A stretch of 64,000 bases of DNA, counting the filler, from Basidiobolus ranarum (taxonomy: Eukaryota): NCBI GenBank assembly GCA_040143965.1. It is 5 parts of 5 records of this genome, joined end to end, with 100 filler letters (N's around TTAATTAATTAA, not from the genome) between each part and the next. Parts side by side here need not be neighbours in the genome. Positions count along the whole stretch, not along the records: positions 13,209 to 26,270 come from JASJQH010000505.1; 4 more parts are not named here. One strand, written 5' to 3'. Numbering within the stretch: the stretch's first letter is position 1; the number at the start of each line of letters is the position of its first letter. Positions 1 to 64,000 of the stretch are shown here, piece after piece. The notes beneath the pieces are model-generated. The model saw only the letters and a program-made list of their open reading frames with translations, ran no database searches and had not been told where the DNA came from. Both the position numbers and the translations under genes were made by a program.

Positions 1-1290
1 AAAGTCTATGCTTATGCGGCATTTTGTGACAAGCTGCACACTCTAGAACAAGCTCTGTATTGTCCAGAATAAAAGTTCTGGGAAAAAGCAATGTCTAATG
101 AGTTTTCTTCACTTCTGGACAATAAATTGTGGGCTTTAAGTCCTCTACCATCAGGAAGAAAACCAAATGGTTGCAAATTTGTTTAAAAAATCAAAACTAA
201 ACCTATGGAACCATAGGAAGGTACAAAGTAAGATTAGTTTCAACAGGTTATTCCCAGACTCCAGGAGTTGATTTCAATGATACTTTTGCTGCAATAGCTA
301 AGTTTAGCACTGTCAGATCAATTCAGGCCCTCTTAGCTATCCATGACCTTGATTTACATCAGAAGGCTATAAAAACAGCCTCTCTGAGTGGTAATTTAAA
401 AGAAGAGATCTAAATGGAGCAACCAGATGGAATTGTTGACCCAAAACATTGTGATGTGGTCTGTAAACTGCAAATATTGCTATATGGACTCAAGCAAGGA
501 CCCAAAGCTTGGTACAACAAGATAGATACCTTTTTGGATTCACTATAACTCTAAAAATGCACAGCAGATTACAAAATTTACATCATAACAGCTGGAAATA
601 GGATTCTTATCTTCACACTGTATGTGGACAACTTTATCATAGCAACAAATCATCTAGAAGTACTTTAGCAGATGAAAAGTAGACTATCTAACCAATTTCA
701 GATGTCTGATATGGGTTAATTAAGTTATTTCTTGGAATCAGTTGCAAAATGGTCTACACAAGCAAAGACCGGGCTGATGGTACCATAGGGAGGTACAAAA
801 CAAGATTAGTTGCAAAAGGTTATTTCCAGACTCCAGAAGTTGATTTTAATGAACCTTTTGCTCCAGTAGCCACATTTAGCTCCATAAGATCAATCCAGGC
901 ACTTAAAGCTGTGCATAACCTTGATTTATATCAAATGGATGTAAAAACAGGCAATCTGAATGGAAATCTAGAAGAAGAGATCTATACAGAGTAACTAGAT
1001 GTGTTTGTGGTGCCAAAACACCCTGATATGGTCTTTAAGCTGCCAAATTACTATACAGACTCAAGCAAACACCCAGGGCATGGTACAACAAGATACAGAT
1101 ACCTATTAGGAACCACTTCAATTCTATAAATGCACAGCAGATCACAATATCTTTATGAAAACAACTGGAAATGGGATTCTCATCTGAGCACTACATGTGG
1201 ATGACTTGGCCATAACCACAAATGATCTAGAAGCACTTGATCAGAAAAACAGCAGCTTTTCGAATGAATTTCAGATGACTGATATGGTGT
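1..1290 (+). mobile_element. Two tandem decayed Ty1/copia reverse-transcriptase fragments
   Basis: RYKTRLVAKGYFQ, DFNEPFAPVA, HQ/YQMDVKT, LEEEIY and HVDD motifs occur twice (about 90-730 and 740-1290), broken by stops and frameshifts. Confidence 0.9.
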
Positions 1291-2869
1291 TCAATTTGCA
1301 AATCCAAGTCTTGTCCATAACAGTTTCTAATACCAAAACACTTTTGTCAAAAACACTAGGAACTTGGCTTTCACAAGTTATTGAGTTTGCAAAAACTTCA
1401 GAAGGCTCTTTTTCTAAACATATCACATATGAAAATCAACTACATCTGAATTGGTAAGTAACAGCATGCTTGATGGTGCCCTGTCATTCCAAATTGGGCT
1501 GGCACACTTTCTAACCGGTTTGATTTGGCTTGATAATATGGAGCCAGTCTATTGGTTCTTTTGGCATCAATTAAGGTGTTATAGGATCTTGCCATGAAAA
1601 CTGACAGATTGCACCAGATAGTGTGTTAGAAGGATTGATTTAGTGGCACAATGTTATTTGGTTTGATGGAACAAGACTTTTTATCACAGGACCCATCACA
1701 TTACCTACTATGACCAACTACTGGAACAGCATATGATAGCTTACTGATACTGTTTGATAAATGGATAACTGATGGTCCTGATAATAGCAATCTGGGACAT
1801 CACCAGTGTATAGAAAGTACCTGTATACTAATAATACTGAATATTGCTAAGCTTAACCAATACTATAGCTGCCATGGTTGTCAACTTATAACATTCTTAC
1901 TCAAAAGGAATATGCAGTCTCTCCTGAGTACTTCTTGCTATAATGCCAGTATTTGGGTGGTAACCCATTTTCTTGCAGTGTAGCTTCTTTGAGTTTGTAC
2001 AAGCTAATGGACAAAGTGTTCTTTGGCAATTCCAGGTAAATCCTCTGCTTAAATATCTGCAATGGACATTCTTTTGTAACTTCAGTAGGTCCTGTTAATA
2101 AGGTTTCAAACTTCTTGTTGTTTTTCTTGATAGAAGAAAGATTTCATGTGCAATTGGCGTGAGTTTGTGTTCTTGTTGGTATGTGTCTGCATTTTTGTCA
2201 TTCTTGCCTCTACTCTGACTTTGATAGTGTTTCTTTCCTCAGTAAGCTTCTCTTCTGATTTTGTGTCACATTTATCTAATTACTGATAATAGTGTCAAGG
2301 GGATTTGGAAGTGTCATGGACACGCTTTGAATTTGTGAATTAGACACTTAAGTTTTGTTGAATTGAGTATGTCTTATATGGTCACTGGCAATGTTGGGTG
2401 CTACAAAATTTATAGTACTAGTGCAAGCCAATTAGAATCTTCAATGGCATATATATCCTTTGGCTTATTAATTCCAGACAAACCATTGCAGCTGTATTGA
2501 TTTTTCCAGAGTAAATTGTGATATAGATTGAAAGTCAGATTGCCAATGCTAGGGTGCATCTGGCTTGACTGCATTGTAAGTAGAAACAATATACCCAGAA
2601 AGATTGCTACAAGATCCTACTCTATTTGAAGCCCTGCAGATCAAACCAAATGTGGATAGATCATTGCCAGCACTGTGGTTACTCTTTGTAGTAACTAATT
2701 TCAGCTGAAAAATACTCCAAATTGGAGCTTAAAAGCAACAAATACATGTTTATGGGTTATTGTGAGGGACACGTGGCTTGCAGACTATTTCTTTATGAAT
2801 CTGGAGCTAAGTAAGTGCTGAGATGAGAATTTTGATGCAAAAGCAAATGTTTCATCTTATCAACAGTAC

Positions 2870-4840
2870 TGCCATTCAGAAACTTTAGTTTATTGCTCTA
2901 ATTGATAGAAATATCAATTAGATCATGTTTACCAATTTCCACTATTTTCTGACAACTTCTCTGAATAACAGCAAAGACATACCCAAGCTTTACAGGCATC
3001 ATTGTCATGATTTAAGCACACACCATAGTCCTTGTACATAGTAAGCTGTAAATGGGACATATGAAATTTAGTAAAACCTATGTATCTTCACAATTTTTTA
3101 CCTTGTCAAAATACTTCCAAATCCCTTCAACACTTGTATCAGCTTACCAGCTCCAAACCAGCTGTTAAAGCAATGTCTACCAGTACTATTATCAATGCTT
3201 TTGCATCCACAGAGAAGTTTGAAGTTGAAGACCTTCACTTTGGGAAGTTCAAGATGTAATTGGAGCTTGATTACAAGGACCCTTTGGGATTGGTTACAGG
3301 TGAAGCAATAGAGCCAGAGGAACAACCAGAAGCTATCCTTGCCTTTCACAAGAAGTGGAGGAAACCACTCCCTATACTTTGTCTACATCTCAGAGACTCT
3401 AAATTGAGGCATATGAACTTGGCCAGCAACGTCCAAAATGTTTGGGAAAAACTTGAGGGACTTTATGAGATTAGAGGTCTGGCTAACAGGTTTCATTCAG
3501 ATGAAAATTATTCCTAATTCAAAAGGAATGTGCTGATTTTCCGGCTAATTGTATAAATAGGATACAAGCAATGGCAGATTGGCTCTCATTCATAGGAGCA
3601 CTTTTAAATGAAGATGACTTAGTCATGACACTACTTAGGAGCCTGCAAGATGAGTTTGGAGCCTTGTAATTGCCCCAAAATCAAGATCAGAGCCATGGCA
3701 ATGGAATGTGTTGGTGTTATCTTTTAAATGAGGTATTAAGGAGCTCTTATTCTCAGCAAAATAATACATAGCAGACCTTTTTGGGAGCTGTAAAGCATCC
3801 AACAGGCTCTAATAATGGAGCCCATGATAGATATTCAATCATTGGCAAGTATTGCTAGGAACTAGGCAAGTTGATCACAGAATGCAGAAAAAGAATATTT
3901 GTCAAACAGTTAAAATTGGAACAAGCAAATCAGGTAAGCACTAATAGAGATCACTTATTCATGTCAGCCCTATCAGTGACAACTAAGGAAGACTCAGAGA
4001 TGTGGCATGTTGCTTCCGGAGCTTCCCAGCATATATCAAGCAAGAAATATTGGCTTTCCAGCTGAAAACCCATCCAAACAAGGAAAGTCTACTTGGAAGA
4101 TGACTATGCACTAGATGCAATTAGTAAGAGCAAAGTTGTGCACAATTTAGACCAAAATTCAGCAACACCACTTGCAAAACTTGGATGATGTGCTTCATGT
4201 ACCATAAATAGCCAAGAATTTATTCTCAGTAATCCAAGCAACAGGTCAAGGACTAAATCTTATGTTCAGCAAGACTGTATGCACTACTTCAAATCAAAAT
4301 AACAACAAATTAGCTACTGGGACTACCACACAAAATAACAACAAGCTAAAAGTTAATACAATGCTTTCCAAGCAAGTAAACTTGGGCAAAACTGGTGAAA
4401 TGGCTGTCAAACATAGTATAGAACATTAGGCATCATTTGGGAACAAAGCTGACTAAAACAATCTAAAATTAGCTTGTTTCTGGCTCAAAAATTGAAAATA
4501 TCACCAGTTTAGATCTGTGTGATTGTTGTACATAAGAAAAACATCACAGAGAGTGGTTTTCAATATCTGGAGCAAATCAAGCCACTCAGAATCTTGCCCT
4601 GATTCATTGTAAACAATATGGGCCCATGGAAAGCATCTCACTAGGTGGCAAAAGGTACTTTATTACTTTTATTGATTACAAAACAATACAGATTTAGACA
4701 TTCTTGCTAAATCTTAATTCTGGAGACTTAACTACATTCAAGCACTTCAAAGCAATGGCAAAGAATGAATTGGTGCAAAAAATAAGGGTACTAATAAGTG
4801 ATAATGGTGGAGAAGACTGCTCTAAAGAACTTGGCTACTT
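2870..4840 (+). mobile_element. Decayed Ty1/copia element: LTR remnant, gag, zinc knuckle, protease, GAG-pre-integrase, integrase N-part
   Basis: 2870-3140 has pieces of the reverse complement of the 6434/10811 LTR; 3260-3517 is copia gag-like; WHVASGASQH is the copia protease W.xDSGAS.H motif; SDNGGE integrase motif near 4797. Confidence 0.85.
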
Positions 4841-5059
4841 CCAAATCCCCTAAACACTGATATCACTTTTAAAAGCAAAAGGTACTTGGTACTTATTCAG
4901 CATGTAGTAAGGCTTTGGTTTTGGATAGTATTGCATTGGTTTCCTCTCCTGTAGCATTGCCCCAAAGTTCTTTCTCTTATAGCAGTATTTTCACTCTAAT
5001 TTTCAATACCTAATAACAGGCTTGATGCATTTTTTCAGACTAGGGAAAAGTTTGAGAAA

Positions 5060-5261
5060 TTTTAGTGGTAGACCTTATTAAGTTTTGGGGTTCTAGCTCA
5101 AGCTTCAAAAATCTGTATATTGGAGAGCTTGTAAATTGGTAAGAATATTCTGAGTAAATTGCAATTGGGAATAATGGGTAAAAGCTTGGTAAAATAACAG
5201 ATAGCTAAATATTAAGCTCCATTTGATTATATGGATGTTTATGTAAGGCCAATTTCAGCAC
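5060..5261. repeat. Degenerate LTR fragment related to the 18725/19535/51909 LTR family
   Basis: Aligns by eye with 18890-19072 and ends in ...AATTTCAGCA. Confidence 0.65.
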
Positions 5262-5309
5262 ATAGTTTACAGTTTACAGACAAATATGGGATGAGCTGGG
5301 CTCAAATAT

Positions 5310-6330
5310 TTATCTGGCCACTTCATCTCATATTTCTCTTTCAGAGTAATATGAACAAAGGTTATTTTCAAGAAGGTATCTTCCTAAGCAAAAGCTTCAT
5401 TAAAGTCAGCTCATGGAGTATACTTGTACACTATTGCATGTTTGCTGGCTTTGTACTTTACCCCGGTCAAATCAGTCTGTGTTTCACTTTATAGATTCAT
5501 TTGCAGCTATTGGCTTGCTTCCTGATGGTTCAGGACTGAATACTCATGTTTTGTTGTCCTGGAGCAAAGGAAATGAATCAAAAATTGCTCTCTATTCAAT
5601 TTGAATATTTGACAACTCAGCACTGGATCAAGAGTAAATGGCCTGTCACAGGGTGTAGGTATCATTGTTGAAACAAATCTGCCTATTTATTGGCCTATAA
5701 CTGCTTCTGGTTGAGCTTTGGGGCTTTGAGTCATCCTCTGATGTAGCAAAGTCTCAATACTCAGTTGTTTTAGGCTCAGAAACAGCTGCATTTCATCAGT
5801 CTCTTCTTGGATTATGCTTACTCCAGTATTTGGATGAAGAACATTGGCATGAAGGCAGAAAATCTGCTGTTCTTCTAAAACTCACATATCCACATTCAAA
5901 TGCCTGATGGTTGTGGCAATAAAATGTTCTCTAGGCCTTAGATCCATCAGTGTAGCAGAGAAATAGACATTAGCAGATTTGGGTTCCAATTTAGTACTCT
6001 TAAATTAACAACCAAGTCTCATGGAATGAAATAAAAGACTAGCATGTGCTCCACAGATTGTTTTAAGCTGTATAGGGCTTAAGGCAGGGGAGATTGTTTA
6101 GCAATCTTGCTGGGCATGTATATTTGATATGAATTGCAGTGTAGAAAAATCCCACAAAATATGATAATCTAACTTTATGTTATGAAACACTAATATCACC
6201 TTCTCCACCATTGCCTCAATAGCATTCTGTAACTCCATTTTAGTGTGAACAATATGGTATGATATTTTGTATATCTAGAAATTGGCTATATGTGATATGC
6301 TTAACATTTTTCCTTATCAGTACTTATTTG
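5310..6330 (-). mobile_element. Decayed copia integrase/RT fragment
   Basis: Minus strand gives QDNKT*VFSPEPSGSKPIAAN (the RT N-terminal motif) and degenerate integrase segments. Confidence 0.65.
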
Positions 6331-6433
6331 CTTTGCACTTTCTATTTTTAGCTTTTAGCAATAACATGATTGTTACAATTTTGAAACCCATTGTCTAGTA
6401 TCTTGAAAATTTTGCCACAGATTAATTTCCTAT

Positions 6434-6779
6434 TGACAAAAGTGTTTAGGGGAATTGGAAGTGTTTTGGACAAAATTTGCATTTGTGAATTAGACACTTG
6501 AGTTTTATTGAATTAAATATGTCCTATTAAGAGTTTACTATGAAATACAACTATTGGATGTGCTCAGATCATAACAAACAAGCCTGTTAAACATGGGTGG
6601 AAATTTCAGGTGATTTGGAGAAGTTTTGAGAAAATATTGAAAATTGATATAAGTGATCTAATTTCTTTCAATTATAGCTGTAAACACATGTTATTGAATG
6701 ACAGAATTGAGTGCTAAATAATCAGAATATGAATAAACTAGCTACTAAATGATGTGTTTCTACTTACCTAATATCAGCA
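6434..6779 (-). repeat. 3' LTR of a minus-strand copia element
   Basis: TG...CA termini; lies just after the RNase H ORF stop (6795) and a purine-rich tract (GAGCAGGAA on the minus strand); homologous to 10811-11167. Confidence 0.8.
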
Positions 6780-6794
6780 TTCCTGCTCAAATAA

Positions 6795-9700
6795 TTATTT
6801 TTTTGTTTCTCTGAAACTTAACTTAGATCTTAATAATTCAAATTGTGCTTTAGCTAAAGGTTTGGTTAAGATGTCAGCAATCATTTCTTTAGTAGGGCAA
6901 CAGACAAGTTCAATTAAAGCATTATCTATTGCTTCTCTAACAAAATGATGCCTAATATCTCTATATTTTGTTCTAGCATGAAATGTTGGGTTTTTAGCTA
7001 ATGAAATACAACTTTTATTATCTTCAAATACAGTAATAACATATTTTTGCATGTATCCTGAGTCTGTAAATAACTTCCTAAACCACATAACTTCTTGTGC
7101 ATTAGCAAAGTCAGCCATATACTCTGCTTCTGTAGTGGAAAGTGCTATATGGCTGGTTGCTTCTTATTATTCTAAACTATGGCTCCATAACCATAGGGAA
7201 AAATGTACCCAGTTGTGGTACTTCTATTATCAAGGTTTCTTCACCAGTTGGCATCACAGTAGCCTTCAAATTTTGTGAATCAGGAGTGGCAGTGTATTCC
7301 AGAACTAGTTCTACATTTACTCTCCAATACTTGAACATTCATTTTACTGCAGTTTTGTGCTCAGATCCTGAATTTATGAGATATTGGCAGATGGTTCCCA
7401 CTGCCACAGCAATGTCTGGACTTGTTCCAACTATTGTATAAGTTAAACTACCCACCATGGATTGATATGGGAACTCCTGACTTTGATTTGAGTAATTTGG
7501 GCCAAATTGGATGAAATTTTGATTGATTTCACCATGGGATCCATTGGTGTTGATACAGTCTTGCTATTCTCCATGTTGAAGCATTTTGGGATGTCCAGGA
7601 TGTATCTAGACTGATTCAGAGTGATTTGCTGATTGGGTTCTCTCTCTTGCTTTGGATTCAGAGAAAATTGATTGATTCACCCATATCAGTCATCTGAAAT
7701 TGGTTTGACAAGCTGCTTTTTGTTTGATTAAGTGCTTCAAGATCATTTGTGGTCATGATCAAGTCATCCACATATAATGCTATGATATAAATCCTACTTC
7801 TGGTGGTTTTGATGTAAATACTGTGATCTGCTGTGCATTTTTGGAATTCCAGTGATTCCAAATAGGTATCTATCTTGTTGTACCATGCCCTGGGTGCTTG
7901 CTTGAGTCTATATAGCAATTTTGCGGTCTAAAGACCATATCAGGCTGTTTTGGGTTAACAAATCCATCTGGTTGGTCCATATAGATCTCTTCTTCTAGAT
8001 TTCTAATCAGAAAAGGCTGTTTCTACAGTCATTTGATGTATATCAAGGTCATGGATGGATAAGAGGGCCTCAATTAATCTGACAGTGCTATAGCTTAGCT
8101 ATTACAGCAAAAGTAGCATTAAATTCAACTCCTGGAGTCTGGGAATAACCTGCTGCAACTAATCTTACTTTGTACATTTCTATGGTTCTATAGGTTTAGT
8201 TTTAATTTTTTAGACAAATTTGCAACCATTTGGTTTTCTTCCTGATGGTAGAGGACTTAATACTCACATTTTATTGTCCTGAAGTGAAGAAAACTCATCA
8301 GACATTGCTTTTTCCCAGAACTTTGATTCTGGACAATACAGAGCTTGTTCTAGAGTCTGTCACTTGTCACAAAATGCTGCATAAGCTTAGACATATATGT
8401 AGGTAGTGTTCCACCGGTTCCCTAGCTGATTTCTCCTTCTGAATGATCTCTACATCCTGATTCATCCTCCAATATAATAGGGGCTGATGTTTTGGTCAAA
8501 GCAGGCTCAGATACAGATGCAACTTTGGCAAACACTTCCTGACTAGTGCTGGTTGTGCTTTTCGTATCAAAAACTGCAATTTGAGGTGACAAATTGCTTT
8601 TTCATCATAAATCACATATCTGCACTTAATTCACTTCTCATCTTTGGTATCAAACAGTCTATCTGTGTTAGATCCATCAAAGTAACCAAAAAATACACAA
8701 TTTCTGCCTTTGGGTCCCAATTCAGAGTGTTGTTGAGCAGGAATTAGGCAATGAACTGTGCAACAAAAGATGCTGAGATGATCCACACTTAGTTCTGACT
8801 CATATAGTGCTTCAAATGGAGCAGAATTCTCTAGCAATCTTATAGGGCATCTGTTTTTGATGTAGACAGCAGTAAAGACAGAATTAGCCTAATATTGGTA
8901 ATCCAACTTTTATCATGTAACATTGATCTTGCCACTTTCACTATGATCTTATAGTATGTCTGGCAACTTCATTTTGCTGAGGAGTATGAGTTACAGTAGT
9001 TTGCTGCTTGATTCCATGTCTTGAACAAAACTAGCAAAATCTCTAGAGCAGTATTTTCCACCATTAGCACTCTTTGGCTCCTGTATTTTTTTTGGTAATT
9101 CTTTCTTTGCAAGTGCATTGTAGTGCTTGAATGTAATTAAGGCTTCAGTATTTGGTTTGAGAAAGAATTCCCAATTAAATATGGTTTTGAGATCCATAAA
9201 TGTGATGGCAATCATCAGCCACCTAGTGCAAAGTTTTTCATGTGCCCACATCAGTCAAATGAGGCAGGCCATAATTCTGAGTGGATTTTGTCTCTCTGAA
9301 GCTTAAATAATGCTGTCTGTAATGTTTTCCATGTATGCAACGTGCACACAGATCTAATTTAATGCTATTTTCAAGTTTTAAGCCTGAAACAAGCTGATTT
9401 AGGATCATTTGGGTCAGCTTTTGTTCCCCAATGTAGCCCAATCTTCTATGTCATGATGACAGCTTATTTCACTGGTTGTAGTCAAGTTTGCATGCTTGGA
9501 ATGCAATCTTTGATTTCAAGCTTTGGTAAATTTTGAGTTTTGAGCCCAGTAGCTAATTCAGGTTAATTACAATCTGTGATAGTGTATTCAGCCTTGCTGA
9601 ACACAAGATTTAGTCCTTGAGCTGTTGCTTGCCTTGCTCAGAGTAGATCCTTAACTCTATTTGGTCCATAGATTTTTTTTCAAATTTTGCAGATAGTGTT

Positions 9701-10210
9701 GCTGAATTTTGGTTTAAATTGAGCACAACTATGCCCTACCAACTGCATCTAATGCATCATCATTACTAAAGTTGACTTTCCTTGTTGGATGGTTTTAAGC
9801 TGGAAAACCAATCTTTCTTGTTTGACTTACGCCTGGAATCTCCTAAATCATTTTACCACATTTCTAAGTCTTCTTCAGTGGTTACTGATAGGGCAGACAC
9901 AAATATATGAGCCCTATATATTCTTGCTAGATTTGCTTGTTCTGATTTTTGCTTTTGGGCAATAAACCTTTTGCTGCTATCTGTGATTAAATGGCCTGGT
10001 TCCTTGCAATACTTGCTGATGATTGATTTGCTATTAGGGGCACAATTATTGAAGCCTGTTGGATGTTTACAGCTACAAAAAATGCCTGATCTGTATTATT
10101 TTGCTGAGAATTTGATCAACTTGATTCCTCATTCTAAAGCCTAGCACCTACATATTCCATTGTTAATGGCTCTGATCCTGATTTTATGGCAATTACTATG
10201 TTTCCAAACT
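6795..10210 (-). mobile_element. Decayed Ty1/copia gag-pol (protease, integrase, RT, RNase H)
   Basis: RNase H EDNKSCI..AKNPTFHARTKY.DIRHHFVRE..MIADILTK; RT LYRLKQAPRAWY..LYVDD; integrase SANGGKY and C..C..GK; copia domain order; many stops. Confidence 0.93.
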
Positions 10211-10810
10211 TGGCACATCTTACAATTATCTGAGTTTATCTATTAAATGCATATCTCAAAATGGCTTAAGGTGTAATGCATTAATTTGAACCTACTGTTG
10301 AAAATTAATGTTTGCACTTTAACCCACAATATAAAAACACTTTTAATTTGGATTGAGACCAACAAAGTTTAACTTCATATATATCCATGATAGTTACATA
10401 TCCTGTAAAAGCAGATTTGTCCTCATTCACAACCTACTTTGGTACAGGAAACCACCATTTACCTAATTTTGTGTGCTCAGTCAAATGAATAACTAGATGG
10501 TGCAAAGCAGCACACACTTCATGTTTCAAAGATGCTCAAGTATACAGTAAAGGTACTTGCTTAGAAATATGAGAGATATTGATAAACTGGCCCAAGCCCA
10601 GGGAAATAGGCATAGGACAAAAGTGAAAGCAACTTTTGACTCTGCTTCAAAGAGAATGCTGAAACTTAAAGTCATCTCAAGTCTGCAAGAAAATATACAA
10701 AGATTCAAATGGGCTTCCACCACTGCTTAACAAGACTTTGTAGAAGCTTCTAATGGAAGCTACAAAGCTCTAAACAATATTTCAGGACACTGTGGCCAGA
10801 GTAATCAACA

Positions 10811-11167
10811 TGACAAAAGTGATCAGGGGATTTGCAAGTGTTTTAAACAAGTTTGGATATGTGAATTATACACTTGAGTATTAACATATGTGAATTGAAT
10901 ATGTCCTATTTATAGATTACTATGAACTAGGACTATTAGACATGCTTAGAGCATAACCAATATACCTGTTAAGTAGGGGTGAAAATTTGAGGTGATTTGG
11001 GGAAGTTTCAAGAAAGTAGTGAAAATTGGTAAAAGTGATCTAATTGATACTTCTATCAATTAGAGCAATAAACACAAATTTTTGAATGGCAGAATTGAGT
11101 GCTAAATAATCAGAATATGAATCTACTAACTACTAAATAATGAGCTGCTATTTATCTAATTTCTACA
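10811..11167 (-). repeat. LTR homologous to 6434-6779 (candidate 5' LTR or an independent copy)
   Basis: TGACAAAAGTG...TTCTACA; long shared blocks such as GAATTGAGTGCTAAATAATCAGAATATGAAT; outer flanks CCTAT and CTACA do not form a clean TSD. Confidence 0.8.
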
Positions 11168-13108
11168 CTACAGAGGTGTGAACAGAAAAGCAAGATAACT
11201 TATTGAATAGGGAGATTTTTGGAAGGCAACTTGAAGCAGTCCAGACCATTGGGCAGACGTATTTGATCACTTCAAATCAAACAAATCTGACCAGATATCT
11301 ATGTCACAAGATGAATCCACACACTCTATTACTGAAATTGAGATGATACCTCCAAAAAAGGCAAGAGCAAAACAAGTTGACCCAGCTGCTATTAGTACTC
11401 ATTAACAGCAAGGGCAGCTTGGTAGAGTCTGCAATGTATCTCCTGTTTTTGATAAAGAGCAAGCAGTCAATTAACAACCATCATGAGGATGGCCTGCATT
11501 CTCAAGCATTGTTGTCAACAATTTAGTTGTTTCAGATGAACCAATCAGTGAGCTTTTACATCTAGAGAAGATATTCAACATCACAGCTGCAATATTAGTG
11601 ACCTCTTGGGCAATTCAGTGTTAAGCCACCCACTCATAGCTTTATACTCAGCTACTGATTTAGGGCTCTTAATCTCAGCCATTTCTTTATATGAGCAATG
11701 CTTCCTGCTAGTGAAAAAGCTTCCAGCCTTTGTACCAATCAAAACTGCACCATATCAGTTATCCTTTCTTATATTATATATTTAACCCTGATCATAGTAG
11801 GTTTATAAAGATTCCTGCTGCAACTCAAATAGGCTTGCCTTTGAAGATTGCAGTTATGATTATTTCATAGCTGTCTTCACTTTTACAGCCATAGAATATA
11901 CTTTACCGTTAATCAAAGTCTTTACCAATCTTAAAGATCTATATTTTTTCTTCAGACTTCAAGTAAGTGAAACCACCAGAGTTATATCTGTCTTTGTGAT
12001 TGCAAAGATTCTTGATAGTTTTCTTGGAAAGTGTTGAGGATATCAACAAACTATAGTGTGGCTTTACTCTTTAAAGATAGAGTAAAGAATATATCTTCTA
12101 TCAATATTTTGAAGATTTAATTATAAAAATTTGGCTTTGCTGGAGATTTGTAATGGGATTCAGCTTTTCTGAATGTTTAAGTTAACATCCCAATCCCACT
12201 CTACAACATTTGAAGAAGAGACTGTTGATGAAAGAAACTGCAAACCTGACCCAATGAGCCAATGCAAGTCACAGTGCATCAAGTTCATGCCACAACTCAT
12301 GGTGGCTAAGATAGAGGAACTTCAGCTGAATCAAACTAACCAACTTGGTGCAGAGGTTCAACCAATGGCCTTTTCATGCAAATGTCATGGAGACAGCAAA
12401 AATTGTAGAAGCATAGCAGCATTTACCACTTGAAACCTGGGTAACTGTGGAACAGTCTTTTTACTACTTACATAATCCTATCTTTACCGGGTAGTGCATC
12501 ATTTGTAATTGAAATGAAAGGCAGTCAAATATAGCTTAAGTTGTTTGAGTATGATCACAATCACTTATTTGCTTATGAAGCACTGATAGTATTCCAGCAA
12601 TGTATATCAAAAAAGCTCTAGGACCATATAGTGTTGGAAATATTCTAACATTATGTTGCACATATTAGGTAGGAAGAATATTATCCATTGCTACCTTTTA
12701 ATATTCTCACAGATCAAAAAGAAGAACAAGTATGTTCAATCACTCAGCCTTGTGTCAATACTTGATTGATTTCAATAGCTTTGCAACCATGCAAAATTCA
12801 AAGATCTGAGCAAATATTGCTGGAGCTACAACCATTTCAAAATTGCCAGCACAAAATTAATACTAACCTATGTGCAGAACACAGGAATTCAAGACCTCAG
12901 GATACTCACAAAATTCATGGTGACTTGTGAATTCACTGATGAATTTCTTTCAAATTTTGCCCAGAGCTGCAGCAGTACCAGATGCATATGCTTTCATGCC
13001 ATAATAAGAATCAAAAAATACCAGAATCTCTTTGTGTTTAGTCTCTGCATATGCATATACTTGACTGATTAGACATAACTTAACAACATCAATACTCTTT
13101 ACCAGCAA

Positions 13109-13208
13109 NNNNNNNNNNNNNNNNNNNNNNNNNNNNNNNNNNNNNNNNNNNNTTAATTAATTAANNNNNNNNNNNNNNNNNNNNNNNNNNNNNNNNNNNN
13201 NNNNNNNN
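13109..13208. other. Assembly gap with TTAATTAATTAA linker
   Basis: N run with a central stop-in-all-frames linker. Confidence 0.98.
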
Positions 13209-13684
13209 GGAAGACAACGCGCCTTGTCATACAGGTGGTTATGCAAAGTGGTGGAAGAGCAGTAACTCCTTGGACATTTTGGAGAACTGGCCAGCTCAGA
13301 GCCCAGATCTGAATCCAATCGAGCACGTTTGGAGTGAGCTGTCTCATGAGTTACATAGCCTAAAGGCAACTATTAAAGATACTGAAAGCTTGAATAAAGC
13401 TATAACCAAAGTTTGGGAAAACATGACGATTGAGTTTGCTTCGGGATTAGTGGCAAGTATGGGGAGAAGGTGCCAGGCAGTCATAGACGCCAAGGGCGAT
13501 GCAACAAAATATTGAATTGAATATTTTATTTTATCTTATAAAAATAAACATGTATAACTTGTTATACAAAAAATTCTAGGAAGTTAGTCCATGTTGTTCA
13601 TGAGTAAGTTGAACATAAAAAGTGAGTGTTTATTGTGCTTTTTTGCAATTAATTTTGGACGAAACATTACTAACCCCGACTGTA
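13209..13684 (+). mobile_element. Tc1/mariner DDE transposase C-terminus and right terminal inverted repeat
   Basis: DNAPCH...WPAQSPDLNPIEHVW...RRCQAVIDAKGDATKY* (stop 13515); ends ...CCCCGACTG followed by TA, typical of Tc1 termini. Confidence 0.92.
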
Positions 13685-15104
13685 TGTGACTGCTGTTTAT
13701 CACGTAGATTTTGGTGAGTAATACTCAGGTTTTACATCTAGTCAGATCACTGGTACATATATAATAGCATAGATTACATATAAACATTCAATCTCGATAT
13801 GAAGACCTTGCATAAACCAAATGGAGCATGGTACAAAAACAGAGTTTGAATACTCATTTTGGAACTAATTTCCAAAGAGTCGAGTTCAAATGAAAGTATG
13901 AACAGATTTAGAAGTAAGAAGACTCATCATGCCCATCGCGCATGCACTGGTGAAATTGGCAGCAATAACATTCAGGGGAGCCAATGGTACATTAGAGATG
14001 ACCATGTTCTGAGTTGTGCCTGGCATTAATTTCCATCGGGATCTAGTTATTGCGATCGAACACTGCTCTTGAGGACAGCTTAAACTAGAGGAATTTTACG
14101 TAAGCAGGAACCAAAATATTCTGGCTCATCAAACTAAAACTTGGACAATGCTTGTAACGATAGTAGCACATTCTTGTACCTGCATTATGTGAGATGTCCT
14201 TTGACCCGAATTACTCCTATTTACTTAAATATAGCCATATATTTACATACTGGTGTAGATTGGTATGGAGCACGTTGCTTGGCAGTGAGGTTAGAAATAG
14301 AAATACGACTGTTCAATAAGGCCATACTATGATATCAATACATCAACATTTACAGTTGTTTCACTACTGTAGCTTAATTATATTACCTTCGGCCTAATCC
14401 ACAATAATTCAATACTGTGCACTGTCACTATGATCGTATGTGTTATTCTAAGTGCTATTACTTAGTCTCACATTTCTTTACCGTTTTGTCGAAGCCTCCC
14501 TACCCGGAATGGTGGAAATTAATGTAGGATGGCAATTATCGTATAGAGTGTTAGCTCAAAGTTAGACTCTTTTACAGCGATGTGATGCCTATTGAAACAT
14601 TACTGAGCATGTGTATTATCTGACTTTGGATGATTTGGGAGGAAAATCTTTCGTGGTGGTGGAGTTTGCACTTGATTACCAAGTACTTCGATCATGTTGG
14701 TAACTGCTTTTGCTTTTCTACGTCATCACCTGGCAACTTCTCCGATCCCAGTTTGAAATTGGGATTCGGACCAATCCAGATATAGATTTGGATGCATAGC
14801 TATTCAGGGACTATACATCTGAGGCCTTGGTATCTCCTGACAACCTTCACCTAGCTGCTGGCGAATTAATAGTACAAAAAAACATTTCACAATACAAACA
14901 ACCTTGCTTGATGCTGCTTTGATGAAATTGGATACATATCCCTCGAATATATCCCCTTCGCAGTGATCAGTATAAATATAAGCAGTACCTCCAAAGAACA
15001 ATCCAAGTCAACTCTTCATTCTCATTCTTTTCCATCTTTAAGCGTAGAGAATCTTACTCAAGTCAGCTCTTGGAAGTGTTAAAGGATCCAAACTACTTAT
15101 CAAA

Positions 15105-16075
15105 ATGGGAACCATCACCGCGCCACTTCATCTGTTGTTCGAATCAAATGTCACCATGTCGTTGACGGCAATGTGTACAGTTGTCTTCGTCAACAATTTT
15201 TATCATTCCACACGGATGCTTCCAAATAATCAGAAATTGATTTACTACCTCTGCTTCATTCAATCTATGTTTGGGGCGATCACGAACATTATCAATGTAA
15301 TTTTTTTCTTTCACTTTGATCTCTTGTGCGGACCACGTATTTATCTTGCTGCAACACTCAATCTTTGCTCTACAACCTGCATCGAGACAATCTTACTGCT
15401 TAAGGCTTTCTACGGTGCTGACAGGTCTAAGATTATTTTCGCTATTGGTGCTGTACTTCAGATGGTCAGAGTTGCCGTTGGCATCACCAACATTGTTTTC
15501 ACTTCGCACATGATTACTCCTCTTCTAGCGTGTGAAGGAACAATCAATATGACAACAGGGATGCTGGTGGTCATCTCTGAGTTGATTCTTAATGCTTACT
15601 TCTCGATTGTGTTTTTGAGCTCTATGTACCGCCAATGGAAATTCGTTAAAACTCGTTTGTACGCCGCTCTTCTTAAAGATGGTACCATCTATTCGTTTGC
15701 CACTGCCTTAACCAGTATTGCAATGATCATCCTAGCCAGCTTTAGGGTGTTAGGAGATAATTCACCTATTCTATTTAATGTCAGCTGTAAGTTTACAACC
15801 GTTTATTTAGCATCACTTCAAACCTATTTCTAATCAGTGAACACACAGGGGCCGTGGCATCAAAGCTCATCGTAGAACAACTAATTCACACCAACAAATT
15901 GAAGAAAGAAGGAATCACCAACGAGAAAATTGGCACCAAGCGTACCAACAATACGGGCGGTATATCTTCCGATGGGAATCAATCCACCAACCCTGAACAC
16001 TCATATTTGGATGATTCGAAGAAGGATGGTGCATTCACCATTCAGGTAATATCAGAAATCGAATCCACCCCTTGA
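15105..16075 (+). CDS. Seven-transmembrane (GPCR-like) membrane protein, 2 exons
   Basis: Exons 15105-15786 and 15849-16075; the GT-AG intron joins NVS-W-AVASKL in frame; about 7 hydrophobic segments and a polar C-tail. Confidence 0.8.
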
Positions 16076-18724
16076 CCGCATTTACACTTTCGAACGAGAT
16101 GATCTTCAATCGATTACATAAGCATGCATATTCACATACCATGGTAAATTCTCCAGTAAATCCCAAAAGCCATAGGCTCTTCATAGGCACGGTTCTTTAC
16201 TCAGTTGATTACCATGTCTACCTAGATTTCTTTGCTTAGAAAATGTTTTGGCCCTATATCGAATCAATACAGTATCTGTACCCATGCATCACTATAATGA
16301 ACCATCTTTAATAAACGCTTTACTTTTCAATTAATCGGCAGCACCTGCGTCTATAGAAGCTGTTAGATACCGACAAATAAAGCATGTATCCAGTCGAACT
16401 CCACCGATTGAGCACATATGACACCGAGATACCTGTCACCAATCATATAGACTAAAGGATCTATTAAAGTGAATCGAGAAGATCCAATCACCACCCTGGT
16501 TTATCTTAATTCAGTGTTTCTGTTTCAGACAATATTCTAGCTCGCTCTAATACCACAAGTGCTACGACATTTACCTGTATTTCGTAGAGGAATGACATTA
16601 AAAATCTCTTTCTTTGATGAATTCGAGTTCAAACTAGTCTCCAACGTAGTGTCTGGGCTTTTAATTTCAAATACACATTGTGAAAGAAGAATTTGACGAA
16701 CTGTTAAATGAGCCAAACATATTCTTTTACAAGAGCAAAGTAAGTTATATGCAAACGATTGCTGCCTCTAAAAGTTAGACTGCTCAGCCAAATAATGAGA
16801 AAGTGCGGTAGGTAGTTTCACATAAAAAGTTTACTAGAAAAGTCATTTTCTACAACTGTATTTCATAGTTAAAAATACTCTGATGCTCACTGAAATATCA
16901 GTAAGGTAGCCTTTTTAGGTTGCACAAAAATCTTGATATACATGCACACTGCTCAAAGGGAGTTTCTCTCAAATTCCGATTATGAAGAGTCATAAGAAGA
17001 AATTTTGTACTTTGTGTGGGTTTGTAGCTTTACACCCATCAGGTATACTTCATACATAGCATTTTCCGGAACCGAACTGAATCAGGTTAGCAGTTTGATG
17101 AAATGCTCATATGCTTCTCCATGCTTTCTTTCGTAGCAAAAGGATTGTCAACAAAGGTATTTGCAGATAGAACTGGCCGATTGGGATATCCTTGAGCAAG
17201 CTGAATACCAGAAACGCATTACCAACCTGTACGGAAAAGTGCACTCTTACCATATGCGCTCTTACCGGAATGACTCTAACTCTAACCCATTTTGACCGAT
17301 CCAATCACTAAGATTCTGGGCTTTTACCAAGAGAGCAGTCCGGCATAAGTAGTAGTATAGTATTTACGATACTAATCCTAATCATAGCTGCACATGTATG
17401 CATGAGCCCTTATGAAAGATGATTGCATCTCAGTGCTCATCTCCTCCCCTAGTCCAACTAATGTTGCTAGTGATAATACTCTTTGATTGGGATGCTATGC
17501 TTATAGTAACTACTCAGGACCAAGGTTGTGAAAAGGAAAGATTCTCATTTGCCAAAAAGAAAAATCACAAGACCATTGCTATTTGAATCAACATGAATAT
17601 CGGTAGAGTTAGTAAGCATAGTTGTAGATGATACTGTCGTGTCAAAATAGGTGTATTCAGCAAATTCCCATATAGGTGCTCTTCATCAGCATGCGTGGAA
17701 ATCTGTATCGGGTTTCACATTGAAAAGGATACATAAGAGTGGCGCTGTGTTACAATACATAAAAATTTCAGACCAATGAAGCATCTTCTTATTTAGAATA
17801 TAATCTTAGCAAATTACAGGATCATAATGACCAGGACCAATTCGAAGTCCCGCCATCTACCATATGTGAAGTAGTAATTAAAGGCTAACCACCCTACCAT
17901 CTTACAACCAGATATCCTACTACCAATATGAATATTGTAGGTGGTTCGTCACATGCGACAAGCAGCAATGGTAATACGACAGGGAAACGATATGACTCTA
18001 ATTTCAACACATGCGAGTTATAATGGAAAAATATGTACTGGCTAAGAAGAAAGTTGAGGAAGCCATTTAACATTTCCTAAGTTGAAGGTGAATGTGAAGA
18101 AGCATGTATACCAATTTTTTATCAAATATTGCTAGAGAACAAATTGAGAACTATTACTGATGTAACATACACTTTACTTGGCCTTTAGTGGAGAATGAAG
18201 TGTAATTTGTAAATTCTTAGCATACTACAACGTATTAAAAAATACCAACTGATTTAGAGACGATACATTGCTAACATTCATACACTTGTGTCACATACAT
18301 TTTTTATTTGTAAAGGACATCATTATTCATGAACTGGAAGCTGATTGTGAGTTTTGTTTGAAGGATTTCATCAATGTTAGTGTTTTTAAAGAAGTCTTTT
18401 TGCCACTTTTCAATAACTACAAGCTAGACAAACAGAACGCATAATATAATAAAGAGCCTACAAAGATCTAATAGCCAAGTATTTGGATAAGTACTTTCGG
18501 TTCTCCTCTTCTTAACCAGTCTACATGAAGCATGCTAATCAGATGGTTTCTTATAAAATGGCAAAAATTGCTTGTACTAATCATAGTGAGGTCAACCATC
18601 TGCTTGAAAACTAAGTTAGAATGACTCTGAACTTACTTTTGAGGAAGAACAAAAGAGTTCAGACACTGGATAATGAAATGAACAAAAATGGGGAAAGTAA
18701 GAAAGAGATTAGGGCAGCCATAAA

Positions 18725-19072
18725 TGTTAAAATAGTTGGGAGCCTGTGGGAAGTGGTTTGGAGAATTAGAGAAATTGGTGGTTTTCCCTTGTTGATTTAT
18801 TGAGTATTCAGTTGACATTTATAGTTTTGTCAGGATGTAAGCAAATTAACGTGTAGAATGTGTTAAGGAAGGTCCCGGGAACATGGGTGCAAAGTTTGGG
18901 GCTTCTAGCACAAGTTTGAAAAATCTATATATCTGAGAACTTCTAAGTTGGTAAAAATATTCCAAGTAAATTCCAAATGAGAATAATGGATAATATCTTA
19001 GTGCAATATGAGATAACCAAGTACTAAGCTATATATGACTATATAGGTGTTTAGGCAATGCTAATTTTAACA
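18725..19072. mobile_element. Solo LTR inserted in the Fanzor ORF
   Basis: TGTTAAAA...TTTTAACA; flanks ATAAA/ATATA (TSD with 1 mismatch); homologous to the reverse complement of 19535-19864 and to 51909-52247. Confidence 0.88.
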
Positions 19073-19534
19073 ATATAGACATTGACAGAGCATATAAAGA
19101 AAGTCAAGATGGCTATTTCATCAAGAAATCTTTAGATTTTACTTAAAAAAGTCAAACAATTTGGGTAGAGTATGTACTATTTTTTGCTTATATTCAACAA
19201 ATTATTGATTTGAAAAAGACTTAATCTATTATGACTGCAAAAGTAACACTCTCAAGCATATAAAGGCATACACCAGACTGTCACGCATCTGCTACGCTCT
19301 TTAAAACAAGTCATTCAACTGCTTTCCATTAAGAGGCTTCATACCATCCTACATGAGAATTTTCATGTGTATTGTAAATACTCAAATTATGGAGTATTCT
19401 ATCACCAGCAACTTGACTAAAGAAGCAGTGTAGGGAATAAATATTGACCTCATATCAAAGTCAATGAAATCACAAGGAAAGAGCAAGTTAATAAGGTTTA
19501 AAGGTATGATGTACTTAGATGGTGCAGGCGTATC

Positions 19535-19864
19535 TGTTGAAATTAGCATTGCCTAAACACCCATATAGTCTTATATAGCTTAGTATTTAGTTATCCCATA
19601 TTTCGCGAAGATATCACCCATTACTCTCAAGAGGAATTTACTTAGAAGTTCTCAGATATATAGATTTTGATAACTTGTGCTAGAAGCCCCAAGCCGTACA
19701 CATCTATTTCTGGGACCTTCCTTAACACATTCTACACGTTAGTTTGTTTACATCTTGACTAAACTATAAAGCTCAACTTTGAACTCATTGAAATGATAAG
19801 TGAAAATCACCAATTTCTCTATTTCTCCAAACCACCTCCAACAGGCTCCCAAAGTACTTTAACA
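19535..19864. mobile_element. Solo LTR with perfect 5-bp TSD, opposite orientation to the 18725 copy
   Basis: TGTTGAAA...TTTAACA flanked by GTATC on both sides; removing it restores DGAG-VS-VLK. Confidence 0.93.
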
Positions 19865-22144
19865 GTATCAGTGTTAAAGTAAACCATAATACAAAGAAGA
19901 ACAGTGGAGGTGGCGATGGAGAAAAGTCAAAGTCTTTCGCTTCACAAGATGATTTTCAGTATGTGGAGAGGTTGGGAAGAGAAGAGTTGAAGACCAGTAT
20001 TGACAATTGTGTGCCAATTGATCGTGGATATTGTGGTTTGCTGTACTGCATGCACAAGAAAGTACTGCTAAAAACAAAATAGTTTACGAATATACAAGCA
20101 ACTAAAAAGCAATAGAAACTAAATACAGAATATTCAGGAAGCCCCGAGAGAACTTAAATAAGACCAAGTCAGCACAGCTGAGCATTCCCTATCATATTTG
20201 AAATCTTCAACTGCCAACAAAGACAAGTTTGCCAAGTTTCTTCAAGAAAAAGCCAAAGTCACTCCAGTCATGAGAGCATATTACTCAAGTGAAGATCACC
20301 CTGCAGGTGAAAACAGGCGTACCAGTAGTTTGTTACCTTTCAGAAAAATGAAGCTCTCAAATTTCAATAACCAACTACAATCAGACAAACGGCTTGCCAA
20401 GAATCTTTGAGAGAAGTTTGGGAATGATACTATATTAATACTTTATAACTGGTCAGCTGGAAATGAAAAGTATCGTGAGCCCAATAGGGGCGTCGGAATG
20501 AGAAAAATGTTAACCAAAGAAGGCTTCCAGCTATACCTCCTCCACGAGCTTAAAACTTCAAGTCTGTGCCCTACTTGCCAGAATGGTCAACTGGAAAAGT
20601 CAAAAAGTACAAAATCCTAGACCATACAAAAGAGAAAAGTATCCTATTGTATATCATCATGGCCTTTTAAGGTAAACGCTTTTTATACACAAGTAAAAAA
20701 TGCAAACCTAATTTCTGTTCAGGTGCAAAAACCAGCAGTGTTTAAAGGTCGTGGCCAGTACTACTGAAGATTCTCCTCTTTGTCTTTGGAATCGTGACCT
20801 GACTGCTACTTTGAACTTTGGCATATCCCTTTTAACTGGCGCTCAAATGGGGAAAGACCAGAACGTTTTTGCAGATTGAAAAAACCTCTCTCCACCGGGT
20901 ATAAAAGAAAGGGTATCTCGTCAGCTAGCAGCAGGCGACCAACGAAGAAAACAAACAATCCTGTGTGGTTATTGCTACACTAAACATTTGATACAGAGTA
21001 AATTTCTTTTGCCATGTGTCTGAGATTATCTCCAATTTTGTGCCATCATCCCATTTATTTTATGAAATGTCTGATCGATTTTTTTAATTTCTCTCATTTT
21101 AGATTAAAACACTGTAAAGTTGGTTTCTGAGGTAAGGGTTTACGAGTAGAAGTTGGAGCAGGCATTGCAGTCATATTCTGAGCTTTACTTCTTGGCTAAA
21201 TACATAATCCTGGTAAATAATCCGTTTGAAGTTTACCTCAAGGTAAAGACATTTAGGACTCAGAAAACGAATATTACCATGGGATTCCTGTCTTTTTCGC
21301 GAGGAATTTTACTCGATAAAGTGGAGTCAGGCTTCTTTACAGAGCTCATGTTTGTTGAAATCACTAAATAGTAACACTCCACATCTCTATTATCATAAAC
21401 AATTGATGTAATAAAGTTCCATTTCCGGGAAATTTTCTTCAAATTTTACCAAAGCAACAAACAAAACCTCATCCAATTAAATGGATGATTGGATTTTCAA
21501 TAAGAAATATCTAGTTGATAAGCACTAAGAAATTTGAAATGGATCACTAAATCATTAAGTTGACCTCAATTTTGAATATTCAGCGTAGGACTTGGTAGCT
21601 TGTACAACCATGAAGAGAGTATGCCGTCAGTCGTAACAATCTTCCTATAATCTGGAGCTACTAACACATGCACTGGTACTCTGCTTACTGGTGAGCTGAG
21701 ACAGCAAGTACGGAAGAATCTATGAACCTGGCTTGCTTGCTAACGAATATCTCTATTGGTTTTCCCCGGCCAGATGTGGAGATTTGTGCATAAAACCTTT
21801 TGCTTTCGCAATCAACGAATTAACCCCTGCAAATAGACACCAAGAGCTCTTCATTGCTGATGATCAGTTAGAGGCAATGTGGAGATACTATCTTCAAGCG
21901 TAATCAACTGGACAGCAAACATGCTTTACCGATGATCTCCACTTGCCCAACAAATATCTTGAATACTTAAAGCTAATCATGGCACAGGCATGCTAGAAAT
22001 ACTTGCTTTAAGGAATCACTGTCATTGCGGATAGGTAGAACTACCGATTTATTGAAGCTCAAATATGTGATTTATACATCCCAACATCCACAAAAGAGGT
22101 AAAAGATACCATGCTATCTTGAATATTCTGGGGCTTACTCCAGC

Positions 22145-22928
22145 TTAAGCTACAAATACTTTTTCACGATAAAATTTCAGCTCTTTGATTGTATCCTTGA
22201 TGTCATCTAGTGCTCGATGGTTGGGGTTCTTCTTCGGAACATTGGAGGCAATTTGGGGATACCATCTACGTGTGAGTTCTTTGATGGTACTCACATCTGC
22301 ATAAAACTGAGGTTTAGCGGTAATGTTTAAGATATATCAAGGTTACTTAAATATATACCAATGATACGATAATGCAAGAATTCAACCAAATCTGGGAACT
22401 CCTTCGCCAAAAAGGTTTTGTCAACATGAACAGAGTTTCCTGCCAAAGGAGCTATCTTGGGTGTTTTGATATGCTTTCGTAGGAAGTTCATAATCTCAGT
22501 ATTGGCCTCAGATACTGTAACTGTGGAGGCTAGCACCGCCGACGTGAGTCCCGACTAAATATGCTTGTGAGAAATTGGCTTTTCTTTCTCGAATAGAGGC
22601 TGAACTTACTTGTCCATGTTGATTGATGCACCATTCATTCATATTATCCATCACTTCTTTAGGATAGTGTATAATGAGTTCAGGTCCCTGAATTCAAGAC
22701 ATCAATAAAAATAAGACGTTTGATCATGTACTTAGAAATGCACTCACCTCAGCGATCACATTAAGTTGGCCGTCGGTAATCAAGATAGCCAATTCGATGA
22801 TATGATCAGTAGAGAGATCGAGACCGGTCATCTATATGAACATACCACATTAGCTGTATTGAATAAAGGAAAACTCGGAAGCGCTTACATACCTCACAAT
22901 CAATCCAAACTATAGGTTCTTCAGCCAT
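22145..22928 (-). CDS. REX2: Oligoribonuclease (DEDDh exonuclease, Orn/Rex2), multi-exon
   Basis: [71 protein letters not shown]. Confidence 0.95.
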
Positions 22929-24035
22929 CTTAGAGTTCAAGGTTGTCAACTAACACAAAGGTATCGATCAAGTTACTATATTGATTGCCTACAAATATTT
23001 TATGAGCGATCGTCTAGGTTGATTATTAACCAGAATTTGATATAAAAACAAATTACCATCGAAAAAAATACATGCTTATTACCGATTTTGGTGATTCTTA
23101 TATACATAATATGTCTACTCGTTTAATTTAAAATCAATAATTAGCAAGCAATGCTTGGCGTCCAACGATGAATGCACCAAACAACATTCCAGACATTCGC
23201 CCTCCAAACCGTTGAATATCTACAAGATAGCCATGGTCTGTAGGCACCGGCATTTTTTGAATTTGGTCGAATCAATGTTAATCCGGTAACAACCTATGTC
23301 TCATTGGATGTTTGGCTTACTGGGATTCGTTACAGGTGTGCTTACGCCAGCTGATAAATGCAAATATCGATGCAATGGTACTGACCAAGTGATATATGGA
23401 GAGCACTCCTATGGATAAACAACCACACAGCCAGTGGTAGAGTCTGGTCTCATATCGGGGAATAGCTGGGGGATAAACTCCGAATCTCGCTATTTTGGAT
23501 AGCAATTCTATCCATAACTCCGCTGAACCCTGTAGAGTAGTCGAGTATGTAAAAACACTAACAAGTACATACATTGCCAAGTGGTTTCATTTTGGTCCGC
23601 AGCCCCATCATACGTGATACTATCTTTAGTGCGATTCATCCCTTTTTTTAATCAATAATTTCGGAGGATCGGATCTAATAGTTACCGCTTGGAAATCGGC
23701 TCAACCATTATTGGATGCAATAAACTACTCCTATTCTTCAAATATAATCCGGAAAAGTCAATTTTGGGCATCATTATGTGTTAATTAGATATTTAAAAGG
23801 CAGCTCCTATATCAGGCTGAATGTGAATTTGTTTGGCTGCCGACCTTGGCTTCAAATGTGTGTATTTCTCCAGATCGCCCTATAAATTCCCCGTCCCTCT
23901 TCAAATTTCCGATTCCTACGCTATTCAAGTTTCTTGTCATCAACTCTTAGGGTTGCCGCGGTAAAATATTTTACTCTTCGTACAACTCCACTTTCGACTC
24001 TCTGGCCTGCTTATTCATTCTGCCTTTTCTTCCTG

Positions 24036-25118
24036 ATGGCTTCGCCTAAACTGTTTACGGCGTCAGAGGTAGCTGCCCATGACTCTTCCAAAACCGCCTG
24101 GGTTATCTACAAAAACAAGGTTTACGACATAACTACGTTCCTTGACTCTCATCCAGGTGGAGACGAGATCGTTCTCGAATATGCAGGAAAGGATATTACA
24201 AAGATCCTACCTGACATTGATCTTCATGAGCATTCCGAGTCAGCATATGACATGTTGGAGGATATGTGTATCGGCCAGTTAGACGTTGAGGAGCAACAAA
24301 ACGCCAAAATTGTTACTCTGACCCCCAATGGGCTCAAAAAGCGCAAAGAACCAACTGAGAAGCTTGAGGAAGAAACCGACTTGATAAGCAATACAGATAC
24401 CAAGAAGGACTTCCAAAATCAGCAATTTTTGGACTTGGGCCGCCCTCTGGTCTCGCAAATGTGGAATAACAACTTTACGAAAGAATTTTACCTGAAACAG
24501 GTCCACACACCTCGTCACCTTCCTCAACCTGCTATTTTTTTCTCTAATCCTTTGTTAGAGCTGCTAACTCGGACGCCTTGGTATGTTATACCAATTATTT
24601 GGTTCCCGATATCCATGTACTTCCTTACGAGCGCAACAGCTATTGTTTCAACTCAATGGTCACTCTTGTGCTTTGTTTCTGGGATTCTACTTTGGACTGG
24701 GCTAGAGTATGCCATTCATCGTTTCTTGTTCCATTTCGACGACTCATTACCCGATCATCCCAAGGCTTTCTTGATTCACTTTCTGCTACATGGTGTTCAT
24801 CATTACCTTCCTATGGATGGATTAAGATTGGTAATGCCCCCTGTGCTATCGTTTACTCTCGCGACTCCTTTAGTCCACTTGGGCTATCTGTTGTTTAACT
24901 CTGGCACTGCAGAGGGAGTGATAGGCGGCACCCTATTTGGCTATATGTGCTATGATTTGATTCACTACAACCTCCATCACGCACGACCACTCCTGGACTA
25001 CCTACGCCAAATGAAGACGTACCATTTGGATCATCATTATAAAGACTACGAGGAGAACTTTGGAATCACGACAATGATTTGGGACACCGTCTTCCATACT
25101 ATGCTCAAAGCCTATTAA
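24036..25118 (+). CDS. SCS7: Sphingolipid fatty-acid 2-hydroxylase with N-terminal cytochrome b5 domain
   Basis: HPGG heme motif; histidine boxes HRFLFH, HGVHH, HYNLHH, HLDHH; RLVMPP; intronless from ATG 24036. Confidence 0.95.
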   Translation: MASPKLFTASEVAAHDSSKTAWVIYKNKVYDITTFLDSHPGGDEIVLEYAGKDITKILPDIDLHEHSESAYDMLEDMCIGQLDVEEQQNAKIVTLTPNGLKKRKEPTEKLEEETDLISNTDTKKDFQNQQFLDLGRPLVSQMWNNNFTKEFYLKQVHTPRHLPQPAIFFSNPLLELLTRTPWYVIPIIWFPISMYFLTSATAIVSTQWSLLCFVSGILLWTGLEYAIHRFLFHFDDSLPDHPKAFLIHFLLHGVHHYLPMDGLRLVMPPVLSFTLATPLVHLGYLLFNSGTAEGVIGGTLFGYMCYDLIHYNLHHARPLLDYLRQMKTYHLDHHYKDYEENFGITTMIWDTVFHTMLKAY

Positions 25119-25833
25119 ATTAACCTATCTAACCTAATTTGATTCTAATGAAATAGTTTCCATCCGAAATGTGTGTACCTTTTGTAAATCTTGTAGTCTT
25201 TTGAAGAGATTTTGTATCGCTTGTCTTAGAGGATTGATTATTTCCCTACGCTTTCTTTCATTAATATAGCCTCAGTCCAAGCACGATTATTACTACCTTA
25301 TTATGGAATATTTCGTATTACTACTAAACCGCCATACTAAATCAATAAATAACTCGAAGTCAATGTGAAACAGCGATATTGGCAGTATCCCTTAAGTTCT
25401 GTCTCAATTTTTGGGAATGGCAGTTGATTTACCCTCTCAGTATCCCTGGGTATTAGGGTAATTAACTTTGTACATGAAAACAAGTGACACAGCACCAGCA
25501 ACCATTGCTGCATCGGTTATCGCCCAATGGCATGGCCTCCCGACTCGGTCATGCCGAAGGATTGACCATCATGTGAAATCAATAAAGATTCCATGGACGA
25601 GTCACGAACACAAGTAGAGCCGATAATGAAATGACAAATCCTGACCTGATCTATAATTTATCCACCGTATGGTTACGACAATAGCCGAAGGCATGGCTTA
25701 GATTACTCTACTTGGTGTCTATCCCCACCAGATCCACTGATCATTCGAACTTTCCAAACAATTCTAATTTATTGGAGTGGTTGCATTTTCTCTAGGTTCA
25801 AATGGATCAAAGCAATATACACTGACTACACAC

Positions 25834-26270
25834 TCATTCAAAGTACCATAGGAGATTCTCGCTATCGTTACCACCAAGCAACAGGCTAGCGTTGGCGTGA
25901 TAGTCGATGGAGTTAATGGAGAGTGGGTTGAAGACTGAGCTCAACTTTTGATAAGTGGGGGTATCATCTGTATAATAGCCATATTGGTCCTTTTCTTGTT
26001 GATAGCTGAGGATCGAGCACATTCCATCTATATCGGTCAACGTGTTAGTAGAACATCAATCATGACGGATACGCTATTTTGAAGGATTACCATTGGAGCA
26101 ACTGATGATTTTCCCGGGAGAATTAGGATGATACTTGACTTCCCATACTAATGGACAGCAACGCATGTTAATGGCACATACTCAACTACATCAAACATAT
26201 TAGGGATCCTCTTACCATAAGACGAATGAACAGAGAAGGGGTTAGATTCGGGAATCTCTTGATTTCTTAT
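25834..26270 (-). CDS. WD40 protein C-terminal exons, Nup43-like; truncated by gap
   Basis: VHSSY|VWEVKYHPNSPGKIISCSN and LSINSIDY..LLLGGNDSENLLWY resemble the Nup43 motifs WEVHFHP..CSEDG and SVNTLD..CGTDAEAIY. Confidence 0.65.
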
Positions 26271-26370
26271 NNNNNNNNNNNNNNNNNNNNNNNNNNNNNN
26301 NNNNNNNNNNNNNNTTAATTAATTAANNNNNNNNNNNNNNNNNNNNNNNNNNNNNNNNNNNNNNNNNNNN
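26271..26370. other. Assembly gap with linker
   Basis: N run with TTAATTAATTAA. Confidence 0.98.
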
Positions 26371-26985
26371 CCCTCCACCCCCAACGAAGCCGCATCTTTA
26401 TCACCTCCTCCATCTCGTACATCACCACTGCCCCCACCACCACCACCACCCAACCAAAACAGATCGTCTTCGTTGTCATCTGCTCCTAGTCATAATCCTC
26501 CTAGAAGCCTTCCATCAGCACCTTTGCCACCGCCACCGCCATTTGTCTCTTGTCCATCTTTACCTCCTCCTCCTCCACCACCACCCAGCCAAAGCGGGCC
26601 TTTTTCACTGCCATCTGTTCCTAGTTATAGTCCTCCTAAAAGTATTCCATCTCTAAGGACAACACCAGTGCCTTCATCCCCATTACCTGTTTTCAATCAT
26701 GAAATACCAGTATCTAAGATAGAGCTTCCTACCTGTATGCCAGTGCAGAATACAAGGCTGGTTGTTAACAAGTTTCATGACCGACAAGATTGGATATTTC
26801 CAGCTGAGTGTGAACTTCCACCACCTTCAAATACACAAAGATTTGGTAACTTTGGAACCAAAAAATATCCAAGTGGTAGATCTGGCAGCCGTAAGTTTAT
26901 CATCAAACATATCTAAATAAGAATATTTCTCACATAATCTTAATTATTATTAGGTTATCCGTTAGATCTTTCTCGGTTTGGTTAA
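26371..26985 (+). CDS. Proline-rich verprolin/WIP-like protein, C-terminal part (5' end in gap)
   Basis: Polyproline runs; WIFP..LPPP..KKYPSGRSGS|RYPLDL* across intron 26891-26953 matches the WIP/Vrp1 WASP-binding tail. Confidence 0.75.
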
Positions 26986-27691
26986 TTAATGATTAAAGCA
27001 GTATTGAGGGTGGGGTGTTCTTTTTTTTGAAACTCTACCTCACAGTTCACTACTTACAAAATCCGACTTCAAACAAAAGTTTAGTCGAAATTTCATAAAT
27101 TTGCAAACCCCTAGAATATGAGATACTAGTTTAATTGGACACTAGTCTTAACAGAGGGAAAGTTGAATTGAGTTCTGATAGCCTAATCACCGACTTATGA
27201 AAAATAGGATTCTTTCAACTGTAAATGTCACATTAATGAATATTATATAATAAAAATCCTTATAACTTTAATGAGTGATATTTTCTCCGGATAGGATGAT
27301 TGGAGATGTGATTCCTTCCAACATTCATCCATTGAACTCAGTGAGCGTGTGAAAAAGAGAACAATAGTTCCTTCGATGGAAATGACTGGTATCCAAATTT
27401 CAACTCCTTCTATGCTAACAGTCACGGGAGTCGGGATTCAATGTTAATAATATCTCTCAACATCGCAAAGTACTACTCATTCTGCGTCAATCCATGTTCG
27501 GGTTAATTATTGCGGGAACACACTCGTGGAATGGTCCCAAAAAAGGCATCTCTTTTCTAAATCGAATTTAGACCCAAGGGGGATTTTCTTTCATGGGTAG
27601 AATGGACTTGAATAAGCTTTAGTCCGAGCATTCTCTGAAAACTATAAAATCCTACTTGTCAATCACCCAATTCATATTACAAACAACCACA

Positions 27692-28388
27692 ATGAGGATT
27701 CACAACGATATAAAAGTAGAGGCTGGAAATCCAGGTAAGATCATTTTGTAGTTCATCTCGACATGTAAATTTTATTAAGTGTTATGCCAACAAAGGTCAA
27801 ATGGAGAAAATCATCGAATGTTTGGAAGAGGCTTTTGAAAAAGTACCTTTTCATATCAGCACCATCAAGTACATATGTGGCAGTGATTACAGCCGAGAAG
27901 TTTCCCAATTACTCTTTGAAGACGCTGTAAATGATGCTTTTCAAAATGGAGCTGTGAACACCATGGATCAATGTAATGCGGTATCTTTATGGTTTAAGCC
28001 GGGAGCACATCATGGCTCAATAGATGCAAATAAATGGTTGCCATACATTGGTGAAGATGGGCTTGAGCGTTTGAAGACATTTGGTGAAGCCATGAGTCGT
28101 AATCAGCAAGAGGTGGTAGGTGATCGAGAAGTTTGGCATCTCTACATGATCGTCAGTAATCGGGCTGGCAGGGGAAAACGACTTGCTTCCACGCTACTCA
28201 AGCACAGCCTTGAGAGAGCTGATAAGGATGGAAAGTACTGTTATCTCGAGTGTGTAGACCCAAGTTTGGTATCTTATTATCAAAAGTTCAACTTCAAGCC
28301 AATCAAAACCGTGAATATTAGACCTGAAGTGCCTATTACCCTGATGTTACGCGAACCTCACTTTATTGAGCTTCCTTCCAGTTTGTAA
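27692..28388 (+). CDS. GNAT-family N-acetyltransferase, 2 exons
   Basis: Intron 27735-27795; WHLYMIV..GRGKRLAS.LL acetyl-CoA motif; CYLE..YYQKFNF. Confidence 0.88.
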
Positions 28389-29510
28389 GATTTCATTTGT
28401 TTGCAGAGTGCGCCATTTCATGGAATAGGCTTACTGCAGAAGATCAATTTTTCAACTATGCACCTAGTATAAAATGGGAAGCCAGAACCTTCGATAGTTG
28501 AGAAAATCTCTACCAATCATTGGTGCTCTATCATTATGACTCAATCCCAAGTTCGACGCATCTACTCTCCTACAGATATAGGTGCTTCTAAGGCGCATCT
28601 AGTGGGAGCTACGAATCAACAGTAATTTGCACAAATAAATTCGAACAGTACCATTACCAAATCAGTATACTTCTGTTTGCACCTATCCACAATTGTTTGT
28701 AACCAAAATGCCAACTTTGAGTACTTTATCTACACGTCGAAATAACAGAAAGACATACATGACCATTGCTTCGATGCTCCACCAATACTCTCTAAATGAT
28801 ATTTCTATAGACTGCCGACTCAATGCGCCTAAAGTAACTCATTAACACAAGATCAAGATCGAAGCATCTATTCAAAGCTGTCAAACCGGAATAATGATCA
28901 GATAAGCCCTAATCAAGATGATGTGTTACTATCACACCACACAGTCGATTGGTTGGAAACATGGGTTGTTTCTTTACTACGTACAAATAGCATCCATATG
29001 GCTTGCCATTCCATGAAATCCATCCAATGTCAAGAACTACTACCACCAGCCTATTTCATACCTTTCGTCATGCAAGCTACAAGAACGATGATCTTGTATA
29101 GCCTTCATTCGTAAATACTGTCCAGTTCCCACGCCTGTTCAAACCTCGTTCAGTAATGGAATATTACTTTTAATATTAAGTATATCGGTCGTCACTTTCA
29201 CCACTCATGGGATATCCCCTTTTAGCAACCGTTCGTTCATTTTCAGGCCGTTAAGGGTATGATATTTATTGCTTCAAAACGATGTCTTCAAAGATTATGT
29301 GCATGTGTAATCGCAAATACGTGGGCGTAATTCAAGTGTTTAGCAAAAGTTAATAAGCTTCTCAAAGAAAAAGATTGAGATATTACTAATGATGAGTTAA
29401 GAATAACCGGGTAATGGTATGTGCGTGGGTATTCATTTGGGAGTGGGAGTGGGAGCGAGAGAACGCATGATAATATGAACGGAAATGCAAGAAATAGCTT
29501 GATTTCATGG

Positions 29511-31129
29511 TCATTGATTCTGTAACGTCATCCCCAGAGAGTTGAACGGTCCTTTCTCGCTTAAGCTAGTAGAACTCTTTTCATCACTGCTAGATTCTTC
29601 AAGCCATAGATTAGAGTCAAGGTTACCACTTTGATAGATTCCGTGTAGTCCATCCTTTCGCGAAATAGTTTCACTTCGGTCTTTTCTGAGGCGTTGATTC
29701 TTGTGTTGTAAATTAACCACCCTATCCAATAGCTTATGATTCTCTTGAATTAACTGGTCAATCCGGCGTCCCAATTTCTCTACATCAATCCCACTTTCTT
29801 CTTTAGAAGAGATAGAGCTATCCCGTGACAATGAAAGATCAGGAACATGAAGATACAAGAGTCTCAGGCTAGACAACAGCTCGGCTTTCTCTTCGTTTAA
29901 TTGCGAGATACAGGTTGAGTACTCTTCCACCTTTAGGCGTAATTTGTAGATCATTTGATCCTTATCTTCTTCATCAAAAGTATTTAAATCTTGGGTGATG
30001 ATACTGTGTCTTTTTTTAGCTTGTCTTCTGAAGCCTCTTTTTTCTTGTGGCATCTGCTGCTTGGGTGACTCTTTCACAGTCTCCTCAATAGGGTGACTAC
30101 TTTTGACTGGATTGGTATACATTTCTTTGGTTTCTTTAAGCTCCTCTTGAAGGCGTGCTACCTGCATCGTCAGTTCTTGGATTCTTTGATCTTTATCACC
30201 CAAGGATGAATCAGGTGATGTCTTCGGAAACTCGGGAACGGGTCCTGAACCAGAATATACATCTAAATCACCATGGAGGGGACGAGCCTCAGAATGGGAT
30301 TTCACGAAAGCCTCCAGTTTATAACTTATATTGGTTAATTGAGTACTTAAATCGGATATATCATTGATAGAGACATCTTCGACGGACTGACTCCGACTTA
30401 ATTGAGCTTCCCTAGGACGACTCGCTAATACAGATGCTACTGGTGCATCAGTCCGTTGACGGATTGATTCTGCCAACACTGCGCCTATATGTTCAAGGAA
30501 TGTTCGTTGTAGGTGAGCCACTATTTGAGTCACTCTCCAAAGCTCTGAAGAAAGTTGATCCACTCTACGCTCAGAATTGGATAGCTGCTCTTGTGCTTGT
30601 TCCATCAGTTTTCTATCGGTTTGTGCATTGACCATAGAAGAAGCACCATCACGAATCTTGATTTCATGTTGAAGCTTAGTTTTCAAGGCTTCAATGGAGA
30701 CGTTATATTCCAAATATTCCTAATGAACCAACAAATCAATATCAGTTAGAGACTCATTAGGAACGTGACACATATATATATATGTACCTGCTTCAACAAT
30801 CTATATTCATCAAGGTTCAATGCATTAAAATCCTTGGTATCGAATAATACGCTGGAGATCATTTCCAATCGTTCATTACTCCTCTGGAGAGACTTTCCGT
30901 CCATTTCTCTAGCATTTGCTTTACCATCATGGATATAAAAACCCTCCAATATAGAGTCAATTGATGGCTTCGGAAACTCAGTGGATTTTTTCAAAAATGG
31001 ATCAGACTCTTCTCCTACTAATTGGTGTTCGCTCGTATCCATAGTGTCGTAACGAGCTCCGCAAACAGTATAAAACTCCGGGCTCTTAGAACCCTCGGAT
31101 TTTTTGTCTAAATTGAACAGAGAAGCCAT
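29511..31129 (-). CDS. Coiled-coil protein with Uds1 (up-regulated during septation)-like domain
   Basis: Intron 30720-30787 joins the two ORFs in frame; D.KDFNALNLDEY..LK..E.KIRDGA..FLEHIGAVL fits the Uds1 pattern. Confidence 0.75.
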
Positions 31130-34100
31130 GGGACTAACTAAAGTGGAGACCGACAGATTGCCTACGAATAAGTGAAGAGAGTATAAGTAAGAAGTATCAA
31201 AGTATTTTTTATATATTCACTTTGGAATATCTTACTAAAGCGTTTCTTTTCAGGTGTGGTAGGTAAAGAGTAGATTTGAAGATCGCGTAAATCCATGGGT
31301 TTGATACTTTTAGGTTTTACGGTGAAAGAACTATAAGAAGTGAAACAAATATCCTCTGAATTGGTTGACTGACCCTAAAAAGTAGGTAAATAAAGTCATT
31401 AAGAGATACATCGAATTTATACTTGGAAAAGAAATACTAACCTGACCATTATTTGTAGGTCCAGTAGAGGTTGCCGCGCTTTTACTTTCATGTTGACGAG
31501 GTTTTACATATTCGGAACGACCAAGTCCCTTAAAAAATGAGGGGTTAATCTTGCTCTAAGACATAACAGATCGTGACTAGGTCGTAGAGAAAAAGTACTA
31601 ACTGGGGAGTGTGTTTGTTGTGAGTTCTTATGTACAAACATTTAAGGAGTTATTGAGAGACAAGGCCAAGAGTAATTTATTAATAAGCAAAGAGACAAGG
31701 CCAAGTTTATTGTCGAGCTGTTGTAGTAAACTTATAGGAACTTGGTAAAAGTACAAAGTTTAGGAGTTTATCTGAAGACACAATAGAGAGATAGGTAGTG
31801 TATAAGCTAAGCGGGAACAAGATCTATATACAAGAGTGGTGCATGCTGTGTAACTATGAATATTTGAAGGAGTAGGTGAAAGAGTCTTCTTTTTCAAATG
31901 ATACTCTTAGATTGTTTGAAATTCACACTCCCAGTTAATTTAAGGATATACTGTACTTGAATAGACTTCTCGACTTCCATTTTAGGAGTTATTCCAAAAG
32001 TACGCAGCTTTTTGGATAAGGATAAGTCGAGATTCCACAAGAGCAGATAGGCCAAGCATAAGTATGTGGCAAAATCCACCCCAACAAGTTCGGCTTTGAG
32101 GTGGTGTCACTACAATAACAGTCATGAGTTCCATCCACCCGTGATACACTTGGCAATGAATCTAACCTCAAGAAGGGTCTTGATCGACAATCAACACATA
32201 CTGAAGGCTCTCATGGTGGCATCGGGCCAACCAGGTTCATCTGGTATGTGCGCTGCTGGAGGGTCAGAATCATTGATTGATCCTGGCTGCAAATATTCGA
32301 CAATCTATTTCGGCGCCAGTGAATGGTTGAGAAATTTCCGCATAAACAACAGAGTAAATTCCATTTTTGGGGTTGTCATCAATGGTGGATACCAGTATCA
32401 TGCATTTCAATAAATACCCCTTGGAGTGTCTCTAACAAATTGAATTTCATTAATGGGTCCTCATCTGTCGAGATTTGGCCTAGTTCTTTTCATTTGAGTA
32501 TATAAGGCTCATTGGAATTATGCGTACTTGCATCCCGATTTCCACTTCCATTATATCACGTAGCAGTGTTTAATACAATGGAATATGCACAGGTGTGCTC
32601 GCAGGTGGTCCTATGACGTTTACAGCTAATGGTTCTTGTGATATAATGCTGGCTCCTCAATGACCAAGAAGGGTATTATTGGATGTTTGCAACCATCTAA
32701 CCAGTATGGACGTTGTAATATTTCTCATTTCCCACTATTTCAGGACCATCTCAGCAATCCCTTGCTCCGATTATTGTGACCTGGTTTAGCTATATTCGTA
32801 GTTACCCTGCTGAGCCTGATACATGTTTCGATTAATATAGTACAGGTGAGCATTTAGTAGCACGATTTGACAGTCCAAGCTTGAGTTGCCTTTCCATCTA
32901 CCGGAGTATAGTTGCCGCCAGTAGCCCTTTTGGTTATGAGCTCTGACTCCATCATATGGCAAAGTATGATTGACAACCGATTGATAATAGATCATATGTA
33001 AAACTTGTCGGGCTAGAAATATTAATAGATTCCCATCAGGCGATGTTAGGTCAGATGGATTGTGGAACCATCACTATTTGAAAAGCTAGAGTTTGCCACC
33101 ATACCCATCAAGTGATCATTCCTTGTTTACTGAATATCAACTCATGAAAACGATGCCCAATCACCTCTCCTAGATATCTCGAATCATTCGGAGTAACTTC
33201 CATGTTTCCTACCTCTGAAATATCCGAGTATGAAAGTCATTAAGCAATCGGAAGAAAATTGCACCAGAGAATCCAGTTTTAGGACCAGCCTTTTTTTGGA
33301 TCATAATAATGGCAGAGAGCTACTTGGCTACGATCTCATCTAGTTACTAAATGAAATTCAGTTGATGTTTTTTCTCAGGGTTTTAGAGAGGAAATCGGAT
33401 GAATAATTGCAAGCATCGGTGATTATTATTCAAACCATCCGTTGGCTCTACAAGAAACCCCTCCATCATGGATGCTGTTTACTACTATATTGTAAGTATA
33501 ATCAAGATGCCATCTGATCTACGGAGTAGCATGAAGTTTGTCAATCATTGAGTATATTACTTTGAGCCTAGGGAAAGATTGAATACAGTTAGTAACATTC
33601 AGTTAGTGCATGTCTATACTTTGCTCATTATATAGAAATATTCTATATGGTATGTTTCAGCAAAATAACAAGGGCGTTGTTTGCTACAGAATAACCAACA
33701 CTAGTGAAGAGTTCTCATGATTTCTGGAAAATTTTAAACTCTTTTTCATCCATGACCGGAGTTACACCAATTCCATCCTATAGAGATCTGATTTGAATCC
33801 ATAGTGTAGAAAGCAGCGTTCAGCCGTAAGTGATACAAAGTTACCATATCCTGACTTGAGCATGAGTAACAGAAACTCCGCTGGCTATTTAATTTATGCC
33901 CCCTCAAATAATACAGCTTAACCAAGTGAAGGTGCGTGTTGGTAGGTGTATCCCAGGTTCAAGGCAATTACTGCTGACATCTTCCATCAGATTCGTTACA
34001 GCAGTCGAACATCGAGAAAAATGGAAATCTACATAATTAGTTACGCTTATCTTGAAGTTTATAACAAATACCTTTTCATGCTTCTATGTCTTGAATGACT

Positions 34101-34495
34101 TGATCGTTAGCAAAGCAGAGAGGTAGAAATATTCAATATATAAAAAAGAACCTTTGCATTGTATACATTGCAAAATAGTAAATTTGATGTAAAATCACGA
34201 CTTGACCATTAGCGTAGTAATTATCATTGCATTATATAGATATTTGTGATAATCCACTATCAGCTACTGACAAACACTATACACTATTGTAGTCTGATAT
34301 TAGGCTTAAGACATTGTACTATTACCCAGCATCTTACGTTGCACTAAAATAGTCGTGTTAGGATGGCAAATATAGTATTAGTGGTATCCGTTTGATTATC
34401 TGGTTTATTTAGCATTTAAAGGAGTGCTGGGGAGACTGCGATGAGATTTCTGGACCAAAAGGCTGATTGACTTCAACAGTATATCCCATAAGCAA

Positions 34496-35837
34496 TTATT
34501 CACGCAAATTTTCGAACGATTCAGCAAGTTCATCCAGAGTTTTGATCAGTTGTTTCCCTTCTTCAGCGTCATAATAGTCAACCTTATGTGGTGTTACGAA
34601 AGAAGATCCCCAGGGAAGGCATTCACTATGATACTTGGTTAGGGTATCTACATTCTTTCGCTCAGTGGTGGTAACGAACGTGTGTGCAGCTGCAGCATTA
34701 TATCCACTAATGACCAAGGAAGTTATAAAGAAGAGACGAGCCTAAGTAATGAAAATCCAGTTAGATATGTAGTGGTTACGTTGCCACAGAAATGGATATA
34801 TACTGACTAGATAGAATAGAGGGATGATCACGGCATGTTGGAACCAGAGAGGAAACTCGGTAACATATCCAGAGTATATAACCCCAGGGTGGGTCATGAA
34901 AGAACGAATATTGGTCTCTGCATACTTTTGATTAAGCGAAATGCTAAGGATATCCATTAAAAATTTAGACGAGTCGTAAGGATAGCAACTACATCATTCC
35001 TCAATTTAGTATAAATATATAACAAAATCAAACTGTCTGTAAGGTAATTACCCCTTGAGATGTTGATAATCCTCCAAGGAAAAAGCCGCTCTATCTGCAG
35101 TAGTGGATCCAGTCCAAATAATACGTGGGTCATCCGAGGCAAGTAGACTAGACTCTAGTTCACGAACCTACATGATAGGAAGCGTGTAAATATCTTTTCA
35201 GCGCTTTCTCACAGTTTGGTAATTTCAATCTAGTAGCAACTTACTAAAAGATAGTGTCCAAACACATTAGTAGCAAATACTAAGCCTAAACCTTCTTTAC
35301 TCTTTGCTCCTACAGGCTGAACAACACATGCTGGACGTCTAAAGAAATCCTTTGGCGCCATGAATAGCTGCTTAAGTCCAGCACTTAAGTCAAACCCATC
35401 CGTTGGCATGATGCCAGCATTACAATAGAGGACATCTAAACGTCCAAATCTATAATTGTACAAAAACATCAGCGTAAAATTCATTTATAATTGTGTTATT
35501 CAATGCTGAACGCATTTAATACCTTTCCTTGAACTCTTTTGCTGCTTTAAATACAGATGAAACAGAACTAGTGTCTAATAGCAAAATTTCAACTGTGGCT
35601 CTTGGAAATTGCTTCAATAACTTGGCTCTAGCTTCTTCAGCACGCTTCTGGTTTCTACAGCCGAGAATGAGCTTGTATTCAACACCAATTTGATTGCGTT
35701 CTAATAATCTTTGGCAGATACCAAATCCAGCACCACTTTAAGAAAACTCTCGCTGGTGAGTGAATAAACAATAGAAAGAGAAGCAACTAGGGAGCTTACC
35801 TATTAGCACCGGTAACCAATGCAATTTTCGAAGACAT
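34496..35837 (-). CDS. ERG27: 3-keto-steroid reductase (SDR), multi-exon
   Basis: ALVTGANS|GAGFGICQRL..ILGCRN..RLDVLYCNAG..GLVFATNVFGHY..IIWTGS..PYDSSK..HPG. Confidence 0.88.
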
Positions 35838-37947
35838 TATGGAGAAACTTGAGTTATCTATGAAATATGAATTTTGGTCTAATACTAGTGCTTATGCTCT
35901 AATACCCTTATCCTGAATCACGTGAAAGTCTAGAAATGTATGCACAACTGTAGTATTTCCAAAATTTATACAGCCAATCAAGGGGTATTTGAATTATTTC
36001 TAATCTATTGTATGTCGGTCACACAATAAAGCAATAATTTATGTAGTATTCAAGAATTTTGTTAGCGTAGCATGTTCATGCCCGAATAGAGTAGAGCTAC
36101 CAATATTCAATTAGAATCAATATTCTATACAGTTTTCGACATCAGATATTTCCTTGAGCTGGGTTATACATGTAGTTGCTGTTGCTGGCTGAAGATGAAA
36201 GTGATTAATGAACTAATAGCAAATGTTGAACTACACATATAAGCAGTTACTTTTGGAGAGGCTCTTGCGTAAGTGTAGAGCTTGTACATAAATGTATAAT
36301 ATTGCTCATCAAGTACAGATCCCAATGTTGATACTTTTTTGATCAAAAAGCTCTGTTCTAATGGTGTCTTAGATTATCTTGAAACTACTTACATTTCCAC
36401 CACTACATTCATGCAAGATTTTTACAGTTTGTACTGCTTGACTATGTGAGAATAATCAAACTTTTCATTCTTGTGATTATTCTTTCCCCTCATTAAGCAG
36501 AGTGCAAAGAACTCGGAAGAGTAATAATATTGAAGAGCTCATCAAAATTGCGGTTGGAGATGACATTAGTACTGAGCAGGACAGAAGTCACCAAACCTGC
36601 TGTGAGGGCCAGAGGTCGATACGATGAGAGTACCTTGATAATAAAATGAAGTTGTTCAACAGGTGTGAGCTGTTGGAATTGGTTTCTTGATAACCCCAAG
36701 TGTGGCGTGGTGGTATGCTTTGCAATTGCTAAATCAACTGTATAGATAATGGATAGTTATTGTAGGTAACAGATATTTCACTAAAGGATTGATACACATT
36801 TCTTAGGCTCCCCTCAGTCGACCATCTAGTTCTTCAGGCTATATGTGATACAGAAAAGAGGAAAAAAATACCGTTATGTAAGCCCAACTTACGGTTATTA
36901 TACAACAACAGTCAAATCCTCCCTGGGCTAAATGATAATATCCACATATAGATATGATTGCTCGGGATTTACAAAGCAAAGCCAAGAATAATGCTATGTG
37001 ACATCATACACAAGCTCATTTCTACCATTCCTTGCTCTTGACAACAATTTTCTACCAAGAGAGTCTATATGCCAAGAACATGTTTCGGCCCAATTACTTC
37101 ATAACAAAAGGCACGTCTGCCCCTAATGTAACCACAGGAACAATACCCCAAGTCACACTTATCCATCAGTGTTGAGCCCAAATTCCAAACATATATATTA
37201 CTTTTCTAAGCTATACATCACTGTTGCCAAGATATTTCCACACATAAACACAACTTGGCATACTCTGATCTGGTGAAAGAAATTCTGTACTACTACCTGG
37301 GTATTTCTTCCGTTTTTGTTGGAGTATTCCTCAATGCTATTAAAGGGACACTGATTTTCTGCCAAGGCCGTGGTCAACTTCGCCAAAATCGAGAAGCTTG
37401 TTTATATTATTATATGAGTAGCATCAGGTTTGATCTAAAATTGATAGTCTGATGCGGAGCTTTGGGTCTAAGAAGATGATAACAATCTATGGGAATGAAG
37501 TGCTACAGGATTGAATGCTCTGAATTGCCGGATTTTTTGATTATACCAGTTGCATGGTGTTCTCTCAGCGCCTCGTTGACTTGAATCCAGCATTGCGATG
37601 CAACATTAGTAAAATGTATATAGTCAAAGTTATCAACTGCCACCAGCCTGATGATTGTTGATTTCGCACAGCACCATTGAACACATCATAGATACATTGT
37701 ATAACAAAGTATGACTAGCAATGTATTTTATGGCTAATTTTGTCAGTAATCATCCGGTTTAAATAATACCCACAGATATCCTTATGCGAGCAAACCCACT
37801 ATAAGTTGTGTATCCATGTTCCGAGAAGCAGGTTTTAGCAACTCCAGATTAGTAGTACACACAAACCTGAGTTAACATTCACGAAACAATATAAGCTGGT
37901 CGTCTTTACCAACTTCATCATAACTAATTCTGAAATCCTAACCTCTA

Positions 37948-38535
37948 ATGCTAGCCTATAAAAGTATCTTCATTTTGACTCTGTTAGCAGTTGGAGTATT
38001 TAACCCGTTACTGGCAAGTGCTGACTCATGTGAAGACTGCCTAACCACCAAACCCTTCCAGGCCATGTCAGGGTGCCAGGACTTTAATTACGATAAGGAA
38101 CTACGCCCTACTCCTTCTGATCTCTTTAAGAAGTGTGCTTGTCAACTGTCCGAGGCAGCTACTGCGTTTGATTTGTGCAGCAGCACTTGCTCTCAAACGC
38201 GGTTGAACAATCAAAAGGAAGGAGTCGCTGCCATGAAGAAAATATTTTCTTGTCAAAATGTCTCAGGTTCACCTTCAGCCAATTTACCTAGCAGTTCTGC
38301 AACTAGCTTACCAGCTAGCTCTTCAGCTGGTTCATCTACCGGGTTATCTACTGGTTCACCTACTGTATCCTCAAGTGCATCATCAGCTAATCCAAATAAA
38401 ACAACTGTCACTACTGGAGTGACCAACAGCCCAACACCCACCAAGACCAATGGTGCACCATCAAACATGTTAGCTCTTAAAACCACCGCTCTTGGAGCTG
38501 CTGTTGGCGTCATTCTCAGTTGTATCTTATTTTAA
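37948..38535 (+). CDS. Secreted Cys-rich, Ser/Thr-rich protein, probably GPI-anchored
   Basis: N-terminal signal peptide, 8-Cys domain, S/T stalk, NGA omega-like site, hydrophobic C-tail. Confidence 0.85.
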   Translation: MLAYKSIFILTLLAVGVFNPLLASADSCEDCLTTKPFQAMSGCQDFNYDKELRPTPSDLFKKCACQLSEAATAFDLCSSTCSQTRLNNQKEGVAAMKKIFSCQNVSGSPSANLPSSSATSLPASSSAGSSTGLSTGSPTVSSSASSANPNKTTVTTGVTNSPTPTKTNGAPSNMLALKTTALGAAVGVILSCILF

Positions 38536-38859
38536 TCTGAAGACACTTCTTGAGCGCATTATTCTTTTTTATTGTAACTTTATGGCATTAGCAATAAATT
38601 TGAGAACCTTGCTACTACTGGCATTGGCGATCACTAGTGACACTCGTAGTACAACTATATTTAAATAGATATTATTAAAGGTGGAGTATTGGATATACTA
38701 TAGGCAAGTATAGCAGACTCCTTCATAGAAACCAAACATTGGAAATGTTACTTCTACTTGAAAAGACTATTAGATTGATATTTTCCCTCCACTACTGTAC
38801 ATCAGGGTGAGCTATGCTACCATCACCCAAGTTGATCATATCTTATAAAGCATGATGGT

Positions 38860-39412
38860 AATTTAAAAGCATGTTCAGAACTTCACAAGCTTCAAAAATT
38901 GTAAATATGAGATTTATAAATATTTGATGTAAAATAGGCATATGCTCAGAGTTGGGATTGCTTTTATACTTTGCCATAGGTTAATATAGCTCCTGTTATT
39001 CTGTAGTCAACTTTTAATTCTTTGGGAGCTATTTAAAGCATATCAATATGCTAGTGTATTGGATGATCATAAATTGGATGGAACCAACTGTGATGTTTGG
39101 AAAATTAAAAAGAAAATATTGTTGCAAGAAAAGGACTTTGGGACACTGTTGTAGGAGGAGATAACAATGCAAAACTGTCTGAAACCAAAGTTTTACTCCA
39201 GGTTAAAAAAGAACAAGTGCCTTTAACACAATTTATCTCAATGTTGAAGGCAAATTGCTACATCAATGTTCAAGAGTAAAAGCTGCCAAGAAGGTATGGA
39301 ATGCTTTGGAAGACATCTACCAAACATGTTCTGCTACCAACAAGATGCTTCTATGAAGCCAATTCTCTAACTTAAAGATGCAGTCAGTGGAAGACATTAA
39401 ATCACTAATGAT
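38860..39412 (+). mobile_element. Decayed copia LTR/gag fragment
   Basis: KLDGTNCDVWKIKKKILLQEKD..AAKKVWNALEDIY gag-like segments; CpG-depleted. Confidence 0.75.
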
Positions 39413-39512
39413 NNNNNNNNNNNNNNNNNNNNNNNNNNNNNNNNNNNNNNNNNNNNTTAATTAATTAANNNNNNNNNNNNNNNNNNNNNNNNNNNNNNNN
39501 NNNNNNNNNNNN
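39413..39512. other. Assembly gap with linker
   Basis: N run with TTAATTAATTAA. Confidence 0.98.
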
Positions 39513-40096
39513 GATATGCTGTGAGCAAATCCGTCACAATATGGCCCCTTGACCAACCGTCATAAAGGGCATGATGCATGGTCCATATGAAGTAGTCGGC
39601 TGAATCTTGAGTCCGGATTACTTCAAACGGAATAAGGAATTCTCCTGCATGAATTCCTTGATTCTTGTCCTGTTGTAAAATAACCTGTAGTTCCTCTTCT
39701 ATCATCGAACCATGTCTCAGTTCATGAACACTCCATTCTATATCATTCCTATTTAGGACTACTTGCAGTCCACTTAGATGTTCGAATCCGCTTGCTGAAA
39801 ATACACATATGGTGCGGTGGATAGGATTTACGTGAATGACAGTCTCCCATGTAGATCTTAAGCGATCACAATCGAAACTGGGATTGAAACGATACACTTG
39901 TTGATTGAGATAATACAAATTACCCTTCAGACCAAGAGCAAGGAGAGCCTCTTGAAGGAGAGAGCAGGGATAAATGTCCTCAATATTCTTCAAGTCAATG
40001 CCATTTTGTGATATATCGCAATCCCGCAAAAGGTCAAGGTCATCTGGCTCGAGTCCAAGCAGTGAGAATCGCTCAATCATCCTTGGCGACTCACTG
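39513..40096 (-). CDS. NRPS condensation domain (partial; runs into gap)
   Basis: IEDIYPCSLLQEAL, NPIHRT and FIWTMHHALYDGWS (HHxxxDG catalytic motif). Confidence 0.9.
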
Positions 40097-40294
40097 TCAG
40101 AAATACGAGGTATGTTAGCCTAAGCATTATTAGGTAGCCATCAACTATACTTTAGCCGAACCTTTACTTAATGTTGGAATACTAATATATTCGATTGATT
40201 TAGGAAGAGGCTACATGATTTTGCTGTCTATGCATCAACGATCATTTGTTACAAAATGCGTGGTATGTTTAGTGGTTTGTATGCTTCAAAGACT

Positions 40295-40371
40295 ATTTGT
40301 TAAAAAATAGGTGACTGTTAAATTTGTTACAAAATAGGTGACTGTTAAATTTGTTACAAAATAGGTGGCTG
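40295..40371. repeat. About 2.8 copies of a 27-bp tandem repeat
   Basis: Unit ATTTGTTACAAAATAGGTGACTGTTAA. Confidence 0.9.
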
Positions 40372-41241
40372 GGCCAATCAATTTCAATGAATTTTATAAA
40401 ATCGTATAAGGTGTGGAAAGATTTAAGGAATGTCAATCGAATTTCTTAATTAGGCTGATCCTAAGAATACTTTAACCAGTTTTGGAGATTTTACCAATAC
40501 TTATATCGGATGTACGCACAGCCATCATTGCCTTACATTGATCCTATAAAGTCACAAGGAGATAAAGTGAAATGGGGCACGTCATTTACCATGATGTACA
40601 CTTCCATTATCCTAGTATTCTTCTTTTTTCGAAATAGTTTGCATTAAAGAAAGTTTGCTTCAACAGTTAGCTTTCTTGGGTTTATGACAAATACATACAT
40701 ACATCATATCCTTCAATTTCTATACAATTTGAAGCTGCAGATACAAACTAGCATCCTCGATAGAATTAGACCAATACTGTATTTCGCTAATGTTACTTTA
40801 TTGATTTGGTATTATCGTAATGTGCTAGTCACTAGCTTGGCTACCCTGACTGCTATTATAAATAGGCCTAACCCTATAAACCATGAATAGAATCAAATTT
40901 ATTATTAATTCAACTTTATTTATTATTATTACTGTACAACAACCAAGTTGAGTTAATAGATAATGCACTGGGCATTGACAGCATAAATAGCAGGCAAGAC
41001 TGTGGCGGACCATACAGAATCCTGACCACATGACACGTTCTTTTACCTCCATTGTTTACTGAGACAACTATACCAAGTTTGAGCAAAAAGGATTAACGTT
41101 GACGCGAAAGTCAATAAATTCAGCTACATCGCACCAGGCATCATAGAGTATGCCTATTCACTCAATCTTCTACTAACATCCAGTATTACCTTTTGTGGTA
41201 TCCACTCTCGAAACGTATTCTTGTTGCTTATTGAATATCTA

Positions 41242-44075
41242 ATGTCTAATGCTTACAAGAAATCTCTAGGTTCCATGAAGACTCAATGTATGGACATCGC
41301 AGTAATTGGTATGGCTTGTCGCCTTCCAGGAGGGGTGGAGAATTTAGAAATGGTATGGGACCTCATTTCTGGAGGTACGACCCCTATTTCAAAGTGTGTC
41401 CTCAATAATGCAAGTACCCAGGAACAGGTACGTTCAATAGGAACTAAGTTTAAATAATCCTGGTCACCCAACTTTACTTATTTTTGTAGATAGCTAGCAC
41501 TGCCCAATCTCTTACCAATGATATTTCTCTTTTCGATGCTGATTATTTCTCAATGACATCCAAAGAGGCAGAGTCCATGAATCCTCAGCACCAAATTTTA
41601 CTTGAGGTCATGTACGAATCTTTAGAAGCGGCTGGTATCCCAATGGAAAAGGCTATGGATACCGAGGCGTCATGCTTTGTTAATGAGAAGTTGTCTCAAA
41701 ATGAAGTAGCTATCTGCAAAGCAACTGAGCTCAGTCACTCATTGGCAGTAAATCGGATATCTAAACTTTTGGATTTAAAAGGTTACTCGGTAGTTATGGA
41801 TACCTCGTCATCCCTGGCCGCTCTTCACTTGGCAGTTCAAAGCCTTAGAACTGGCAAAACTAAAATGGCCCTGATTGGAGACTCTCAACTAGTGATGGGT
41901 CCAGACATTCTTGGGTATGGATATTCTTTCATGGTTCTTGAGCTGCACATTGCTCATACTTACATACTTGGTTCTCTTTCATGTGATAGCTATTCTCATG
42001 GGGAAGGTGTTTGTAGCATTATTCTAAAATCCCTGAATGATTCAATTCAAGATGCCAATCCAATCTTAGCTGTCATTCGCAACAATTCATTGAGTTCAGA
42101 TGAACCAACCTCTGGCACTACTGTCCCTTCGGCTAAAGCGCCTTCGCTATATCAAAATGTTGGGCCTGGTGATATAAGCCACTTGAAGAGTGATGCAGGT
42201 ATGGCAGGCCTGATTAAAGCAGTCCTATGTTTCAAGAACGGGAAAATTCCACCCAATCGGCATGTTTTACAACCAACCTCTAGTCTTGATGTTGATATAT
42301 GGAATATGAAGATTCCCACATCACCCGTAGACTGGCTCACCTATGTTGAGGCTGATACCACAGAAAATGGAAAGATTATACCGTGCCGTATGTCGGCTAA
42401 CTCCTTTAGTTTCCATGCCACTATCACTCATATAATTCTCGAGTGTGCGGAGCCTTACATAACCGAGAATGAATCCCCGACGACCCAAATCCCGCTGATC
42501 ATCCCTTTGATGGCAAAAACTAAGGATAGTGGAATGATGCTGCTGCAAAAATACAAACTGTTTCTAAAAGTACTATTATTAATCTCACTTTGTTGAATTT
42601 GAACCACATTGCTAACATGCCATTTTATTCACAGAAATTTCCCAAAACAAATATTTTAGACCTGGCTTATACGTTAGGATGCCGACGAACTTCTCTTCCC
42701 TGGCGTCATTTCGTCATAGCATCGACTATCGACGAAATAACTAAAGAGTATCAACAGTCAGCCTCAGCAAACTGGTTCAAAGTTAATTATCAAAACCAAA
42801 AGGCTTTGTTTATATTCAGCGGTCAAGGAGCTCAATGGTGGGCAATGGGCCGCGAGTTAATTATTGGATCTATGCTTGTTCGTATGACATTATTGAAGTG
42901 TGATAAGGCTCTGAAATCTCTGAAAGACGGACCGAAGTGGTCTATAATTAGTGAGACTTTGGAAATTTTGTACTTCATATTATTATTACTCATCTTTTAC
43001 CGTTGACTTCATTTTCTTAGAGGAACTTCTCAAACCCAGAACGGAATCCAACGTAAATTCTACACTTTATTCGCAACCTTTATGCACTGCTCTCCAAATA
43101 GCACTGGTTGACCTTTGGAAGAGTTGGGATATTGTCCCTTCGGCAGTTGTAGGGCATTCTTCTGGAGAGATTGGTGCTGCATATGCTGCTAATCTTATCT
43201 CGGTTGAAGATGCTATGGCAATAGCATACTATCGTGGCTTACATATGTCACAGTGTACACTCAAGGGCAGCATGTTGGCCACTGGTAAATCATTTATTAT
43301 TGTACTTGATATAACATCATCCCATTTTTAAGCAAGTCACTTCCTTCATACAGGCTTAACAATGTCAGAAGCGGAATCTTATGTTAACAGCTATGATGGC
43401 CGAGTATCTCTTGCTGCAATCAATAGTTTTAAAAGCACTACTCTATCTGGTGATAGTGATGCTATTGAAGAGATTCATAACACCCTCAAAGAAAGAAGTA
43501 TTTTTACAAGTATTCTCAAGGTAGACTTTGCTTTCCATTCGCATCATATGGTTCCCCTTAGTCTTCCTTATAAGGTAGCCCTAGAAAAATACGATCTTGC
43601 TTTATCATCACCAGGCAAAGTCAAAATGTTTTCTTCAGTTACTGGAAAGTTAATCACGAATGAGAAAGTGGACGCAACCTACTGGAAACGTAACATGATT
43701 TCCCCAGTTTTGTTTTTTAACGCAATACAATCAATGCTAGAATATACTAATGAGTCACAATCAACGATGAATGTCTTGGTTGAAATTGGCCCGCATTCAA
43801 CTTTTCGTAGTCCAATTAATCAACTCCTTTTAAATCTCGACCAGAAAAATAACACTATCGAGTATCTTCCTTCTTTAACTCGTGGTGAACATGCATTAAG
43901 AACGATTCTCGACGCGGCTGGGAAACTCTTTTGTTATGGGTTTTCTATAGATTTAGGAAAGATCAATTCTGTGGAGATGTTGGACGCTTCTACTGCTACC
44001 ATTTCCAGTAAGAAGGGCCATTGTCTTACTGATCTACCAACTTACGCTTGGGATCATTCGAAAATCTACGAATGA
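41242..44075 (+). CDS. Type I PKS-derived KS(inactive)-AT didomain protein
   Basis: Introns 41428-41489, 42570-42634, 42951-43020 and 43285-43353 give one open frame; [48 protein letters not shown]; stop right after LPTYAWDH. Confidence 0.85.
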
Positions 44076-44858
44076 AAGTTTTAGTATTACGGCGATGAGA
44101 TTTAACGGTAATAAAGATTTTGTGCAATGAACCTAGGAATCTTATTGTAGAAATGATAGACATATATATACGAATATTCGAAATTGAACAAAAAGCCCAC
44201 AATTTTAACTACAATTGTGCTTTGAATGATGCTTTAAATCTGGGCTTTTATTGGTTTATCAGGTTAAGACAGCAGAGATTATGAATAGCCATAAAATTCT
44301 TCAAGTAGGCCAATTTCATCAGTGAGTTTACCAACGATTAATACAGGCTGAGATAAGTAATTCAAGGATTGTCCAAAAATTGGCGGATTCTTGGAGCACA
44401 AATTGCAATATTTAGTGAAAAATAAATATTGGTAATCTTTCACTAGCGATATTTAGGGTTAGTTATTTTTATCGAACTTATGAAGGCCTCGTAGTTCAGT
44501 AGAAATTTGCTAATGGTGTTGGAAACAGTATGTAAATGCAAATGCTTACGTGTATGATAGAGATTACCTAAACATCGAGAGATACATCAATACGGTTGGT
44601 CCACACAGGCCATTGCAGTTGCTGATTAATACTAAATAATAACCGCAGTGAACCTTCGTTTGTTTTGATTGCTAGTATGTAAGCTGCGGAAGCCTTCAAA
44701 AATACACACCATCTATTGTTCAGTTTTTTTATTATCATCAGACCAACAATTCATCAATCGTAATAATTGGTTAATCTGTAGGCCACGTATCTTTAAATTT
44801 CCATATAAAAGTCATATCTTTGGAGCTACAAACTACAATCTGATTCTTCGAAATTAAC

Positions 44859-45792
44859 ATGACTACCCCACGTGTTTGGCTCATCACTGGCTGTTCCTCT
44901 GGCTTTGGCCGAGAGTTAGTTCAGGCTGCCCTGAATCATGGTGACAAGGTTATCGCAACTGCTCGTAACCCTGCAAAAATCGAAGATCTAGTCCAATTGG
45001 GAGCACACACCCTCGAACTAGACGTTACAAGTTCTCCATCCGAGTTGCGTCAAAGAATTGAGGAGGCTATAAAAGTCTATGGTAAAATTGACGTACTAGT
45101 TAATAACGCAGCCTATGTACTACAAGGAGGCATTGAGGAAGCTAGGTAAGTCAAAGAGTTCAGGATTAACATCAAATTTGGTTTTCATTTTACTGAACAT
45201 CTTGCTTTCTCACCATAGCTCTGAAGAGACTTTTGACCAGTTTAATACCAATGTATTTGGCCTGCTGAACGTTACGAGAGCTGTCTTACCGGAAATGCGG
45301 TCACGTAAATCTGGCACAATTGTCAATATAGGAAGTATTGGCGGGTGGAGGGGTACTCCGGGTGTTGGTTTATATTGTGCTACCAAATTTGCACTTGCAG
45401 GGATTTCAGAGGCTCTCCAAGCTGAGACCAAACATTTGGGTATTGATGTTATGCTTGTGGAACCAGGATATTTCCGCACCTCTTTACTACGTGGAGGAAA
45501 CAGCACATCTGCCTCGGCTCACATAACAGATTATGATGAGTCTATCGGACCCATTAGGAAAGCACTTTCAGATATCAATAATAAGCAACCTGGAGACCCT
45601 AAAAAAGGAGCTCAAGTCATTATTGATGTTGTTACGCAGAGTGGAGCTGCAAAAGGTCGCGGAATTCCAGTGCGACTTGCCCTAGGATCAGACGCACCTG
45701 TGGAGATAGAGAACAAGTGCAATTCAACACTGGAGCAGCTTGAGCTGTGGAGAGAGATTAGTAGTAGTACTGATCATGATGATGTAGCCTAA
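44859..45792 (+). CDS. Classical short-chain dehydrogenase/reductase, 2 exons
   Basis: TGCSSGFG, NNA, YCATK, EPGYFRT; intron 45146-45218. Confidence 0.93.
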
Positions 45793-48132
45793 TTACAGTA
45801 AACGTATTCGCATCATCGGAATATTCATAAATCTCATTCGGATTTGGAAAATCGTTTGCCAATTGCCATTCAAAATAAACAGAGCATAATTGATTGCTAA
45901 TTGTATTATTTCTACTATCATTGGACTTGGAAATCACTATTTCTAATGAATTTTGAGAAGCAGTTATAAAGATCACTAAACAGCTTTGGAGAGGGTATTG
46001 GGAGAGTATCATTAGAATGTATCAGAAGTATGTGGACTCTGACGTCTATACGCATCAAATTGTAGGTTGGTGTTTTGTTCATATCTCTGCTGTGTTTATG
46101 ATCATCATGGTTTGGTTTGGATACATATTTATGTTGGAATATATCTTTTGAGCTCTATTTTACATCATCAGCAACCCTGGTAACTCCCTAGCTCTAACAA
46201 CTTTATACCTGATTAATGAAGATCCACCAATTTAGCATCAAGCGGAGTAAAGTGTCACAACCGGTGATTGGATATTGTTTCAGCACAAAAAGTATGTTAC
46301 AGTCATGTTTCAATTTGTCCGAGATTTGCAATGGTTGAGATTAAGCACCATAAGCATTAAATTCGCCTCATAAGTCAATTCAATGTTTGACCATAGCTTG
46401 TCTTCCCTAAACTATGTATGACTTTGACCAGTTGCTCCTTTGTATATAATATATAACCTTGTGCCTTAGAATAACCCGCCCTTCCCCTCTAACGTTGTCA
46501 GTTATCAATCACTATAGGACATCTATATGGTACACTCCGCCATAGTACTACGAAAAATATATTTCTATCATGGCAAGCGAAACTGAGTTGAAACTCTAGA
46601 GATGCTGTCATGAATCCATAGCCTATATATATATATTCCAGGTAACCCTTTTCCTTATTTACTTCCAACAAAAAGAAGCTTAAAGCTTCAGGTAAGACAA
46701 GCATAAATTGACTGTTCTAATGCTGGTGTGGGTAAATTTACAAACCAATGATGAAGATACATTTGAGTACAAAACGCCATACAAATTGTGAAATACTTAA
46801 CTTGTGGATTTCATGGCTATGTATACATACTACGGGTACAAACCTCCTTATACTCATTCCCAAGAACTATATTACCTACTCACAAGACTTCCGATACATG
46901 CCATCTAAGAGCTCTTCTGAATCACATATAAGCAGCTGCATCGCTAGTATTTCCCTTATTCGCATTTATCCATAAGTATGGTCAGTTTCTGCATCTTCGC
47001 TCTTGGTACCTTGGCTGTAGAGGTATTATCAACATCGCTTGCTGAAGCTCAAAATCTAAAGTTGGATAATCGCTGTATTATCAAGCTCAAGGCTGAAGCC
47101 GACATTAATAAAGGTACGTGAGCTGTTCGGCACATGTTGGTGGCGTGAAATTAAGAAAGAAGCTTTCAGGCACCAGTATGGCTAGTCCTCATGTTATGAC
47201 GCGCTAATTTCATCTACAACCAAGGATATTTTGACTGACTCGACTGCAGTAATGATTCGCTGCTATGTGCCAGAAGTATTATACTTGTCTAATCACTAAA
47301 AACTATTCAAAGACGGTGGGAGCCATTGTTACAACTGTGTAGAAAAAAGGTAAATTCAGATGCCGAAATATACGATTGCTATAGGCTTGCATGATTACTA
47401 TAGTGTTACTCAACTACTACGAAATAGAAGGGCCAAGTATCTCTGGTTACAATACACTGAAAGAAGTAGTAACTGCTGATAATTGCATGGCTGATATGTA
47501 AGGAGTTATAGATGACTGCTTGGAGTTGAGTAAACGACTCTTTAGACGGTGGCCTATCCATTAATCGGATTTAGTATTTTGAAAGTCAAAGCCATTGCAT
47601 ATTAGTAACCATTGTATATCAGTATGATCACTTCGTTTATTTTGCTAGAGCTTCTTAGTTATCATATTGCATCATGTTTGTCTGAGATTAGCTCACTACC
47701 TTACTCACAAAATGCAATAGTTTTACTTCTTCTAGTTATCAAAATGCATACATCTTGTTTAAAATCAGAGTTAAACTCAAAGTAATTGTTCCAATGTGAA
47801 TATTCAGATAGTAGTAGAGAGACAGTGGGAGTTACAGAAATTTCTTTAACTGCTTTATTTAGTAGTTCATTCACTACATTTATAAAATATCATTCTGTTT
47901 GTTGTATTCAACTCCAGTTTTTGAAATATATAGCATACAAGGTTTTCTTTTTGTTAGAGTTACTATGGTTGTATTATGTTAGATTACATGGCTTCAAAAA
48001 CATAGCTACCTGATGATTCCTTATTCCATATATATTCCAATGATATAGATGCTATTCTTATCCAACTAAGTCAATGAGTATCTGTGAAGATTAGGGAGAG
48101 ATGAAAAGCGCCAAGTGGTATACAGTTTAGTA

Positions 48133-48195
48133 TTATGATCTTTATATTTAGGGTTAAGGTTATGATCTTATATTTAGGGTTAGGGTTATGATCTT
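48133..48195 (+). repeat. Short tandem repeat containing telomere-type TTAGGG units
   Basis: TTATGATCTT-TATATTTAGGGTTAAGG-TTATGATCTT-ATATTTAGGGTTAGGG-TTATGATCTT. Confidence 0.85.
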
Positions 48196-49426
48196 GTTTG
48201 TTATCTCCATCTTTATATACTTCACTATTGCATCCAACTTAGTTATCGTTGTGAGGGAAATATCACTTGGCGGAAAATCGGAATATTTATTTAGGATATA
48301 TGTGAACTATTCAAGAATTAGCCATGTGGAACCTGAAATTGACAATTTGTCTACATTGATGGCTCAATTTACTCCCACAGATGTTCTGAACACAACCCCA
48401 CTATTTCTTTCCAGTATATCCACCGAAACATATAAATCCTTTACTTCTGGTCAATTAGTAAATATCTCTCCAGCTTACAATATATCAATTTCTCAACTAC
48501 TCTTTTCCACCTCCATTCCTCACAACACAAATATAAAAAGTACCATGGTCTTGATTGCGTATAATTTAACTGGAGATTTCAACCGGTTCTACTCCAACCT
48601 TACGATTTTTATATGTGTGGTGGTTTGTTTTATTGTCTCTTATACCAACATAACCCAGAAGGGTAAGGTGGAGACATGTGAAAGCGTCTACTCGAAGACC
48701 AGCGACGACAACTGTAGTCCCAAGTTGATCTCGACTGGTCAGAGGATTAACGGCAGAAACTTTAATTACGAGATCTCCTCGGGGTCTTTCGAATATACAG
48801 ATACGTACAGGTTTAAATGTGCTTTTAGTAATGGTACCATCTCGGCATACCAGGCCATGACCCCTGGGCCGGATTTTAAAGTTCAGGCCATAATAAGTTG
48901 TGACTCCAAAAACGGGACATACTACCTCGAGATAGTAACTTCGGCCAACCGGGCTGCTGACAAGGTGATCAGGAGATACTATGAAGGCACTGTCATCAGA
49001 TCAGGGTTTACGACGGCAGAATGTCCTCAGCTTGGGTATGTTAAAGGATTTGAGTATTCCGAATATTATACGGATGTATATCAGGAGGATCGAAATAAGG
49101 TTCTGTATTATACGAATTCTACTTTGGCATGTAGGACACCTTGCGATGATGTGTGTACAGAATTTGTTAATAGTATATATGCGTTCATTAGAGAGGATTT
49201 AGATAACCTCAAAGTGCCAGATGTAGTCTACTTCTGTAAAAAGTGCGAGAAAATATGGAGACCTTGGAATAATATTTTATTCGACCTAGTTGTTGCCAAC
49301 ACATCCATCCTTGGGTTAACCTTTGGAGTCACGGTTTTTGTACTCAAGTACTTATTCACCAAGAGTATCAACTCTGACACTTTAAAATCCCAAGTTGAGG
49401 GTGGTAATATGTCTACCATAATATAG
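48188..49426 (+). CDS. Hypothetical intronless membrane glycoprotein with Cys-rich extracellular region
   Basis: 412-aa ORF; hydrophobic segments at the N-terminus, about aa 138-153 and near the C-terminus; many N-x-S/T sites and cysteines; family not recognised. Confidence 0.6.
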   Translation: MILFVISIFIYFTIASNLVIVVREISLGGKSEYLFRIYVNYSRISHVEPEIDNLSTLMAQFTPTDVLNTTPLFLSSISTETYKSFTSGQLVNISPAYNISISQLLFSTSIPHNTNIKSTMVLIAYNLTGDFNRFYSNLTIFICVVVCFIVSYTNITQKGKVETCESVYSKTSDDNCSPKLISTGQRINGRNFNYEISSGSFEYTDTYRFKCAFSNGTISAYQAMTPGPDFKVQAIISCDSKNGTYYLEIVTSANRAADKVIRRYYEGTVIRSGFTTAECPQLGYVKGFEYSEYYTDVYQEDRNKVLYYTNSTLACRTPCDDVCTEFVNSIYAFIREDLDNLKVPDVVYFCKKCEKIWRPWNNILFDLVVANTSILGLTFGVTVFVLKYLFTKSINSDTLKSQVEGGNMSTII

Positions 49427-51908
49427 AAATACAAACTACCCGAAAACTTACCAAAATGTATTCTGAGACAGTGCTTTTAAAAGTACCTCACAACTTTTTA
49501 AAAATCTTATCTCGAGATGTATTTCTAGAGCCGATCTTTGCACCCAGGTCTCTCCAAGGTCTGCAAAAAGATCTACTTTTATCTTTTTAAAATTTGCATT
49601 TATTATATTCCAGTGAAGAGTATTAGGTTCAGTCTACAAAAAACTGCTCAAACTCATGAACCAAAATATCGTTCACCGGTTTAAATACATTACCTCTGAA
49701 GGACATCTTTCCGATCATTCTGGATGCTCTACTTTCAGAAATCTCACTAAAGCTTGACACTTGTCTCCAGATCCGCATGCTCCTTTTCCCGTGATAATCA
49801 TTACTAGATGAGATAAGAGCCATTCTACCAAAAGTATCGTGAGCTCTTTCCAAAGTAGGGCATAGTTTTCTAAAAACAGATCAAATGTTTACATAGAGTC
49901 AGAGCTATGTTGGTTAGAAATACCCCCTGATCTATTCAAAACTCAAATACGTCCATGTTTCTTCTAACTATCCCAAATTCTTCTCGCAACTCTTCTAAAA
50001 CTACCTTGGCACTTTGGGGATAGTTTTCCACGTATGGTAAGGCACCAATGCTATCGCTGAAGAGTATTATGGTGGGCGATAGGACAAGTTGTGTTGTATG
50101 GTAACTGTCCTATCATCAAGACTCTAATCTTCTGAGGAGAGATAACTCTAAACATTCGGAAGATTTCATGAGTGAGGTTGAAAATCTATGTGTATCTTTC
50201 AATTGTGGCGAATATTGTCTTGAGTTACCTGTAGAGCCAGATGTAAGCGACCGAATAGTTCGTTGTATTTTGACCGCTAAAATTCAGTGATTCGAGTTCA
50301 GTAAAGTTGGTATTAACACCAAGGCTTTCTCGGGCTTTGAACTATCAGCAGTTTGAATATTCAGATGTATCCTGATGATTGGCAAAAGATTATCAAATTA
50401 TAGCACAACTATTTGACGAGAAGTGCTTTGTGTGAATGTATATGGCTCTTTACCGATACTATATGCTCGCGTAAGAAGACGGAAGTAGCTGCCGTATGAA
50501 TGATTTTCAATATCGTTCAAATTGTTGATGTAGTACAGGCCACGGGTTGGATGATTTTTGTGTTAATGAGGGCCTGTAGTAAATTCATGTTGCTGCTTGA
50601 TTGAGACATGTATAATATGCTAAATGTCCATAGATTACGAGGTAAGGTTAGTTGTATACCTCTATAGTCAGGTATGACATTAATAAAGCTTTTTACCTAT
50701 TTAGGAAATATTGATCACTACTTGTTTAGATGGCTGTTGTCCAATACATCTTTGATAAACAAATGTGATTGTTGGAATCATGATATTTCTTCGAGTGTTG
50801 CAACTATTAGGGTAACAATATATTTGTAACAATGGATTATTCTCACAGTTACCTGAACTTCTACCCAGACCATACATGTGACTGTTTTTACTTACATCTA
50901 TCCTAATAAATATTGCTTACCTCCGATGCCAACTGCCTTTGATACCTGTACACAGCTGTGATCTTAGCTAGCTACTAGTTCAATAAAGTGAAAGCATACA
51001 ATAGTGCTATCAGACAATATACTGAATATAGTAGAACTTCATGAAAGGTTTAGGGTTAGGGGTGGATTTCATTACTCATCTTTGGTGGCTTCATATCGAT
51101 CCTATTGACGCCACCACATCTTGATTGATTTCCCACATCTGATTATCGAAAGTGACAATACCCTAGATTCCAATAAGGATCTGGCCTGGAAAAACTTTGT
51201 TTCCAGATGAGTGCCATCCATCTTTGGCTGAAAATTAGCAAAAAGGTACTCCATCTGACTGTATATTACCTGTTTACTACTATAATTCCCATCAACACTT
51301 GAAACAAACCAATTGTTGGCTTGCTTGATTGCCGATATTGATCCATGGCTAGTATATTCTGTCCAATAAAGGGTTGGTGGTGAATTGCCGCCAATAACTC
51401 GCTATTATTAACAGGTCATTACAAGCTTAGGGTTAGCTATTCTCTCAAATGTAGAATTTGTATTGAAATAATATCAATTACTCCTTGCTAACATATTGTG
51501 TATGAAGCTAATTCCTACCCTGTGAGCAGTTGGATTGCAATTCGGAGATCCAACAAGTTATTTCGATATACCTTTAGGCTGATGTATTGAATGCATGAGT
51601 GTGGGCGTAGGGATTGAGTTTTGACATCAAATGAGCCAAAGGTTGCAGGAGAATGTGTCCTACCTTCAACAGCATTGGTAAATGATCAATTGTTCTTACT
51701 GACAGTTTCAATTGATACTGTCTCCGCATTTACAATTCCAATCACTTTAATATTTGTCACAAAGTAGAATTATTGAAACATTTTGGGCATTATTGCAAAT
51801 GGTTTGTTTGGAGAGTAAGTGGAATTTGTGGCCTTTACTAATCCATATATTGAGTGGGAAGTCAACAAATACAGTTTTGTCAAGTAGTAAACATTTGAAA
51901 GTATAAGA

Positions 51909-52247
51909 TGTTAAAGTATTTGGTAGCCTGTTGGAAGTGGTTTGGAGAATGAGAGAGATTGGTGGTATTGACTTATCAAACTATTGAGTAGAAAGTTGAC
52001 ATTTGTACTTTTTTCAAGATGTACATAAGCTAACATGTGGAATGCATTAAGCAAGGTCCCAGAAACATGTGTGCAAAGTTTGGGGCTTCATTGAAGAATC
52101 TTTACATGTGACAACTCCTAAGTTAGTGTCAATATTCTTAGTAAATTCTGATTGGGAATAATGGATAATATCTTAGGGAATTATAAGATAACTGAGTACT
52201 AAGCTATATATATCTATATAGGTGTTTAGGCAAAGCTAATTTCAACA
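51909..52247. mobile_element. LTR copy of the same family as the Fanzor-inserted solo LTRs
   Basis: TGTTAAAG...TTTCAACA, colinear with 18725-19072; no TSD (TAAGA/CTTAG). Confidence 0.88.
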
Positions 52248-52546
52248 CTTAGGGTTAGGGGGGAGACAGTCACCAATAGGTGAAATCTTTATTTCAAACA
52301 AAACAAAGAAGCCATAACTACTTTTGTAGTTTCTTAACTAATGTATGGAGATTAGGAGTATTGGTATGAATGTTGCAAAGTAGAAAAGTTAAGTTGGTAG
52401 AGTTTAAGACACTATCAAGTGGAGTGGGAGGGAGCAACAAAGGTAAAAATGGTTTGTCAACAATGGAAATTAGTGGAATGAGACTAGGATTAACATAAAG
52501 CATAAAGGGAGTATGTTTCTGAAGATATTGCTGCCAAAGGTCCACC

Positions 52547-52646
52547 NNNNNNNNNNNNNNNNNNNNNNNNNNNNNNNNNNNNNNNNNNNNTTAATTAATT
52601 AANNNNNNNNNNNNNNNNNNNNNNNNNNNNNNNNNNNNNNNNNNNN
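52547..52646. other. Assembly gap with linker
   Basis: N run with TTAATTAATTAA. Confidence 0.98.
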
Positions 52647-52647
52647 T

Positions 52648-52887
52648 TCACCTAGTTACTCACCAACTTCACCAAGCTACTCACCAACTTCTCCCAGCTA
52701 CTCCCCGAGATATTCACCCACTTCACCTTCATATTCTCCTAGATATTCACCTACCTCGCCATCCTATTGCCCTACTTCCCCTAGCTATTCTCCTGCTAAC
52801 AGCTATGGAAGTTTCCATATGCCAAGTTGTTCAGCCACAAATCAAATGTCGCAAGATGGAACTAAGGAGGCCTCTAAAAAACTCTGA
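52648..52887 (+). CDS. C-terminus with RNA polymerase II CTD heptads (RPB1-like; 5' part in gap)
   Basis: [52 protein letters not shown]...KKL*; synonymous codon variation between repeats. Confidence 0.8.
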
Positions 52888-53391
52888 CTTAAGAAGAATC
52901 AACTTTAACACAGATAGATCTTGTGCTCTCTTTCTTAAACTCAGAGTTCCATTCGTTCTCATTATCGTAATCAAGCTACTCCTAAGCTTCCTTTTTATGC
53001 ATAGACATGCATATACTTGGTTCCGACTGAAAGCTCAAAAAACTCCAGAAAATTCGTTACATATTCAAAAAAAAGCGCATAATCAATTGCCTATTTCCTT
53101 TCATATTTGCATACCGCTTATGTGTCCCCAAACTCACTTGTATACTATTAGAAAATATTGCCATTTTGCATTATCTTGAATACAATCAAGAATATATGCT
53201 ATGCTACTGTAACAAGGCTTCATGTGATTACCAGATCCACTTTACCCCTTTAATTAGAGTCATTGTTTCAATATATTTGATTTGTCCCCTCTCAGATACT
53301 GGAGCCTGAATATCTGTGTCCGCACGTGTCTTAATAACACTTTATATAACGACGACATCGTGAGAGGAAGGGAATTTTATACTTATTCAAA

Positions 53392-53661
53392 ATGCGTTAC
53401 AATCAATCAGATATATTACTTTTTATTGTTAGCCTTGTTATCCCTCCGTTAGCAGTGTATATAAAGAGAGAATTTGGAGCGGATTTTTGGATTAATCTAG
53501 GGTTGACTTTAATCACCACGGTGCCTGCCTATATTCCTTTCTATCTTGGAAACCACTTCTTGTTTGGTTTCGAATGGATCATCGGTCTAATTCCAATTTT
53601 CCACGCATGGCATATCATTGCCAAACATCAGGGTAGTAGAAGATATGTTCAAATCCCTTAG
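53392..53661 (+). CDS. PMP3: Pmp3/UPF0057 plasma-membrane proteolipid
   Basis: VIPPLAVYIK..GADFWINL.LT..IPIFHAWHII. Confidence 0.8.
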   Translation: MRYNQSDILLFIVSLVIPPLAVYIKREFGADFWINLGLTLITTVPAYIPFYLGNHFLFGFEWIIGLIPIFHAWHIIAKHQGSRRYVQIP

Positions 53662-55092
53662 AACCTGCTGTTCCAAGCTTATGGACTTTTTGGACATACG
53701 TGGTCTCCATGAATACTGTATATATCTTTCTATAAATACTGGCTCACTAAACAATTGTTAAGTACTGACAAACAAGAACACCAACATAGCACTCAGTATT
53801 CTGCGAGTATCTCTCAAGTTGACACCATAATTCGAATGAATTTTGCATGTAGGATTGACTATCTACCAGTAAGAAATGTGGATAAGCCACTATTAAACCA
53901 CCTTTTCAGCCCAGGTCGAATATTGTTGAGAGACACACATGACTGTGTAGAGATTTTATTCTTCTCTGTACCCCATTCATGCATTTCCTAAGTAAACTCC
54001 CAAACCACATTGAGTGTTCTGACTTCTGCAATGAGATTGTCAATTTTGTCAAGTGGATTTGCCTCTTGTATGTTTATATATGTACCGTTTGCTACAAAAT
54101 CACCACCGAAACTACAGAGTCTTGTGCTTCGATACTTCATAATTACTAAATGTGAGTGACTTGTACGAGTTTTCTGAAGTCACAAGTGTGTCATGTGACA
54201 CCAGTGGTAACATCTGGCATATTTAATAAGCGAGTTTATTTAGGCTTTCTAGGAGAAGTCTGTAGAATTCATCTAGGACTGGTTGATTTCCAGAAGTGTG
54301 ATGTCCCCTAGGAACTGGTCACAAGAATACTGTTGACTCTTTTCCAACGGACATCCTTAAAGACTAAGGCTTATTCGAGATTATGACGATATTATGGCAA
54401 TGTTGGAAATATCAATCCATATTGAACGACCCAGTGGCATTTGTGAATTCAATGAGGTTTGCAATCTGCTTCCGTGATGGATTACTCCCTTCTTATTCGT
54501 CTTGTGCATCTTCCAACCAAAATTGACGATCTCAATCTCATGCCCATTTCATTGCCTGAATTTGTCCGATCTTTTGGGCTCATATAAGGAATATTTTTTG
54601 CCCAATCCCCAAGTGGCCTGTTGGTACACTGAAAATTATCTTATTTACTATTTACCATTGATTCACATGTTTTGAAAACTGATCTGCTAAATCATCTAAA
54701 AATATCGCTTTAAAGCTCGCATTGATGTACGTTACCCAAAATTCGCTTGGTAGCGCTCCAAAACGGCTGAATTTACCATGTCCCTTACTATATTGGAACA
54801 AATTCAAGTTAAATAAATCTTCTGAAAGTGGAATTCTACCAATGAGGGTCATGTCATGCTGGTATCTTTTAACTGTCCACTTCATCTTTCCTGCTTGTTT
54901 GAGCCTCTTTCACTCCACGTACACACTTACTATCTCAATAGCTTTCAACTAAATACTCTAACGAGTTGTCATTTCACTTTATTGATACTGTACTCCCATT
55001 ACCCTTAGACTTGTAGTTTTGTTAATATTTATAACGGTTTGCTACCAAAATCATTTATTTCGCCTTCAATTTTCCAACATCAACTCATAGAA

Positions 55093-57729
55093 ATGAACGT
55101 CAACGCACCTGTATTTACGCCTACTATTTCTTCTCAAAACATTTCAAAGCAATCCACCGAATTACCGAAACGAACTGGCCATAGACAAAACCAAGAACGT
55201 CCTTCAAGAGGATCTATTAATCAACGAGGTATAATTTTTTTTTGCAGTAGTGAAATTTTAGCTTTTCTATCGATCTTTGTCATTTACTAAATGAGACTCT
55301 TACTAAGGATCTGGCTCTTCTCAGAACAATGGACACAGAAATAGAAGCAATAATTATCAAGAGCGTAAACTTTCAAATGATCAAGTGAATTCAAGACACA
55401 GAAAAATATCTGATCCCGAATCAGCTACTGATTCTATTTCAAGCCTCTCTTCTTTCGATCAACTCGAAGTAAGCGTTTTATTATTCTAAACAACTAATTT
55501 TCAGTCATACTCAAACTTCTTTCCATAGATTGGAGCACCTAATAAGCGTGGTCAGATTTCCATGAATCATTTGCTGAATTTCTCTCTACCTCCTCGTCAA
55601 CGTCCCATTAGCTATGTCCCTAGAAAATCCAAAACTTCCAACCATCAACCTTTTAATAAGGAGCGCTTTATTAATGCGAAGTAAAATCATTTAACGAGTA
55701 TTTAAGCTCAATATAACTATTGACTAATACCTTGAATGTAAATAGTTTCCGATTCTTGGTCAACCCTACCGGCGATTATACTGTTCAATCGGTTGATCCA
55801 GGTAATATTCTGCTTTTTTCCCTTTTTACCTAGCCTTACTTACTGATTCATCCACGTAGATGTCAACATCAATTGGGAAGACATAGAACAAGTCGTAATT
55901 ACCAGTCAATCACCAGTCACTTGTCCAATCTGCCTCTCAGAACCATGTGCTGCTCGTGTTACCAAATGTGGCCATATTTATTGTTACCAGTGTGTTCTTC
56001 ACTACCTTAACGTTGGAGAAGAGAAGAAGAAATGGCGAAAATGCCCAGTTTGTTGGGATGCCATCTACGAAAAAGACTTAAAGAGTGTCCAACATAGAGA
56101 AGGCCTATTTCTAACCAACAAAGAAATTAAGAATGATTCTATTATTTTTAATCTGATGCAAAAAGCACCAGTTTCAAATATGGTACTACCTCGAGTCGCT
56201 ATGTCTCAATTAAAGCCGGAAATCTCTCCAGAGACACCATTTATTCCTTGGGACTTCACCCCCTGTGCTTTGTCATTCGCTCGATTAATCCTTCCCACAT
56301 TCTCGTACATGGAAAAGGAATATCTTCGTAATATATCCGAACTGGAGACTGCTTTGGAAGATGCCAAAGGATGGGGGGCAAAAGAAGAAGTACCATACAT
56401 CAACAGTGCCCTTGAAAAAATGAAGGTAATTTACATGTTTTTGATTACTCCCATTGTGCAATATTTTACTAATTTAATCATTATCAGAGCCAACTTGAAT
56501 TCCTCCGCTCAAGCCCAGTCAAAGACAGCATCGAAAAGAAAGCAGCAACCGATACGTTAGGTATTGCTCAAACTAATGTATCTGTACCACAGCCAGTTGT
56601 TGATATTGGAGCTTCTAACCAAGCACATGTTGATGATTTCGAAGCGGTCATAAAAGCATATCGCGAGAATAATCAGGTAGCACATATCAGTAAACACTAT
56701 AGGATGAGTTAGAAGCTAACAGATGCCTTTTTCTAGGATCATGAGCCTGCCTTTTCTGATGAAGAGGGCGAAGATCTGGATACCTCAAATTTGAAGAAAT
56801 CCTCACATCCTCATTTTATAGAAATATCCACCTCAACACCATACGGAGCCTTGCACGAGAAGCATGTCAACTCGAAGATCCCTAACTCCACTGAAGTAGA
56901 GGTCCAAGTCGAAGATTCAAAAGCTCAAACGAAACAGGAGGCACCTATTGCGGATGGTAACTACTTCTTCTATCAGGCTGCCGATGGGCAACATGTATAT
57001 TTGCACCCTCTGGATATCAAAATCTTAAGAGAGGAATTTGGTGCTTATGAAAACTTTCCCGATGAAATATCTGCGCCCATGATTAGTCTTGAAGAATCTA
57101 CCATCAACCCTGTAAGTGCTCCATATACTCGCTTTTTTTAGAAAATGTATTCATCAAATTGATTGATCCCAGGATTTACGCAAGAGATTCAAGTATTTGA
57201 GCCACCTGCCCATCAGTTGTGATATTACTTTCGTTGAGATCGATTTAAAAAACATTGTCTCCAAGAAAACTTTCAACATGTTTGCTAGTAAATACATTTG
57301 ATTTCGAATATTTCAAGTCAACACACCATTGAACACCTTTCTTTAGATGAACTTCGCCAGCGTAATACCAAAAGAAAACAAAAGGAACGCAAAGAAGACA
57401 GACAACGTCTACTTGCTCAAGAGCCACTATATAAACCCAATAGGACTCCCGCAGAGGATGAGTTTATAAGAAATGATCCATTCTTCCAAGTCCCAATTAC
57501 CAACCTGGACGATTCGTTGGATGTGCAACCTACACCGAATGCAGAAACGGACCATTCGCCAGCACCACAAACTCAAAGCTGGGGAAGTGGCAGCCATGGT
57601 AGTAGCTTTGCAAAGGCTTTGGAATCCTCCGATCCACGTGAATATGGTAAAGAAGAAGTATTGGTTGGTAAGAAAGGCAAGAAGAAACATGTGTTAATGA
57701 GTAACAACAACGCAAGAAGACGTTATTGA
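55093..57729 (+). CDS. MAG2: RING E3 ligase RNF10/Mag2 homolog, multi-exon
   Basis: GQISMNHLLNF, FNKERFINAN|FRF, DP|D..WE.IEQV, CPICL..TKCGHIYCYQC.LHYL..WRKCPVC, FYQAADGQHVYLHPLDIKIL, RFKYLSHLP. Confidence 0.9.
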
Positions 57730-58695
57730 TTATACGGACACTTTTTGTTTACTCGCATAATTTGCGTATCCTTGGTTGATATCTGCACCTTTATTTATTA
57801 ATATATCCGACTCTGATTCTGTTTGTATGATTGTAGATAAATATGTTATCGTTCCCCTCAGCTGAACCTCATCTACAAGAAAGGATGTATAACCTAGGAA
57901 ACCATTATTATATTGACACACTCTACTTTTTTTGCGATGTTTTTAATTTTACTACATTGTTTGTTATATAAATTTATTATCAACAATAAATTCAATGTAA
58001 TACTATTTCAAGCTACTCAGAGCTATTCATATACTCTAGAGTACACCATCGCGAAATCTAGGATCGTTACAGGATTTTACTCCAAAATTAGACGATGTCA
58101 GTACTTTTTTTAGACGCTTTACTTACCCTCTTACACATCGCTAGTGTACGGTTATATGTAGTTAATAAAGTTGTAAGTTAATGCCAACAATAATGTCTGA
58201 AAAAGAACCGAGTTTGTCTCAAAAATAAAAGCTGATTTTATTGTTGCAAACGTCTCAAAAAAATGTTGAATTTTCAGATTATCGAGAATTGGATTTCCAA
58301 TCGTCTCATTTTAGAGTAAAACCAAGTAATGATCAAATTGGGCACCCTGCCTAGTGACTGCACAGAAATCCCCCACCATAGATGTCATTTGATAAAGTCG
58401 CTTACATATACCACCTCGTGTTGATCACACACCATTTGTAATATTTGGGGCTCCGGATAGAATACCACATGTATACCCAGAAAATAATTATCAATATGTC
58501 ACTATTATAGCTGTATGAGTGGGTAATAAAAAGCTGGTGTAAAATTTGATGTGGGGGAAGCGAATGATAGGATCACCCCAAAAGTTTAACAAATATTTTT
58601 ACTCTATCTTCATTCATAAGTTTTATGAGCAACAAAACTCAATCCTTCTTGGTCGTTACCATTGCCTCTTGCTTATTTTGCACACTCCAACAATA

Positions 58696-59135
58696 ATGTT
58701 CAAGATTCTCGAAGAACTTATCCCTACTGTTTTTGCTGAGGAAGAACCTCAAGAAGAAGTTGAGGAACAAGCCGAGGAAGAAGAAGAAGAAGAGGAAGAG
58801 CCTGAAGACATCAAACCTCAGCTTGAAGAAGGTTGAAATTACACATGTTTTTAATATCCCACATTTGCCTGAACATACACTTATATTCTTTCATATACTG
58901 AAACAGAATGTGCTCAATCTGCCAAGTGTGCATCCTATAAGCATCACCTTGAAGAGTGCGCCGCTAGAGTTGCCAATGGTGCCAATGAAAACTGTGTTGA
59001 AGAGTTCTTCCATTTGCAGCATTGCATCGATGCTTGTGTAAGTAAACCTTCTTTATCACTGCCATATATTTTGAATATGATATTTACCTTAATGACTATC
59101 AGGTTGCTCCTAAACTTTTCGCTGGACTTCAATAG
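58696..59135 (+). CDS. QCR6: Cytochrome bc1 hinge subunit 6, 3 exons
   Basis: Acidic N-terminus, EDIKPQLEE|EC..C..RV..ENCVEEFFHLQHCIDAC|VAPKLF; introns 58832-58906 and 59038-59102. Confidence 0.95.
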
Positions 59136-60025
59136 ACTCTTGCATACAGCATATAAAATGAAAACTTTGATTTCATATGCAATCCTATTACCCTCTGTCC
59201 TTGCGTTTCATATATACACTCATCATTCCATTTCATTCTAAAAGAATATCACAATAAATTAAACTTCACCCCCAACGCCTAAATTGAAAGCTTGGTACTT
59301 CCCATTCATATATGCCATTCGTAAATCCAAGATGATTTATTTTTTGCTAGCAGTTTGTTTATGAGGATGGAGACCAAATTGCAAATCCTGCACTAGGCAT
59401 GAGGGATTCAACCAAAGAATGCAGAAGTTAGCGCCTTAATGTAGGTAAAGGTTCTCCGTAGCTGTTTTGTATTCTGGTTACATACCTTTGCATGTACCTC
59501 AGGTAAACGGCAGAGTCAAACTGTGGCTGAAAAAGCGCATCTGATCTAAAATTATCCACTTCATCAACATCAAATTATATTCGAAACTCAGTCAACAGAA
59601 TTTAGGTTTCGTTCGTGCTTACGAATTGTGTCATGACGTATTAAGTAATGTGATTGGATTCTTGGTTTTGGTGATAATGTTACAAAATACCCTTTCCTGA
59701 TAATGTTCTTTTACTTCCATACTAAATTACATGTGACTGTCCCCCAATAGTTTACAATATCGACGGTAATAAACCCCTCAACATCTCGTTATTAATTCGA
59801 TTCGACAGCTTAGCTAATAAATAACAGCGGATGTTTGGAGCGATGTTGATATAACTTTCTAGTAAATTGAACAGATGTGGTAGAGCTAGATAATTTCAAT
59901 GTGCAAACTAAGTATCTTTAATTAATGTAGTTATTTACAGGTTTTCGTCATCAGTGGGAAGAGAGGACTGGCCCAAAATTATACGAAATAATACGTCATT
60001 GAGTTGGAAATGTCAATTCACCTCC

Positions 60026-61017
60026 TTAATTGTTAACATATGGCGAAACACCAACCATCCCACCCATTGACGGACCAGTAGGGATATTTGACTGTTTGGA
60101 TAGCATACCCTGGACACTGGCTTGGGAAATATGTTCAGATATAGCTCCTTCGGATTCATTGTCTCCCTGAGGAAGTTGACTAAAATGGCCACTGGTTTGA
60201 ACATACTGTTGTATAACATTGCAATTGCAATTGCGATGCCCTAGAAGCTGGCTCTTCAACTGAAGTAACTCTTCCTTTAGCTGGCCTACAATATGCTGAA
60301 GGTTCTTATTTCGAGCAGTGATTTCATCAGATTTATGCTCTAGCTCCTTGACCCAAATTTTTTTCTTTTGTCTGCATTTGGAAGCAGCCACTCGGTTCCG
60401 TTCTAGAAAGCGTCTACGTTTTTCCTCGTTTTTATCAGGATTATTGGAGCCTCTTTTTTTAAACCCATTGGCCTTTCCATCATACCCGTCCAGCTGACTT
60501 TCATCCGAACTACTATATTGATCGTTCATACTCTCCATTGATTTGGAGGTAATTCTTGATTCGGATACCGGCTCCGATGGTTTCGAATGAATAAATTGAT
60601 GCAAGTTATCACGCACGAGCTTCTCTGAATCGAATGTCGTCACCGAGGGTATAGGCTTCATGACTCCAGGCACGGACGTTAACATTGACCCGTTAACAGC
60701 AACTGAAGTGGCCTTTGCAGATGGTGCAACGGACATATGGCTAGTGTTTGTATTGGATGCAGGGGTTGAGTCTTTTTTTCCACACGATGTAAAACTAGCT
60801 TCGAATGGGTTAATCTCCCCAAAAGATGAAAGACTTGGAGTCAATCTATATTCTCCACATTCAAGCAAAAAGCGGGTGGGCGTTGGTGCACCAATATCAG
60901 CTAGAATTTCATGATAAATATAAGTAACAATAGATGGCGTTTCCAGAGGATATTTGTTGATTTACCTTCAGAGAAATCCGTGCGTGGAATACCTAGGCGT
61001 GAAGCTGTTTCGCTCAT
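60026..61017 (-). CDS. ATF/CREB-family bZIP transcription factor (Atf1/ATF2-like)
   Basis: Intron 60901-60965; PTPTRFL, NPFEASF, KRRRFLERNRVAASKCRQKKK and a leucine zipper. Confidence 0.92.
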
Positions 61018-63120
61018 ATTCAATGGTCAAGGAGTAAGGTGAGGATACTTGAAAGTAAGTCAATGATCTAATAATTGCGAAATTTTAGAACAAACAACAG
61101 GCCAGGCTGATGAAGAGCAAAGTAGCTGAGAAATTGTGATATCACCATGAGAGACCAGACAATTTATATATAGGATCAATTCGAGAGGAATTTCCTTTTT
61201 AGTACACTGACTATGAATCAATTGCGACCCTTTTTTGTCTACATCCAAGTCCTATTGGCCAATGGTAACAATGCCTTGAAGAACAAGATAATCGGATACG
61301 GCTTTATATGAATGCTTCTAAATAAGCGTGGATGTTACGCTCTGGCACAAGGCACTCTAAATTAAAATATAGAAAAGTGCTGATTTGAGAGCGATCATAT
61401 CCTAAGGGATGCTAGTCCTGTACCACCGTACAACCAGTCCTTTTGAAGAGAGTATCCATACCTACTATACCCTCGACACTTGATATCAATGAGGGATTTT
61501 CACTTTCATAGGAACAGCCGACAACTGTCTGACCAGACCATTATGCTGTACTTTCCCCACTGCGACATACGTAAATATCTGTCTCCTCCTCACGATAGCC
61601 TGGTCGGTCAGCAGTTTAGGGCGCAACTTATCTTTTCATACGTACTAGCTCTTTCTAGCTAAAAGGAGTAATCCCTTATTATTGGTGCGAATACAACATT
61701 AAATCAATTGGTCATCTTGGTAAAGGTCAATTTCCATAAAAAGCAATGGACTAAATACTGCGATATGAACCAAGCGATAAAACTGGTCAGATGAGGGTGA
61801 TGTAATCCGATGAATAATGACCTCTGCCGGCGGTAGACGATTGGACAAAGCACCATGGTTTGTGTAAGTTATATCATCCATTTGATAGGAGACAGCTTTA
61901 ATAATTGCAGCAAATCAAAGACATGGATTTGTCTTGAGATCAGAACCACAATTTCGTACCCAGGGTTGGAGTCTAAAACATCACTGGTAAGGAAGTTTAT
62001 TCTGTGTGATTGCTGATAAAATAAGGTAAGCGTAGAGCGTAAGTGGTTAGGTTGAGTGGTTCAACACTAAGCAAATTGCTAGGCTGGCTGATCTAGTCCA
62101 TGAATGTACATAATTAATTAAGGTGCAGGCCTAATCCTCAATAGGAACTGAGTAGCTCAAGTTACGAAAGCTGATATGAGATTGGCTCAAATAGAAGCAT
62201 AAATATAAAGACCGAGCTTGGCCTCTTCTCAAAATTGTGACCGAATGCACCCATAAGGTAGTGGAAACTAAGCTCTACCACGGTTATAGAGGACGTATAT
62301 ATTACATCATCCATTATTCAAAACGGTCATACAAGCACAAGCGGTTGTGATCGGGCTTCTACAAATTCTAATTAGCTTCATTCCAAACACAGTACTGAGG
62401 AGGCTTTTGGATTGAATAATTTGGCAATGACAATATGCACTTCCATGATTTCGATTTTTTATTGGGCGTGATAATATATATTCTGTTCTCTTCATATTCA
62501 AAGCCTGCAACCAAATTAAATTTAGTCAACTTTTCATTGCACATACTGACTAGTTTGCTAGAAAGGTTTATCCATCTATACTGCCCACAGAATGCCAAAT
62601 GGTTCTCAAGATCACTGGATCCACATATAGAGTTGCATGACGTCTACATCAGCTTCATACTAATCCAATCTGAATGGTGTATCACATACTCAGTTACACT
62701 GTGCACTACACAGTTTAAACCACTTTTACCTGTTAATACAACATTATTTCGTCATCAATTTGAGAATAAATCTTACTGAATTGGAACTTCTTGAGGCTCA
62801 GTACTACACCACACAAAGTATCCCCACCACTCTCTTATTCTACCTATTTCTCTAAGCAGCATCTAACAGCGAGCTTGTACCCTCGTAAATTGTTAGGGTG
62901 GTGATGTCATTTTTGGACATCTATAACCGAGATAACAACAGTATACAGTGCTCGTTTCTCGATTGAAGGTGGTAGCGTCAACTGGTTGTATGTTATTAAG
63001 TTATTTTGGCTAATTTGTTTATTCGAATATTGTTTTAAGGATTCCCAACGAAATGTGGTTCGGGTGGATATCAACAGTACCAACCACAAGGATTAATTTC
63101 TGTAAATATCGCATAGATTC

Positions 63121-63373
63121 TTAACGGTATTTGGCAAAACCAATGTCACCGGCATATTGACGAAAGCACTGTCTGCAGACGTTTAAACCATACTTGCGGA
63201 TAAGACCGGCACGATGGGTACAGACGCGGCTGTTGATTCCGTAGTCAAATTATTTAGTAAGAGCTTGTTCACGATTGATGAACAACTTTAAAAAATTTGG
63301 TGTGAGCTTACCATTCACGAGAACCTTTGCCATAGTTACGAGGGCGAGAATTCCAGACAGCTTCGTGGGCCAT
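63121..63373 (-). CDS. RPS29: 40S ribosomal protein S29 (uS14), 56 aa, 2 exons
   Basis: [56 protein letters not shown]; intron 63230-63311. Confidence 0.96.
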
Positions 63374-63775
63374 TTTATATCAATGTGTAACTCTAGGTCT
63401 GGAGAGGAAGAGGGGAAACCTTAGTGGCATCCTCAGTTGACATATATCTTTCATTTGTGAAAAAAAAACATCTAAGCCAATCAAACCCCTCAAATACTAA
63501 CCCAAGCACGATTACTTAGAAAAAAATTCACGGAAAGGCCCTCGATTACTTCAACCATTTAGGAGTTATTTACCTTTTATAACTTAAACACCACTGGAGT
63601 TATGCATCAAACACTCATTTAATCAATCAAGTTGTAACTGTGGAAAAAAAGAAAAAAAAAGGTCAAGATCACCTGGGGTATGGACCCTAGAGTCGACGAT
63701 GATGGTAGAAATGCTTTGGTGTGGCATATGTTGACCCTTCTTTCCCTGTTGGTTCTATCCTTTTTGAATTGTTCG
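63374..63775. promoter_or_regulatory. Shared divergent promoter region of RPS29 and RPS5
   Basis: Head-to-head genes about 500 bp apart; pyrimidine tracts at both presumed starts (63399-63418 on minus, 63735-63746 on plus). Confidence 0.6.
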
Positions 63776-63872
63776 GTAAGCGAAGTTATTAAATTAGTTG
63801 AATAGTTATCTGTGTGAGAAATTAGTACATCCATCCTAAAGCTTTATTTATTTACCCCAGGTTTGAGGAATT

Positions 63873-64000
63873 ATGGCCCTTCCAGCTGAAATTATCGGTG
63901 ATGTCCAAAGCATCAAGCTTTTCAACAAGTGGTCTTATGAAGACCTCGAGATCAAGGATATCTCCTTGACCGATTATCTTCAAATCCGTGCCCCTGTCTA
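63873..64000 (+). CDS. RPS5: 40S ribosomal protein S5 (uS7), partial; 5'-UTR intron 63776-63860
   Basis: MALPAEII..IKLFNKWSYEDLEIKDISLTDYLQI. Confidence 0.92.
   Translation, partial: MALPAEIIGDVQSIKLFNKWSYEDLEIKDISLTDYLQIRAPV

Follow-up and report, generated by a model that had tools for sequence, protein, structure and literature searches.

A dead, probably transposon-borne Fanzor1 gene in a Basidiobolus-like genome, with a Rhizopus affinity that suggests horizontal transfer

Results

In the window (the whole stretch of DNA analysed, 64,000 nucleotides, filler included), the plus strand from ~18195 to 20983 is, judged by its sequence, a decayed, probably transposon-borne gene for a Fanzor1 RNA-guided nuclease and a member of a known family. 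Fanzor1 proteins are eukaryotic TnpB/Cas12-like nucleases whose guide is an omega RNA made from the 3' end of their own transposon. The N-terminal part of the relic (18195..18724, +; REC/WED region, HMM positions ~37-192) was delimited by profile HMM pieces (18253-18441, 18453-18512, 18516-18611 and 18615-18800) and by frameshift-aware alignment, in which 67 of 177 residues are identical to the relative P0015; the ATG at 18195 is a tentative start only. The middle part (19078..19534, +; HMM ~185-340, located by HMM and alignment) ends in DGAGVSV and is followed by a segment that runs from RuvC-I to the first half of the zinc ribbon (19870..20671, +; matches to solved proteins, HMM and alignment) and by a last exon (20723..20983, +) with the second cysteine pair, the RuvC-III WNRD, a basic C-terminal tail and a stop codon at 20981-20983. 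Frameshift-aware alignment of these three with P0005 gives 90/153, 169/262 and 58/80 identical residues, respectively, i.e., 317 of 495 aligned. Beyond the stop codon, 20984..21116 (+; blastn to L001 and L003) holds the 3' untranslated region together with the one transposon end that survives, the right one.

A previous sequence-only reading of this DNA had proposed a hidden Fanzor1 gene here that reads as one colinear protein after removal of two LTRs and one intron. Both proposals hold: with two insertions of ~340 bp and a 51-nt intron taken out, the joined fragments are colinear with zygomycete Fanzor1 proteins and match solved Fanzor1s as well as the family profile. In a search of the PDB, the 69-aa fragment 20411-20620 matches Parasitella PpFz1 (PDB 9CF0, E=3.5e-18) and SpuFz1 (2e-4), and other fragments give weaker colinear matches to solved Fanzor1 proteins (E about 0.009). 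The family HMM, a profile from 40 relatives with PpFz1 among them, itself matches PpFz1 (3e-267, a member of the alignment), SpuFz1 (3.4e-100) and GtFz1 (3.3e-21), and at E<1e-4 it picks out 11 of the 2856 stop-to-stop pieces of the window, all on the plus strand and in colinear order between 18253 and 20980 (HMM positions 37-679). Searches with 122 family proteins by tblastn returned 509 HSPs (E<=1e-3), none of which falls outside 17000-21100. Because the HMM pieces are colinear and no tblastn HSP lies elsewhere, the Fanzor1 signal at the locus is, on these counts, far beyond chance. Pfam gave no match on six window fragments of the relic and, on the intact relative P0002, a sub-threshold match to Cas12f1-like TNB (E=0.036).

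All the motifs named in the earlier reading were found and aligned with the relatives: on the plus strand these are DGAGVSV (19519-19539), CVPIDRG..LLYCMH of RuvC-I (20010-20055), LLHELKTS of RuvC-II (20540-20563), CPTC as first zinc-ribbon cysteine pair (20567-20578), CKNQQC (C-x4-C) as second pair (20724-20741, Cys codons 20724-20726 and 20739-20741) and WNRD of RuvC-III (20787-20798). The three catalytic residues are kept, as had been claimed, each codon aligning with a conserved catalytic column: the RuvC-I GAT (20020-20022) lies opposite LMDPG of PpFz1, where D is present in 40/40 relatives, the RuvC-II codon (20546-20548) where E is present in 40/40, and the RuvC-III codon (20796-20798) where, of the 32 rows without a gap, 31 have D and the other has N. 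All four zinc-finger Cys codons are also kept. WNRD lies 17 residues past the last Cys, inside the range of 5-50 residues after the zinc finger given for the RuvC-III RD motif by Bao and Jurka 2013 (PMC3627910). In H-E-LKTSSL-CPTC (20543-20578) the Glu stands six residues ahead of the first CxxC, which is the position described for the Fanzor 'Ealt', an alternative RuvC-II Glu, by Yoon et al. 2023 (PMC10711439); the earlier remark that a RuvC-II E just before the zinc finger is the Fanzor1 motif order is therefore correct. The DPG that the same paper gives as the Fanzor fingerprint at RuvC-I is absent from the relic, which reads DRG in a Pro column at least 90% conserved among the 40 relatives, a difference that fits decay of an earlier DPG; the conserved D of the neighbouring 'DE' is replaced by H.

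The proposed intron at 20672..20722 (+) is likewise borne out: it is 51 nt long, has GT..AG borders and lies in phase 2 in the Arg codon of HGLLR/CKNQQC, the same codon as the 59-nt intron (4038-4096) of L001, with which it is identical at 41 of 51 aligned bases (80.4%). L003, another Rhizopus-type locus, has an intron at the same position as the relic and L001. L001 is a Rhizopus-type metagenome locus whose DNA is 72-78% identical to the relic across the whole gene, and whose reading frame is uninterrupted apart from a single frame change near position 2430. Its terminal inverted repeats are 135 nt long and 89% complementary, with ends TA/TAGTG...CACTA/TA. The right end of the relic is a remnant of such a repeat (21046-21116, ending ...AAAACACTG/TA), matching by blastn the L001 inverted repeats (75% over 71 nt; 87% over 39 nt) as well as L003. 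A left inverted repeat of the relic was searched for and was not detectable, so that the word transposon rests here on one end and on the comparison with Rhizopus. A Tc1/mariner assignment would have as its only grounds the TA flanks and the CAGTG/TAGTG termini. One would expect the scaffold of a guide (omega) RNA in 20984..21116; the terminal ~70 nt are conserved in Rhizopus-type loci, and the predicted RNA fold of the last 70 nt is no better than that of shuffles (z-scores +0.47, +0.79, -0.69 and -0.36).

The affinities of the relic differ from those of its host. The fatty-acid 2-hydroxylase gene located 3 kb away shares, at the protein level, 78% and 72% identity with Basidiobolus and 47-50% with Mucorales, a host comparison that rests on this one gene. 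In the Fanzor1 tree, obtained by a 'quick' search with SH-aLRT as its only support, the window groups with a B. ranarum fragment (98); this pair is the sister of R. arrhizus/delemar (99), the next branch being R. microsporus (95). The window enters the alignment as a read-through row in which X marks 12 breaks, and P0001 covers only 26% of the columns kept. An AU test rejects the grouping of 33 mucoralean-clade rows without the window and B. ranarum (lnL difference 82, p=0.00014), the tested group having been named after the tree had been seen. At third codon positions the relic is 77% identical to the Rhizopus-type L001, and its synonymous divergence from Rhizopus is about 0.25-0.3 per site.

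Since the host is Basidiobolus-like and yet the relic and the B. ranarum fragment branch inside the Rhizopus Fanzor1s, horizontal transfer appears most likely. It is reasonably probable that the two record a cross-phylum transfer of a TA-flanked Fanzor1 transposon between the Rhizopus (Mucoromycota) and Basidiobolus lineages, recent enough for intron and third codon positions to be still 77-80% identical. With a root placed outside the Rhizopus clade, the direction would most likely be into the Basidiobolus lineage, from a Rhizopus-like mucoralean source or a shared vector. Vertical inheritance of an ancient Fanzor1 lineage common to the ancestors of Basidiobolus and Mucorales, with paralogy, sampling or slow evolution producing a false closeness to Rhizopus, seems rather unlikely. 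In its favour, the family occurs widely among zygomycete fungi, Zoopagomycota (for example Syncephalis and Coemansia) included, several paralogous lineages occur within one genus (R. microsporus P0054 groups with Parasitella), and the quick tree and post hoc choice of group also leave room for it. However, the identity of the intron (80.4%) and of third codon positions (77%) contrasts with the 47-50% protein identity of the host enzyme to Mucorales, trees that put the relic outside the mucoralean clade fail the AU test, and the named Zoopagomycota copies fall in the other major clade.

The coding sequence is interrupted by two insertions, both absent from L001, which the sequence-only reading had called LTRs. 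Insertion 1 (18725..19072, +, 348 bp) and insertion 2 (19535..19864, -, 330 bp) have TG..CA ends and are flanked by 5-bp duplications, ATAAA (18720-18724) / ATATA (19073-19077) for the first and a perfect GTATC (19530-19534 / 19865-19869) for the second. They are indeed copies of one repeat, but inverted relative to each other (complementary at 84% in an arm of 213 nt and at 86% in one of 113 nt), and the name LTR is an interpretation. The proposed deletions, 18725-19077 and 19535-19869, correspond to each element plus one copy of its duplication and restore the frame at both sites, the junctions reading AAIK/TLTEH and DGAGVSVLK, respectively. The repeat recurs in the window at 51909-52247 and 5080-5255, all four copies being solitary.

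At 330-348 bp, with TG..CA ends and 5-bp duplications, the two insertions bear the classic signature of solo LTRs, which is what we infer them to be. This signature speaks against MITE copies or a single foldback element carrying a piece of the gene, an unlikely explanation that would nonetheless account for the 9-nt inverted repeat formed by the element ends (TGTTAAAAT...ATTTTAACA), for the solitary state of the copies, and for the lack of any reverse transcriptase or integrase ORF among those scanned (18 of the 19 ORFs of at least 130 aa in the window). Its foldback version fails because the 457 bp between the copies continue the Fanzor protein exactly at the flank ends (in the P0015 alignment, residue 182 lies just before and 184 just after insertion 1, residue 340 just before and 341 just after insertion 2), because each copy has its own target-site duplication and because the L001 sequence is uninterrupted at both sites.

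Broken by some 8 frameshifts, by 8 or more in-frame stops and by the two insertions, the Fanzor1 copy is dead, a pseudogene, in agreement with the earlier reading; frameshift-aware alignment accounts for 7 frameshifts and 8 confident stops, and the eighth frameshift was read by eye. In the N-terminal part the frame shifts near 18300 and again near 18451, and stop codons stand at 18442, 18513 and 18612; the start of the relic, where the alignment is weak, has further stops at 18186, 18210 and 18255. The middle part is shifted once, near 19133, and is stopped at 19206, 19302 and 19431. Frameshifts follow near 20056, 20160 and 20597 in the segment 19870..20671, where another near 19875 was read directly from the sequence, together with stops at 20103 and 20408 (the TGA already pointed out, 20408-20410), and the last exon is shifted near 20820. 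That this is a still working gene, its stops, frameshifts and insertions being introns or assembly errors, is highly improbable, even with the D/E/D and four Cys codons intact, one real intron present and introns carried by fungal Fanzor genes (L001, L003), given that the breaks sit within stretches forming one 561-codon open frame in L001, that 7 frameshifts and 8 stops are spread across about 2 kb, and that the insertions start with TG, not GT, come with target-site duplications and have further copies in the window.

Discussion

The plus strand at ~18195-21116 is very probably a dead copy of a small, non-autonomous DNA transposon with a Fanzor1 as its single gene, most likely acquired horizontally and decayed since. 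To judge from characterised relatives, the protein of the live element would have bound an omega RNA from the transposon 3' end and, thus loaded, would have recognised a short motif beside a matching DNA target, cutting by a RuvC site made up of the DPG Asp, the RD Asp and, six residues ahead of the zinc ribbon, the 'alternative' Glu. The element most likely entered the Basidiobolus lineage by horizontal transposon transfer and decayed there, with two solo-LTR-like elements landing in the coding sequence, frameshifts and stops accumulating, and only the right end surviving.

As a gene, the relic is of little importance, Fanzor1 being well described and abundant in zygomycete fungi and this copy being dead, but it provides a clean worked example of element death, with two nested insertions, their intact target-site duplications and an 'empty-site' relative (L001) that bears the insertions out. 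A Rhizopus-type Fanzor1 in a Basidiobolus-like genome, with neutral sites unsaturated, would be a concrete case of inter-fungal spread by transposon transfer. If true, Fanzor1 elements are carried by their own transposons from one fungus to a distant other, and Basidiobolus genomes may still harbour copies that are live or less decayed. New here are the empty-site relative L001 with its inverted repeats, the right end of the relic, and the Rhizopus affinity, which suggests horizontal transfer; no paper naming both Fanzor and Basidiobolus was found in the literature searched, from which most subscription journals are absent.

Among solved proteins, homology of the relic to PpFz1 (PDB 9CF0-9CF3) is colinear from mid-protein to the C-terminus, and the RuvC-I region, E-x6-CxxC, the Cx4C pair and LWNRD are common to both, whereas PpFz1, as described by Xu et al. 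2024 (PMC11423790), is an intact protein with in vitro activity, and the window copy is dead. The tblastn segments of the window skip PpFz1 residues 575-665, and since these include P614 and P616, which that paper places in the FRI insertion domain, the family of the relic appears to be without this domain. The closest Fanzor1 relatives are the Rhizopus arrhizus/delemar copies P0002 and P0005 (annotated 'hypothetical protein/transposase'). L001 and the relic are alike in gene DNA, intron position, right terminal sequence and C-terminal tail, but L001 is Rhizopus-type and has both 135-nt inverted repeats and no insertions, while the relic, in its Basidiobolus-like host, has no detectable left end and is badly broken.

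The presumed architecture is that of the Fanzor1-only elements with Mariner-type inverted repeats and TA duplications in Bao and Jurka 2013 (PMC3627910), namely a single Fanzor1 gene between TA-flanked inverted repeats, and the motif given there, D-X(125,275)-[TS][TS]-X-X-C4-X(5,50)-RD, is readable in the relic. With bacterial TnpB (IS200/IS605, IS607) and Cas12, as presented in PMC10711439, the relic shares a split RuvC fold and a zinc ribbon between RuvC-II and RuvC-III, and TnpB/Cas12 resemble Fanzor in that the 3' end of the element encodes the guide RNA. In contrast, the relic has its Glu six residues before the CxxC (Fanzor-type) instead of about 50 residues upstream as in TnpB/Cas12, it has a spliceosomal intron and a eukaryotic host, and its relatives read DPG where TnpB/Cas12 read D-hydrophobic-G.

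Identity of the locus

Matches of fragments and profiles to solved Fanzor1 proteins identify the degraded locus on the plus strand between about 18195 and 20983 as a pseudogene of the known Fanzor1 family. This identity had been proposed by a sequence-only reading, all of whose quoted motifs were found at the window positions it gave. In a PDB search, the stop-free fragment 20411-20620 matched PpFz1 of Parasitella parasitica (E=3.5e-18) and SpuFz1 of Spizellomyces (2e-4), and fragment 19804-20082 matched PpFz1 at E 0.009. Fragment 20712-20879 also matched PpFz1 (E 0.0099), outranked by WD40 designs; the WD40 identity is an artefact of summed weak, repeated matches to 'LWNRD', no single stretch being significant.

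A tblastn search with 122 family proteins gave 509 colinear HSPs at E<=1e-3, with none outside 17000-21100. An HMM built from 40 relatives (679 positions) matched 11 of the 2856 stop-to-stop pieces of the window at E<1e-4, all on the plus strand, within 18253-20980 and ordered over HMM positions 37 to 679; the same profile recovers SpuFz1 at 3.4e-100 and GtFz1 of Guillardia at 3.3e-21. A Pfam scan of six stop-free fragments gave no relevant family, and an intact relative produced only a sub-threshold TNB match. Most relatives bear the precomputed label PF26935.1.

Of 23 candidates in a word-indexed protein search with a 69-aa fragment of the relic, 4 proteins came back as matches, led by those of Basidiobolus ranarum (75%) and of Rhizopus delemar and R. 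arrhizus (72%). Querying with a Rhizopus protein gave 279 relatives; among the best 120 of these (299-952 aa), nearly all named ones belong to zygomycete fungi, PpFz1 itself is confirmed as a member, and no Basidiobolus protein occurs, which argues only weakly against annotated intact copies in this genome. The B. ranarum protein (P0001, 181 aa), though the nearest named relative of the relic, is a fragment that runs from CKNQQCLKAV directly into the C-terminal tail without the WNRD (RuvC-III) stretch, so that this copy, too, is likely to be decayed, or else incorrectly modelled. Bao and Jurka (2013; PMC3627910) had already catalogued Fanzor1 families from Rhizopus and Mucor. A search of our literature library found no paper naming both 'Fanzor' and 'Basidiobolus'.

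Decay, insertions and intron

The copy is dead, as had been inferred. Along a frameshift-aware alignment it carries frameshifts near 18300, 18451, 19133, 20056, 20160, 20597 and 20820, with a further one near 19875 taken directly from the sequence, and in-frame stops at 18442, 18513, 18612, 19206, 19302, 19431, 20103 and 20408, to which the weakly aligned N-terminus adds three. Identity to the R. arrhizus/delemar protein P0005 amounts to 90/153, 169/262 and 58/80 residues over three C-terminal segments. An intron of 51 nt with GT..AG ends (20672-20722) joins HGLLR to CKNQQC, and the whole region is AT-rich eukaryotic DNA (GC 0.34-0.42).

The gene is interrupted by two copies of one repeat of about 340 bp in mutually opposite orientation, both starting with TG and ending with CA: insertion 1 (18725-19072), with the 5-bp flanking duplication ATAAA/ATATA, and insertion 2 (19535-19864), with GTATC/GTATC. 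The deletions previously proposed here correspond to each insertion plus one copy of its duplication, and they restore the frame at both junctions (...AAIK/TLTEH... and ...DGAGVSVLK). In tblastn the family protein P0015 aligns colinearly on either side of both: around insertion 1 the match stops with residue 182 at 18722 and resumes with residue 184 at 19079, and around insertion 2 it stops with residue 340 at 19538 and resumes with residue 341 at 19873. Both insertions are missing from L001, a Rhizopus-type metagenome locus with a related element. The two repeats form inverted arms of 213 nt (84% complementarity) and 113 nt (86%); a foldback element with a captured piece of gene, as a reading of these insertions, was rejected.

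A full copy of this solo-LTR-like repeat also lies at 51909-52247 and a partial one at 5080-5255, each sharing 75-80% identity with the pair of insertions described above. The flanks of the full copy, TAAGA and CTTAG, do not form a matching 5-bp duplication. Of the 19 window ORFs of at least 130 aa, 18 were scanned; they comprise ordinary fungal genes and a polyketide/non-ribosomal-peptide-like cluster, and none was recognized as a reverse transcriptase, integrase or transposase. ORFs with Condensation (minus strand), ketoacyl-synthase, acyltransferase and short-chain dehydrogenase domains at 39457-45792 resemble secondary-metabolite genes and suggest a cluster of PKS/NRPS type. Just downstream of the relic, two adjoining open stretches of 63 and 75 aa (22145-22554, minus strand) have the appearance of host-gene exons.

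Ends of the probable transposon

Among 599 candidate stretches in a scan of metagenome contigs, 291 encode relatives; 80 loci were retained. The protein of L001 is 99.6-100% identical to P0005, and its DNA is 72-78% identical to the window from 18270 to 20983. The L001 element is bounded by inverted repeats of 135 nt (1721-1855 and 4446-4580, 89% complementary) with the ends TA/TAGTG...CACTA/TA. Window positions 21046-21116 match both of these repeats and terminate in ...AAAACACTG/TA; the relic therefore appears to retain the right-hand terminus of an inverted-repeat element with TA flanks and Fanzor as its only gene, an architecture known for Mariner-type Fanzor1 elements (Bao and Jurka 2013; PMC3627910). 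No left end was found: Smith-Waterman alignment of L001 1721-2312 to window 15000-18269 scored 15, against a mean of 14.6 and a maximum of 19 in shuffles, and a fuzzy search with the reverse-complemented right end recovered only a small element at 58068-58328. This element of about 260 bp lies between inverted repeats of about 30 nt that resemble the Fanzor element ends (TACAGGATTTTACTCCAAAAT.AGACGAT versus TACAGTGTTTTAATCTAAAATGAGA), and it probably belongs to the same transposon family, as a miniature member with an internal deletion.

Within L001, a single frame change near 2430, in a T run, separates 2187-2432 from 2356-4041, and reflects a genuine lesion or a mistake in the assembly; the deposited models of P0002 (also R. 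arrhizus/delemar) and P0005 thus begin after the point where the true N-terminus (MEPPLK...) probably lies. An open frame of 301 codons, running off the contig start (1-906), lies just outside the left inverted repeat.

Affinity to Rhizopus

The relic is identical to the R. arrhizus Fanzor1 at 317 of 495 residues (64%), and is thereby as near to that protein as the R. microsporus copies are (63%). Compared with L001, identity is 85%, 84% and 77% at codon positions 1, 2 and 3, respectively, and 80.4% (41/51 bases) in the intron. In a maximum-likelihood phylogeny (quick search, 50 rows, 614 columns), the relic pairs with the B. ranarum fragment (support 98), this pair has R. arrhizus/delemar as its sister (99), the next branch is R. 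microsporus (95), and the whole group falls within the mucoralean clade, with Syncephalis and Coemansia in the other major clade. Constraining the 33 rows of the mucoralean clade to group to the exclusion of the two from Basidiobolus, a set chosen after inspection of the tree, costs 82 log-likelihood units (p-AU 0.00014). The neighboring fatty-acid 2-hydroxylase gene (23886-25118) is nearest to Basidiobolus (B. meristosporus 78%, B. ranarum 72%), versus 47-53% for Glomeromycota and 47-50% for Mucorales. On balance we lean, with moderate confidence, toward horizontal transposon transfer as the source of the Rhizopus affinity, the host call coming from one gene, and the tree being a quick one with a short B. 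ranarum row.

Comparison with characterized Fanzor1 proteins

The catalytic D/E/D codons survive, as the sequence-only reading had stated, and align with conserved columns of the 40 relatives: D at 20020-20022 (D in 40/40), E at 20546-20548 (E in 40/40) and D at 20796-20798 (D in 31 of 32 non-gap rows, N in one). All four Cys codons of the zinc finger are kept, and the glutamate lies six residues ahead of CxxC. The Fanzor fingerprint described by Yoon et al. (2023; PMC10711439) combines a glutamate six residues before CxxC with DPG; the relic instead reads DRG, and H replaces the conserved D preceding E. The motif given by Bao and Jurka, D-X(125,275)-[TS][TS]-X-X-C4-X(5,50)-RD (PMC3627910), is still legible. 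In the last 70 nt of the relic, the expected site of the guide RNA scaffold, folding is no better than in shuffles; the PpFz1 guide RNA is reported to be just 75 nt long and to have short stems (PMC11423790). The tblastn segments linking PpFz1 to the window skip its residues 575-665; two residues of this stretch, P614 and P616, are assigned to the FRI insertion domain by Xu et al. (2024; PMC11423790).
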